Shown: positions 1 through 64,000 of the stretch, one piece after another
How the letters are laid out: every line of letters starts with the position of its first letter
How positions within the stretch are numbered: position 1 is the first letter of the stretch
NCBI GenBank assembly: GCA_964106915.2
Contig: OZ066927.1
Direction: 5' to 3' (one strand)
Source: Podarcis gaigeae
Lineage: Eukaryota
Length of the DNA: 64,000 bases
The notes under the pieces: model-generated
The model's database searches: none
The model's input: the letters and a program-made list of their open reading frames with translations, nothing else
What the model was told of the DNA's origin: nothing
Position numbers and translations under genes: made by a program

Positions 1-901
1 CCAAAAAAGAAATCAAATAAAAAATAAGAACAATTCCTCCTTTCAACCAGCCAGCAGCTTTAGAGCTGTGGCATGTTTTCCATAGGGGGAAAAAAAGAGA
101 GATTTCTCCAAAAGATCTGTATGAAAGAAAACTGACTTTTGGAAAGTACGAATGTGAATATGGTTTATCTTCCTTTCTCCCTCTCCCTCTCCATCTATTC
201 CTCCTTTCTCTCCCCATCTCGCATCACACCAGGGAAACAGGGACCCCTCTGATAAATTGTTATGGATCACTATGGTTACGGTTCAAAGAGGAGTCAAAAA
301 GCAATTTTGATGGGATGCATCATTGAAGGTTGGGAAGAAATGCCCCTCTTTGTCAGGATTTCAGGACAGCTGTAACAACATTTCAGAATCCACGCAAGTG
401 TGAAATAACAGTGATATTGTAGAGCACTAAATGCTAGCATGCGCAGCACACACTTGTAAACACCCTCCCCTGATTTTAATGTCACATTATATAAGAGAGC
501 AGGAAGTGTTTGCCACCTGTTGTGTTTCCTGTCTTTTAATTAAAGAGCATTAGGGTGAATCAGGAGACAAAGTGGGAAAGGAAAAAGAATAAGGGTAGCC
601 AACAAACCCAATAAATCCATTCATGGTCACTTAGGTCATCTGAGGAAATTTTACTCACTGGTAACTAGGGATGGGCAAATCTAACAATTGTGGATCCCTT
701 CTTATCCTTATCTTTCCACTTTTAAGTTCAGTTCCACACACGCACAGACACAAACACACAGAGACACACCCTCCTGAAAATTCATCTGCATTTTAGTGTG
801 TATTTTTCCTAATCTACACATTTAGTATGCATTTTTGCCTAATCCACACACTTTTGCAAACTACCAGCTGTTTTGTGTTACCTTCACTAATTCACACTTT
901 T

Positions 902-1143
902 CCTGTCGTACCTTGGTTCTCAAATGTAATCTGTTCCGGAAGTCTGTTTGACTTCTGAAACGTTCGAAAACCAAGACACAGCTTCCAATTGGCTGCAGGA
1001 GCTTCCTGCAATCAAGTGGAAACTGCATCGGATGTCAGGCTTCTGAAAAACATTCAAAAACTGGAACACTTACTTCTGGGCTTTTGGTGTTTGGGAGCCA
1101 AAACGTACAAGTACCAAGGCATTCGAGAACCAAGGTACGGCTG
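902..1143. mobile_element. Tigger/pogo-type MITE nested in an older AT-rich repeat (~665-1275)
   Basis: Inverted ends CGTACCTTGGTTCTC...GAGAACCAAGGTACG; right end CTG followed by TA. Confidence 0.75.
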
Positions 1144-1233
1144 TATGTATACACATTATTTGACTGAAGAACTGCAGTGGAAAATTTGGAGGAATGCTCA
1201 TTTTGAAGAAATGCTTTTGTTTCATTTCACATA

Positions 1234-1510
1234 CTGTTTCATAATGTACAAGTTAGATAAATTCACCTTTAAGCTGAATTTCTCCTCCACTCCTGTTGGC
1301 AATGGACCATGCAAACTTCCATAGGGCGGTGACCTGGAAATGGCAGGCATGATGTATATTCAAAATGTGGAAAATGTATAAATTTAAAAAACACAACACA
1401 ATACATATTGTTTCATAAAGTACACATTAGATAATTTCACCTTTAAATTGAATGTCTCTTCCACTCCTGCTGGCAATTGACCCTACAGACTTCCACAGGG
1501 AAATGGCAGG
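1234..1510. repeat. Degenerate local tandem duplication (~1234-1347 vs ~1408-1510)
   Basis: tgtttcataa..ttagataa.ttcacctttaa..tgaat...ccactcctg.tggcaat...cttcca.aggg...aaatggcagg occurs twice, ~175 bp apart. Confidence 0.75.
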
Positions 1511-1571
1511 GATCAAACCTGGGACCTTCTGCATGCAAAGCATGTGTTCTGCCATTGAGCTACAGGCCTTC
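1500..1571 (-). mobile_element. tRNA-derived SINE head (Squam2-like), fragment
   Basis: Reverse complement reads gtagctcaatggcagaacacatgctttgcatgcagaaggtcccaggtttgatccctg, with Pol III A/B-box-like layout. Confidence 0.6.
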
Positions 1572-1994
1572 TTCAGTGAGAACTAGATGATTATTTGTAT
1601 TAGATAACATTTAAACACTTTAATGCCTTTTTCCCCATTTTCATATATATAATCCAGAGATTTGTTTGCTATAATTACATTTCAAAGCTGTTAGACAAAT
1701 CCAAATACATTGTGGGGAACTCTGGAAGGGAAAAGATTGCAATCCAAGAAGTCAGTCTCCAGTTCATATTGCAGAGCCTCTCTCCTTGAAGATACTGGGA
1801 AAATGCCCACCTAATTTGGCAAGATTCTTGAATCCCAGCTGGACAGCAGCTCACTCGTGACCCTTGATGCTTGAACTACAGTATTGAATAGACCAATCCG
1901 CAAAGAAGCTTCTTGTCATTTTCTGAGAAGAGGAAAAAAGAAAGCTGGGCACTCAAAGCAACAAATCAAGCTTTAGCCAAGAAGGTGAGAGCGC

Positions 1995-2465
1995 ATGAGA
2001 GGGGTTAGATCTCATATAACCCCTGTTCTAAAACAGCTCATTGGCTGCCATTTTGTTTCCAGGCCCAATTCAGTATTTAAAGTCCTAAATAACTTAGGCC
2101 CAAAAAAACAGAGAGACTTCCATTTCCCCTACAGACCATCTCCAGTGCTAAGACAAGCCCAGGGGACCCTATTGGTACTTCCACCATTCTCAGAAGCTCT
2201 GGGGTGGCATGGGAGAAAGTAGGGCCCTTTATATGTCCAGCTGTCCTTTGTCAGCAACAAATTGCTGCTGTTTTTTGTGTTGAATATATACTACATGGTA
2301 ATTTATGGACCTAATAGATATCTAAAGCCATTTGCACATTATGCCATGCAACCAGGCCATTTCGAAAGTAAAGGTGTACCCCCAGTCTTGTGATTGTAAT
2401 TGGCTTTCAGTGTTGTATTTTAAATGGCTGTGACCTATCCTAGGACCTCGGGGTGAGTGGCAACT
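1995..2465 (+). mobile_element. L2 LINE 3' fragment
   Basis: HITPVLKQL...FKVLNNLGP, typical of the L2 ORF2 C-terminus. Confidence 0.7.
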
Positions 2466-2671
2466 TAACAATAACATTGGGAGCAAGCAACATGAACCCC
2501 CACCTGTGGGAGATGCTGTAGCTTTAGATCCCTAGGTGCTGTGCTGAAATCTGCCTTCTGATTTCTGTTATCCCTTTGGAAGGGGGACCCCATATTTCTG
2601 CTTTATTCTCAGAGCCCTTGTGAATTTCTTTAGAATTTCATTGGATGTTGCATTTTGAGCTTACCTTATCC

Positions 2672-3525
2672 TTGCAAAGTGACCAAGGTTGGTATGTGTG
2701 TGCTTTTGCTTTCCAGTAAATAGCGTCCTCCATCATGGTGGGCACATGTTGCGGTGAGATCACCTAAACTGCCTCCTTGTTTTTGGGGCAGGACCATTTG
2801 GATAGCCACAATACCCCATTGGTTGCCCCTCAGTTGCTGGGGTAGAAATTTTGCCTGTTGGGTCATCTATTGGCTACCAAGGGGTTATTTAAGCTGTTGC
2901 ACATTGCTGGAAGCTTTCTCTTTCTTGCAATGTGCATTGGATCACCCGCCCTCCCACTCTATATTTAGGGCTGTTCTTTGGCCTTGCTATGCCTGTTCGT
3001 CTGTTTTTGGAGTAGGGGCCTGGTAGGAATTTTGCCATTTGGCTGTTGCCATTTGGTTTTTGCCTACAGTGTAGCAAATCGTCACAACTTTGTGAGGTTG
3101 GCGGTTAGGCATTGGTTCAATGTTTTGCGGAGGGGAAGTGGTTGGCTGTACCTGCCCCTCCATCGCTGCTGCTAGAGAATTCTGTTAAAGGAATCCAGGG
3201 GTTCGCCTTGCTTTTGTCCAAACCCTGTCATGGGGCTAGGGCCACGACAAAGCCCCTGGGAGCATCTGGAGTGAGCTGTGAGATCGAAGCCAGCTTCTTG
3301 CTTCCTCAGGATGCTTTCCCTCACTGACTTCTGGTGGTGGCCAGTGTCAGTCCTGTTCCTGCCACTGTGCAGGTTCAGGTATTCTGGAACCAATGCCTAA
3401 GCAACCACTCACATGCTGTAATCAATAAAGTTGTGGCCAAAATTAATGCCAAAAACCTTAAGCTAAATTCTGTGTCTATTGTGTCTTTATTTTGGGGGTG
3501 GTTTTGGGTGGGTCTTCACACGCAA
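2672..3525 (+). mobile_element. LTR-like non-autonomous element with TTGC...CGCAA ends and no TSD (probable DIRS/Ngaro-type remnant)
   Basis: TATA-like ttatttaa at ~2885, AATAAAGTTGTGGCC at 3424-3438, end cacgcaa at 3525. The left end is either ttgca (2672) or ttgcg (2749). The family call is from recall. Confidence 0.5.
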
Positions 3526-5221
3526 ACATTTCCTAGCACACTTCAGCTCCCCTCAACTGCCCATGCTTCCTGATCTGAAAGCCTGGGTATCCATGTTAGG
3601 GAATCATTTTGCAAAGAAACAAGTAGAAGTCTGAAAGGTTCCAGAGTTTTCCTTTATGTATGGGAGTGGTACTCTGGGCTTAATTGGCATCAGCTGGAAG
3701 GGCCAATAAGAAGAAGACCACTTGGCTTCATTTTTGCAGACACCTGATATCTGACGGAAGAGTGCTGCCTGTGAATTCTGTTGAAGGCCTGTTGCTGTGA
3801 TTTACAACATGCTGTTAATAAGACTTTTGTTTGAAAGTATACTGTTAATTGCTGTTTATGTCAACAGTCGAAACCGTTTCTTTTACAACCATAACGCATG
3901 TACCCGGTCTGGGAATACAATCTCAACTGAGACTTTAGTTTAGTGAGTCATCTTTAAAACAACTTTATTATTTTTCACTGCTTCTACGCAAGAAAGAAGC
4001 TAAACTCTGCTAAAGCAGTTTAAAAGAGGTTTTACCGACACACAGTATCTGCACAGTGAAAGTGTGTGTGGACAGTAACCTCTAATAATCCATTAAGGCT
4101 GAGTACTGCAAACCAGTAGGGAGGTGATTTGTTGAATGAATGAATGAAAGGGCAATCGTGAACAGCCCCCAGCTGCTTCAACATTAATGTGAGGCAAAAA
4201 TCCTACACCTCACCCATGATAATTTCACTGAATTTTTCTCTCCTCTTACAGAATTTCTTTTCTGTGTATATATATGTATGGGATACGTTTTCAGTGCAGT
4301 ATTGTAGAAAGCAAATCTGTGGCTGTATCTCGGTTCAGCACACAAGCACTGAACACAGTATGCCTACATTATGCTAGTCCAGATCTTTTGGAGTCTGCTG
4401 GGGGGGGGGGGACTTTTGATTCTGATTTGCCTTAGTATCTTCAGCTGCTATAAAAATCCATTAGATTCCAGCCTGACACCATTGCCTCCCAGCCTCTGCT
4501 ACCCTAGAGGCCTTTGACAAAGTTAATTCGAAATTACTGTAAAGGTAGAGCCTATTTTATGCCTTTGAAAGTTAAAATAGCCAGAGTCTGGTGTATCTCT
4601 AGAGAGGAAAAAAAGGGAAGGTGTCAGAACTCAGCTGGTAAATAAGATGTTACCGTGTGAAGCATGGGAGAAACAGAGTTCTTTTCCTTCTTTGTAAAGG
4701 CTCTACCTGTGTAACATGAAGGGGAGAATCGGTGACAGACACATTAAAACACCATTAAACTGTGAAATGGAACACAGTGTGAAAATAGATTTAACCTTCA
4801 CAGCGTATCGATCTCTACCCTGTGCCGTGCCTAAGTTCTTGGACAACTGTTTTATAATAGGTTTTACTCATTTTCCTGTTGCTATTCCGACTTCCTCAGA
4901 GGAGTGTGTTATTTCTAAAAGATCCTGACAGCTAAGGCTGGGGAGGGAGAGAGAGAGAGAGGGAGAAAGCGAAGTTATTTTTTCAGCTACCCCTTTGCTT
5001 GGGAAGGTTGCAACCAAAAGTCATCCTTGCAAAAAGAAAGTACTCTGCCAAGACAGAATCTGGAAGGTTTCATAACTGAGCAGCTCCAGCCCGTATTGTT
5101 TCTTCCATCTTGACCCACTATGAAGGGGAAAAAAATCAAGGATTGCAGTTCTGCGCCAAGATGACTTTGTGTTGTGTAACACAATTCAATCAATGTAAAG
5201 TGTGAGAAAAGTGGGCAGTCA

Positions 5222-5945
5222 TTGGCCAGTCACTAACACTCCTTTTCTGGGCAAGGTGATGGAGAGACTAGTGTGGTGCAACTAGAGATGCTCTTGGAAA
5301 ATACCAATATTCTTGACCCATTTGAGTTTGGCTTCAGGTCCTAATTGGCATTGGTCACCTTTATCAGTCACCTTTATTATGTTAGGGATGGGGGACTGCA
5401 ACCATGTTGCTGTAACTTGATTTCTCAGTGGCTTTTTATACCATCAACCATGGACTGGTGCTGCATGATGGGAATTGATGGCGCTGTGCTCTAGGGCTTC
5501 CACTCCTACCAGCAGGGGCACTATCTAGAGGAGGGCCGAGGGGCCAGAGCCCCCCCCCATATTTTCATGAAAGGGGCTGGGTCCCTCCCCCAAAATTCTG
5601 TGGCAATCCTCAAAAGGATTTGCCAGGATGAAGCATCTTTGCCTTGCTGCATCACTCTGACAATCCCCAGAGCGATTCCCCGAAAGGCACGCTGGTGATC
5701 TCTGCTGGGGATTTGCAGGGCGAAGCATCTTCGCCCCGCATTTCCCTTTCACAAGATAAGGTGGATCGCAGTGGGTGGGTGGGGGATGGTGGGCCGAGTA
5801 GGCCTGGCTGGACCTGGGGGTGCATCGCGTGTGTGACATCATGCATGTGCAACGCGTGCCCCCCCCCCAAAAAAAAATGTTGGGTGCAACTCAGTGTGCC
5901 TAGCAGCAAGACCATTCACAGGGAGTGGCATTGGGTGCCTGCCTG
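5222..5945 (+). mobile_element. L2 LINE RT fragment, split by a hAT MITE
   Basis: Degenerate translation PFLGKVMER...LDPFEFGFR...LDFSVAFYTINHG...FHSY, resuming after the insert. Confidence 0.75.
5513..5898. mobile_element. hAT-type MITE, GC-rich
   Basis: Starts CAGGGG, ends TG; 8-bp TSD cctaccag/cctagcag (1 mismatch); interrupts L2; TIR match is poor. Confidence 0.65.
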
Positions 5946-6255
5946 CTAGATTTCTGACATTTGCACTCTGGAGTCCCTCTGGTACCATCTTTGCCCCCAA
6001 GCCCACATTCCCTGCCTGTTTGTGCTCCTGTCTCAGTGATGTCTACGCTGGCATGACCATGTCCACAGAATGGAAGATGGCAGGATCCCCAAGGTCATGT
6101 TCTACAGGGAGATGGCTTCAGGAACCAGACCTACTGACAGACCAACTCTGCATGATAAAAGATGTCTGCAATCGTGACAGGAGGGCTGGCAACATCAACC
6201 ACACTATGTGGGAATCCCTTGCAGAGAACCACAGTGCCTGAATAATAATAATAAA

Positions 6256-6566
6256 AAAGTAAAGGACCCCTGGGTGCTTAGGTCCAGTCAAAGGTGACTA
6301 TGGGGTTGCAGCGCTCATCTCACTTTCAGGCTGAGGAAGCCAGCGTTTGTCCACATACAGCTTTCCGGGTCATATGGCCAGCTTCTGGTGCAATGGGACA
6401 CCATGATGGAAATCAGAGTGCACAGAAATGTCATTACCTTCCCACCACAGCGGTACCTATTTATGTACTTGCACTGATGTGCTTTCAAACTGCTAAGTTG
6501 GCAGGAGCTGAGATAAAGCAACAGAACTCACCCCATCGTGCAGATTCAAACCAACATTCAGGTCAG
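6256..6566 (-). mobile_element. Sauria SINE (Squam1), older diverged copy
   Basis: Diagnostic core gcggtacctatttat.tacttgcact...gctttc.aactgcta.gttggcagg. Confidence 0.85.
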
Positions 6567-6679
6567 GTAAGTGACCAGAGGAGGAATGACCACTGGGAGA
6601 AGGGCAGAGAGACTGGGAACTGTGGAGCAACTGTAACCATACAGCCAGACGCCTTCATCTGCAACAAAACATGTCTCTC

Positions 6680-6839
6680 CAGGGGTGCAAACTTGAATAT
6701 AATATTGGGGGGCAGGTAAGGCCTGCCCCATATAATCATTCACAAGGCATGGCGCGCGCACACACACACACACCATTTGAATGGCAGTGACCATGAACTT
6801 GGGGAGGGGGGGTCCTTCAACTATTTTATTGGGCAAGGG
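6680..6839. mobile_element. hAT-like insertion in the RTE fragment
   Basis: TSD tgtctctc(c) at 6672 and 6840; left end CAGGGGTGCAAAC; right TIR not recognisable. Confidence 0.6.
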
Positions 6840-6942
6840 TGTCTCTCCCATATTGGTCTGTACAGCCACAGCAGGTGGTGTAACCTTCCAATAGTTTGAC
6901 CTCAGCAGGCAGACAGATGCCAAGAAGATGAAGAAGAAGAAG

Positions 6943-6973
<31 letters not shown>

Positions 6974-7281
6974 TGAAGTAATTGGGAGTGCACATTAGAT
7001 TTGGAGCAAAGTGTTGCCAGTATGCTGATGACACTCAACCCGACTTCTCTGTAGCAAGCATTTGATGATGATGAATTAAATTTCTCTAGTGCCCTCCATC
7101 CACAGATGATTTTTGCAACAATTAATAAGATTGTGCTGCTAATTTCCCCTATATTTTATGGTTTTTGTGGCTTTATGATGTTGTTATGTATTTTTGTACT
7201 GCCATGGAATGAGTTGATAGGTAAGATATAAATCAATAAATATGAATAAATTAATATAAATAGACCACAACTACCTATTGG

Positions 7282-7700
7282 GTGTATAAGGGATAAGGTG
7301 GTCTCTCAGGTAACCTGGCCTTATATGTTAGTACCAAAACCTTGAACTTGTTCCAGTAGCAGATTGGCAGCCTTTGCAAATCCTACAAGCTGGATGCCCT
7401 GTGGGGGTATTATTATTATTATTAAAATTTGTATACCGCTGTATACCCGCAGGTCTCAGGGCGGTTACAACATAAAATCACAATATAAAAACACAAAGTA
7501 CATAATCAAAATAAAAACAAAAACAACCCCCAATAACCTCCCCCTTCTCCAACACATTTGAATGGACATTAGATGTCAATCAGCTAAAGGCCTGGTTAAA
7601 GAGGAAAATTTTTGCCTGGTGCCTAATGAAGGCGCCCGGTGAACCTCCCTGCGGAGAACATTCCACAAACTGGGAGCTACTGCAGAAAAGGTGTGTGCTG
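7282..7700 (-). mobile_element. L2 LINE fragments including a 3' end with (TAA)n tail
   Basis: tattattatt...tgtataccgc...ctcagggcggttac...; ttccacaaactgggagc motif. Confidence 0.65.
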
Positions 7701-9925
7701 CAGATATGGTAGATGGGACTGTAAACAAGGCTGATTAGAGGAGCTTCTGAGGGGAGGCTGGGACAAAGGAAGGAGGTGGAGCTTTGAATGACTGGGGCTG
7801 TGGTAGGCATGGTTTGGCAGAGTGGGAATTATGGCATCTTCAATTTTAGGAGACAGCAGCCACCACTGTTGACTTTATAATCTACTCACATCTTTTTTCA
7901 CTGGACTGCACTTCGCCCCATCCTGGGCAAGAAAATGCCCAGGGCCTAGGATATCATAGGCAAAAAATTGCTACCAAGAACTAAAGGATAGGATTTTTTT
8001 CCCCCTAAAGGACCATTGAAAATGGATAAACAATTAAAAATGTATTGAAAGTAGAAAGTGGGGGGGAAGAAAAAGAGAAATAATTTCTAATTAATTCTAG
8101 TGCCCTGCGCAACCCCAGTCTATTTGTAATCCTACAGGGAACATCTTTATTGATCTGGGGGACGTTGCTGCAGACTTCTGATGCTTATCTCAGCATAAAA
8201 ATAGGCTCTCGTGATGAGCAGTGATTTAATTACATGACAATCACCGTTAACAGTGCATGGCGAAGACCCCCCTCCCCCCCAAAAAAAAAAATATGCAGAG
8301 GAAGACTGGCAGTGATAAATGTGAGCCGATGGCTTTGACTTTCAGTAAAGTCATCCACTGCCAGGAATGGTAGAAAACCAACCCCCCTCCCTTCTTCCTT
8401 TTCCACCTCACTCACCCCGCCCCCCAGTCTTTTCTGTTTCTTAGAAAGCAGCTTGCTCTGTTTGAGATGTGCCCAAGGGATCTTAAGACATATTGGTGGG
8501 TGGGATAAGAGAGAGAAAGTGGAAGAAGGGGAGAGGATTATGATCAAAGCAAGGCTTAAACCATATGACAGTTGAACTTGCCACTGTGTGATGCCTGTGA
8601 GGACATTGCTGTTTCGTTGCACAGGTGCTCTTTGGAAAAATTTGCTGAAAAAAATGTTTCCCGCAGTTCAGCACATTTTAAAAGTGTGCCTGGAGAGCTG
8701 ACCAAATTTAGGCTTCTCAATTTTTTTCAACTGGGATGTCACCATCATACTTCTCACAGCATAGCCTTCCAAACCATGATAAGCAAATTTAACAGTAGCC
8801 ATTCAAATTTCAGCTGAACTCCATAGATATTTCTTTCTGCTTTTTCAAATTTTCACTGCTTCTGTTTCATTACCTTTCCTTCAATGTTGTCAGCTGCATG
8901 TTATGTGAGAGCACAATGCATCATGGGATTTGTAGTCCTGGTTGTTGCCATTCTTATCACTGGCTGCATAGTTGTACAAATATATCAATAGTATGGCATG
9001 GTGCTTGCAGTATTTATCTCTGCACAACATTATGGGATTTGAAGAGATGCCAAAATACCAACATTTAAACATCAAAGCTTTGCAAGGACACAGATATCGC
9101 AAGAATGTATGATCGTCATGAAAAGAAGAAGAAAAAACCATTGTGTTGCAGGTGGAACACTCCACTGATTTGTCAAAAAAAAAAATTGGCAGGCTTTTAA
9201 TATGGATGCCACAGTTTTTGAGCAGGATTCAGAAGTACTGAACTGCAGTAGAAATCCACACAACTTGCCAATGGCAATTCTTTCAAATACGTAAAGAATT
9301 ATCACCATGGCTAGGTCTTCCTTTGTTGGAAGTTTCCGTGCAACTCATCTTTTATAAGATGGGTATGCATGATTTAAGACTGATAAGAGTTAGGGACCTC
9401 CACATTCTTGGACTATCCCTGTCTATTTAACCCACCAGTTTACTTTTCTGTCTCCTTGATGTTTAGACTGGCATGTCTTAGGTTACATCCTGTTTGCAAC
9501 TCCCTCGTCCTCATGCTGCTTTGGGATTTTTCAAAATGAATTTTCTTTTCTTAAAAAGCAAATAAACACTGCCCTTCAATTTATGCCCCCAGTCTGACAA
9601 AGGCCATATTTCCCCATGCATATTCTCTCTATGAGGATTATTACATTTGTTTTACCATCACATTACATTTCAATAGCCTTCTCCGTTCGCTTCAGTGGAA
9701 TACAAATGGAGAACGGTCCTCTACTGAAGTCAATGGGTAAGCCATACATATTCTGCTTCTCCCCCATAAGGCACTACTGGATCAGATTGCAAATGAACAC
9801 AGCTATAGAGGGAAACACACAAATACACACATCTTGGCTGGATTTGGATGAAATAAAACCCTTAATTCATGCAAAAAGAAGAAGATGACCCTTTACTTTG
9901 AAATAAAATATATCCCACGTTGATA

Positions 9926-9931
9926 TTTATT
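9926..9931 (-). terminator. Candidate MCTP2 polyadenylation signal (AATAAA)
   Basis: AATAAA on the minus strand ~3.6 kb after the stop, followed by U-rich sequence. Other AATAAA hexamers exist (11221-11226, 8146-8151), so the true 3' end is unresolved. Confidence 0.3.
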
Positions 9932-10468
9932 GTGCCATCAGAATGTTTTCTGTATATAAAAAAAGGAATCTCCCATAAACCAAACCCACAGAAAGCTGCT
10001 CAAAGTAACTGGATACATCTGATGGAAAGCAAGTGGATCCAACATCAAGTGATCTGGTATGAATTTTCATGGCATGCATTATGCATGTGGGTCTAGGAAT
10101 AACAAATGGATATCAAGACCCAGGATATTTCTATCGAAGGCAAAAATGTTCTCAGATATGGATTTGGATACCTGCTGTCTTTGTAATATGCCCCACAGCT
10201 TTCAGTGAACCAGTCTTGGATCAGCTGAAGGAATTCAATCATCCTCTGCTAAGAAACTTTCCAGAGTTGTCCTCATCCCAGTGTGATGTTTCTTCACCTG
10301 CTTCACTCTGCTGCTTCACAGGAACTTAAGGATGTAAGAATTGGCTTGCAGGATCATAGAAAGACCCATTTAGACCAGTATTCCAAAGCTAGTCAAGAAG
10401 AAACCCACTTTGGAATCTCACATATTGGGCATAAAGGATATTACATTCCACACTGGCCGTCTCATGTA

Positions 10469-10815
10469 AAGGTAAAGGGACCCCTGACCGTTAGGCCCAG
10501 TCGAGAATGACTCTGGGGTTGCGACGCTCATTTCACTTTACTGGCTGAGGGAGCCGGCGTACAGCTTCCAGGTCATGTGGCCAGCATGACTAAGCCGCTT
10601 CTGGCGAACTAGAGCAGCACACGGAAACGCCATTTACCGTTCCGCTGGAGCGGTACCTATTTATCTACTTGCACTTCGTGCTTTTGAACTGCTAGGTTGG
10701 CAGGAGCTGGGACCGAGCAATGGGAGCTCACCCTATCATGGGGATTCGAACCGCCGACCTTCTGATCAGCAAGCCCTAGGCTCAATGGTTTAACCCACAG
10801 CGCCACCCGCATCCC
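10469..10815 (-). mobile_element. Sauria SINE (Squam1), full length
   Basis: tRNA-like head, (ACCTTT)n tail, 13-bp TSD gccgtctcatgta/gccatctcatgta. Confidence 0.95.
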
Positions 10816-11376
10816 GCCATCTCATGTAGGAATGCATAAATCTGTCAATTCTGGTTTTCTTGCTTTAACCATCTTATATTCTGCTTTCCACATTTCAGCA
10901 GCAATTTGCAATTTAAAAAAACCCTTATTCACCAGTGTTTCTCCTAATATATACACATTTTTCTATGCAGCTTTGACAAATATACACATGTTCCCAAACA
11001 ATTTCCCCCAGTATAAGGCATTTTTGTATATTATTTTCATTAATATATGCAATCGTATGCCCACCTTCCCCCAATATATGCATTTTTGTATTCAGAGAAA
11101 TGCAAATTCTGAAAGCTTGCCTGTGTTTCAGTATGTATGTTGTTTTAGAAAGTGCACATTAGGTAGGTTCACCTTTAATTGCAAACGGAATCCATTCCAC
11201 CCCCATCCCCACCAGAGTTCTTTATTTTTAAAGAATAACTTTTTAAAAAGTTATGTTCCCTCTTGCCTTTCCTCTTGAAGGATAAGGCTTGCCTGGGAAC
11301 TGAATCATTATAGCCTTTTCATATACAAAGCAAGAATTGTGCCTCTAGATTTGCCTTCCTCAACCACACTCCTCAA

Positions 11377-11740
11377 TTGTTGTTGTTGTTGTTGTTTAAT
11401 CGTTTAGTCGTGTCCGACTCTTTGCGACCCCATGGACCAGAGCACACCAGGCACTTCTGTCTTCCACTGCCTCCCGCAGTTTGGTCAAACTCATGCTGGT
11501 AGCTTCAAGAACACTGTCCAACCATCTCGTCCTCTGTCATTCCCTTCTCCTTGTGCCCCCCATCTTTCCCAAGATCAGGGTCTTTTCCAGGGAGTCTTCT
11601 CTTCTCATGAGGTGGTCAAAGTATTGGAGCCTCCGCTTCACGATCTGTCCTTCCAGTGAGCACTCAGGGATGATTTCCTTAAGAATTGAGAGGTTTGATC
11701 TTCTTGCAGTCCATGGGACTCTCAAGAGTCTCCTCCAGCA
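11377..11740 (-). mobile_element. BovB (RTE) LINE, 5'-truncated
   Basis: [47 protein letters not shown]; (CAA)n tail; TSD cacactcctca. Confidence 0.95.
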
Positions 11741-13496
11741 CACACTCCTCATTTACTGGACTACAACTCCCATTGTCCCTGTGCAATTCTAGCAGGGGTT
11801 GTAGTCTAACAACATCTGGGACCCAGCCTAGAGTGGAAAAGGCTGCTCTTAGGAACCAGCAATTGGGAACCTTCAGCCTATGAGCCTAATTAAACCCAGC
11901 AGGGGGTCCTAATTCACCCACAATGCTTTTTTCTCCAACCATGGTCCCCTGTCTTACACCTAATGTCTTATGATCAGGTTTTGGTCAGGTAAAGATTTTG
12001 CACCCTACCAAAAACAGGGCTTGGAAGCACTGCTGATCTACTGACTGCCAGTGGTTGCAAAGCCCTGTGCCTTTACCCACATGATTTGAAGACAAACTGC
12101 GTAGGCAAAGGAAGTAGGGTTTGCAGTCTAATCAGTGGTCCTTACAGAGCTCTGTCAATCAGCTGGTCATCAGTGCCTTTGCCCATGCAGCTTGACAATG
12201 GAAGCACTTCACCCAACATCATGGTGATTAGCAGGTTCTGCAGCCCTGCCCACCTGTCAAAATGATCTGTGGGTGTCGAGTGACCCGAGAATCCAGCCCA
12301 CTAGCTGGAAAAGTTTCACCATCTCCACTCTTGACCAATGCGTGGCATCAAAGGAATAACTAAAATACATTCAGGGGATTTGATAAACACACACAACTCT
12401 GGATTCCACAACCATGTTCTCTTCTCTTCTGCTTTTCAGGCATAATTTCCCCTGTTTGCAAGACAGACTAGAACTCAAAAGTCACTTCAGTCCTCTAATT
12501 GTGTCTAGCAATGTATAATGCAACACAACCACCATCCAGATTGCACATTTTTAAAATAGCTCATTAAAAAAAAATAATCACAGGCATTTTTGTTATAGCA
12601 TTTCCTTTGGCGTGATGCAAATCAATGCATATAAGGTTATAAAAAATACTTTGCATATGTAGTGTTGGCAAGTCTTTAGATTAAGGTGTGGCGGGAAGGG
12701 ACAAAGAGTTTGATAAGATGGAATTTTAGAAGGTAAAATTGGAAATCCATAGGGTCCAGAGAAGATTTGCTTCTGGTATTCCTGTTGAGTGGCTGATTGA
12801 AGGAAGTCTGTTGCCAGCAAAAGACTCCTCCCAAGAACAGCAGCAGGTACAAACAGTTTAAAATGAAAAAAAAACATCAGCAGCAACTGCTGGGTGAGAA
12901 AAAATCGAGACTGCTACAGCACTAAGCAATTTCTCGTAATTATGATAGAACAATTTATCAAACTGTACATTGCTTAAAGCTGAAGTTGGGCACCAAAGAC
13001 TCACTAATTGAGAGTTGAATACCATCTACACACTGTCATTTGGCCTAACAATGACTCTTTTCTTCTGTCTCAATGCCAATCTGCTGGATATGTTTTAAAA
13101 AGTAAAGTAACCCAGAACATTTCATATCAGCTTTGTTGATCTGCTGTGCGAAGCAAAAAGAGAAAGATTGTTTTTCTATGATACAAAAATCAGAGGAAGT
13201 CCCTTGTATGGTTTCTACTCCAAAATCCACACTGAAAGCCATTCCAGGTTCTACAGTTCTCATTTGGTTCTTACAGGGGCATATCAATGTGCTTGGGGAA
13301 AGAGTCAGATACACAGGATATATCTATATATGTTGATGCATGTCTTGCAGATGAAACATCTTGGACACAAGGCAGGGACCACAGCACTGGACTGATCAGG
13401 AGAGGGCAGGAGAGGGTACCCTGCATGTACATTTGCAACGGAGTGTGTCTGTCTATGTGTGTGTGCATGCACATGACGCATTCCAAGCTTCATATC

Positions 13497-13565
13497 CTAC
13501 AGAGCGCTCCGTTTCTTCCTAATGGGACTAGAGCCACTGTATGGTTTCAATTCAGCACGTTGCAC
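13497..13565 (-). CDS. MCTP2: MCTP2 last coding exon: [22 protein letters not shown]
   Basis: 69 nt including TAG at 13499-13497; acceptor tttttacAG. Confidence 0.95.
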   Translation of the reverse strand: MQRAELKPYSGSSPIRKKRSAL

Positions 13566-16500
13566 CTGTAAAAACAAACAGACGTCACGTTTGCAACAAG
13601 GTAACCCAAGCTCACTACGCTGTGCATTAATGGCTCCCCAAGGAAAAGCCGAGGGAAAAACTAAGGAAGGTTCAAAAGTAATGAATCATTTTCTAAACAC
13701 AGTAACATGGGGGATTAATTGCAGGAAGGATTTGAAAAGTCATGCATCATTTCTTGAAAACCAAAATATTAAAACCAGATTTTTTTTTCCTAATGAGATG
13801 CAACTGAGCGGGAGGCGGGGAGAGGGGTCTTCCACCTGACTTTGGCATTTGGCAGAAAAGGCCTCATTCCATTTTATTTTTAGTTCTCTTTCATGGAGTT
13901 TGATAAAGGAATGGGACCCCCTCCCACCATGTCATGTGGCAAGTGTGTAATTCTTTCAGAATTTGGAGAACATAGTGTCTACATTTGTTTACAATACTCA
14001 ACATAGTGTCTACAATTATCATTTCTTATTTGCTTCCATCCATTATGGAGAAACAGCTGTATTCAGAGCAGTGCTAAGGGAAGTGTTCCATCAGCACAAG
14101 GAATTATTGCTGTGCAATGGAACTTTCTTCCCTTCTCCTTCCCCTGTATGCCCCCTAAATCTGTTCTGGGGTTCCCCCAACCCCCAGAGCAGATTTGGGG
14201 ATGGTGCAAGGCAGACATGTGGGGGTGGAAAGTGGGATACATTAGTGCTAGTGATAATCTTGCACCCGCACAATGATTTGGTTGAATATCACTCTCAGGC
14301 ATAGCAACAATAACAATAAAGGAAATCCAAAGCAAGATGTCTGAACAAAACCTTATTTCATTAAATGCAAGCCACAAGGTCACTAATAAAAGTTAGTTTT
14401 GGTTTGACACAGTAAAGCCAAACTTTATCTAAACTTGGATGTTCCCGGTCCTGTTGACCCTTTGGGACTGGACCTTCTTCACTCTGACAGATTGACTTGT
14501 GTACAGAATCTCTCTTTCAAAGCATACAACCATTCTCTTTAAATTTTGCATTTAATTAAGCAAATTAATTAATATACCGCCCTATACCTGGAGGTCTCAC
14601 CTTGCAAAATGGTTGTTCCCAAACCCAGTTGGACCTGAGTCTATGCATATTTAGCTTCATGAATTTCATGAAGTGGTCCTCTGTGTACAAAACCTCCTCC
14701 AAAAATAAGTGTATTGGCATTTAAATTAAAGTGTCATGAGACTCTCTGTCTTATGCTTCAGCGACAGACTTACACAGCTACTCATCTAGAATTTATCCAG
14801 GTCAAAACACAATAATGACATCTTCCTCTCTCCAGCTCCACACTTAAAAAAACAAAACAAAAATCGAAAACAGAACCACCACCGAATGTTGTGTTTGTGG
14901 AAGGATTAGGAAATGTATGCAACAAAGAACCACCCCAAAATGTTGTCTTGGTGGAAGGAATAGGAAATGTATGCAACAATTCTAGGTAACAACAACAACA
15001 ACAACAATAATATGTTGCCCATCTGGCTGGGTTTCTCCAGCCACTTTGGGTGGCTCCCAACAGAGTATTAAAAACACGATTAAGCATCAAACATTAAAAA
15101 CTTCCCTAAACAGGGCTGCCTTCAGATGTCTTCTAAAAGGTAGGCAATGGTAAACTGTCTGCCTCTGTTAGGGTGCTTCCAGATGACTTGTTTATTGAAT
15201 ATTCATTTTGATGTGTTGGTAGGGAGTTTAGATGTTGCTGCATCAGGGCAAAAGTTATCACACACTTGCCAGTGCATTTCCCCATACTAATTGCAAGAAG
15301 TCCAAGCTTTGGGGGATATGGGTAAATAAAGGGGCCTGGAGGGCCACATTCGTCCCCTGGGTCTGAGGTTCACTGCCCCTGCTCAAAGGCCACCAAGGAT
15401 AAGAGAAACCACTCAAGCAAAATTCATAAATGCAAAACCTGAAATGCAACCTAAACAGAAAAACAGGAGAGCAACTTATTTCTGTATATAAATATTAATG
15501 CATGCCGCCAGTACAAATCCTGCATCTTCTACAAGAAAGAATTGGTGCAGACAGCGAGAGCAGAAAATACACTTAAGCTTAATGACTTTGTAGACTGGGC
15601 AGAAGCAAACAGAGATAAACTGGGATTCTGTCTGCCCAGAGGGTTTCCTCTAATGACTAGCCTGTTGGACCTTGATGCTTCTGGTCAAGAGCTGTTCGTC
15701 AAATGGCATAAAAGGATGTCAAGTTCACATGCCTTTTAAAACAAACCGGGAGCCAGAGATGTTTTGCTGCTTAAAGCAGAACTTAAACAGCGTCTAAGGG
15801 TCAATACTGTTGTAAAGTCTTGCTGAACCATTCAGACACCAGTTCAGGGCTGCCCTGCCCATGACAAAGAGTGAGGGAGGCGCTTCGAGCGTGGGAAGCC
15901 CAAATGAAATAATGTTAAAATCAGAGCAAAGATGGCTGGGAGAAGTGGGTCTGTGACCGTTTCAGAAAGAGAGCACTTTGGGGGATACAATTCCTTTCCA
16001 TTCGGGTTTTCATCCCTCCCTTTTCCTGTGTCCGCCTCCTCCTTTCCCTTCCCACCCTGGTTTATGGTTTCTTCAGATGCCTTATCTCCTCTAGCCCAAA
16101 TGCCCCTTCCGTGTGTTCCTCCAGCGCTGCACCTGGTGGCTCTTTGGGCTGGTGTCTCTGTTGGACGCAGCCATTCATTACTTACCCTTTGAACATCAGA
16201 TGGCACCCTGGAGAGGAAGTCGAGCAACTCATTATTGTCAATGGCATAAGGGTTTCTAAGCTTCTTAGTAAATTTATTTATGCCTGCGAATGAAAACACC
16301 AAAATAAAACATGGTTTGTTTTTGTTTTTGTTTTTTTAAAAAAGGCAGTGATAAAACAGACACATCACACTATATAAAAGGCCTTACTTGCTCAGGCAGG
16401 AAAGGGAGGAGGAGTTTAACAAGAAAAAATTAGTGCGAAAATATGGACAAGCCAGACACGTGTTGCTGTCATGTGGAATCATTCACAAACATCTTTCCTT

Positions 16501-19500
16501 AAAGGAAATGGTGGGAGGTTTATTACAAAGCAAGCCGGCTCATCTCAGCAATGAAAAGTCCCATTGTTCAAAAAAAAGAGGGGGGGAGCAGAGAAGCAAG
16601 AACAGCCATCACTCAGAACTTAAGGGTGGCATTTCTGGCTACATTTTGGCCTTGGGGAAGGGATGACCCATTGCAAAATATACCAAGTTGTGAGTGTCCC
16701 CTTCCATTCTGCGCATTCTCATTAGGGAGAGTGACAATTTAAATTCATGGGCCATTCGTAATTGACAAGGCTAGGGACGGGGGCAGGAATTCACATTTTT
16801 TAATGCAGACCTACCTAATTTGCAATGTCCAAAGCCATATATGAATTGAAGCACAGTTATCCTTCAATATTCACACATCTCTGAATTTGTGATGGGGTTT
16901 TCTAGCCCAAATAAGATATACAAAACCACATATATACAAGGGGAAATTGTACAAAACTGCATATTTCAGTGACAACATACAGAGCTACAATTTCCAGAGT
17001 GGTTTAACAAGCAGTCCCTCTTTCCATGGAACTCTGGGAAGAGTAGGTCTGTGAGAGGAATAAGGGCCTCTTACCAACTCACATCGCCCTTACAAACTAC
17101 AGCTCCCAGAGCTGAAGGAGGGGCAATGACTCTTCAGAGTGGTACTATAGTGCTTTATTTATTTATTTTTTATCATAATTTTTATTGAGTTTTCCATAAT
17201 TCAGTTTAGTTCAATACACATATTCGCAACTTATATTATTTGCTCAAAATGAGCTTTGACTTCCTTCCGTACCATAGTGCTTTAAATGTATGATGACCAA
17301 CTTACCCCAGATTAAAACGATGTACCTTAGTGGTATGTAATACAGGGTGATCATGACTACTGCAAGGACTAAACAGGCCAGGCTAGAGAGGAAAGGAACT
17401 GTCCAATTGAATGTGCTGTGGAAAAACAGGAAAAATCAAGAAGAGAAAAGTTTGTTGCTTCGTGTTCACAGATATTTCACATTTTGCAAATGCAACCATG
17501 ACTCAAATGGTATTCCATTCAACAAGAGAATGCCACTGGAATGCACAAGTGAAGGCTACATGTTCTGACTTTCATTTCCTTGGAAACCAATGAGATATAC
17601 AGCTGAATCGCACATGTTAGAGCTTTGCTCAATGACGTGCAGATGTGAACAGGCCACCACAGATAACAGCACCACATGCAGACTCAAACACAAGGCCAGT
17701 TCACACATTTGGGCTAAATTTAGTTGTTATAGCTGCAGCTAAGGCAAGTCCCTGCCATCTCCAGGTATGGCCTAGTAAACAAGTATGAAGTAACACCTTC
17801 ACTTTCCTAGGAAAAGTGGCATCTTCATGTGCACCTCCAATGTTATCTCTCCCCACCCCAAGCAGTCTAACTGTGTACTCATTAAAGCGTGAGCACTTTT
17901 GTATTCACACAACTCTGATGGAGATGACTTCTCCATTGTCTTCTGCAGGGACCAAGCTATTACTGGTAGTGAAAACTGCTGCTAGGAGGGCAAACCCATC
18001 CCTTACAATGAATTTTCTTAGAGGAAGTGACCCTTTGTTTCCACCCCACAATAGCAGCTAAGTCAAAAAGCCCCACTGGAAATTGAAGGAGACCCTGCTT
18101 CTAACAGTTTCCATGAGAGTTGCTTTGTTGTGTGGCACTTGGTCTGGGGGTAAAAGCACAATCAAGGGGGAACAGATAAATTTATGGAGCCATGATAGGA
18201 ATATGCTAGCTTTAGTGTCATGGGACAGGGCTGCCTCTGAATACCAGTGGCTGGGAATTGCAAGAGGGGAGCTCTTGTGCTCAGGTTCTGTTTGTGAGCT
18301 TCCCATTGGGGCATCTGGTAGGCCACTGTGAGAACAGGATGCTGGACTATATGGGTTATTGGCCTGACCTAGTAGCCCTCCAGATACAGTTGTTGGCCCC
18401 AGCCAGTATGGCCAACAATCAGTGATGATGGTTCAGCAACAGCCTGGAGAGAGGTGTATCTTGGGGAGGGTGAATCTCCCAGGGAGAGTCCCAAGAGCCA
18501 GACAGGGATGCAATGTAAACATCTTCAAAGCCTGATGCTGGTGCAATCAGATGTGCTGAAATGGAGGAGCACCAATTGAGTAATGAAAAACACTTTGTCT
18601 TTATTGATTTCTTTTTTTGTTTAAGGAAGTATGGTGGGGGCCCTGAGAGGAAATAATGCCTCTCTCAGCTTCAATGAAGGCCTTACAATTTGAATTAAAG
18701 CAGGGGGTAAAGCGTACTTGCCCACAAACACATGGAAAATATTTTTAAGTTTGCCAACCCCAACAGAACAGAGCTATTTAAAGATCCCTTTGATAGGAAG
18801 GGTTATGCAGATGGAAGCGCTTATCCAAACCGTCATGACACTCGCTAAAACCACACTGGTGGACTTCTCCCCCTTCCCTCTCAGTCCCTAGCAACTTTAA
18901 TATTGAGTTACAATGGGATTCCTGGAGGATTAGAGATGGCAGCCATATTAATGCCCCAGTGAGTTCTTAGGGATCATTGTAATCAAAATGAATATGGGTC
19001 ACCCGGCGTCCCAAGCCTTCCTGCCATCCAGCTGCAAGGAGAACACAGCCCTCTGTTCACAGGCAAGGCCATCCCTTGGCCATTTCCCGCACAGCTGGGA
19101 CAGATGTTGCAGAATAACAACACACATGGATCTGTTGCATTTTTAGACCCCACACGGCTGTTCTTTTAAAGAGCGGAACTGTTGACAAGCCTCAATTTGT
19201 GTGTTTCAAAGAGGAAGGTCACACAGTTGTGCCAGTGCATGAGAGAGAGAGAGAAGATGTAATCACTCTTTGCTTCTTGGGGGATAAGCCATGCCAGAGA
19301 GTGGCCCAGTGTATATTACACAGTTTTGCCACTGAGAATAAGCAGGACTGGAAGCTGTAAGTTGGAAGGATGACAGACTGAGTGGGAACCATACATAAGA
19401 TGTTCTGAGATCCTTGGAAAATATGTGGGATGGTACACATGTAAAGAATTAAAACAGGGGTGGACAACCTGTAGCCCTGCAAATATGGTTGGAGTCTAAC

Positions 19501-22500
19501 TCCCATCAGCCCCATCCAGTAATGCCAATGGTCAGGGATGATGGGAGGTGTAGTCCAGCAACATCTGAAGAGCCCCAGGTTCCTCATCCCTGGATTAAAG
19601 CAAATTGGTAGATGTAACTAAAAGGCAACAAAGGTTGCTGGCTTTTCACTCTTCCTCCCAACTTGATGGTCACCAACTCAGAAGGCTTTAAAAGAAGACA
19701 AGACAAATCCATGGAGGATAAGGCTATGCATAGCTACTAGGCATGATTGCTATGTTCTGCCTCTGCTGTTGGAGGAAGCATGCCTCTGATTACAAGTTGC
19801 TGGCTGGAAATCACAAGTAGAGAGAGCATGCTGTTGCACTTAAGTCCTGCTGGTGGGTTTCCCATAGGCATATGGTTTGTCACTATGCAAACAGAATGCT
19901 GGCCTTGATAGGCTGGGTGTTTGGCTTGAGTCAGCAAGACTCTTCTTCTGTTTCCCATTTCCAGTAGGGCTTAGTAGTTTTTTAATAGTAACACAGAAAC
20001 ACAAGGGAAGGTCAGAGGGATGTCACTGTTAGGAATCAGGCCTGTGCAGATGTGAGACAGCATTTCAGAAGCACAAGGCAATAATTTGGTCTCAGTTCAT
20101 CTGAACTATCCTGAAATCAGTCTAAGGGACTCTGCCCCATCTTAGTTTCCCAAATAAAGCCTTTAGCTGCTTCTGGATCAGGGTATTTTTACAGAGGATG
20201 AGATGGATGAGATTTGCAGAGCTAAGGTAGTGCCAGTGAACACACACAACATACTTACTCAGATCAGCTGCCCCTATTGATAGTGATGGGGCAAGGGAGG
20301 CAATGTTGGAGCTTACTGCTATATCATTTTGTGCTCCTCTGCTGAAGGCAGGGGGGAGAGAGGTAGCTTTGGAAAATCCATGAGCACAGGTCTCAAAACG
20401 GTTTCCAGAGAGGCTGGAAACAATGTCCAGAGATAAACCAAAGCATACTTTTTCAGAAGCTTCCATGCATAATTTGTGTGAAAGAGACCGAAAGAGAAAT
20501 GAATGAATTGTTACAACGATGGGTGTTGTCACCAGTGAACTGAAAACACAGTGTAATAAATGAGCGTTCTGCCATTTGAGATTTGCTTCCAGCACTTCCC
20601 AGTTCAATCTTTTGCCTATTGTTTTCAGTCATGGCATTCAGAAACATTTCAGAGCATGGGAGCAACACTTTCACTTACTTCTTTATCCTCTCTGCAAAAG
20701 ATGCGATTTCCTCCAAAAGTGTTTGGACTGTTATAACAATGTCTTGAACCATGTGGATTCTTTCTATCAAGCCTTTTTTATCAGATTCCTGGGAGGATTA
20801 AGGAAAAGAAAGGCAAGGGGGTGGGGGAGAAAAGAAAAACACAAATGCATAAGGTTTGTATGTCCTAAAATTGTCCCAGACGATGAGGGTTGTAAGAAGA
20901 TTATTGTAAGATGTTTGGTAATATCTTTCAGCACAGCAAAGTTTGAAATTCAGGCGCTCAAACCGTCTGGAGAGGTAACCTGGAAACCTATGGTATTCAT
21001 TATGAATATTCTATTTCAAGACTTAAAACAACAGAAACCTACACTTCTGCTTTTAGCACTTTGGTGGAAGGTTCCTTCAGGTCACTTGAAAGTTCTTGGA
21101 ACTGCAAAGCTGCTTATAAGAGAGGCAAAATATAGCACAGAAAGAGACATTTTCAGAAATCCATATCCTTTGAAACAGGCTCCCCCAAACCTGGGGGCCC
21201 TCTAGATGTTTTGAACTATAACCTCCATCAGCAACAGTCCACACAGCCTGGAAATAAACCAAGGATTGGCAATATGGTGTCCTCTACATGTGGCAGGCCA
21301 CAATTCCCATCAGCTGCAGCTAGTCAGAGACGATGGGAATTGTCACCCAGGACACAACACTGGCTACCTCAAAACTATACACTACAAGGCAAACACAGGC
21401 TGCTCATCCATGTGTTTTCCCCATAAGACCATCCTAGCAGATGGATGGGGATGCTTAACCCTCCCAATCATTGTTTGTTCCCTACAAATGCTTCCCTCCC
21501 CAGATGTTATCTCTGTGCACACAGGTTTGGGCACATGTGTTTGCCAGCAAGCAGCTCCATGTAGCCTTCTCCTGCCTTGGCACAGGTCACAGCACACAGC
21601 ACACAGTGAGGCCTATGCTTAAAAATCTAGCAGGGTCACCCAGTGCTTTGCCTGGCTCGCTCTAACTTCTGGCCAATTCTTTGTGACAACAGAATTTAAA
21701 ACACACACACATACACACAATACCAAGATATTCCAGGGCAAGCCTGTTCTTGCAACCTGGAACTGTGAAGAATATCATCTGGCAGCTGGATATGCATCCT
21801 GCTGACTTTGTTTACACATCTTAGATTGTGCTACAAAAATGTGGTGATGACACACTTTAGCAAACACAACATTAAATCTTCTTGTTGCAGACTATCTGGA
21901 CTGCCTGCAACTCAGAGATCAAGTTAAAATGAAGTCACCGATTTATGCTGAAGGACATCATAAGAGTCATATGGGGGTCTGTCTCTATATTAATAGCCAT
22001 ATGAATCTACATCTGTCTCTATAATCTGTATATAACATAACAAGGGCTAAGAAATCCAGTGAACAAATGAGTAGACTGCTGGTTAATCTGGGTTAGCTTC
22101 TGGCCTAAACTATAAAGTGATGGGAAACTACTTATTCTTACATGACCACTCTGCTCTCCTAGTAGAGGTCTAGGGTGGAGATTTCCAAACTGTGTGTTGC
22201 AACACATTAGTGTGTCGGCTGCAGTGTGTAGGTATGTCACGTAAATGCTCTCCGTGCTTCTCCTGGGGCTGGAAAGGGGTTACAGTAGTTTAAACCTCTG
22301 GTTTGCTAATAAAACAGAATTATTGTGTCAAGAAATGATGCATGTCTAAAAATTGTGTCACCAACATGAAAAGTTTGGAAAGCTCTGGTCTAGGGGCTAG
22401 AAATAAGCTGCAAGACTGAAGATCTGTCTCCCATACACTTTTAAAATTGGACACAAGCCTCATATTTGTACATGATTAGGCAGGGAAAAGTTTAAGCCTG

Positions 22501-25500
22501 TGGAATTGCCTGTCTTTTCTTGGATCACACTGCATTTTATTTATTTACCTAAGCATTTATAATTTGCACTTCCATGCAAGTATAACAAGGCGGTATACAA
22601 CATAGATTATACCGTTCTTAAAAAGAAAAAGAATATTGCAAAGGCATGTCAAAATTATAGTTTTCAGAGAAGTTCTATAAGAAGACATGGATGAATCCTG
22701 CCCAGTATCTATGGGTAGGGACTTCTACAGGGCAGGGCCTGCCACACTTGGTCCCTAACAAAGATTGACTGAACCTTAGGGGTGTAGGAAACCACAAGAA
22801 GTGCCTCATCAGAGGAAATCAGTGACTGAAGTGGAGCATAAGGAATTATACATTCCTTAAGATACTTTGGGTCCAACTTGTTTAGAGCTTTGTGAATTAA
22901 CACAAGAACCTTGAAACAGACCCAATAGCAAATCGGCAAACAGTGCAGCTGTGTCAACAGTGGAGTCAGTAACCTGCCCCTTTGAGCAGTCTGTCTACTG
23001 CGTTCTGCACTAGTTGAAGCTTCTGGACTAGGTACCAGAGCAGCTTCACACAACGTGCATTTTGGTAAGAGTCTCGAGGCTGCATTGTATTGAACAATCC
23101 ATTTCACTCCAGTTGTTCTGCATTCCACTTCTTTTGGTGAATATTATTATTTTGATTGCAACTGCTTTGGCAACGTGGTCCTCTTAAGCCAATTTCTAAC
23201 TGGCTCACTGAAGAAACACACACAGATGGGCATCAGTGACTTGATACTCTGAGCTCAGAAGCCTTTGTTTAAAATTAAGGCGAAAATTCCCTGCCTGTAT
23301 GACAAATCTGTCCTCTCAACCTTTCCTTCTCATCCTGAACTAAGCAGAGGGAGACCCCTTTTTCTTCACAGCCCCTTTCTTACTTCAACTGTTTCTCACC
23401 CGGCTGTGCTACTCGGTGTAGAATAAAAGCAGCCCTCTTCCTCTGGGAAAGCATTAAAACCATCAAAACGAATTTACAACTGAGAATTAATTACATGATC
23501 AGTGTGTTGCTTAAAATCTTCCCTGCATATTCTGAGCTAAGAAAAGACCTTGCTTCTCCATTAATTGCTTAAGCAAAACTACAAAAGAGGGTCTTGGTGA
23601 AGATTAAGCATGTCAGAGAAAAAGAACTAAGGGAGGGGTGGAGGAAAGTTGAACAGAGTCGGAATTTAAAGGCTTTTGTGTCTGAGTAATTCACCTCAGC
23701 TTGAACTTGGAAAATGAATAAGATGTGTAGCTCTTGCCCAAGGGAGGCCAAAATGTTCAACATCTAACGTTTGTCAAGCACCCATCACCCAATGGCTTAC
23801 AATGAACACGCTCGGTGTTCACTCCAAGAGGCCAAGGTTTTGTGACATTGTGCAACAGTGTGTCCCACTTTCAGCACCTCTGACCCTAGAGACAGGGTTA
23901 TGCACATTGCCTGCAAAGCTGTCTAAAAATATATTTAATAAATAAAATGAGCCTCTGCAGAGCTAGCCCCCTGGAGAACAGGAAGCAGAGAAAATTGGGG
24001 TTATCTGTACAGGCTCCACCAGGAAAACAGGATGGATCAAAGACTTTGGTGAGAGGGTTAATTGGGTCTATGGCTGGACAGCCATACTGTGAGTAGCTTC
24101 CAAACAAATCAAGTTGGAGAGTAGTGCACAATGGTAGTTTTAACAGATTTCAATATTTGGTAGTTGTTGTATTGGTAAAGAAAAGGTTATGCTACAGCCA
24201 GGGATCATTCAATACAGGGTGTATCTCGGTGACATCACAAACACAGTTTCTCAAGTGTCAATTAAAGAAAATTCCACTTGATTCCACTTGATGTAGATGA
24301 AAGATCAAGACAAGCATCAGCAATGCAAGGCTAAGCTGGCCACACCCACCAAGAAAAGTATAGGTTGTATCCAGCTAAATTTTACTCAGAATAGACCCAA
24401 TGAAATTAGTGGGCTAAGTGAGTTATGTCCTTCAATACCAGTGGCCTTTTGAATTTAGATCCAAAAGATTCTGGAGCTGATTTTACAGTATCAGGTGGTT
24501 TTGTGCTTGAATCTCCTAAAGAAAGGCAAATGAGAAATGACACTAAAATGCAATTTGCTGCTTTATATAGGATGGACGAAAACTCAGCACTGTCCTTCAG
24601 CTGAGGGGCACTCCTATCCCCTTTTGGGAAGCTGGACTGTGGGTTGGCATTCCCTTGCCCATATCCCCAGGAAGTTTGGATGAAGCTCAAGCAAATTAGA
24701 TGACAGGTTGAAAACTGATCAATGCAATCAGGTTTTTAATGTATGCTTAAATAAACTTCCCCGGCCAACATGAAAATGTTTAGATTGTTTAATTGATATG
24801 CAGTATGTAATATGTTTCTTTATAGTTTCATGCATTATAATATATTTGCTTTATAGTTTTCTAACATTTTCACTGCAAGCTGCCCTAGGATTCCTATTGT
24901 TCAGCTTTAGTATAGGATATTAAATATCCTGCATACATAGGGATGGATTAAATAAGTTCTTCAAAGGAAATGTCTCAACAGGCAAAGGCCAACTCGGCCC
25001 TCCAGCTGTTTTGGGACTACAACTCGCATCATCCCTAGCTAACAGGACCAGTGGTCATGGATGATGGGAATTGTAGTCCCAAAACATCCGGAGGGCCGAG
25101 TTGTCCTATGCCAGGTCTAAAACAAGCCATAGGTCAGACTGCCATTGCTTGGCAGGGACGAATCATTAATTAGCAAAGGGCTGGGAGGTGCTTCTTTCAG
25201 CCTGAGGGTCACATTCTCTTCTGGGCAACTTTTGGTGGGGGAGCACAAACCAGTGGTGCGTGCAGGCAAAAATGGGCATATCAATGGGTGTAAATTTCAC
25301 CTTATAAGAGGGGATGGTAAGCTACAGCACTCTAAAAATTCCAAATATGCCCATAGGCCTCAAAGCATTGGTGGCACCCTGATACAGATGGTCTAGTGCA
25401 GGGGTTGGGAACCAAGGGTTACCTCCTCCCCAAAATGTTTTCCAAGAGCCTCACACCAATGGTAGGTAGAAATAAAGGCTGAAGTGGGTTGGGGGCTGTG

Positions 25501-26999
25501 AGTTGGGGGCTGTGCCTTTCCCCTTCTAGAGTGATAATTCCCAGAGTGGTTTAACACTCAGTCCCTCTTCCAAGGGAGCTCGGCAAACTGTAGTTCCAAG
25601 AGGGGAATTTGGGTCTCCTAACAACTTCCAACACCCTCAAGAAACTCTACTTCCCAGGATTCTTTGGGGAGAAGCCCATGATTGTTTACAGCAGTAGCAT
25701 AGTGCTTTAAATGTATGATGCGGATGTGGCCAAATACTCTGGGCCAAATGGGGAGGGTTACCCAAAATAGATTCTGCCTCAACTTCAGTTTACAGAGATT
25801 ATATCTTGCTTCAGGAGCTGGTGCTTAGTCAAACAAACTCAGAGGTGCTCTTCCAGACCCAAGGATCAAGGCCTTCTTTGAGCTATGCTATGTGAGTCGA
25901 TACCTCAGGACCAGCTCAGTTCCCTTGAGCCTTTTTTTAAGCTTCCTTGGCAGGCTTTTTGACAGCTGTGTCTGACTCAAGACCGGAGTCCAGGACTCAC
26001 ATGAAAAAGCTGAAAAACCAACCATTCTCTCTCAATGAACAAACACAGAGCAAACACAAAGCAATAGAGCTCATGAAAACTTGGCTCCTACACGGATATT
26101 GAATGATACAGGGACATGTTAAGACTGCATGGTCACTCAACAAGCTATGGCTCATACCTGGAAGGCCGTACAAGGACTACCCTTGGAGTTGCAGTGTAAA
26201 AATATTTGGTGTTCAGCCATGGCTGAGAAAATAATTCACAACTCAAAAGTGAAAAAGGAATCAGAAAAACCAGATAAATTTTATGCAATATGGTAGCCGT
26301 TTGTTACGAAACTGGTCTTAAGGATACACTCTCCAGTGGCGTAGCGTGGGTTGTCAGCACCCGGGGCAAGTAATTTGCACCCCCTAACCCATGGATTTGC
26401 GCTGCCTAACCCCCAGATGTTGCGCCCGGTGCAGCCGGCCCCCCCTGCACCCCCCACGCTATGCCACTGACACTCTCCAAAGTATCTTTGCAGATATGTC
26501 TATCCTGAATGTGGGTGGCACTGTGGGTTAAACCACAGAGCCTAGGGCTTGCCGATCAGAAGGTTGGCGGTTCGAATCCCCGCGACGGGGTGAGCTCCCG
26601 TTCCTCGGTCCCTGCTCCTGCCAACCTAGCAGTTCGAAAGCACGCCAAAGTGTGGGGAAGGTACTTCCTCTGGCGGGAAGGTAAACGGCGTTTCCGTGCG
26701 CTGCTCTGGTTCGCCAGAAGCGGCTTAGTCATGCTGGCCACATGACCCGGAAGCTGTACGCCGGGTCCCTCGGCCAATAAAGCAAGATGAGCGCCGCAAC
26801 CCCAGAGTCGGTCACGATTGGACCTAATGGTAAGGGGCCCCTTTACCTTTACGTTTACTATCCTGAACAGTACAGCTCAAACAACATTCTTCCTTGGCAA
26901 CAACTGTCTGTGTCAGATAAAAACCATTTTTGTACTGTCCCCAGGACATTACAGCTGGAAATTTGGATAATTTGTATGGATTCATAAGAAGCATCCATG

Positions 27000-27053
<54 letters not shown>

Positions 27054-30000
27054 AGACCCCCTGTGTGTATGCATTCCTTGTTGTAGAAGCAGAGTTTCAG
27101 AGCTCTTACAGTTTTATGTAAGAAGTTGAAATATACATTTAAAATGGCAATGCTATGGAGCGAGCATTCAAGAAAGGAAAAGTGCCCTGGGAATGAACCA
27201 CTGTTATCTTCTGCTGCTGTCTCCTCTGTTGGAAAAGGGGGAGCTGGAAGCTAAGCTCTTCCATTTTTAAAGATTGATCATTCAGATGGAAGGGAGTTAA
27301 TCTGCTCTTCTGTTTTTGAACTAAGTGTCTATGTGTTTCTAAGTCGTAAACAGTTAGTCTCCGAGGGTGTGTTACAATTCCCAGAAGCGAGGTCTGTTAT
27401 GTCTGACATGCAACAGAATCCAAGAAAGCTCCCTCTCCCCCTCTTTTCTCTGTATACTTTTGATAAAACACGCACACGTTTGATAGAAACCATGACCTTC
27501 TGTGTCAGATCCCAGCCAACAGCTTTCCCAAGTTTTAGGAGTTATTTCATTGGGGGGTGGGATGTATTTTAGAAAGTTTACTTTTGTGTGTTTCGGTGAC
27601 ACAATACTAAAATGTAATAATTATCCCAATGTTTCTGTGCAACAAGCAGTATTCTTGGACCTCACCAGTACTCTTCTAAAGCACCATCCTTGAAAATCTA
27701 AATGGCCAGCAAAGATTCCAGGGCTGAAATGATGCCGTTCATACATCTAGCAATGGTGTGAATGCTACTTTAAGAAGGTAGGGTAGGGCCTGCCCTCCTG
27801 TCAAAGTGGTTTGTGGAGGTTAGGGGATGTTGGGATCTGGCCGGCTTGTCTGATCCAGTTCCCCAATCCAGGAATCAAAATATTGTTTCACCATCTCTTT
27901 ACAGATTCCCCGCTGTCCCAATAGACCAACATGGCTGCCTCTCTGTGTATGTGTGTTAGAGATACTTGAAGATGCAGTTTGGTCTTTGTTTTTAAATGGA
28001 ACAACCTGATTTGTGCTTCCTGGATGGAACACAATTGTCTTGCAGTTTCGCAATTCTCTGAAATTTATGAGACAGTTCCTGGCTCAAAAAAAGAAAAAGA
28101 AAAAAAGTCTATTAGGTTAAAGTGTACATTTTAGGATAAAATGTGAACTAAAGTGTGTATTTTGTGGGGTGAAACACAATGAGTAATATTCAAGTCCTAC
28201 TCAGAACAGACCCATGAAAATAAATGAACGTTAGTCCTGTCTACTAGCTTCAATGGGTCTACTCTGAACAGGACAAACATTGAATACCACCCATTCAAGT
28301 TAACAGATGTGCCTAACTTAGGTCCAATAATTTTGGTGAGTCTACTTTGAGTAAAATGCAGTTGGCTATAACCCTATAATATTAATTTTGGGCTTTTTAA
28401 AAATAGTTGATGGCTACAGAAATGGGACTGAGGTCACTTCTAGATGACCTGTTTTATGAGTATTCTTCCCAATTTGTCAGTGGAGAGATTAGACAACACG
28501 GGCTGTTTAATGAGCATTCATTGTGGTTTGCATGTGGGGAAATGAAATGATGTTGCATCAAGCATCATCACACGTTTTTTCATGCATTTCCCTGCTACTT
28601 TCCTTTGCCATGTTACGAACAAATCTCAACTGAAAATAATGACAACTTGGAAGTGCCCTGAATGGACTCAGCAATGAACACGTGACACTTACTTTTATCT
28701 AATCTGCTCTATGTTGCATCTTACCTTGTCGTCGTCATCTTCATCCTCCTCTACATCAATGCAATCCTTAAAAAAGCAAAACAGAAAATTAATCCAAATT
28801 CCAAAGTGCTTAGCATAATTAATATCATTCTATTTATTTAAACATTTAAGGGGAACCCTGCTGGATCAGCCCAAGGGTGAATCAAGTCTATCATTCCACT
28901 GTGGTCAAACTGGATGTCTATGGGATCCCATAAACAATATATAAAGGCAACTAGCCCTTTCCTGCTGTTTGTTCCCTGGCAACTGAGAACATGAGAAGAG
29001 CCCGCTGGATCAGGCCAATAGCTCATCTAATCCAGCATCCTGTTCTCACAGTGGCCACCCAGAGGCCTGTGGGAAACCCTCAAGCAGGGCCAGAGCACCA
29101 TGTGGTTTCCAGCAAATGGCATTCAGAAGCATTACTGTTGCCAACCATAGAAGCAGAGCATAGCCATCATGGCTAGTAGCCATGATCATCACCAGTTGCA
29201 TTTTGACTCTAGTGCTATAGGTCCTGACTAGGTAACAAGTAGCCCTCTAGATGTTGCTGGCTGGGGCTGATGGAAGTTGGAGAGTCCAACAAATTTGGAG
29301 GATCACAGGCTACCTAACACTGCTGCTGGCATTCACACAACTAGGCTTGGCATTAGTGTGAAGTGTTGTATCCAAGGTCAGTCCTGCTCCGAGTTGATCC
29401 TTGAAATCAATTAACTTGGGTTTATTACTTTCAGTAGCTCTGCTCTGAGTAAACCCATCTTAGATAAAGCTCAACGTCTCTATAATGGTCCATCAATAAT
29501 GACTAATCAAAAATGGCTGGTAATCGTCAATTCATTTGATTTCTTTCTCCACACAACATAGTGTAATTCCAGAGTCACAACTTCCTTTTAAAAAATTAAT
29601 AATTAAAACCTTGGATTATGACATTTTAAAACAATTGCTTTTTAATCCTCAAGGACTCTTCCCATCCTTTGGTCCATGTTCAGAAAACGGTAACAGAAAT
29701 AACTCTCAACCATGACACAATTTTATGTTGGAACAAAGCTATCAGCAGCAGATGCAAGCCGAACCGTTCTAAAGGCAAGAAGGTTCAATTCTTATTTTTT
29801 TTCCCCTTTTTTTAATGCTATTTTAATCCATTGCCAAGTTCTACTCTCGGTAAGCAGCTTTGTTCTTCCTCTGACAAATGAACCAGTTGGAATGTCAAGG
29901 CTGAGAATTCTTCTACACTCAGTTTATTCTATTCTCATTGCTTGTTTCAATGGCTGTTCGCTCCCTTTAGGGCCATTACCGAAACATTAGGGGGCAGAAA

Positions 30001-33000
30001 ATACATTAGCACACACATAATCAATCTTAAGAATCAGATACAAAATTCTATACAGCATTATCACTCCACTTGCTAAGAAAAATGGGAGGGGTGGTGGGGG
30101 AAAGGTTATGATTGAAGTGTAGGGGTAACAGGCATTTCAACACAGGTTCTTTGCTAGCAACACATAAAAAAAAAGATTATCCAGGTCAGCAGGAACATTT
30201 CTTTTGAATAGGCAGATTTATTTATTTATTTTTAAATACAATAAGTGGAATGGAGGAAATGTTGAAGTGCAGAATTAAAAGTTGAGTTGGTAAATAAAAT
30301 AAAATAAAATCCATTTTCGGGGCACAGGACTAAGCTCTTGAAAAGATTCAACTTGCGTTCCATTTTCCAGAAGATGGAAGATGCAACAATGAGATTGATG
30401 ATCTTGGACCTGATCCTCACCAACAGCGAAGAACTGGTCAATAAGGTGGAAGTAGTGGGGACCTTGAGAGGAAGCGACCACATCCCTTTGGTATTCATTA
30501 TACAGAGGAAAAGGAAAGCCAAGTGTAGTCGGACATCCACTTTGGACTTCTAGAAAGTGGACATCAAAAAGCTGGGTTAGATTCCACAGTCAGAAATACT
30601 CAAAGAGAAGGGAGTCCATGGTAGATGGGGGTTTCTTAAAGGTGAGATACTGAAGGCACAATCTCAAACAATTCCAACAAGACAGAAAAGTGGGATGCAT
30701 CTAAAGAAACTGGTGTGGTTGCACAATGAGCTTACAGATGAGCTTAGAGTTAAGAAGGGCATGTATAAGAAATGGAAAAAGAGGTATCTCATGAAGGAAG
30801 AGTATAAACGAGCAGCCGACACTTGCAGGGGGAAGGTCTGGTAGGCTAAAGCTCAGAATGAGCTCAGACTTACAAGAGAGGTTAAAAATAATAATAAATG
30901 TTGTTGTTTTTTCTTGGCTATGTTCAAAGCAAGAGAAAGAACAAAAATATTGTGTTCTTTGTGTGGAGAAGATGGAGAGTATTCCGTGATGGAAAGCAAG
31001 TGAAAGTGCTCAATACCTACTTTCTCTCTGCCTTCTTCCAAAAGAAAAAATAGTGCCCAACCGGGTGATAATAAAATAAATGATGCAGAGGGGGAGCCCA
31101 AAACAGAAAAAAAGAGGTGGTAAAGGAACAGCTGGCTACTTTGAATGAATTCAAATATCCAGTGCCTGATGAACTGCAACCAAGGGTACTAAAGGAACTT
31201 GCAGATGCAATTGTAGAGCTTCTGTCTATAATCTTAAGAGAATTCTTAGGAAATTCTATGGACTGGAGGTGGGCAAATGTTGTCCCCACCTTCAAAAAGT
31301 GGGAGAAAGAGGACACAAACAGCTTTAAGCTGATCAGCTTGATGCTAATAGCAGGAAAGGTCCAGAAACAGAAAATTAAAGAGTCATGTGTGATCACTTT
31401 AAAAGGGATGTCATGATTACTAAGAGCCTGCATGGGTTTCTGAAAAGCAAGTCATTCCAGATCACTCTATTTTAAAATTTTGATAGAGTTAAAAAGCTTG
31501 GTGGATCAGGGGAATGCTGTGGATGCAATGTATCTTGATTTAAGCAAGGCTTTGGACAAAGCACCTGAAGATATTCTTGTGGAGAAGCTGGTGAGGGGTT
31601 GGGAATGGTGACATCTGGAATCAAAAGGAAGTCATGGGGTCATGTTATGGATGTATCAGTGCACCGACAGTGCACCCAGCTGCCTGCAGGTTTGGAGGGA
31701 GTATGAAATGCCCCTATGTGCATACAAGTGTACACAGGAATAGCCCTCCTGGAACAGGCCAATGGCCCATCAAGTCCAGCATCCTCTTCTCACAGTGGCC
31801 AACCAGATGCCCACGGGAAGCCTGAAAGCAGAATCTGAGTACAACAGGACTCTCCACAGTTGTGCTCCCCAGCAAGTGGAATTCAGAATCATACTAAAAG
31901 TGGAGGTAGAACATAGCCATCTTGGCTAGTAGCTATTGATAGCCTTATCTCCCATAAATATGTCTAATTTCCCGTTAAATCCATTTAGGCTGGTGGCTAA
32001 GGCTGCCTATTGTGGGAGCAAATTCCATAGTTTCACAATGCACTGTCTTTTGCCTGTTCTGAATCTTCCAAAATGCAGCTCATTGGATGGCCTTGAGTTC
32101 AAGTATCACAAGGGAGAAATACCTTTCCCTATCTATGAATCCCATCTTCCATGAATTTGTCAAATCCTCTTTTAAAGCCATCCAGGTCACTGTCCCTTGT
32201 GGAAGCAAATTCCATAATTTAACTATGCACAGTGCAAATAAATACTTTTTGTGTGTGTCTTGTATCCCCTAAAGTTTGGTTTCATTGGATGTCCATGAAT
32301 TCTATTGTTATAAGAGAGGGAGAAAAGCTTTTCTCTATCCACTTTTACCACGCTGCACCTAATTTTGCACACTTCTATCGTGTCACTTCTTACTTCCCAT
32401 TTCTCTAAACTAGAAAGCCCCAAATGTCACAGAATTACTTCACAGGGAAGTTCCTCCTTTCCCTGGATCATTTGCCCTTTTCCAAACCTTTTCCAGCTCT
32501 ACAATATCCTTTCTGAAGTGAGGTGACCAGAACGGTACACAGTGTAAATGTAATGCTTACATGCACAAGGCCTCCCGTATGTGAGAGGGAATCAGCCTGG
32601 GCTAATTGGATTTCCCCCTCATGTAGGTCCCTTTCACACGGTCCCTGAAAGTGGGCATGGCTAGTCAGTGTGAACCCCCTCTCCAGCCCCTCACACATGC
32701 TTTCAATGGCATAAGAAGCTTCCTATGAACCCTCCTAAAATGAACTTTTGAAAATAATGTGTGATGGGGAACGGGAGGCTGTAAAGAAAAATAGTGTGCT
32801 CGACAAGACGTATGGCAAATCGCAACATCCATCACCCGCTTAGCATCAGTGGACAGAATCCTTGGGATTTCAGTGGGACAGCAATGTGTCGTCAGAGAAT
32901 GAGTGATGGAGAGGGGTTGTTTTTAACTCTGTGTCCTCAGCCATCATCAGGTTTGCTGGATTTCACTATACCATTTTATCCCCCATAAAAACCCAATACA

Positions 33001-36000
33001 AACCTATCCCCTTTGCATTCGATAATGACTTGTTTGTCCCAAATTCCACCTAGAGAGCAAAACTTCAATTTTCCAGATGTAATAAAAGCCATGTTAAATG
33101 TTTTTACGGCTCCATCTGTAGGGATTAGGACTTCACTCTGATTACTTGGCCTCTAACCATTTGTCTTCGTATTTGATGTGCCTGAAATGGTCAGCTAACT
33201 GAAAATGCCATTTGCCCCAATCTGCAACTCTTGTCTCTCAAGTGGGGGTGGGGTGGAGAGCAGTCTCTGAACAGAACCAGAAAAGTAAAAATAAATAAAA
33301 ATAAAATGGCAGGAAGATGCTTGAATACAACTTAATTATAACCACAGTGCTATTATAATTGTTGCTGTTGTTGTTCTCAATGTGGCATACATGGTCTACC
33401 TCCTCCCCATTTTACCCACACAGCAACACTATGAGGTAGGTTAGGCTGAGTGACAATCAATAGCCCAAAGATCAGCATGGATTTATGGATGAGTGAGGAT
33501 TTGGGGCCTGGGTCTCACAGTCTAACTAACCAATACACCAAACTGATTACTGCTTCCCCCAAGGTCCTATCCAGATTGAAAGTAACATAAAGTTGCTCAT
33601 AAGATTTGCTCTCTTTGAAGTTTCACAAGGTGAATCACAGAGAGTTGCATTTTGACAGACAGGTTTAAAAACAGATCCCTGCATGTTACGAAGAAGCATC
33701 CTGTTCCTTTCTAACTCCACAGACTTTCTGAACTTTAGTTTTGTTTTTTAATGCGCAGAAAAAAATTCCTCTTCAGAACCCCCTCGCCTCATTTCGCCAT
33801 CTTAGGGCTCTCGTGGAAAAGGATTTGGGCGCTTCAAAAGGGCAAGAGTACCAAGCAAAGTTACTTCAACTGAAGGTGGAAGAAGAGAAGGCAAAACCAT
33901 TAAGCAAAGTTTAAAAGCTGACCCGAATTAATCTTAGTTTGATTCAAACTGATGACAAAAGCAGCTCATTTTAAGAATATCTGTTGTGGTTTTGTATATA
34001 ATGACTATAGCAATGTTAACAGAACCAGCTGGACACAAGCAATTGTGTTCAAGATGGATGAAGTTACTATGGTATACCATATCCATCTCTCTTATCTCAC
34101 AGTCATATCAGGTCAAATCAGACTGGCAGGCTTGTGAGGCATTATGCCACCTTTTCCAGCCTTCCTGGCACTCTCCAGATCTATTTTGGACTGTAACTCT
34201 TATCAGCCCCAGTTGAGTCCTTCCCAGTCTTATCTAACCCATGGAAGTTGTAAGTCCAATACATTCGACAGGTTCCAGGTGGGATACAGCTGCATTGCAA
34301 AAAAAAAAAAAAAATCAGCAAATTCCCCAGATCTCTTGTTTTGTTTTGACTTATTTTGTTGTTGTTTTATGGTTTCAGGTTGTATTTTGGTTTTAATGGA
34401 TATTGTTTTGCTATTTTATAAAGTGTCCACGACTTAAAGATTTCAAAAATAATTAAAAAAAGTGGTTTAGAAACACTTTTAAATGAAATAAATAAATGAA
34501 ATAGATGCATTATGGGGCAGAGTGTGCTCAACATAGGCCTGTCTCGTAACACCTCCAACAACTATCCTAAATTGATAGATTGAATTTGTACTGAAGACTT
34601 GTCTGAACAAGCTATGTGCTGCCTGTGGGGTTTGCTTTTAAGGAAACACATATAGGGCCGTATTCAACAATAGTCCTACTCATAGGAGATGTACTGAAAT
34701 TAGAGGACATGGCTAAGTTAGGTCCACACATTTCTAAGGGTACAAACGTAGTTGGACCTAGCTGAAAATAACCCATAGGGCTGTTATAAAGAAGCTTGGC
34801 ACAACAAGCGATGATAGGGCTGTCATACGTCCGGTGTTTTGTCCTGGATCAATTAAAAAAAGTGCTTGTTTGGCATTTGTATAAAAAACACTCAACAACT
34901 TTATAGTTGCTCTTTTTGCTTTGGCGGCCAAAAAGCTAAGAAAGAAGACCTTGAACAACACAGCAGTGAACTGTAAGGGAGACACAGGGATCTAAACAGA
35001 GACCATTATTTGTGATGCAACAGCCCTTTTACTTCTTAAGACCCCTATGTATTTTTGATTCAGATGTTTCATGTCCAACGGCTAGTACAAGAAAGTTATT
35101 TGAATTCGAAAAAAAGCTCAACAACTTTCAGGGTGTCCTGGTTTTTTTTACTTTTTGAAATATGGCACCCTAATCAATGAATGCAGGGAAATAAAGTCAG
35201 AGAAACTTTGGTTTTGATTCAAGCTATGTGTGTGAATGCTAGGGGTGGAAGGCCCTATTAATTTCAGTTTTCCTGGTGTCAGGACTGCCGCTAGGTCCCA
35301 GCTCACAGAGGACCAACGCCCAGTGGATATTATATACAAAAGTCTTTATTGAAGTTTGGTTTCCATTTCCAAGCTCTGGGCGCGCAGGCCCACGTCTTAA
35401 CGCTAGACCGGCTAAGTCCCCTCTGACTCACTGCTCCACCCACACCAGTTTAAGATTCTAGCCCGGCTCCACCTCTTGCGCTGCTCTTTCCTGCGTTGGG
35501 TCCTTCTGCCCTCTGGGGTTCCCTCCTTCCTGGACTCCTCTGACGCGGAGCCTCCTGAGTCTTGCCCCTCCCTCCGGCGGGCTTTAGGACCTGGCTCCCT
35601 TCCCGGGCTCCCCGCTGTGCCGCGCTCCTGTACATTTGAACTTGGCGCGCGCGCCCAGCCGGTGACTTTCCTTCTGACCGTTTCCCCGCTTCCTGATGTG
35701 GGTGTTGCCAAACCTGACTCCTCTCCTCCCTCTGGTGGTGAGGACACTGGTCCCGACTCCTGGGACTCCCCCTCCCCACTGCGCTCTGGTGGAGACGCTG
35801 GCCCTGATCTCCAGCTGCTGTTCAGGGACTCCCCGCTGGCCCCTCCCTCTTGAGGTTTCTCCCTTGGAATCTCCCTTGCTCTGGCCACCGGCGCTCCCTT
35901 CTGTGAGTCCTCCGATTCGCTAGAGAGGCTTGTGGAATAACTCTGGCCACTGTCACTGCCTGCGCCCCCCTCGTACTCCTCCTCCTCACTCTCCATTTGC

Positions 36001-39000
36001 TCCCCCTCCTGTGTCTCTCCTTCTGAACCCCTGACACCTGGTTTCTGATTTTTCTAATCTTAAATTCCCCTCTTCACATTTTACAGCAATTTGTTTTTTC
36101 TGCAATATAATACAGTGGTACCTCTGGATGTGATCGGGATCCGTTCCGGAGCCCCGTTCGCATCATGAACAGAACGCAACCCACGTCTGCACATGCACGG
36201 GGCGCGGGTTGCTGCATCTGTGCATGCGTGTGAAGTCATTCTGAGCATCTGCGCATGCGCGAGTGGCGAAACCCAAAAGTAACCCATTCCGTCACTTCCG
36301 GAATGCAAACTGAAGATTCAACCTGAAGCAAACATAACAAGAGGTATGACTGTATAATGCATTTCTTAGTGCTATCTTCACTGATATCTTCATTTTCACG
36401 CACCTTTTCCTCTAACATGTGTGTTTTTGTAGACATTGTTGGCTGGAAAACTGCACTGCAAAATTCAACTAAGTGTGAATTTTGAAGGATAGTTGTGTTC
36501 GTGTGTGCGTATTGCACATTTGAAAGATTTGGCTTTAAATGTGTACTGAATCAAATTCCTTCTCCATCCCTAGTAAAGACCAAAGGGGTTAAGCCTTAAT
36601 CAAGGTAAACAAGAAGTGAGGACTCTTTGGCCTTCCAGATGCTGTTGGAATCCCAACACACATCAGCCCCAGCAAGCTGATGGTGTCAGGGATGATAGGA
36701 ACTGTAGTCCATCGACACCAGGGGACCCAAGGAAGTACAACTCAAATCAGCCCCATCTCTCATGGCCAGTGGTCAAGGACCATGGGAGTTGTAGTCTATC
36801 AACATCTAGAGGGTCACAAACTCCCCATCCCTGGATTCACCTATATGACAACGCATAAATGCAACACACACCACTGTTCCATACTAAATTACAACCAGAA
36901 CCTGAAATATTAAGCACAACTTAACTTACCTGGGGGTCTTGTGTGCTGAACACTTTCTCTGGAGAGATGAGGGAGAAGTTGTAAGCAAAAAGGAGCAGTA
37001 AAGCCAAGGGCACCATGTACAAATCAAAATGCCAAACCGTGACAACGAATACCTAAATGAAACAAAGGAAGACAGAAGGGGCTATTTACATCATTTGATG
37101 AAAAGAAAAGAGGGGAAGGAAGAAAAGGGAGGTGTGAAGAACAAAGCTTCTGACTCTTCATTCCTATGTGCATCCTTGAAGCTTCGCTAACCTCTGATCT
37201 CTCCCACTTTTGCATTCATGGGAAGATAATCACTTTGGATGTTTCCATGTTCCAAGTGCACCACGTTAGAATTGTTAGCGTTACCTTCTACTTTTGATTT
37301 TATTCTCATTGTAGGGATGTACAATTATGTAAACAAACAAGAAAAGAGAGACCTTGATGAAAGTTGAAAAAAGCAAGAGAGAGAAAGAACAAGGGGGGGG
37401 GGTGGAATGGAACACTCATTGAAACTGTATAGAAGAAATGCCTGTCACCTGCAGAACCACAGTAAAAAAAAGATGTCAGGAGCCAGGATGCCATCTTGAT
37501 AACACAGCACTCAAGTTGTAATTAGTTTAAAGATTGATTGCAATACAAACACTCAGCCTCGGACACCTATCTGTATGTCCATGACTTATGAATCGGTTGA
37601 CCCTTCTGGAGAGCGATTCCGGTTATGGCACAATATCCGGACCCTATGCCCTTTCTGTTTCCAACTTTGTTTTCTAAGACCTTTCCCATATGTCTGCTCC
37701 TTGAATGAATTAACTCCCCTTACAGTGTGGAACTGCTTTCCCTCTCCCCTTGCCTGTGTCACTTGAGAGAGTTGGTTGCTGTCTAGCACACTCTCTGCAT
37801 TCCTGTCATTCTCAAAGTGAGGGGAGTTGATAAATTACTGTTCACAGCTGTCTGGGAAGAATGCAAGCCTCTCTCTTGTTGGCTGCTTCCTGACTCCTCT
37901 TGAGCTCTTATACCTCGGGGAGAAGTGTTCATGACAAAGGATGTCTCCTATCTGATTGTTTTCGTTAGACATGAGCCATGCTGTTATAATAATAATAATT
38001 TATTATTTATACCCCACCCATCTGGCTGAGTTTCCCCAGCCACTCTGGGCAGCTCCCAATCGAGTTAAAAACAATACAGCATTGAATACTAAAAACTTCC
38101 CTAAACAGGGCTGCCTTTTAAAAATAGGATAGCTGCTTATTTCCTTGACATCTCATGAGAGGGTGTTCCACAGGGCGGGTGCCACTACCGAGAAGGCCCT
38201 CGGTCTGGTTCCCTGTAACCTCACTTCTAGCAATGAGGGAACTGTCAGAAGGCCCTCGGTGCTGGATCTCAGTGTCCTGGCTGAACAATGGGGGTAGAGA
38301 CACTCCTTCAGGTATACAGGACCGAGGCTGTTTAGGGCTTTAAAGGTCAGCACCAACACTTTGAATTGTGCTCGGAAACGTACTGGGAGCCAATGCAGAT
38401 CTCTCTGCATTACTCATTCAGGGCCAAGAACATAAGAAGAACCTTTTTGGATCAGGCCCATGCCACATCTACTCTAGCATCCTGTTCTCACAGTGATGCC
38501 CATGTGAAGCCCACAAGAGCCCTCTCCCCCTCTGTGGTTTCTAGCAACTGGTATTCAGAAACATTACTGGCCTCTATCATGGCTAGGAGCGATTGATAGC
38601 CATGAGTTTGTCCCATTCTCTTTCAAAGCCATCCAAGCTGGTGAGTGTGAGTTCCATATTCATGTTCATTCTGCTTCCCAAAGTAGCCAGTATAGGAGAG
38701 CCAGTATGGGGAACCTCAGGTCTGGAGGCCACGTGGAGCTAGTCACACCTATCTGGCCCTTGGGACTCCCCCACAAGACGTACTCCTTCCTGAGTCACAC
38801 CCCTCACCAGGTCACCCTCCTCCAGTGCTTTCGCCTGTGTGCAATTTGTCCTTGAACTCCAAGAGTACTTCTTGTTGGGAGGGTAGAGAGGGGAGTATGA
38901 GTTTCTGTAGAAATTGTACAAAAGATAGCAATCACATTCAGTGTTCTTTCCACTTCTGCCTCTGGACCCAAGCACCCCATGACATATGGCCTCCAAATGG

Positions 39001-42000
39001 TTGCCCTGGAAGAAATGGGACTCTCTGGCTGAAAATGGTTCTCTCCCTAACCCCCACGTTACCTGATTGCCCATCTCTTTTAATTTTTTTTGCATAAAGC
39101 AGCCATGGCAGGTCCCAATTCAAATCAGGACCTGAAACACTGGTGAAAAGCATGCCCTCCAAACTTATCTAATGAAGCCAAGGATAGTTGTTTGGTTGTG
39201 GGTTTTATTGTGGGAGGTTTTCTTTCCAAGGGAGGGGGAAGTGCAAGTTTTTCTCTGGCAAAAGGAATGAAAGGAAAATCAGATTCTCAAGGGAAGAGAT
39301 CAGGATCTAGAGAAGGGATGGCCAACATGGTGTCCTTCAGCTCTTACTGGACTCCAGTTCCCATCAGAGGTGGTTATAGGGTAGAGCAACCAGTTTTGCC
39401 ACAACAATGCTGTAAAACAGAGCATGAGAAGAAGAAGAAGAAGAAGAAGAAGAAGAAGAAGAAGAAGAAGAAGAAGAAGAAGAAGAGTAGTAGTAGTAGT
39501 AGTTTGGATTTCATATCCCACTTTATCACTACCCAAAGGAGTCTCAAAGCGGCTAACATTCTCCTTTCCCTTCCTCCCCCACAACAAACACTCTATGAGG
39601 TGAGTGGGGCTGAGAGACTTCAAAGAAGGTTGACTAGCCCAAGGTCACCCAGCAGCTGCATGTGGAGGAGCGGAGACGCAAACCCAGTTCACCAGATTAC
39701 GAGTCTACTGCTCTTAACCACTAGACCACACTGGCAGGGACACTGAATTTTAGCAGCACACAAAGGGTGCCACTGGAGTTTGAGAGCCCCAAGTCCACCA
39801 CTGCAGTAACCAGGGATGGCAGGAGGTGTAGTCCAACAATGTCTTGAGCGTACCGCACATTGACTGGAGTAATAAGGTTTTGTGTTGGCACAAGGGCTGG
39901 TGTAAATGTCTCCCTGTTTGGGGATTCACCCAATCTAAAGGGGTACATTGGGCAAATCTTGAAATCCTTACAATGGCAGCAAGGGGGTTGAATTATTGCC
40001 ATGTCTTTTTCCAAAAGGGGGGGGGGGAATGGTGCAGGATTTGCTGGTTTTGAGAAAGCTTTAGAAAAGCAAATGCATAAAAAGTTTTTTTAAAAAACCC
40101 CTCCTTCCCACTGAAAGACACCTCCCCTAAATGCAGTTGAAATGGCACCATAGAGGCAACTTCCAATTATCTACCTGTGTACAGAGGTGCAAGCTGTATG
40201 AAGCTGTTTCCATCTTCTAGGTATAAACACAAGAAACAAATAGCATCTATGCATAGCAAAGGGTGGGAGATAGAGCATAATCAGAAAAGGGGGAAGAAAT
40301 CTGTTGACATCAGCTGCCTTTGCCACCACTTGGCCCCTCCTCCCACTCAGCAGCATCAACGCAGGCAATGGGAAGTCAACTGAAGCACCTAGACAAACAG
40401 AAGACTGGGGGAGGAAAAGTGTTTCTACACATGAATCATAGAGTTGGAAGGGACCACAAGGGCCATCTAGTCATCATGCAGGAATCTTTTGCCCAGTGTG
40501 TGCAGCTCAAACCTACAACCCTGAGATTAAGAGTTAAGAGAGGGCCTTCTCGATAGTGGCACCTGCCCTGTGGAAGGCCCTCCCACCAGATGTCAAAGAG
40601 AAAACAACTACCAGACTTTTAGATGACATCTGAAGGCAGCCCTGTTTAGGAAAGCTTTTAATGTTTTTTATTATTAATTTTTATTATTATTCTAACTCAC
40701 CAAGGCACTCAGCTTAATCCAGGCATAGGCAAACTCGGCCCTCCAGATGTTTTAGGACTACAACTCCCATCATCCCTAGCTAACGGGACCAGTGGTCAGG
40801 GATGGTGGGAGTTGTAGTCCCAAAACATCTGGAGGGCTGAGTTTGCCTATGCCTGCCTTAACCTGCTCCTCTCCATACATTTCAGTCCACTGCTGCTTTT
40901 CAAGATAAAAAAAATAAAAATAGGCTCCTATAGTTGTTATTTTTCAGGGATTAAACCAGATTGGCAGGTACAGTTCTGAGCAGTCAAATAACCAGGGAAG
41001 AATGCATTAGACAGTAGCTCCCACTGCTCTGTCTGAAACAAGCTGCTTTGCCTGGTAAGAGAGTTGTATGCAATGCCAGCTATAATGCACAGAATTGACT
41101 TAAGTTCATTAATTTCAGTGGGTGTCTCTGACTAGAACTAGAACAGGATAAACCCAGAGTGCCTGATGGCAGGAGGACAAATTCTCGGAACTATATTTTA
41201 CATGTAGTTTTGCATTTAAGAAGCAAACTTCTGATTTGAGTGCATGTATAGATTTGCTGAGTTTTCTTTCACACGCACCAGTTCTAATCCTGTTGATTCT
41301 CTCATGCAGCTTTTATCATTTTTTTGCTTTTGCAGTTTTATTTTAATTGCTTAATTTGTTTTGGGAATGTGATTTAAGGGCAGTATAGCACTGCTTTGAA
41401 ACAATGAAATAAATAAAACTAACATGCATGTTTCCCATTTGAATTTTCAGCAAAAAGAAAAAAGAAAGAGAGAGAAAGAAACGTTGCACCTACAATTTTA
41501 CGAGAAACGAAGCTGAAATCCCCACGCGGCTGTTCCAAAATTTCCGAGCTGGAGAACAGATCCAACTTGCAAGTTGAAAGGAAGGGCAGGCCAGAGAGTC
41601 ATCCCGGGTGTTTTAGTAATTAAAGAAAAGTGCATAATGAACCATATGCCCAAAAGGGGCCTGTTTTTCATGCAGGACAGATTTTTGTTTGAATTTTTAA
41701 TTTTTATATACAGATGAAACACTGGGTGGGATGAAGTAACTGTGTGAGGTAACGCACCATGCAGTAGAGGAAGAAGAGGAAACAGTCAATGTGAGGATGA
41801 GCCGAGCATCCTTCGATGATTATGTGTCTATATTTCACTATTTTGAGACAAAGATTTTTTTTTTTTTAAAAAATGCATCCTTCTCTCCTTTGAGCAACTG
41901 TTTTAGGCATCTGTTCAAAGTCTCCATGAAAGAGATATTGACAGCTTTTTAGGCTGAACAGTCCAAGAAGAAAAGAACAGAATGCTGCCTGCCAATTTTT

Positions 42001-45000
42001 TTATTTATTTTTTTTAAATCAGGCTGACCCCACGGGACAAACAACAAGGATTCTTCTGCTATTTGTTGGACCCACCGCGTTGCCTCAACCACTCTGGTTT
42101 GGTGGAAAACCTGCCTTTGAAGCTCTAGCCAACACATTGTACAACAGCAAACCCAGCGCTTAAGCTCTGGAGTCTCTAAACTTCATTTGTTGTCATTTTC
42201 ATTGTGTGGCTTCCCTATTCCAAGGGAAGCAAGGAGTGTTTAACAAAGCTAAGAATAAAAGCCACAAACCTATCAATACCAATTAAGTAAAATACACAAT
42301 AAAACACCAAGTTACCCCGCTTATTTTTATTGTTAAGATGTTTAATACAGCTAAATTCCCAGTGAAGGCTGTCCAGCTTTGACCATATGCACACTGCATA
42401 TTTGAACCACTATGATAACACTTTAAACATCCATGGCTCGCCGCAAATAATTTTGGGCTCTGTAGTTAGTTAAGGGTGCTGAGAGTTTGGGGAGAGCCCC
42501 TCCCAAAGCTGTAGTTCCCAGAGTTCCCTGTGAAGAGGGATTTATAGCTCTGTGGTGGGAATAGGGGTCTCCTAAGAACTCTCAGAACCCTTAACAAACT
42601 ACAACTCCCAAAATTCTTTGGGGGAAGCCATGTCTGCTTAAAGTGATACCACAGTTTTCTGAAATTATGGTGCAAACATGGCTCTAGATAAGGTCATGTG
42701 GCCTCCTTTGAGATTTAAGATTTTGGGGGTATTGTATGTTTTGTTTACTGTATAGGTTAAGTTTTTATTTGTATGTATAATTCTTATGTATATGTTTTGA
42801 GTTGCCCACAACCTGACCTTGGTTGCCATATGATTACTGATTTATCAGCTTCTCTATATGTCCTGAGTGACACAAAAATATTAAAAAAGCATGATGGAGG
42901 TATATAAAATTAGGTATGATGTAGAGAAGGTGGATGAAGAGCTTTTCTCTCTCTAATAACACTAGGACTTGGGGACATCCAATGAAGATTCAGGATACTG
43001 GAAGATTCGGGACATTCAAAAGGAAGTCCTGCACACAGAACATTGTTAAACTATAAAATTTGCTCCCCCCAATTGGAATGGCCTTCAAAAAAAAAAAGGA
43101 TTAGAAAAAGTTATGGGTGTGGGATTCAAAGAAAGAGAGGAGTTTTTTTCTCCTTCCTAATACCAGAACATTGGCCCTTGTGACTCTCCATAGGCAACTC
43201 CCCTCTACAGCCACATAAATTTTCCCCAAGCCGTATCCGTATCCATCACCAGCCAGTGTGTAGAAACTATCTTGTTCTGCAAAGGGGAAAGGCATATTTG
43301 TTGCTCTGCCTCTGGACTCACCCACCCCTGGCATGTGGACCCTGGAAGGTTGCCCAGAAGGATATGTGGCCCTCAGGCTGAAAAAGGTTCCACACTGTGT
43401 GTCTTATGGGGCTGATGGGAACTGGAGCCCAACACCTGGAGGACATCATGTTGGTTGACCCTGAGTTTCAAGCGTAATTAGGAGAATATTCTCCCTCTAT
43501 TTCTGCAAGACAATGAAGGTGATATATGAGAGACACCCAATATGTCTCCATCTTTGGGAAGCAGTCTAGGGCAGTGTTCCCCAACCTTGGGCCTCCAGCT
43601 GTTTTTGGACTACAACTCCCATCATCCCTCGCTAGCAAGACCAGTGGTCAAGGATGATGGGAATTATAGTCCAAAAACAGCTGGAGGCCCAAGGTTGGGG
43701 AACACTGGTCTAGGGGACTGCTTAACACTTGAGACTTTGTCTCATCAGGAAATGGCTTTTTCCACCTGCTTTGCCCCACCCCAACCCTAGGAGCCTTCAG
43801 AATGGAGCTGTTGCCATGGGCATTATGTGTATGTGCCTTTTGATGAACTGAGTGGAATATTATGAATCATGGAGGTGGGGAGTGTGTGTGTGTGAATTTC
43901 CACAGTGCTTAGTTTGTTAGTCTGTTAATTGTTAATGCTGTTAATATTATTTTGTGGATTATGAGTGCTGCAGTGCTTTGTGAATCTCATAATACGACTT
44001 TTGTTGTGGTTGTGCTGTTTAACTTAATTTTTTTAGTCGTTTTGTTAATAGTGTTTTATAGAAGGTGGTTGTTTTACAGATAATTTGTTCATTGTTATAC
44101 ATGGTTTATGTTGTAATTGTGATGTTCTATTATGTTTTTGTTATTTATTGTTTGTGACTCGGGGAGTGAAAAGCGGCCTAGAAATATAATAAATGAAATG
44201 AAATTAATTTAAAGGTAAAGGTTGTGCGCCCATCTCACTCAAGAGGCCAGGGGCCAGCGCTGTCCGAAGACACTTCCGGGTCACGTGGCCAGCGTGACAT
44301 CGCTGCTCTGGCGCGCCAGAGCCGCACACGGAAACGCCGTTTACCTTCCCGCTAGAAAGCGGTCCCTATTTATCTACTTGCACCCGAGGGTGCTTTCGAA
44401 CTGCTAGGTTGGCAGGCGCTGGGACCGAGCAACGGGAGCACACCCAGCGGCGGGGATTCGAACCGCCGACCTTTCGATCGGCAAGCCCTAGGCGCTGAGG
44501 CTTTTACCCACAGCGCCACCCGCTGTGGGTAAAATTAATTTACCTCCCTGCTGTTTGCCTGCTCAAAGTCGTCATCAACAGCAGCTTTTCTCATAGACAC
44601 AAGGACCCTGTACCATTTCCCTCTCCAGGTAGGAAAGCAGCTTATGAAAAGCAATTTTGAGCAGGAAAAAGCTGGAAGGGAAAGGGTTTAGCAGCCCTGC
44701 TCCTGCTGCTATTCCACTCCCCACTGCTGTATCTGATGCTCCTTTTCATTTAAAAGAAGCGATGGAGAAAGGCAGCTCACATTCATCCTTTCTTATTGTC
44801 TAGTCTGAACCAAAGTTAACCAAGACTGAAACACTGCTTAGTATTCTGATTGTATGCACTTCCACAATCCTTTGCTTTGCTTGTCACATTATTATTTTTT
44901 CTCAACGGCATCTCTCCCCTTTTTTAAATTATGCAGGTGACCAATGTGATAATGAAACACTTTGGCACTGTTTTGATCCTTCAGATATAATGACAATTAG

Positions 45001-48000
45001 CACCATGCAGCATCTATCTTAATGCTTGCTCCATTTAATGAAATGCTTATCGTAGTAGAAGGAGTCTCACAGTTTTGGAGGGATCTATATATGAATGATT
45101 AAAAAGAAACTGGCCCATTTTTTTGTACACACACACAGACACCACTGCTCTGTTTCAAAGACTCAAGGACACTTGACAACAGTTCTATGTTGTACAGGTG
45201 GGTCTGTGCACATTAAAGGGATAACACTGGAAAGAAGACATCATTGACTGGCATCAGAACATATGAAGCTACCTCATACTGAGAAAGACCACTGGCTACT
45301 GGTCCACAAATAATGAACTAAAACCAACAAATTTCACAATTCACTAGAAGTAGCTTGAATCCAATCGCCAATGTTGGGCAACCCAACAGTTATGGTTGAA
45401 CTACAGCTCCTACCATCTCTGACCATTGACCCTACTGGGTGGGTCTGATGGAAGTTTGACTCCAACCATCTCTGGAGGGCTACAGATTGCCCACACCTCC
45501 TTTAATTAATTGTGTTTATACCATTTGACACATCTTCCAAGGAACTCAGGGAATCCAACTCACCACTTCCAGGCCTGCCTGGGCAAACTTGTTATCATAT
45601 AGTTTATTCCAGGGATAGAGAACTTGTGACCCTTCATATATTGCTAGATGACAACTCCCAGACCATTGGCCATGACGGCTGGGGCTGATGAGCACTGGAG
45701 TTTAACAGCACCCAGAGAGTACCGTCTTATCCACCATGGCATTTTAGAGGGTTGGGTCTAAATGTACAAAGCTACCCCAGCTACAAAATCATCTCCTCAA
45801 TAATACTTGTCTGGAACCAACTTTGTTAACTTTTAGGCTCCATTAGGGGTACCTTTACCTTTACCTTTAAGGGTTTTTTTTTAATTTTTGCCTATAATTT
45901 TATTTATTGATATTGAGGATTTTACTGCTGTTTCTATGAGTTTGATGGGGTTTTTCCTCTTTTATGTTGCACATTGCTATTTTATCATTTGTTGCTTAAT
46001 TTTACTATTCAAATCGTATTTATATTGGGTTTTGTTTTCTCCATTCAATTGTAAACTGTCTTGGCAGGTTCTCAAAAGTTTGTTAGCATTTTAGTGCAGA
46101 TTATTTCATTCATACACACATACACACAGAGGCATGCAATTTTGCCCAATGTACATATTTTTAAATTATTATTATAAGCATTCCTGTGTACATTTATCTG
46201 TATTAGATACATTTTGGAGCGTATTGCCTGGTTGGAGAATTGCATTGCAAAATTCAGGGAAGTGAGAATTTTAAAGGATGGCTGCATGGCAGTTCACCTA
46301 TTGTTTCAGGAAGTGCGAATTAGGTAGAGTCACAATATAAATGTGAGCTGAACCAAAATTCCCCACCCCACAATCCCACTTACAGGCTGAGCTCTCTGCA
46401 TAATATCAGTATGAAGAACAATGCACAGTCCTTCTGGATCAGGTCCTGCTTAACCAGAGGTGCAGCGGCCAAGGGTTAAAGACTTGTTACTATTTCTGCA
46501 ACAGGGTTCATGTCTCCAGCATCCTAGGGCTGGCCAATCAGCATGAAAGGTGGAGCCCTTTAGCCACTGAGAAGAAGCCGTCTCACCTTTTGTGCTGGTT
46601 GGAACCAAACACAGTGAAAAGAGGTGAGTCAGCCAGTGAGGATTGGCTCCTTGGGTCAATCTGGAGAAGGCAACCAGGAAAGAAGTTATCCCATACGCTC
46701 CAGAGCTAAGCATTTAGGAACACAGGCAAAAACAAGGTCCTTCGGTTTCCAGAGAATAGTGTGGCAAGTTATGTCAAATACAATGAAACTTCAAAGCTTC
46801 AAAAGAAGATATATGAGCACTCCAAATCATTTGCCCAGAAAATAGTAGATCTAGCTGAAAGTCAACCTGTGGAGAGCTGCAATGGTTGTTGCAATGCACC
46901 CATAAGTACAATTATTGTGTAATTATAAGATTGTTGTATAATCTTAAAAGGTTGTATAATGGTATGGCTATGAGAGCACTCAGCTGTGACAATTTCTGAA
47001 TTTACCACTACACTACTTGACTTGACTTAAAAGGGCCCAACTTCCTCGCCTATTGCGAAAGAGCAGAGTGGCTTCTTATCTTTCTGGGTCTTTTGCAGTT
47101 GAGTCCTCCAGGGAAGTTAGGGCCACATCCTGGCTCCCCGGGCTCATCTGATAGTAGGGTTTCTGTGTACCCTTCTCCTTCGGGTTATATGTATTATTTA
47201 TTCTCTACACTCTCCTCCTCTACCTGATGAAGAGAACTCCTAGTCCCTGACAAAAACCCTGTCAAGCCTGCTCACTTTTTGTTTGTTTTGGTGCTTCGCT
47301 GATCGGTTGGCAAACCCACGCAGCCCCCCGTCTATCAGAATTTCAGTAGTTGTATGTTAAAGGTAAAGGTAAAGGTACCCCTGCCCGTACGGGCCAGTCT
47401 TGACAGACTCTGGGGTTGTGCGCCCATCTCACTCAAGAGGCCAGGGGCCAGCGCTGTCCGGAGACACTTCCGGGTCACGTGGCCAGCGTGACATCGCTGC
47501 TCTGGCGAGCCAGAGCCGCACACGGAAACGCCGTTTACCTTCCCGCTGGTAAGCGGTCCCTATTTATCTACTTGCACCCGGGGGTGCTTTCGAACTGCTA
47601 GGTTGGCAGGCGCTGGGACCGAGCAGCGGGAGCGCACCCCGCCGCAGGGATTCGAACCGCCGACCTTTCGATCGGCAAGTCCTAGGCACTGAGGCTTTAA
47701 CCCACAGCGCCACCTGCGTCCCTAGTTGTATGTTAACACAGCTCAAATAGCCTCACAGCTGAAGACGAAACGTGCATCCAGTTATCAAGATTTTGTACAA
47801 GTTGTACTGCAGATCAAGGCTGAAGCAACAGATAAGCAAACGGGGCTAGAAAATAACTTGGGGGTGGGGGAGAGACGAGAGAGCAATTCTGCCAGAATGA
47901 ACCAGAAGCAATAACAACAAAGGGTGTAAGGGATATAATATTTTGGACTTTCCCCCCATTTGTGATTGTATATCGCCACCTACAGGAATCTCCCACCTCT

Positions 48001-48082
48001 CCCCTCCTTGAAAACTGTATAAAGATTATGGCTGATGCTTCTAGACTATTTCACAAAGTTATTTAACAGGGAACTCAATTGG

Positions 48083-48117
<35 letters not shown>

Positions 48118-51100
48118 GTGTAAGGGCCAGGATTTCCCACCAGACATAGAATGAAGCATTTTCACTAGGCCAGTTGTAATAAATGAACACTTCTTAGCAT
48201 TGACTCAAGATTCATTTCAAGTGTTCAGAGCCTTTCATGTGAATTCCTTAACAATGTGCTCACAACTAGCCCCAAACTGGGGTAGCAAATTGTGTGGGGG
48301 CGGGGTGGAAGATGTTTATTTAACTTCATTAAATAAAAAAAATTAAAACTTTTTTTTAAAAAAAAGAATTAAATTTATTAGTCTCTTGTCACCCAAAAGG
48401 TTTCCAAACGACTTGCCCTGGGAAAAAATACATTTTTTTCTGTCATCAACATAGCAATATGTACTGTATTTTTCGCCCTATGGGACGCACCGGCCCATAG
48501 GACGCACCTAGTTTTTTTTTGGGGGGGGGGGGAAATCAAGGAAAAATATTTTATTTTCCCCCCAGGTTTGCGCAGCCATCCCCAAGCTAGAAGAGGGAGA
48601 CGGAGCGCTCCGTCTCCCTCTTCTGCCTTCAGGGACAGCCTCTCTAGCCTCCGTGGGGCAGCGGCTTGCCCCGCTGTCCCCCGTGCTTGTGGGGCTGGCA
48701 GGGGGGGAGAGGCAAACTTGCTCCCCCCCCCCGCCAGCCTCCAGATCAGGTCCAGGAATAGCTGGGTGGCGGCGCTCCGCCTCCCCGCTATCCCCCGAGC
48801 TTGTGGGGCTGGTGATGGGGAGAAGCAAGCTTGCTTCTCCCCCCCCCCAGCCTCCAGATCAGGTCTGGGAATAGGTGGGTGGCGGCGCTCCGCCTCCCCG
48901 CTGTCCCCCGAGCTTGTGGGCTGCAGGCTGCTGCCCGCAAGCCTTGCGAGCCCGCGGGACCTCCCGCCGGCTTGCAAGGCTTGTGGATAGCTTCCTGAAG
49001 CCTGCATTCGCCCCATAGGACGCACACACATTTCCACTTCATTTTTGGAGGGGGAAAAGTGCGTCCTATAGGGCGAAAAATACGGTAGTTAACTGAGCTA
49101 CATGGAACTTTTCCATCAGTTCTGTAGAGTTAAGAAAAATAGGCCATAGTCCTGTTAAAGTGTACAGAAATTATTATGGAAATTCCTTTCTTTCAGAAGC
49201 CAGAATGGATAATTCTCAGCATTCTTGACTTTGCCAAGTTGGTGTCCCTCACCTGTTTGGAACTGCAGACTCCCATCAGCCCTGTCAGAGGTGTCAAGTT
49301 GCCCCCAAGACTGAGGGGGCACACAGATGACATCACGTTGTCTGGAGGAGGATGAGAGATCTGGAGGAGTGGGCCACTGAAGCCGTGCCTCGCTCAGCTC
49401 TGTGCCCGGCCTCCTCTGGAGGACACTATGTTAACAAAGAAACAGAATCTGGCCTGTGTGAGCAGGTGGTGGGCTAACCCTTACTCATAGGGTATCCATA
49501 GTGGGCTACACTCCTCCAAGTCTCCCTCTTACACTCTGTAAGTTTCCATGTGCATGCACACATACCACTTATAAGAACATAACAGCCTCCTGGATCAGAC
49601 CAGTGGCCCATCTAGTCCAACATTCTGTTCTCACCATGGTCTGTGGGAAACCCATAAGCAGGATTCAAGCACAACAGCACCCTCACCCCCTGCAGTGCTC
49701 TGCTCACCTGCGATTCCTAGCCACTGGCATTCAAAGGCATAATGCCTCTGTTGCAGCTAGTAGTCCCTGATCGGGTTCTCCTCCATGAATCTGCCTAATC
49801 CTCTTTTAAAGCCATCCAAGATGATGACCATCACTACCTCCTGTGGGAATGAATCCCATGGTTTAAGTACACACTGCATAAAGAAGTACTATGTTTTATT
49901 TGTCCTGAATCTTCCAACATTCAGCATCATTGGATGTCCATGAGGAAAAGTGTTACGAGGGAGAAAACCCTTTTTCTATCCATTTTCTTGATGCCATGCA
50001 TGCTTATATAAACTTCTAACAAGTCACCTCTAACTCAGCTTCTCTCTAAACTTGTTGTTTAGTCGTGTCCGACTCTTTGTGACCCCATGGACCAGAGCAC
50101 ACCAGGCACGCCTGTCTTCCATTGCAATTTGGTCAAACTCATGCTGGTAGCTTCGAGAACACTGTCCAACCATCTCATCCTCTGTTGTCCCCTTCTCCTT
50201 GTGCCCTCAATCTTTCCCAACATCAGGGTCTTTTCCAGGGAGTCTTCTCTTCTCATGAGGTTGCCAAAGTATTGGAGCCTCAGCTTCAGGACCTGTCCTT
50301 CCAGTGAGCACTCAGGGCTGATTCCCTTAAGAATGGAGAGGTTTGATCTTCTTGCAGTCCATGGGACTCTCAACAGTCTCCTCCAGCACCATAATTCAAA
50401 AGCATCAATTCTTTGGCAATCAGCCTTCTTTATGGTCCAGCTCTCACTTCCATACATCACTACTGGGAAAACCATAGCTTTAACTATACGGACCTTTGTT
50501 GGCAAGGTGATGTCCCTGCTTTTTAAGATGCTGTCTAGGTTTGTCATTGCTCTCTCTAAACTAGAAGGTCCCAAATGCTGCAACCTTTCCTCATAGGGTG
50601 GACCCTCCACCCCCTTTATCATTTTGGTTGCCCTTTTCTGAACCCTTTCCAACTCTACTGTATACTTTTGAGTTGTGGCAACCAGAACTGTACACAGCAT
50701 AATGAGGGACATGCTGATAGTTTATACAGAGAAGCCAACAAAATATTTGGTACTGGTAACAAAATATTGGAATATCAGTATCAGAAACATTCCTTCTCCT
50801 ATGATGGCAGCAATTCTTATTGGCTAGGCTTGTAAGGGCTGATGGAAGTTGTAGTTCAACAATACCTGGAGGGACAATGATTGTGCACACCTGTCATAGA
50901 GCACTCTATTCCCCCCTCCCATAGGGCATTCTGACCCTTATTTTCAAAGCTCGCGGCAGTTTGCCTGCCTAATGTAGCCACACCACCACTTGGAAGTTCT
51001 GCCTTAGCTTTAAGGTTTTAATAAAGAGAGAGGGAAAGAAAGAGGGAGACCCTGGCTACCTCGTCATATATTAAGAACCCTCACCTAAAAGTGCTGGGAC

Positions 51101-54100
51101 TTTCATGCACCCATAAAGATTTCCTCACAACCACTCCCACACTGCAGCCCCAAATATGATGAAAATGGGTGAGCCCATTTTTTTATCAAGTGATTATCTG
51201 ATTATCGAGAAACAAGTGGAATGATTTCCCAGGATGGAAAATGAACCACCACATAATGTTGTGTTGGAGGAAAATGTGTTGTCAGCCCTAACATCTGGTG
51301 GCCCAATGACAAGGAGGGAACCAAAATGCATCTCCTGACACAAAGCACAGGAAGAATGTAAGAAGAGCCCTGGCAGATCATAAGAACATATCCACAGCCT
51401 CCTGGATCAGGCCAGTGACCCATCTAGTCCAGCATCCTTGTTCTCACAGTGGCCAACCAGATGCCTGTGGAGAGCCTGCAAGCAGGACCTAAGTGCAACA
51501 GCCACTCTCTCCACTCATGATTCCTGGCAAGTGGGATTCAGAGGCAATCCTGAGATACATGGTCTGACTTGGCACACAGCTGTTTCCCATGTCCTAAATC
51601 AGCCTCTCCCATGGAAGATGCAATAACCCATAAGAACACAGGAAGAGTGATGCTGGACCAGGCCAAAGGCCCAATTAGTGCAACATCCTGTTCTCAGAGT
51701 GGCCAACCAGATGCCTCTGGGATGCCTGCAAGCAAGACCTGAGTCCTCTCCACACCTGTTATTCTCAGAAAGTGATACTCAGGGGCCTACAGCTGCCAAT
51801 GTTGGAGGTAAAACATAGCCATCATGGCTAGTATTCCCCATCCATTCTTGTACTATAGAAGCTCTCCTCACTGCCACCACAAACATCAATAGGCATTTTA
51901 TGGGTATTAAAATAAAGAGATGCAGTACATAAAAATAAATTCTGGCAACTATGGTGAGTAAAAAAACACAGAACAATTCAAGGCGAGTGAAAAACAGCTC
52001 ACAGACAGCACTGAGCCACAGAGGTGGGTGAAGGGACCACGATGGGGGGTTTCTCTCTCCAGAAAACATCAGATCAGGCAGCTAAAATTATTGCCGCCGT
52101 TCTCTTGTAACTGTCACCTGTGGTGGGTATAATTACAGGTTACTGCCGCAAGCACGCCCACCTCATATGGCAGTAAAAAGGACCCACTGCTTGCCAAGCC
52201 CAGGCGCACAATGGAGAAGACGCACCATCTAACTGAGTCCAAAAAAGAGAACAGCCAGGGAGACTAATAAAAATGACAGCTTAGAAACAAAAATGATAAA
52301 GCTCTGAAGCTTCGGAAACCAACCAACGCACACACACACAAGCTAGCTAGTTGGCAATGTAAGTACTGAGCTCAGTTCTCTGACAGTTCAGGGCAATGCA
52401 AGCAGTTTGAATTGTCTCCTTGTTTCCTTTCTGCTGGGTTTGGGTTTTTTAGTTCTTCCTTCCTGCCATAAAATGCTTGCACAAGTTATTAAGAACCAGG
52501 AGGGTGGACCAAATCAGCAAAACAAAATGAAAGGCAGGACTAGCAAGCCACGAAGAGTATTCAAAATGGAACAAAGGTTAGCTTTGGAAAGGCTGTATCT
52601 CAGTGGTAGATCATCTGCTTTGCATGAAGAAGGTTCAGTCTCTGACATCTCCATGTTCTCTGCATGAAACTTTGGAAAGCCACTGCCGGTCAGTGTAGGC
52701 CATGGGTAGGCAAACTGAGGGACAGTGGAGTGGCCCCCTGCTGAAAACTTTTGCTGACTCCTGCTGTAGACAATACCGAGGTAGTTGGATCAAAAGCATC
52801 ACTCCATGTTTCTAAAGGCACCTTATTGCTCTCTCTTCCCAAGCACCACAGCATCAATGCGCAAAAATAAAGGTATCCACCATTTGTGGCTCAGCACACT
52901 TGAGAGATCATGGGTGGCCAGTGTGGAACACTAGATAAATATGAAAAGCCTGATCCAGCAGGCTCTCCTTGTGTTCTTATGGGTAAGTTGCAATGTTCAG
53001 AGCAGCAAAAATATGACATATATAGGATCTGTACCACTTGTGTGGCCCACCCAAGCTACAACTCTGCATGCACAGAAAATATAAATATGTTCATTGGAGG
53101 CACCACTTTCTCATGGGAGACAGAACTAGACCTGCCTCCCCCTCCAAATCCTGTCCAGCCAGAACCTGGAGATCATCTACCTCCCCAAACGTTGGTGATG
53201 CTCACCAGAGGGGAGGGAGGAGCCAGCACTTCAGCCCCCACCAGAGGAGAAGGGGACCACCACCTTCCCACTCTGCTCCTGTGTTGTAGCCTCCCTCTCC
53301 CATTCCTCCTCACCTTCCACCAGAGTCTGCCCTCCTGGGTTTTACCCAAAGGGGCTGTGACACTCGTGACAGCGTGCAAAATAATGGGGGATGACCATAT
53401 GTTTGTAATGGGGAGAAGGGCTATAATTTATCGAATAGGAAGAGATGTACATCAGAGGCCATGTACACAGACCATGAGAGACATATAAAGCTTTTTCATA
53501 TGATACCTATGAAGAGCCCTGCTAAGGGTCCAGCATCCCACAATGCTATGGTTTCCCACAATGGCCAACTAAATGCCTATGGGAATCCCACAAACAGATG
53601 CCTATGGGAAGCCCACAAGGTGATAGCAGTTGTATGGTGGGGTACTGGTTAGTGTCAGAGACTGGCTAAATGGGGAAGATTGATTGGTGGGAGTTGGGTG
53701 GGCTCTGAAGATTTAGATACCAGATTCTGGTGGTGGGAGACTGAAGAGAAATCTGCAGAAGAGACAAGCTGGGAGCTGGGTTGAGTGATCAAAGGCGGTC
53801 AAGAGAAGGAGGCCCTTCCAGGACATAGTTAGAGGTCGAGAGTCACAGTGTGAGCACAGACTGTCCCAGTCCTGCTGACTCTCCTCCCCCTCTGACACCC
53901 TGTTCAAGGAGAGACTTGCACATTTGCTGAGCAACAGATCAGGCAGGCCCAGAGGAGGAGCTCACCCCATCAATGCAGGTTTTGTCTGCTTGGGAAGGAT
54001 CCAGACTGAAAGGCTAGAAGGAGAGGATGCAGCTAGTGGTCAGTTTCAGTAACATCTCAGCTGGATTAATACAGGCTGGAGGACTCTGCTGCATTGTTAT

Positions 54101-57100
54101 TTTCTGTTAATAAAGAGCTAATTGCATTCTGTGCCTCCCATATGTGTGCCTGCCCTGTGGTTGACCTGGCTCGTTGATGGCTCCTTGACAGAGTGCTGGA
54201 CTAGGACCTGAGAGACCAGGGTTCAAATCCTCACTCTGCCATGAAGCTCACTGGGTGAGCTCGGGCCAGTCACTGACTCTCAATTGAGCTCACAGGGTTA
54301 TTGTGGGAGTTAAATGAGGGAAAGAACCATGTGTGCCATATCTGGAGCCCCTTGGAGAAAAACATGGGACATAAATGCCATAAATAAATAGTGTTCTGCC
54401 ATAGGTGACCCCACTGCAGCTGGTAGTCAGTGGCATGTTGCCTCTGAACTGAGAGGTTTTATATGTGGTCAATAGTGATGGTCTTTTCCCTAAACTAAAG
54501 GTAAAGGTAAAGGGACCCCTGACCATTAGGTCCAGTTGTGGACGACTTTAGGGTTGCAGCGCTCATCTTGCTTTGTTGGCCTAGGGAGCTGGTGTACAGC
54601 TTCCGGGTCATGTGTCCAGCATGACTAAGCCGCTTCTGGAGAACCAGAGCAACTCACAGAAATGTCATTTACCTTCCCGCCAGAGTGGTACCTATTTATC
54701 TACTTGCACTTTGACCTGCTTTTGAACTGGTAGGTTGGCAGGAGCAGGGACCGAACAATGGGAGCTCACCCCGTCGCAGGGATTCAAACCGCTGACCTTT
54801 TGATCAGCAGGTCCTAGGCTCTGTGGTTTAACACACAGCACCACCCGCCTCCCTCTTTCCCTAAACTAAAAAGTCCCAAATGCCGCAACTTTTCCACATA
54901 ACAGAGTTACTCCATCCCCTTGAACATTGCCCTTGTCTAAACTTTTCCAATTCTACAGGGGAGTTTTTTCGAGGTGAGGTGACCAAGTCTATTTTAGCTG
55001 ATGAACATGATTTTTATTTTGTTTTGTGAGAGTAGGAAATCAAGAAGTCTGCTACCAGATGGTGCCCTCTGATTTCACGTTTAGAATTCAGTTGGACTGG
55101 TTAAAAAAAACCCTTTGACTTAGTTCAAAACTGGTGATGGGAATATGTCCTCCATCTGAGGGCCCCACCCTCAATATCTGCTGTCTGAGGTGGCTGCCTT
55201 ACTCTGCCTAATGGTAGAGCTAGTATTGTAGAAAACTCATATTGGTTCTCTCTATTTACCCTCCTGTATCATCAAAGCTGGTGAGGCCGCTTAAGCCTTC
55301 ATTCAAGTAAGGCATATTTCATAAGAAAAAGCCCCAGCTTGCATACAAACTTGTCTGTACAGACTTTTAAAGGGCTGGAGTAAGGGTGGAGGAGAGACAG
55401 TCAAATACAACGTCCTTTTAATTTCCCTCATATTACAGTAATTGCATTAAGAAAACTGTAATTTCATTAAATGGCATAATTACCATTAATACTTGGCAAA
55501 CTGTCAATAGAAGGGGTAATTATTCCGAAGAAAAAATTATAAGCAGAATGTGCAACGATGCATAATTCCCCACAACAGCAATCCAACGCTTAAAATTTAC
55601 CTTTAAAATGTTTTTAAAATATGTATTACCCAGTGGTAGCAATTAGCTCCATGTGGCAGGCGTAACTTTCAGGACCAAAAATCTGCAGAGGGAGCTTTTC
55701 AGCAGAGATTTAGAAGGCAATTCAAAGCAACTTCCCAAACACTATTAAAAGGAGGAATCTTGGAATATGTTTCACTTTTGCATTCATTAGGAGAAGCACA
55801 CACAAAAATGTGTATAAATTTTCATGCACTTTTGGGGTTTTTTAAAGAAAAGTTTGCAAACTCATACAGGAATGCAACAGACTGAATTTTTTTGCATTGG
55901 ATCAGATTGTTATTACGTGTGTGATCTTTGCTGTCTATTTAGTTGTTTCTTCAGCTTTTAAACTGCCTTGGGTATAGTAACACAGAAAGGTGGCATACAA
56001 ATTGATAGTGAAATGAAAATGAGCTCATGATTGGGGGAAATGAGAAATCGAGAGAAACTGAAAATTTACAGGTTCAGCCATCCCTAGATCCTAGTCATGT
56101 ACCTGCCCACCACGATACTAGCCAGCTGTTTCCATCAGAAGACAGAAAGCATCCTTATAAAAACAACTAAACGTTAATAGATGATCTATTAACACAAAGA
56201 GATCATGAAAATATATATGGAATTGTTGCTAATTGTTTTGTCATTGAGGCTCTTAACTGTGAGATTGCTTCAAGATATTTTGTGGGATGAGACTCCTAAA
56301 TGAAATCATATAAATTAAATATATGAATTTGTGTGCTTGTGTGTGTGTGTGTGTGGATGAGAGCGGAGGATGTGGATTTGAAGTCACAATTGAAAAAAAC
56401 AACAGTGGGATTTTGGCTGCTGGGACTTGCTGATGAGACTCTTTCCTATTTTTATTTTCAACCAATATAGGCTAAAGAGTGAGAGAACGACCAAAGATGA
56501 TGAGAATCAGGGCAGAATTATTTCCTGCATTATTCTGGCAAGTGGCACACCCAAGAGCTGCTAGGGTGTAACCAAACCGTTAATTTAAAGAAAACGAGGC
56601 TTTGCAGAAACTCAGAGATGGAACGGAAAAGGTCTATCAACATATCCTGACAAATCAGCCCAGAATCATATCCACCCACTAAGGGCAGGTCACAATTTAG
56701 AACCAGAACACAAACTTCTGCAAAATGAGCAAGTGGCTCTGAATCAAGACTGAGAATTTATTTCAATAACACACCAAGATAATTTTATCAGTGGTCAACC
56801 ATATACAGTTAAGTAATATGAATAATAATTTTTAAAAAAACAGGACAGTGCTGAATGTTCTCTTGTTCTACTGCAGGGGTGAGGAACCCCAGTCAGCACA
56901 GAGGGTGAGAAGTCTTCTTCTCCATGGCTAAAAAGTGCCCCTTTCAGGCTGACTGGGGGGCTCCAGGACACTGCAGAAAGGGGGCTTGCTGCAGAAATAG
57001 TAATGAGTCTGTGACTGTCAGGGACTGGACTGAGAAGGAATGGTGAAGACCACCCACCCCTTCCTGAACCTTCCCAAGAACAGGAGGACATTGTTGATTT

Positions 57101-60100
57101 AGAATAGCGGTTTGCAGAAGGTCATAGTTCAGAGGCTGCAGAGGGGAAGAGCTAGGAAATATTGGGAGAGTAGCAGGAAGAAAAAGCACCAGGGGAGAGA
57201 CAGCTGACAGATTCAGTGTCTTTGGAAAGCATTTCTGAACCCCCCTCCAGGACCCGATGTGCATTGAGAGTAGTAGAACAGAAAGCTCAGAGGCAAAAAG
57301 CGCAGGTCAGCTAGCGCAGGGTTGAAGTAGAACAGGAGAGACAGAGGGGTGGAACTTTACTTGGAGCTACGCCATTATCTGAGAGTCCATCTCTCTCTGT
57401 GAATTTTGAATAAAATAACATGGTAAGAACTTTTTGTTTTCCCATTGCTGGCTGCCAGCCGTGAGGGAGGGGGAGCCTGACAGTGACCTCCCTCCCCCTG
57501 CGCAACCGCAGACTGCTAAACCCCTGACTGGGACACTTCCCAGGCCATGCTCCCCAGGCTCACAAACCCTCTCTGACCCAGCTCTTAGACTTCCTTCTGT
57601 CATTTTACCTGGCTGGAATGTGTGGTAACGCCTCTTGTTTGCCTGGGTGAGGGAAGGATAGAGATGATTGTGCCTGGTCTCTTTCCCCACACCGAGCCCT
57701 GGTATGTGGTTCTCATGAGGAAATGTGTCCCTTGAAATGGAAAGGGCTCCCTACTGCTGCCTTAGTAAGGTAAAGGTAAAGAGACCCCTGACCATTAGGT
57801 CCAGTCATGACTGACTCTGGGGTTGCGGCGCTCATCTTGCTTTATTGGCTGAGGGAGCCGGCGTACAGCTTCCGGGTCATGTTGCCAGCATGACTAAACC
57901 GCTTCTGGTGAACCAGAGCAGTGCATGGAAATGCCGTTTACCTTCCTGTTGGAGCGGTACCTATTTATCTACTTGCACTTTGATGTGCTTTCGAATTGCT
58001 AGGTTGACAGGAGCTGGGAGCTCACCCCAGCGCGGGGATTTGAACCACCAACCTTCCAATCGGCAAGTCCTAGGCTCTGTGGTTTAACCCACAGTGCCAC
58101 CTGTGTCCTGCTGCCTTAGTACTTTATACTATACAAAGGCATATATATCAAATCTGTTGCTCATATTAGGCAATGTCCATCACTGAAACATACCCTCTGC
58201 CTCAGAAGGTTACCCACAAGGGAATGTGACCTTCAGGCTGAAAAGGGTCCCATCACCGCTTCCACAACATGGTATTGGTGTCACAGCACAGTGCAGCTAA
58301 TCAGATTTGGTGACATGACAACCTTGTTAAGAGCAAACAGAAGACTAGCTCTCACTGACTTGGTCAATGGCTGCTACAGGTAGGGGCTCATAGGCAAAGC
58401 TATCACATTAGGGCCAAGTGTAGGCAAGATATTTGTCTATGACGTGTGACTATGTGCAAAGATTTCAGTGTGTTTGTGTACGTATATTATGTAAGGCCAC
58501 ACACCAGATTTTGCATCAAAATGCAATTTTGTTGCTTGCATACAAATAAATAAGCAGATTTACCTGTTCCTGGTTGTTCTGCACAACTTTGGAAAGGCCA
58601 GCTGCTATATGGATGTCGATAGACCCATCCCCAAATATTGACAATCTACCAGACACTGCCTACACAATTTCTAGTTCTTACAGCTGGAAATATCCATTTG
58701 GAACTTTTGGTTTTGAATATGTTATCAGGACATTTGATTCTGCACCTAATACTAGATTTTGTAGCAGGATTTATATGCTTGCCTGGAAATGTAATGTAAA
58801 CTTTACCCTAGAGTTAATAGTGACTACTCTTCCATTGCCAAGAAAGGGGACAGATTTGCAAATAATTTGCACATGCTAGTTTATATGTATATATCCCAAT
58901 GTAGGGGAAATGCTTTTTATCCAACTGAGTTCGACTCACAGTAGACCAATTAAAATTAATGAGTATATCTAATTTAGGCCCCTTAATTTCAATAGGTTTA
59001 CTCTGAGCAAAATGTCATTGGATGCAACCCAATTTCTATAATTTGAACAGAGATTTTGCCACAGTGGGAAAGAATGTGACCAGGGGACCTGTTTGCTCCC
59101 TCAGTCTGCTTTCCAAATGCTGTTAACTGAGGGTGGGGGACAAATTCAAAGCCCAAGCTCTTCCTCCCTATGGTTCTTTATCTCCAAATTAGACTTAGAC
59201 CTCCAAATAGAGGTGCAATTCAACTCCACATGGCTCTGTGAAATATAAATAGCCCATTCCTCCAGACACATACACAGCCCATCATAACAAGGAGCATTTC
59301 ACAGTCATCTACTGAGAAAAGTCATTTATGAGAACACATTTAATTCTGTGAGAAGGCTTAGCCACTTACCACAAATGCTATCACACTCCTGACGGGAGAT
59401 TCCCATAGAAAGCAGCTTTGGAGAAACTGTATCATGTTCCATATTGCCATAGTGATTCTTTTCACACGGTCAACGTTTCTCGACAAGATCTGGTGAGCAT
59501 GAGGTGGGAGGGAAAAGAAGATTCAAAACAAGGAGGACTTTAAAAACAAAACAAAAAGGAACAGGGGCATGATAAAAAAAATTCAAATAAATAAATAAAG
59601 CAAGCTCTTGCGTATCTATCTAACCTTTCTGCATGTGGAAATGCCCTCTCTAGTTAAGTCTGTGTGCTTGGAATGTGTCAACAAATCTATTTACTCCTCC
59701 TTGACTATTCCACCAATGCTAAAGGACAAAATGATAGGAGACAACTATTATTGAAGGGGGGCAGGTAGCCACAGCAGGACGATCACTGGCTGGGAGGTAG
59801 GTACCAACGTTAGCCTCCCCAGCCCTTTTCCACTGTACCTGTAGAACAGCAGCCTGCTGTAGAGGCAAGGTTTGGCTACCCAGAGGCGGAGCTACCTGCT
59901 CCGACACCCGGAGTGGCGCAGAGGTGGGGCTAGCCAGCCTGCGAGGGCAGGGCTAGCTGCCCAAACAGTGAGCATCCCTAGCTGGGCACTAGCCTCCCGC
60001 GGCAAGCGTCCAGGGGGCATGGCAAGTGTGGGGTGCGCTGATGTTGCCCCCCTCAGGGATGGCACCCAGAGCAGACCGCACCCCTGCAACCCCCTTCCTC

Positions 60101-61416
60101 CGCCAGTGTGGCCACCTAGCCTGACTTGTCAAGAGTAAAAACTTTGCCACAGCTGTAGCTGATTTCAGGGGCAGGGGGCATGGTATTTATTTGGAAGTGA
60201 TTGTGGATGGTGAGTTGACACCAAATGAGCTGCTCGATAGAGGAGGTCACCCTTTTGGGTCTCTCCTTTGGCATGCAATGAGGCTAAGGGAACTCCCCGT
60301 GAGCAACTGGCTGTTGACTTGCTCCTAGGTCAGAGACTGGAGCATGTAATTTATGTAAGTGAGTTAACCCAATTTGCAAGTGAGAGGTGGATTTCTGGGG
60401 AGCCACATCTGTAGTAAGAGTCTGAATGCAGATTCAGTACAACTGGTGGAGATTTGATGATTTTGCTATTTTATAGTGTTTTGATTGTTTTAGTCTATTT
60501 ATTGCAGCTCTCTTTTGTATCAATAGGCTGTGCAACTGTCTGGGAGCCCTTAGACCAAAAAGCAGTCGATGTACAGTGGTACCTCGGGCTACACACACTT
60601 CAGGTTACAAACACTTCGGGTTACAGACTCCGCTAACCCAGAAATAGTACCTCGGTTAAGAACTTTGCTTCAGGATGAGAACAGAAATCGCGCCGTGGCA
60701 TCATGGCAGCAGTGGGAGGCCCCATTAGCTAAAGTGGTACCTCAGGTTAAGAACGGCTTCAGGTTAAGAATGGACCTCCTGAACGAATTAAGTTCGTAGC
60801 CAGAGGTACCACTGTATATATGAAACAAACTAAAGAGTTCCAATTTGGAACTCTCCTTATGTTTAAAACAAAGCCTTCATGTTCTGCGGCCACAAACTAT
60901 TGTTTCTTATGTACAAAATTTTGTTAAAACCACAACAAAAAGGACAAAGACAATCCCAGCTGAGACACAAACATACCTTCTTTGAAAACTTGCGGTTGTC
61001 TTCCAAAAACCGCCTTTCACGTGGAAAAAAGGTTCTGATACTGGCTTTTACCTTTGAAAGAATATAAATAATTGCATGACTTTGGTGTTTATGTTCAGAT
61101 GCTCCATCTTGGTTTGGTACTTCAGCAACCAACTCTTTTAACCCATCCAGACTTGTGTAGATTACTAGATCTCCTAGCACCAAACTCCCCTAACCATTTT
61201 ATCCAGACAACAAGCCTGCGAGGTAGGCCAGGCTCATTGGCAGAGTATCTGCTCTGTAAGGCAGCTTCCTATGTTCCTAGGAAAAGGGCGATTCTCTGAA
61301 GCCATTCGACTTACAGGATTAAATAGAACATCCAGCTCCAAGTAGATGGCACCTTTTGAGGGAAGTTCCAGGTCTTTGTTCTTCAGTGTGTAGCAAATTT
61401 GCTCACCATTTCTAAT
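13497..61416 (-). CDS. MCTP2: MCTP2, 3' part of the gene (9 coding exons; 5' exons outside the window)
   Basis: The spliced exons translate IRNGEQ...[12 protein letters not shown]...[12 protein letters not shown]...[13 protein letters not shown]...[28 protein letters not shown]...[15 protein letters not shown]...[58 protein letters not shown]. This matches the vertebrate MCTP C-terminal region as I recall it. The RKKRSAL* end and the LRNPY motif fit MCTP2 rather than MCTP1. All introns are GT-AG and phases are consistent. Confidence 0.96.
14660..14790 (+). mobile_element. Penelope-like element terminal fragment
   Basis: Resembles the reptile PLE end (..atgaagtgg..aataa..gtgtcatgagactct..acagacttacacagctactcatctaga); family call from recall. 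Confidence 0.55.
14872..14979. repeat. Tandem repeat, 2 x 54 bp
   Basis: agaaccacc...tgttgt..tgg..ggaagga.taggaaatgtatgcaacaa repeated directly. Confidence 0.9.
14987..15140 (-). mobile_element. L2 LINE 3' end
   Basis: cccatctggctgggttt..ccagccact.tggg.ggct...aacattaaaaacttccctaaacagggctgcc; same family as 37986-38400 and 40536-40690. Confidence 0.75.
16186..16283 (-). CDS. MCTP2: MCTP2 penultimate exon: (G)[32 protein letters not shown]
   Basis: 98 nt, phase 1/0; acceptor ttcgcAG, donor GTAAGT; visible inside ORF 15844..16302. Confidence 0.96.
16980..17297. mobile_element. Palindromic MITE, Harbinger-like family (also at ~25530-25731, ~42381-42684, ~62905-63138)
   Basis: agagctacaattcccagag...ctctgggaa.tgtagctctgtgag...gctttaaatgtatg.tg recurs in four places. 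Confidence 0.65.
17158..17273 (-). mobile_element. Severely 5'-truncated L1-type 3' end with AATAAA and A-rich tail
   Basis: 11-bp TSD atagtgcttta (17147-17157, 17274-17284); AATAAA on the minus strand at 17181-17186. Confidence 0.75.
17306..17415 (-). CDS. MCTP2: MCTP2 exon, second hydrophobic segment: (N)[36 protein letters not shown](G)
   Basis: 110 nt, phase 2/1; acceptor ccacAG, donor GTAAGT. Confidence 0.95.
18190..18372 (+). mobile_element. CR1 LINE 3' UTR fragment
   Basis: gcctctgaataccag..gctggg...ggcatctggt.ggccactgtgagaacaggatgctggacta. Confidence 0.75.
19456..19592. mobile_element. hAT MITE of the palindromic actacaactcccatc family, older copy
   Basis: CAGGGG...CCCTG ends; imperfect 8-bp TSD aattaaaa/gattaaag. 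Confidence 0.65.
19660..19950 (+). mobile_element. CR1 LINE 3' end
   Basis: ggctttaaaagaag..agacaaat.catggaggataaggctat...cagaatgctgg. Confidence 0.75.
20679..20788 (-). CDS. MCTP2: MCTP2 exon: [36 protein letters not shown](N)
   Basis: 110 nt, phase 0/2; acceptor tcccAG, donor GTAAGT. Confidence 0.95.
22176..22387. mobile_element. hAT-Charlie-like non-autonomous DNA transposon
   Basis: TIRs ..gag.tttccaaact / agtttggaaagctctg; perfect 8-bp TSD gtctaggg. Confidence 0.85.
22710..23095 (-). mobile_element. L2 LINE ORF2 C-terminal fragment
   Basis: [39 protein letters not shown]. Confidence 0.8.
24362..24460. mobile_element. Short palindromic MITE family (tactcagagtagaccc...gggtctactctgagta); further copies at ~28185-28375, ~29365-29470, ~34655-34760, ~58915-59030
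   Basis: Recurrent self-complementary ~100-bp unit; superfamily not assigned. Confidence 0.55.
24979..25114. mobile_element. hAT palindromic MITE
   Basis: Near-perfect hairpin aactcggccctcc...ggagggccgagtt; same family as 40720-40855. Confidence 0.85.
26040..26325 (+). mobile_element. L1/Tx1-type LINE ORF2 C-terminal fragment
   Basis: QQAMAHTWK...[34 protein letters not shown]. Confidence 0.6.
26334..26469. mobile_element. hAT MITE, 136 bp
   Basis: TIRs cagtggcgtagcgtgg / ccacgctatgccactg; perfect 8-bp TSD acactctc. Confidence 0.9.
26510..26857 (+). mobile_element. Sauria SINE (Squam1)
   Basis: ggtggcactgtgggttaaacc...ggttcgaatccc head; ctttaccttta tail; TSD ctatcctgaa. Confidence 0.95.
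27001..27046. repeat. (TA)n microsatellite
   Basis: Direct read. Confidence 0.95.
28725..28766 (-). CDS. MCTP2: MCTP2 short acidic exon: [14 protein letters not shown]
   Basis: 42 nt, phase 0/0; acceptor ttttttaAG, donor GTAAGA; matches the acidic linker exon of MCTP2. Confidence 0.92.
28855..29185 (-). mobile_element. Two adjacent CR1 3' end fragments
   Basis: ctggatcaggccaa..g.ccatcta.tccagcatcctgttctcacagtggcc motif (also at 38428-38645, 49570, 51380-51830, 53525). Confidence 0.75.
30340..31594 (+). mobile_element. CR1 LINE ORF2 fragment (endonuclease end to RT start), decayed
   Basis: [27 protein letters not shown]; [16 protein letters not shown]; [12 protein letters not shown]; [10 protein letters not shown]. 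Confidence 0.92.
31745..32548 (-). mobile_element. CR1 LINE 3' portion
   Basis: [41 protein letters not shown], plus the 3' UTR motif. Confidence 0.85.
33370..33545 (-). mobile_element. Squam3-like SINE, old copy
   Basis: ctccccatttta..cac...caacac..tgaggtaggttaggctgag...gcccaa motif. Confidence 0.65.
35277..36036 (-). mobile_element. Solo LTR (Gypsy-like, 760 bp), young, with a long internal ORF
   Basis: TGTCAGG...CCTGACA termini; 5-bp TSD CCTGG (35272-35276, 36037-36041); AATAAA on the minus strand at 35345-35350; CpG-rich; inserted in an older repeat spanning ~35240-36573. Confidence 0.9.
36113..36352. mobile_element. Tigger/pogo-type MITE
   Basis: TA|CAGTGGTACCTC...GAGGTATGACTG|TA. Confidence 0.88.
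36930..37052 (-). CDS. MCTP2: MCTP2 exon, first hydrophobic segment: [41 protein letters not shown]
   Basis: 123 nt, phase 0/0; acceptor catttAG, donor GTAAGT; follows a ~22 kb intron. Confidence 0.95.
37986..38400 (-). mobile_element. L2 LINE 3' end
   Basis: [32 protein letters not shown]...[12 protein letters not shown]; (TAA)n tail. Confidence 0.9.
39426..39736 (-). mobile_element. Squam3 SINE with expanded (CTT)n/(CTA)n tail
   Basis: Head gccagtgtggtctagtggttaagagcagtagactcgtaatctggtgaactgggtt; microsatellite tail 39426-39503. Confidence 0.88.
40536..40690 (+). mobile_element. L2 LINE 3' fragment
   Basis: agggccttctcg.tagtggcacc.gccctgtggaa...ctgaaggcagccctgtttagg. Confidence 0.8.
40720..40855. 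mobile_element. hAT palindromic MITE
   Basis: TIR caggcataggcaaactc / gagtttgcctatgcctg; imperfect TSD gcttaatc/ccttaacc. Confidence 0.88.
42880..43120 (+). mobile_element. CR1 LINE ORF2 C-terminal fragment
   Basis: [28 protein letters not shown]. Confidence 0.7.
43572..43707. mobile_element. hAT-Charlie-like palindromic MITE, young
   Basis: Long perfect TIR cagtgttccccaaccttgggcctccagctgtttttggacta; perfect TSD gtctaggg. Confidence 0.92.
44212..44531 (-). mobile_element. Sauria SINE variant subfamily, rearranged
   Basis: TSD aaattaattta; internal deletion near the tail; 5' fold-back. Confidence 0.92.
45846..45869 (+). mobile_element. Isolated Sauria SINE 3' tail (ggggtacctttacctttaccttta)
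   Basis: Matches the tail of the 47361 subfamily; no body present. Confidence 0.55.
47361..47722 (-). mobile_element. Sauria SINE variant subfamily, full length, young
   Basis: 14-bp TSD tagttgtatgttaa; (ACCTTT)n tail; CpGs intact. Confidence 0.95.
48085..48113. repeat. (GT)n microsatellite
   Basis: Direct read. Confidence 0.95.
48464..49085. mobile_element. Pogo/Tigger-type MITE with an internal ~114-bp GC-rich tandem repeat
   Basis: TA|C(T/C)GTATTTTTCGCCCTAT.GGACGCAC...GTGCGTCCTATAGGGCGAAAAATACGG|TA. Confidence 0.9.
49570..50700 (-). mobile_element. CR1 LINE 3' portion interrupted by BovB
   Basis: [27 protein letters not shown]; 3' UTR motif at 49570-49760. Confidence 0.88.
50053..50550 (-). 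mobile_element. BovB (RTE) LINE, 5'-truncated
   Basis: [43 protein letters not shown]...RMRWLDSV; 12-bp TSD tctctctaaact. Confidence 0.96.
52590..52805 (+). mobile_element. Squam2-like tRNA SINE with a short internal insertion
   Basis: ggctgta.ctcagtggtaga.catctgctttgcatg.agaagg...gccactgcc.gtcagtgtag. Confidence 0.6.
53653..54190 (+). mobile_element. Solo LTR (Gypsy-like, 538 bp), older, inserted in a Squam3 SINE
   Basis: TGTCA...TGACA termini; AATAAA at 54109-54114; splits the SINE head tggttag|agtgctggactag; TSD not cleanly preserved. Confidence 0.78.
54191..54390 (+). mobile_element. Squam3-like SINE (head begins ~53636)
   Basis: gagtgctggactaggacctg..agaccagggttcaaatcc.cactc.gccatgaagctcactgggtga. 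Confidence 0.8.
54500..54853 (-). mobile_element. Sauria SINE (Squam1) inserted in a CR1 fragment (~54415-54985)
   Basis: TSD tttccctaaactaaa; (ACCTTT)n tail. Confidence 0.93.
57016..57482 (+). mobile_element. Solo LTR (Gypsy-like, 467 bp)
   Basis: TGTCAGG...CCTGACA termini; perfect 5-bp TSD GTGAC; AATAAA at 57409-57414. Confidence 0.9.
57768..58107 (-). mobile_element. Sauria SINE (Squam1)
   Basis: 14-bp TSD ctgctgccttagta. Confidence 0.95.
59370..59489 (-). CDS. MCTP2: MCTP2 exon: [40 protein letters not shown]
   Basis: 120 nt, phase 0/0; acceptor caccAG, donor GTAAGT; not in the ORF track, read manually. Confidence 0.95.
59881..60108. mobile_element. hAT MITE, GC-rich
   Basis: TIR cagaggcggag / ctccgccagtg; TSD tggctacc/tggccacc. 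Confidence 0.8.
60574..60814. mobile_element. Tigger/pogo-type MITE
   Basis: TA|CAGTGGTACCTC...GAGGTACCACTG|TA. Confidence 0.9.
60977..61051 (-). CDS. MCTP2: MCTP2 exon: [25 protein letters not shown]
   Basis: 75 nt, phase 0/0; acceptor ttcaaAG, donor GTATGT. Confidence 0.95.
61315..61416 (-). CDS. MCTP2: MCTP2 exon, end of C2C domain: [34 protein letters not shown]
   Basis: 102 nt, phase 0/0; acceptor tttgcAG, donor GTAAGT. Confidence 0.95.
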
Positions 61417-62436
61417 CTGCAAATTGAAAGAAATAAAAAAAATGAGAAAAAGATAAGAATCTCAGCTGAATATCACCAAGTGCGCTTCAGTTTTCACAGC
61501 AATGCTATAGGGTGCACGCTGGAGAGACAGTGCTTTTGTTTTATCTGCAAGCGGAGCATGAGCAGAGGCAAAGAGATTCCCACAGAGCATCCTGCATGAG
61601 CATCCTTCATCCTAAGGTGCTTTGCCTGCATCCAACTCCTAAGCCTCTGAGTGCTGCTCATCACCACAGTGGGGTGAATGCTGGCTGATAGAAGAGGGAA
61701 AGTCCAATTCCTATTTAATATACAGATTAAATACCAGCTTTGGGGCTTCTGCACCTCATTCTGCTACAGGCATCAGTTCAACGGCTAAACAGTACTCTGC
61801 TTGAATTTCTCTTAAATTGGAGAGATCATGCTTTAAAAGAGCATAATTGGCTAAGAAAACAAAAGCAGAGATTTAAAATATCAGGGTCCAGCTTCACATT
61901 AGGGGTATTATTCTTTACTGAAACAAGTCTAAAACATAACACAGAGCCAACAAGCAAAGCACACTCCAGAACCCGACCAGCCAGTAGGGAATCATTCGCT
62001 CCAGTTATTTACAATTTTAAATAGTTATTTTTCTTCCAGATAGCAATAGGTTGTTTGGCCGGACAACTGATGAAGCAAAGTTACTACCAAAAACCCCATA
62101 AATTCAATGATGAATTTAGGAAAGCCACAATCTCTCAGTCTCCAACCAACCTACCTCCTCCGTCTCTGCAATACTGAAACCATCTTTGCAAGATTGCTGT
62201 AGATACGAAATGTGAAACATGTGGAATATTTAAAATGCCGAAGACCACTGTACATACGTTCCAACTTTTTCTGATACAAAACCGGAACATGTGTCTTCCG
62301 GGACGCACTCCCAGGCTTGCGCACCTTGCTCTGGCCCAGATACTGTGTGGTGCCCCAAAACATGCGGTTCTGGGTGCTGCACAAGATTGCAGCCCCTTTT
62401 TTGGGATGAGAGCAAGGTGCGAGAGAGCATGTGAAA

Positions 62437-62749
62437 TTGCGATGGACAAAATGGCCGCCGAGATCTCACAGGAAGAAACAGGAGGTCTTGTTTTCTCCCC
62501 ACAGCACTTGGAAAGTAAGCCACTTCCGCCCTGCAAAAGGAGGTGGTGTTGCGGGCTTCACGCCCCCACCATGTGTGGCAGCTAGCACTCAGCCTCCACG
62601 TGGTTGAGGGAATCCCTGGCTGCGTCACCCCCTGAACAGCCAATCGGCTGGCTCAAGGAGCGTGGCCTGCCCTATTTAACGCAGGCACGACTGGGGATCT
62701 CCCTCTTTTGCCGCCTCCACTGAGTGGGGGGTGGAAACTCGTCACGCAA
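62437..62749 (+). mobile_element. 313-bp TTGCG...CGCAA element without TSD, promoter-like (probable DIRS/Ngaro-type remnant)
   Basis: 5-bp inverted termini; CpG-rich; YY1-like AAAATGGCCGCC, ETS-like CACTTCCG, CCAAT (agccaatc), TATA-like tatttaa. Confidence 0.5.
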
Positions 62750-64000
62750 TACACTGTGTTCAGACTTCCAAGCTCCTTCGAATGCCATGGCCTATGGTCC
62801 CAGAAGATACCAAAAATATATCAGCCAACTATATGCCAGATTTCCTAAGGGAGGCTCACCTGGTGCCTATGTTACATATCTTTAGTTGCCAGGAAAGAAA
62901 CAGTGAGACTTGTTAGGAGGCTCCTATTCCCCCACAGAGCTACAATTCCCAAAGTTCCCCGTGAAGAGCTACTCTGGGAATTGTAGCTCTGTGAGGGGGG
63001 TAGGTAGGCCTTTTTTCCCCACCCAGAACTCACCGCAACCTCTCAGGTGGGCGCCATTGCCATTCTAAAAGAACGAAGGAGGTATTCAATGGTGAGAAGG
63101 GTATCATAGCGCTTTAAATGTATGGTGTGAATGTGGCCAAAGAAACTGGACGAAATAGTTTGGAGTTTTCTCACATTGCAGACACAGAGAGAGAGACTTC
63201 TCCTCCCCTCCCGCTGCCTCCTCTTGCCTGCCTTGTTATGCAAATCCTGAGGGACACTTGACAAATGTCTATAAAATCAAGGAGGGGGGGGTGGAATCAG
63301 AATCTAACATCTTCTCACTGTCATCTCACACAGCCGGCTGCCTCTCGCATAGACCATTTGGCAGGCGCCTGCTCTCCAGGAGACCAGCTGCTCACACCGC
63401 TCCTGTCCAGTAACATCAGGGATACGAGGACTCAGGGAGAAATTAACAGAGTCATCAAAAATTGAATAAAAGATGTTAAGGAGTTGTTCCTTCCCTGTAA
63501 ACATCAAACGGCCCGTCACATGATGCAGGCCGTTCCAAAAAAAAAAGTCTGAGCAAGCATTGAGCAGCTATAGCCTATACAGAAGGGGCTTAATGCAGTC
63601 CCGAAGTCAAGGACATTGTGAAAAAGGGGGCGGTGGTGCTGTGTTCAAGGTTGAAAGAGGAATATGAAGCTTGGAAGTGATAAAACTACCGTTCTAATCT
63701 AAAAAATTAAGGCTTGCATCCAACCAAGGTACTATATGTATTGTTGAGGAAACCCCAATCTCCAATAAGCAAGAGACTTCAAGAGTACCTGTGCTTACCC
63801 AGGGTTCAGTTTTCCTGGAATGAAGGTCAACAGAGACTGTATCTGCAGGACATATGGTTTTATTTACACATATATACAATCAGCATTTACACCCCGGCAG
63901 ATTTTGCTTTCCCACTGGGGTCAAGCCTTAAGTCACAGCTTTGGGTCCGCCACAGAGCATCAGCCCAAACTCTCTCACACAGACCCCCCCCCCTCCTTAG

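Follow-up and report, generated by a model that had tools for sequence, protein, structure and literature searches.

Integrase C-termini can determine the target sites of LTR retrotransposons, as described for Tal1 and, probably, for the CRM elements (PMC11735389, PMC3059260). In Tal1, an element of the superfamily Ty1/Copia in Arabidopsis, the C-terminal region of the integrase is reported to decide insertion into centromeric satellite chromatin (PMC11735389). Among the chromoviruses, both self-priming and an integrase chromodomain are described for the Tf1/Sushi group (V clade, e.g., Sushi-ichi and Amn-ichi) (PMC6317226). In host proteins, namely IWS1, KMT2A and JPO2, the TND-interacting motifs (TIM/IBM) are composed of a helix, a linker of 8-16 residues and FxGF (PMC9987994). 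The host domain recognised by these motifs is also bound by lentiviral integrases, which contact it through a folded surface.

The solo LTR considered here lies in a stretch of 64,000 nucleotides of Podarcis gaigeae DNA (GCA_964106915.2, contig OZ066927.1), hereafter the window, and belongs to a family designated A, which is compared below with three sister families (B, C and D) and a distant one (E). Family A behaves much as the centromeric CRM retrotransposons of plants would, without belonging to them. Its Pol frame continues into the 3' LTR, which is a criterion of CRM group A, but (i) its host is an animal, (ii) its PBS matches the element's own LTR, i.e., it is self-primed and not tRNA-Met primed as the criterion for that group has it, (iii) it keeps a chromodomain-like unit upstream of the polypurine tract (PPT), whereas in CRM group A the CR motif replaces the chromodomain, (iv) its tail is without a Pfam match, and (v) of the five families only A is strongly enriched in satellite. 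Compared with Tal1, it belongs to another superfamily, and targeting, proven experimentally in Tal1, is only correlated in family A. The termini of the LTR agree with the pattern given for Sushi (PMC3601003) and the only solved relative of the Gag is PEG10. In a literature search on vertebrate Tf1/Sushi members, no description was found of a post-chromodomain tail of 180-360 residues running through the U3; many other matches bear short PRGRP-type tails instead.

The coding LTR of family A

The solo LTR, of a Ty3/Gypsy chromovirus, spans 760 bp on the minus strand (35277..36036), starts with TGTCAG, ends with CTGACA and lies between two copies of a 5-bp target-site duplication, CCAGG, one upstream (36037..36041, minus strand) and one downstream (35272..35276, minus strand). 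Its polyadenylation signal AATAAA (35345..35350, minus strand) is kept in families A-D. All 40 scored genome matches to this LTR are ~100% identical, several being paired with a spacing of ~5.8 kb, and the genome holds 2,571 exact LTR starts of what is a very young Ty3/Gypsy chromovirus family. The copy in the window is a recombination remnant from which no peptide is expected. As stated in the preliminary description, translation gives 207 open codons followed by TAG (36035-35412, minus strand), and these codons are open in all 30 family A LTRs fetched; the family A loci and LTRs examined are the best-scoring copies, and hence the youngest.

Full-length elements (one of 6,587 bp, with paired LTRs) encode Gag, then PR-RT-RH-IN, in this order according to Pfam in locus L031, and present the Ty3/Gypsy hallmarks, namely TG...CA termini, a short target duplication and a PPT. 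Their pol is a single frame of 1,566 aa that crosses the PPT to the same stop within the LTR, as seen in loci L031 and L034; this frame length is present in 98 of 150 scored matches. In 26 of 30 loci examined, pol crosses the PPT in exactly this frame and extends as far as LTR base 623-625; in the remaining four it enters the LTR in a shifted frame. As the pol frame reaches the LTR stop, the 207 codons and their stop (35412..36035, minus strand) form the integrase's C-terminus, Pol residues 1360-1566, i.e., the LTR-coded half of its tail, and no separate gene. The first option put forward at the outset, that integrase carries a disordered C-terminal extension, is thus established at the DNA level and came through all the checks suggested along with it, while the second, that translation from the internal ATG (35996) yields a protein of its own, was abandoned because this ATG is missing in sister family C and lies upstream of the predicted transcription start. 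In Podarcis muralis, five Pol proteins contain the start of the tail, three of which reach far into the LTR part.

The predicted RNA 5' end coincides with a putative self-primer (35413..35424, minus strand), whose 12 nt can pair with the PBS in full-length copies and which overlaps the stop codon. Its predicted fold has a z of -2.64, two of 200 shuffles being equally stable; self-primer and PBS covary in A, B and D, and computational pairing of the PBS with the element's own 5' end extends over 10-12 nt in five of the six elements examined, one with a mismatch. From this position, the U3 is predicted to measure 612 bp (35425..36036, minus strand), all of it coding apart from the first base. 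A TATA-like TTAAA (35449..35453, minus strand), a putative promoter element, lies 29 bases upstream of where transcription is predicted to begin; it overlaps tail codons and has the same place in A-D, reading TTAAG in family C. With promoter and self-primer at the end of the frame, essentially the whole U3 would be coding.

Motifs and genomic distribution

It is probable that pol reads through the PPT and the predicted U3, the 207 codons ending a selectively maintained integrase tail of ~360 residues which likely serves as a chromatin-docking arm. At the chromodomain position, family A gives no Pfam match, a weak HP1 match (E 0.71) and a weak ESM Atlas lead (0.75); the same position in family E matches HP1 with E 4e-6. 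Directly past the chromodomain, a helix-linker-FxGF motif is conserved, F-x8/9-FxGF occurring once in the A tail and twice in that of E (chance 0.1-0.2% per shuffled tail); a low-confidence model predicts a helix over the residues upstream of FxGF. The pattern of hydrophobic helix, 8-16-residue linker and FxGF, found in A, E and relatives, resembles the LEDGF/HRP2-binding motifs at the level of sequence, although, at variance with TIM/IBM, it sits in a retrotransposon integrase; its linker is acidic in E and in the relatives P0135, P0137, P0183 and P0216 but Ser/Thr-rich in A-D, where it would be acidic only upon phosphorylation. When the FxGF peptide of family A was modelled together with the LEDGF domain of a lizard, without alignments or controls, the complex scored 0.08, which speaks neither for nor against binding.

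The basic end, pointed out from the start as a possible NLS or chromatin tether, is conserved in the alignment as R-x-R-x-S-x4-L-x-W (35445..35507, minus strand), kept in A, B, C and E, and may act as either; in A-D, the L-x-W codons overlap the TATA-like element. A fold search with the chromodomain-plus-motif model, an ESM Atlas search with the family E tail and a Pfam search with the 207-aa peptide gave no match. Two motif likenesses were discarded: for that of the basic end to the CENP-C motif, a profile of the motif, searched against the PDB with E values up to 10, retrieved neither CENP-C nor KNL2, and the PP1 RVxF motif fits A, B and D, not C or E.

Family A is ~75-fold enriched in a 510-bp satellite, constitutes ~15% of the sampled array sequence and is absent from a 185-bp satellite. 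The 510-bp satellite, within which a 170-bp subunit was not seen, occupies one end of 16 of the 20 chromosome-size contigs, an end that is probably centromeric. Near the satellite end are 53 of 129 family A copies versus one of 46 for family E, which is dispersed, and the LTRs of families B, C and D have no match in 20 satellite windows; as such, carrying a tail does not in itself direct a family to satellite. Separately, family C elements were found inside telomere repeats; telomere-specific targeting was rejected for them, considering that both orientations occur, that the one 5-bp site fits the general target preference and that most copies are interstitial.

The best surviving alternative, though an unlikely one, is that the translated tail is only a nuclear-import signal with a flexible spacer, satellite accumulation being due to the integrase core or to the changes in the chromodomain. 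What stands out most is the basic cluster at the C-terminus, and the chromodomain of A-D, although none of its three cage aromatics is left, is under strong conservation (dN/dS ~0.04-0.06), the dispersed family E retaining the central Trp; but an NLS needs neither an invariant FxGF block nor several conserved internal motifs, and the degenerate chromodomain is common to A, B, C and D, whose distributions differ. Much less probable is a tail released by the element protease as a separate accessory protein, e.g., for anti-silencing or RNA packaging: the retroviral U3 proteins Nef and Sag are accessory proteins and the long low-complexity linkers could contain cleavage sites. Against this, the tail directly adjoins the chromodomain, described as the usual site of targeting motifs (PMC3059260).

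Selection on the LTR-coded tail

The LTR-coded tail is under purifying selection across four sister families. Family C possesses an intact read-through frame of 1,548 aa, family D a 790-aa frame from integrase into the LTR, and the distant family E the same layout, with 96 LTR codons in every one of 30 loci. The LTR alignments, proposed from the beginning as a check, revealed frame-preserving indels and a dN/dS below 1: in all six pairs of A-D, U3 dN/dS is 0.25-0.34 (intervals <0.5), whereas shifting the sense frame gives 0.67-1.57, and U3 indels are all multiples of three while those of R-U5 are all of one base. The maximum-likelihood omega of the U3 tail is 0.31; scattering the observed substitutions at random yields 0.75 (minimum 0.34 among 2,000). 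In dS, the U3 differs little from pol, which places the constraint on the protein. As to the initial caveat that T-poor composition lowers stop frequency, composition alone accounts poorly, yet not impossibly, for the open frame: among 5,000 shuffles of each kind, at least 207 open codons arose in 0.3-0.4% when mononucleotide and in 1.8-4.0% when dinucleotide composition was preserved. The family data, not the shuffles, decide that the frame is real. Provided the alignments are correct, they and the random placements refute the faintest alternative, that the frame is open incidentally, through the paucity of T and abundance of purines in the U3 and through constraint on the promoter as DNA. 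The upper shuffle figure favours this alternative, but against it stand the omega, the exclusively in-frame indels, a third-position bias, the occurrence of 2-10 stops in each of the other sense frames and the mere 3.3% of random placements of A-B differences that keep the frame open.

The tail (omega ~0.3) changes far more rapidly than the enzyme domains do (0.04-0.08), hence much of it may be spacer. Frameshifts cut it short in 8 of 29 parsed B copies and 10 of 28 parsed D copies, several sharing one slip; this recurrence in older families suggests that the tail is dispensable in cis or that G runs slip.

A putative docking arm and its meaning

For the chromatin-docking arm, the following course is proposed. 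The RNA would begin near window position 35424 in the 5' LTR and then prime itself, Gag-Pol would be produced through a -1 frameshift, and the protease would free an integrase bearing the degenerate chromodomain, helix-linker-FxGF, acidic Ser/Pro-rich spacers and the basic end. The tail motifs might then bind host chromatin proteins, with LEDGF/HRP2-type domains as candidates for FxGF, and aid nuclear entry and site choice. It is possible, if doubtful, that a CRM-like arm evolved independently in lacertid chromoviruses, the tail mimicking LEDGF/HRP2-binding motifs, the U3 being annexed and family A insertions being steered into centromeric satellite.

This is a vertebrate LTR retrotransposon whose whole enhancer-promoter region is selected protein-coding sequence, a layout otherwise found described only for plant chromoviruses, and a rare animal example in which one terminal satellite is swamped by an LTR element but not by its close relatives. 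With five natural tails and differing distributions, retroelement homing to centromeric chromatin becomes testable by comparison. If FxGF binds LEDGF or HRP2, a retrotransposon would have reached the host tether of lentiviruses via short-motif mimicry; and should the independently evolved arm prove true, family A would be an active centromere-seeking vertebrate LTR retrotransposon, with its dispersed sister families as natural controls.

Pol read-through into the LTR

The solo LTR of the window (35277-36036, minus strand; 760 bp, TGTCAG...CTGACA, with CCAGG flanking both sides) carries an open frame of 207 codons followed by TAG (36035-35412, minus strand), translation thus bearing out the stop-free frame over most of the LTR announced in the preliminary description. 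Frames at least this long are rare in shuffled sequence (0.3-0.4% of mononucleotide and 1.8-4.0% of dinucleotide shuffles; 5,000 trials) but, since they do arise at these rates, this single copy is suggestive only. A Pfam search of the 207-aa peptide matched no family. A MITE-like short inverted-repeat element lies some 70 bases off the LTR (36106-36353), the rest of the window being non-coding DNA rich in SINE and LINE.

The LTR belongs to a young Ty3/Gypsy chromovirus family, hereafter family A. Its first 29 bases have 2,571 exact matches in the 1.51-Gb genome, whose closest named proteins belong to Podarcis muralis, with ~100% identity among 40 scored LTR matches, and five paired LTR copies make up 6.58-kb elements. 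In L031, a full-length element with a gag frame of 370 aa and a pol frame of 1,566 aa (PR, RT, RNase H, integrase and a Tf2-type SH3 domain by Pfam), pol passes the polypurine tract (PPT) without a stop, a single codon bridging the PPT/LTR junction, and terminates at LTR base 623-625, i.e., at the same stop as in the window. Two of the five paired elements are fully open and a third has a later start; the remaining two carry a shift, early in pol in one case and before the LTR in the other. The 1,566-aa frame holds 98 of 150 scored hits of a chromodomain search and read-through extends to base 623 in 26/30 loci, these samples consisting of best hits and hence of the youngest copies. Among the sister families B, C and D, family C retains an intact read-through (1,548 aa) and family D one that begins at integrase, all four fetched family B elements being broken. 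Gag and pol overlap in a -1 arrangement (L031:2080 and equivalents), where the heptamer, GGAAAAC in A and GGGAAAC in B, C and D, resembles the PEG10 frameshift site.

Families B, C and D, first found at chromosome ends, have LTRs 61-83% identical. Their LTR frame is open over 210 codons in 27/27 parsed copies of C (three mis-parsed), over 210 in 21/29 of B (one mis-parsed) and over 232 or 224 in 18/28 of D (two unparsed), and over 207 codons in 30/30 copies of A. With one natural copy per family, dN/dS was 0.25-0.34 in all six, non-independent pairs (bootstrap intervals within 0.13-0.50), a codon model giving an omega of 0.31; shifted sense frames gave 0.67-1.57. When the A-B differences were placed at random, the mean was 0.75, the observed 0.31 was never reached in 2,000 runs, and the frame stayed open in 3.3% of placements. 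In a frame-blind alignment, U3 gaps measured 3, 18, 24, 45 and 63 bases, all multiples of three, and R-U5 gaps were single-base only. Values were 0.04-0.08 for the enzyme domains and 0.25-0.38 for the internal half of the tail, i.e., of the integrase C-terminus past the chromodomain, with synonymous rates alike throughout. The distant family E, with a clear chromodomain (HP1 E 4e-6), has a tail of 180 residues including 96 LTR codons (30/30 loci). It is almost certain that pol reads through into an integrase tail under selection, and the C-terminal integrase extension formerly proposed is upheld by full-length copies.

Candidate motifs of the integrase tail

Directly past the chromodomain, a near-invariant F-x8-FxGF block is common to families A-D and five P. 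muralis proteins, and family E possesses two motifs of this type, both with an acidic linker, the first of them placed at the offset seen in the other families. According to the available text of PMC9987994, TND-interacting motifs require FxGF to bind LEDGF and HRP2, and the block would fit the definition of such motifs. The pattern, picked after the data were seen, arises in 0.1-0.2% of shuffled tails; among more distant proteins it was matched in 3/61 hits with a retro-type chromodomain end, one more being seen by eye. No retrotransposon paper was among the results listed by a literature search on the LEDGF motif. Four of the more distant chromodomain proteins (P0183, P0137, P0135 and P0216, three named from Podarcis muralis) exhibit a textbook acidic helix-linker-FxGF past the chromodomain, and P0216 ends in addition in a basic L-L-C-W. 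AT-hook-like PRGRP tails take its place in many further hits. At the end of the LTR-coded part is a basic stretch in which seven positions do not vary among A, B, C and E, and for which no matching solved structure was found. The tail quite probably has a chromatin-docking role.

Accumulation in a terminal satellite

Of 129 identical chromodomain hits on contigs C1-C3, 53 lie in the last megabase, at one end per chromosome. A satellite of ~510 bp occupies that end; with no more than one to four spots probed per end, it was found at one end, never both, of 16/20 chromosome-size contigs, and at neither end of C17, C21, C31 and C32. On most chromosomes this AT-rich satellite (~505-511 bp, variants of 451 and 491 bp; e.g., stretches L078 and L081) extends a few hundred kb from the telomere of one end into the chromosome; it was not matched to a named lacertid satellite. 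In the 20 ten-kb windows with >500 bp of satellite, out of 40 fetched, family A gave 17 LTR hits (16 reaching at least 98%) and makes up ~15% of the sequence. Its hit density there is 85 per Mb, compared with 1.1 per Mb over the initial 90.7 Mb of C1; the 77-fold ratio is somewhat high, only exact 29-mers having been counted on C1. Nine family A hits fell in the remaining 20 windows, which are all close to chromosome ends and include two at array edges, and an unplaced 510-bp satellite contig held six in 50 kb. The insertions occupy 23 monomer sites in both orientations, with a target duplication wherever the two ends were visible, and so stem mostly from independent integration events, although one site is used repeatedly and some copies may be due to duplication of the array. 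The 185-bp satellite, of which contigs C20 and C27 (L306-L320) purely consist in monomers of 185-186 bp, contained no insertion of these families in 150 kb. LTRs of B, C and D were not found in the 20 satellite windows, although family C does cluster at the satellite end of both C1 and C2; family E is dispersed (1/46 near a satellite end).

At chromosome ends, LTRs also start directly in telomere-type repeats, at 37 places for C-type (e.g., L085:3967, L087) and 14 for A-type, against totals of 839 C and 2,571 A starts counted with longer patterns. All use one 5-bp repeat site, in either orientation, and show a target duplication in those cases where the two ends could be seen. At the extreme ends of C8 and C1 (L080, L072), elements of families A and C are truncated, with telomere repeats following directly as a cap. 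The older families B and D have an excess of hits on the 29.5-Mb contig C32, which would be expected of a W chromosome.

Since Lacertini have 36 acrocentric chromosomes (available text of PMC10654178), an array confined to one end probably lies at the centromere or beside it; satellites in a subterminal position on short arms have also been described (PMC7397244, in part). Centromere targeting is set by the integrase C-terminus in Tal1 (PMC11735389, in part), and LTR-element invasion of satellites is widespread, though lowest in chordates (bioRxiv 10.64898/2026.09.17.752431, whose main text, as far as available, mentions neither lizard nor Podarcis). That the tail causes family A to target a truly centromeric array is doubtful, because dispersed families share such tails and the satellite accumulation could equally well be due to the degenerate chromodomain.

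U3 boundary and relation to known chromoviruses

The sequence that follows the 5' LTR can pair with LTR bases 613-624 (predicted fold z -2.64). Primer and primer binding site covary across A, B and D and pair over 10-12 nt in 5/6 elements, one with a mismatch, and TTAAA (TTAAG in C) lies 29 bases upstream of the primer. Together with the self-priming habit described for the Tf1/Sushi group (PMC6317226, in part), this predicts that U3 spans LTR bases 1-612 and codes from its second base, the stop falling shortly after the start of R. In a solo or 5' LTR, the LTR's own promoter would not transcribe the open frame. A separate protein from the internal ATG, the other product envisaged in the preliminary description, is unlikely, as family C lacks this ATG and the predicted transcription start lies downstream of it.

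The element is best classified, provisionally, among the Tf1/Sushi-type chromoviruses. In plant CRM group A, pol runs into the 3' LTR, which codes the CR targeting motif, and pol does likewise in some Beta Reina-type elements (PMC3059260, PMC3605345, both in part); the lizard element works alike but tested negative for the CRM primer and motif. Among the results listed from the literature searched, comprising few of the subscription papers or Repbase notes where short read-through may stand, there was no vertebrate case, the relevant papers all being on plants. Pol read-through into a selected tail is real in these lizard elements, and of a kind already known from plant chromoviruses.

Follow-up and report, generated by a model that had tools for sequence, protein, structure and literature searches.

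A decayed acidic reading frame in a lizard solo LTR and its probable origin in a Gypsy Pol frame that enters the 3' LTR

LTRs at the locus

Solo LTRs are usually regarded as non-coding. The window analysed here, a stretch of 64,000 nucleotides from the lizard Podarcis gaigeae (contig OZ066927.1), contains several LTRs, of which the one called LTR B is the main subject. It is a real solo LTR of an LTR retroelement, 467 bp long, with a perfect terminal inverted repeat of 7 bp and an exact target-site duplication of 5 bp.

57016..57482, plus strand: LTR B, TGTCAGG...CCTGACA, with ends conforming to the Sushi att motifs TGTYANR / CNTNACA
57011..57015, plus strand: left target-site duplication of LTR B, GTGAC
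57483..57487, plus strand: right target-site duplication of LTR B, GTGAC
57409..57414, plus strand: AATAAA polyadenylation signal of LTR B, 68 bp before the LTR end

The original prediction had placed a decayed coding region at 57016..57330; its start is indeed the first base of the LTR, but the LTR extends to 57482. No pol domain was found in the 131 ORFs of the window, LTR B being without internal region, and Rfam gave no match anywhere in it. The 5' att motif of LTR B also fits rGmr1, and rGmr1 elements have been listed with similar ends (PMC3601003, Table 3); the motif is therefore not diagnostic alone for the Sushi/Tf1 group. The two LTRs with which LTR B had been compared were left unnamed and have been taken to be the following:

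35277..36036, minus strand: LTR A, a solo LTR of 760 bp with the 5-bp duplication CCAGG, of a family different from that of LTR B
53653..54190, plus strand: LTR C, an older, decayed LTR of 538 bp, TGTCAGA...CTTGACA, with AATAAA at 54109 and without exact target duplication

LTRs B and A agree in their 7-bp ends and in having a target-site duplication of 5 bp; in both, the sense strand is rich in purines and the frame closes before AATAAA. The CpG observed/expected ratio is 0.54 in LTR A versus 0.22 in LTR B, LTR A being the younger. DNA homology between the two was considered and rejected as compositional: the local alignment score was attained by 0 of 200 mononucleotide shuffles, but the global one by 254 of 500 dinucleotide shuffles.

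A Pol frame that runs into the LTR of family A

The clearest coding frame lies in LTR A:

35415..36035, minus strand: intact 207-codon frame from base 2 of LTR A, the C-terminal tail found in Gypsy Pol proteins of Podarcis muralis

This frame corresponds to the final ~209 residues of a Podarcis muralis Gypsy Pol composed of RT, RNase H, integrase, SH3, degenerate chromodomain and linker. It matches five longer proteins among 5934 candidates (E 9e-51 to 8e-10), four of them named Gypsy integrase-like and coming from Podarcis muralis; the UniRef models of "Gypsy retrotransposon integrase-like protein 1" of this species already contain the tail. Upstream of it, Pfam identifies RT, RNase H, integrase and Tf2-1 SH3 domains, and the order is PR-RT-RH-IN with the chromodomain after the integrase. 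In all five proteins the tail starts at the junction ...GGMD|VRGS, directly after a Gly-rich stretch resembling a purine tract, and the LTR-encoded part measures 151-218 residues. As read from these sequences, the predicted Pol frame of family A extends into the 3' LTR, and the frame begins at base 2 of LTR A because Pol reads through the polypurine tract.

The chromodomain of family A sits 141-194 residues upstream of the LTR junction and is degenerate. The Pfam Chromo match (E 6.7e-5, 23.2 bits) is just under the cut-off of 25.1, the match to HP1-type chains has an E of 0.0013, and in the ESM Atlas the C-terminal part of Pol gave only Chromo clusters (0.78), which is a lead only. The positions of the methyl-lysine cage were taken from the HP1 alignment and are presumably the true cage residues. 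The first and second positions are non-aromatic in 5/5 proteins (in P0004 the first falls in a doubtful N-terminus) and the third in 4/5, and the central cage Trp is missing from the chromodomain in all five. Family A thus departs from the group I chromodomains that read methyl-lysine, which have three aromatic cage residues.

Within family A Pol, conservation is lowest in the tail (52-74% versus 93-94% in the integrase core). Four of six tails are open to the same end, with 51-65% identity to LTR A and a chance of 0.0015-0.009 of lacking stops under neutral change, although such counts are biased upward, all database proteins having been found because they are open. Pfam gave no family for the LTR A frame at E up to 1. 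The AlphaFold2 model of P0004 (pTM 0.19) is mostly disordered; the tail does not dock on the chromodomain in it, but the model is uninformative on this point because the chromodomain itself did not fold. A PDB sequence search with P0004 returned a single match (E 5.6), taken as chance.

The acidic frame of LTR B and its relatives

The coding traces of LTR B are distributed over its three plus-strand frames:

57018..57311, plus strand: decayed acidic frame from base 3 of LTR B, with internal stops at 57105, 57153 and 57171, the next stop at 57312 and no start codon
57017..57043, plus strand: alternative N-terminal reading VRDWTEKEW from base 2 of LTR B, with a stop at 57044
57243..57296, plus strand: P-S-R-T-R ... 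EQ segment, the best-ordered part of the P0006 model (helix 80-93, pLDDT 71-83)
57298..57312, plus strand: KRRSA, in the base-1 frame only, without RRSAR and absent from P0006

The three peptide pieces reported by the original prediction exist (a 12-letter piece in the base-2 frame, the long acidic piece in the base-3 frame and KRRSA in the base-1 frame). Its claim of the same register from base 2 in all LTRs was not confirmed, since from 57018 up to the stop at 57105 the base-3 frame can be read without any frameshift, and the related protein P0006 keeps this frame from the LTR start; the base-2 reading costs one additional stop and one frameshift. By comparison of the sequences, the register of the LTR B tail would be base 3, which fits two of three copies, with base 2 as a possible alternative. 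That a single substitution would turn each stop into Q, W or E is uninformative, as it holds for 3/3 standard-code stop codons.

The D/E content of the base-3 frame is above that of dinucleotide shuffles, 26 of 2000 reaching the value for 57016-57330 (26-31 of 2000 overall). On the other hand, stop depletion was not seen in LTR B: the best plus-strand frame has four stops versus a shuffle mean of 3.2, with 1767 of 2000 shuffles equal or better. A 120-codon open frame is also present on the opposite strand, and Pfam found no family in the LTR B frame at E up to 1.

A profile-free search with this frame against 1.84 billion representatives gave four matches, of which two short relatives, P0006 and P0009, were kept; the other two, P0007 (an Ig-repeat protein) and P0008 (a repetitive one), look compositional and were discarded. 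P0006 is a separate copy of the LTR B family (69% identity, E 8.8e-26), whose residues 2-103 align to LTR B in one frame with three codon-sized gaps and no frameshift. It is open across 107 residues and has sense codons where LTR B has its three internal stops. P0009 reaches the acidic frame from a third register, with two frameshifts relative to LTR B. Both have been annotated as short stand-alone proteins with their own starts, which differ in position and frame, as is expected because automatic calls behave so. A Pol fused to the LTR B frame was found neither among 232 nor among 6167 candidates, both weak evidence, nor among the 1.84 billion representatives. The AlphaFold2 model of P0006 (pTM 0.26) is mostly disordered, with the RTR-EQ segment as a single ordered helix; in the ESM Atlas P0006 had no usable feature match, and the structure matches rest on a model with a pTM of 0.18.

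LTR C, judged by its sequence, is a distant relative of LTR B. The DNA of the two aligns over the whole LTR (0 of 500 shuffles as good), and P0006 scores 52 against LTR C, a value attained by 0 of 500 shuffles. The significance of the latter rests on the prior choice of LTR C by its ends, because in a window-wide scan with P0006 it comes second to LTR B but barely over background (52 versus 50). LTRs B and C are about equally alike at the three codon positions (identity 0.59, 0.57 and 0.64), so that protein-level conservation beyond DNA descent is unsupported. The similarity of the LTR B frames to the family A tails is compositional only, the scores of the base-3 frame being attained by 19-98 of 200 shuffles. 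The architecture proposed to be shared by the LTRs is therefore upheld for the coding frame, for the order of an acidic, Ser/Pro-rich part followed by a basic one, and for the relationship of LTR C, but neither for sequence homology of B to A nor for a protein-level motif common to all families. A fourth LTR-like start, at 47252 on the minus strand, is unlike P0006 at the protein level (186 of 500 shuffles).

The proposed arginine anchor

A protein-level motif (P-x-T-R / EQ / RRSxR) conserved across LTR families and gripping the acidic patch of the nucleosome through an arginine anchor, in the manner of HMGN, had been suggested, and this reading is now very improbable. The HMGN anchor is described as the last R of RRSAR (HMGN2 R26) in PMC12487698. 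RRSA is present in one LTR B frame, as in HMGN and Dsup (RRSAR, RRSARLSA), but the anchor arginine is missing: KRRSA requires a further shift and the next residue is S, not R. RRSxR is absent from LTR B, P0006, P0009 and the five Pol tails; P0006 has no RRS at all and ends differently from LTR B. RRS occurs by chance in some plus-strand frame in 1277 of 5000 shuffles, and RRSA in 62 of 5000. Family A has RWS instead of RRS and variable residues at the EQ position, and a six-frame scan of the window with the full motif gave no match, even at one mismatch per block. A frameshift-tolerant pattern does match only LTRs B and C in the 64 kb on both strands, although it was tuned after seeing them and the two are not independent, because they are related by descent. 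The ordered RTR-EQ helix of the P0006 model and the use of short arginine anchors by viral and retroviral proteins (PMC9040877) are in favour of an anchor. A chromatin-targeting tail acting through some other motif is possible.

Origin of the LTR B frame

The explanation that we consider probable is that the LTR B family shares the origin found in family A, Pol read-through into the 3' LTR, LTR B being the remnant of a Ty3/Gypsy (Sushi/Tf1-type, chromovirus-like) retrotransposon of a lacertid-type lizard and its frame a non-expressed fossil, decayed since insertion. The pol frame would continue beyond the integrase, first through a degenerate chromodomain and an acidic linker, then across the polypurine tract into the U3 of the 3' LTR. 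There it would encode a C-terminal tail that is disordered, acidic and rich in Ser/Pro and has a short basic end, and it would stop a little upstream of the poly(A) signal. As both ends of the element receive a copy of the LTR, and the LTR outlasts recombination, a start-less tail frame would be present in each solo LTR.

An alternative, unlikely but deserving attention, is that the LTR B frame was never translated, arising instead from the purine-rich composition of U3 with its GAG/GAA/AGG repeats and kept by DNA descent only. The lack of stop depletion, the modest acidic enrichment, the failure of the searches to find a Pol fusion, the equal conservation of codon positions between B and C and the open frame on the opposite strand all agree with it; nevertheless, it accounts poorly for P0006, open for its 107 residues in the same frame with gaps of codon size and no shift, and for family A, which has identical ends and a U3 frame within the predicted Pol. 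Far less credible is an independent small gene with its start within the LTR, in the manner of retroviral U3 genes, or exaptation of the frame by the host at this locus. P0006 and P0009 were called as stand-alone proteins, but their starts disagree, the LTR B frame has no ATG and three internal stops, the corresponding frame in family A belongs to Pol, and the 131 ORFs of the window contain no host domain (one low-complexity match).

Returning to Pol read-through, the most likely function of the tail would be that of a loosely constrained integrase extension, with the basic end aiding nuclear import or chromatin contact. A bolder and rather doubtful proposal is that several lacertid chromovirus families lost the chromodomain cage and that the tail encoded in the 3' LTR serves instead as a chromatin tether steering integration. 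Candidate tethers would be the R/K-rich RWS-x4-L-x-WC end in family A and the RTR-EQ helix in the B/C lineage. Such a tail would correspond to the CR motif of plants but have evolved separately in vertebrates, and its U3 would be constrained as promoter and as coding sequence at once. The basic end of the family A tail may be likened, as a working analogy, to Foamy virus Gag CBS, KSHV LANA and CMV IE1, in which a short basic motif in a disordered region tethers the viral genome to chromatin by way of the acidic patch (PMC9040877).

Relation to known retrotransposons

No literature report of an LTR-encoded integrase tail in lizards was found; plant CRM chromoviruses are the precedent. In CRM group A, and also in Beetle7 and in Bingo1-4 and 7 of Beta, the pol frame crosses the polypurine tract and has its stop within the 3' LTR, where it encodes the C-terminus of integrase together with a putative targeting domain (PMC3059260, PMC3605345). 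Lizard family A is like them in that its Pol frame enters the 3' LTR, and the LTR B family probably so. However, in CRM the CR motif, the binding partner of which was still unknown in PMC3059260 (2011), replaces the chromodomain, whereas family A keeps a degenerate one together with a disordered tail of ~209 residues. Family A thus resembles CRM in layout and is not a CRM member, given its chromodomain remnant and lizard host. Should the tail replace the dead chromodomain for targeting, vertebrates would have a parallel to the CR motif.

LTR B itself is dead, a fragment whose interest lies only in directing attention to this family-level question. More generally, genomic copies, which we guess to number in the thousands, may hold a fossil integrase tail, so that tail evolution could be read from LTRs alone, and such frames call for caution before being labelled orphan genes. 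Finally, vertebrate Sushi/Tf1-group chromoviruses (Metaviridae) share with the lizard elements the att ends and an AATAAA near the 3' end, and their PR-RT-RH-IN-SH3-chromo order is matched by family A; their U3 is described as T-rich (PMC3601003, section 12), whereas that of the lizard LTRs is purine-rich and coding.

LTR anatomy and relative age

Thirteen TG...CA candidates flanked by target duplications came out of a scan of the window, and nine out of a second scan that also required a poly(A) signal; among these nine, a purine share of at least 0.60 is seen only in the element under study (B) and in a second solo LTR (A). These two and a third LTR (C) are as follows:

57016-57482 (+): B, solo LTR of 467 bp, TGTCAGG...CCTGACA, exact 5-bp duplication GTGAC, AATAAA at 57409
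35277-36036 (-): A, solo LTR of 760 bp, target duplication and poly(A) signal, purine share at least 0.60
53653-54190 (+): C, older LTR with B-like ends and AATAAA, exact duplication absent

The observed/expected CpG ratio is highest in A (0.54), lower in B (0.22), and lowest in C (0.09), which suggests that A is the youngest and C the oldest. Published att motifs of Sushi LTRs fit these ends, and at the 5' end that of rGmr1 fits as well (PMC3601003).

A decayed coding trace in B

Element B had been proposed to hold a decayed ORF from LTR base 2, and the three peptide pieces described were all found, in frames from LTR bases 2, 3, and 1. When the base-3 frame, with X at stops, was compared by phmmer with 1.84 billion representatives, four proteins were returned, two of them real relatives: P0006 (107 residues, 69% identity to B's frame, E 8.8e-26) and P0009 (57 residues, E 3e-6). 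Residues 2-103 of P0006 align with the base-3 frame with three codon-sized gaps and zero frameshifts, and sense codons stand where B has its three internal stops, so that these look like lesions private to B. P0006 keeps the base-3 frame from the LTR edge to its end and lacks RRS; P0009 differs from B by two frameshifts, one of them inside a C-rich run near the start. Two of the three copies thus favour base 3 rather than the base-2 register originally proposed; base 2 would be possible given slippage of the C-rich run in the common ancestor, the relatives being seen as proteins and not as DNA.

The alignment score of P0006 with C (52) was reached by none of 500 shuffles, against 21/500 for A and 186/500 for an LTR-like candidate at 47252 (-), and C is, as judged from these alignments, a distant relative of B. 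At the DNA level, no shuffle out of 500 reached the score of the whole-LTR alignment of B and C (5/500 for the first 330 bases), and this alignment has no codon-position bias. Similarity of B's frames to family A tails was no greater than composition explains.

The D/E share of the base-3 frame is 0.20 against 0.15 expected (reached by 26 of 2000 dinucleotide shuffles), and stops are not depleted in B, 1767 of 2000 such shuffles doing as well. That each stop lies one substitution from Q, W or E is uninformative, since this holds for all three stop codons. The full motif of the original prediction has no match in the six frames of the window, even with one mismatch per block; a looser, frameshift-tolerant pattern, tuned after the elements had been seen, matches B and C only. 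The general point, that there is something protein-level in these LTRs, was correct. The solo LTR B holds a genuine trace of a coding frame, now decayed. Since this frame has neither a start codon nor pol upstream of it, translation of this copy is almost certainly excluded.

A Pol tail encoded by the LTR in family A

An intact frame of 207 codons runs from base 2 of A and is matched by five longer proteins among 5934 candidates, the Gypsy Pol proteins P0001-P0005; four come from Podarcis muralis and are named Gypsy integrase-like in UniRef, and two of these four represent clusters of 23 and 24 sequences. The domains of the five are RT, RNase H, integrase, and Tf2-1 SH3, followed by a chromodomain remnant and an acidic linker. 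In all five, a Gly-rich stretch ending in GGMD, probably the translated polypurine tract, is immediately followed by VRGS, with which A's frame begins; as read from this protein junction, the junction codon would end on LTR base 1, hence the base-2 register.

Three of the five tails share A's end; P0003 stops short of it, and P0005 departs from the frame close to it. A differs from the three at 73-102 residues, and the analytic chance of zero stops under neutral substitution is 0.0015-0.009, for proteins that were found because they are open. Identity is 52-74% in the tail versus 93-94% in the integrase core, with conserved islands (one of 10 residues) within the weakly conserved tail; in 4/4 full-length tails the C-terminus has a basic stretch and then RWS and WC. 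The tail is already part of the database gene models, which make no comment on it. A is a young solo LTR whose intact frame corresponds to the C-terminal tail of Podarcis muralis Gypsy Pol, and makes a better experimental object than B.

The chromodomain remnant is located as follows:

P0002, residues ~1080-1130: chromodomain remnant

The first two positions of the aromatic cage are non-aromatic in all of P0001-P0005 and the third in four, so the cage appears to be gone. The central cage tryptophan is missing from all five; in plant group II chromodomains it is usually the first and the third aromatic residue that are lost instead (PMC3605345). C-terminal of the remnant, these proteins have 141-194 residues of conserved acidic linker rich in Trp. 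P0004 and P0006 are predicted to be mostly disordered, and in P0006 the one well-supported element is a helix that covers the RTR-EQ segment.

Origin of the frame and the chromatin question

The trace in B is best explained as a fossil LTR-encoded integrase tail, an arrangement seen directly in family A and extended to B. B's frame would derive from pol read-through into the 3' LTR, as in the neighbouring family, and this origin is probable because ends, duplication length, strand bias, and frame position resemble those of A and an open relative exists. Fusion of Pol with B's frame was found neither among 232 candidates nor among 6167. The layout is like that of plant CRM chromoviruses, whose pol frame ends inside the 3' LTR; the lizard elements differ in keeping a chromodomain remnant upstream and in their long, disordered tail, and are not CRM members. 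A vertebrate or lizard precedent was not found in listings and abstracts of a mostly open-access literature, which is weak evidence of novelty.

A chromatin role had been suggested through an HMGN-like anchor. HMGN2 and Dsup use the final arginine of RRSAR as anchor (PMC12487698). The corresponding letters in B are RRSAS, and they lie in a shifted frame; neither P0006, P0009, nor any of the five Pol tails contains RRSxR, and RRSAR does not occur in the six frames of the window. Shuffles of B contain RRS in 1277 and RRSA in 62 of 5000 cases. An anchor of this type is not supported. Tethering by another motif is conceivable because short basic tethers are well known in disordered viral proteins (PMC9040877), and the basic end of the family A tail would most plausibly be the candidate. 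The bolder reading, in which the LTR-encoded tail serves as a chromatin tether in place of the dead chromodomain, seems rather unlikely.

Window setting and other repeats

The window consists of repeat-rich, vertebrate-type DNA (GC 40-49%) with numerous dispersed SINE- and LINE-like copies resembling Sauria SINE, BovB/RTE, and CR1. Identity to Podarcis muralis proteins is 64-67%, which points to a lacertid-type lizard. Pfam gave no real match among 131 open frames of at least 82 codons in the window (a single low-complexity match), and Rfam none over the whole window. At 20564-21205 (+) and 15844-16335 (-), frames of 213 and 163 codons stay open and match no Pfam family; the same holds for a GC-rich element at 48378-49088, which contains a ~114-bp internal repeat (89% identity) and is open over long stretches on both strands. 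B borders an older repeat of ~118 bp (56894-57010), which recurs inverted at 46480-46597 with 75% identity. The candidate from 47252 to about 46985 (-) has an LTR-like start identical to B over 11 bases, with another CTTGACA end-like motif 7 bases before it on the same strand; it is purine-rich and decayed, its end is not clear, and its comparison with P0006 yielded no protein similarity to B's family. A CpG-rich SINE copy at 47348-47737 (+), between 14-bp direct repeats (TAGTTGTATGTTAA), shares 95% identity across 304 bp with the copy at 44220-44523 and looks recent. Finally, a 331-bp stretch at 44827-45157 (+) combines a TGAAACA terminal inverted repeat of 7 bp, a 5-bp AAGAC duplication, and a poly(A) signal; it may be one more small solo LTR, or these features may have come together by chance.
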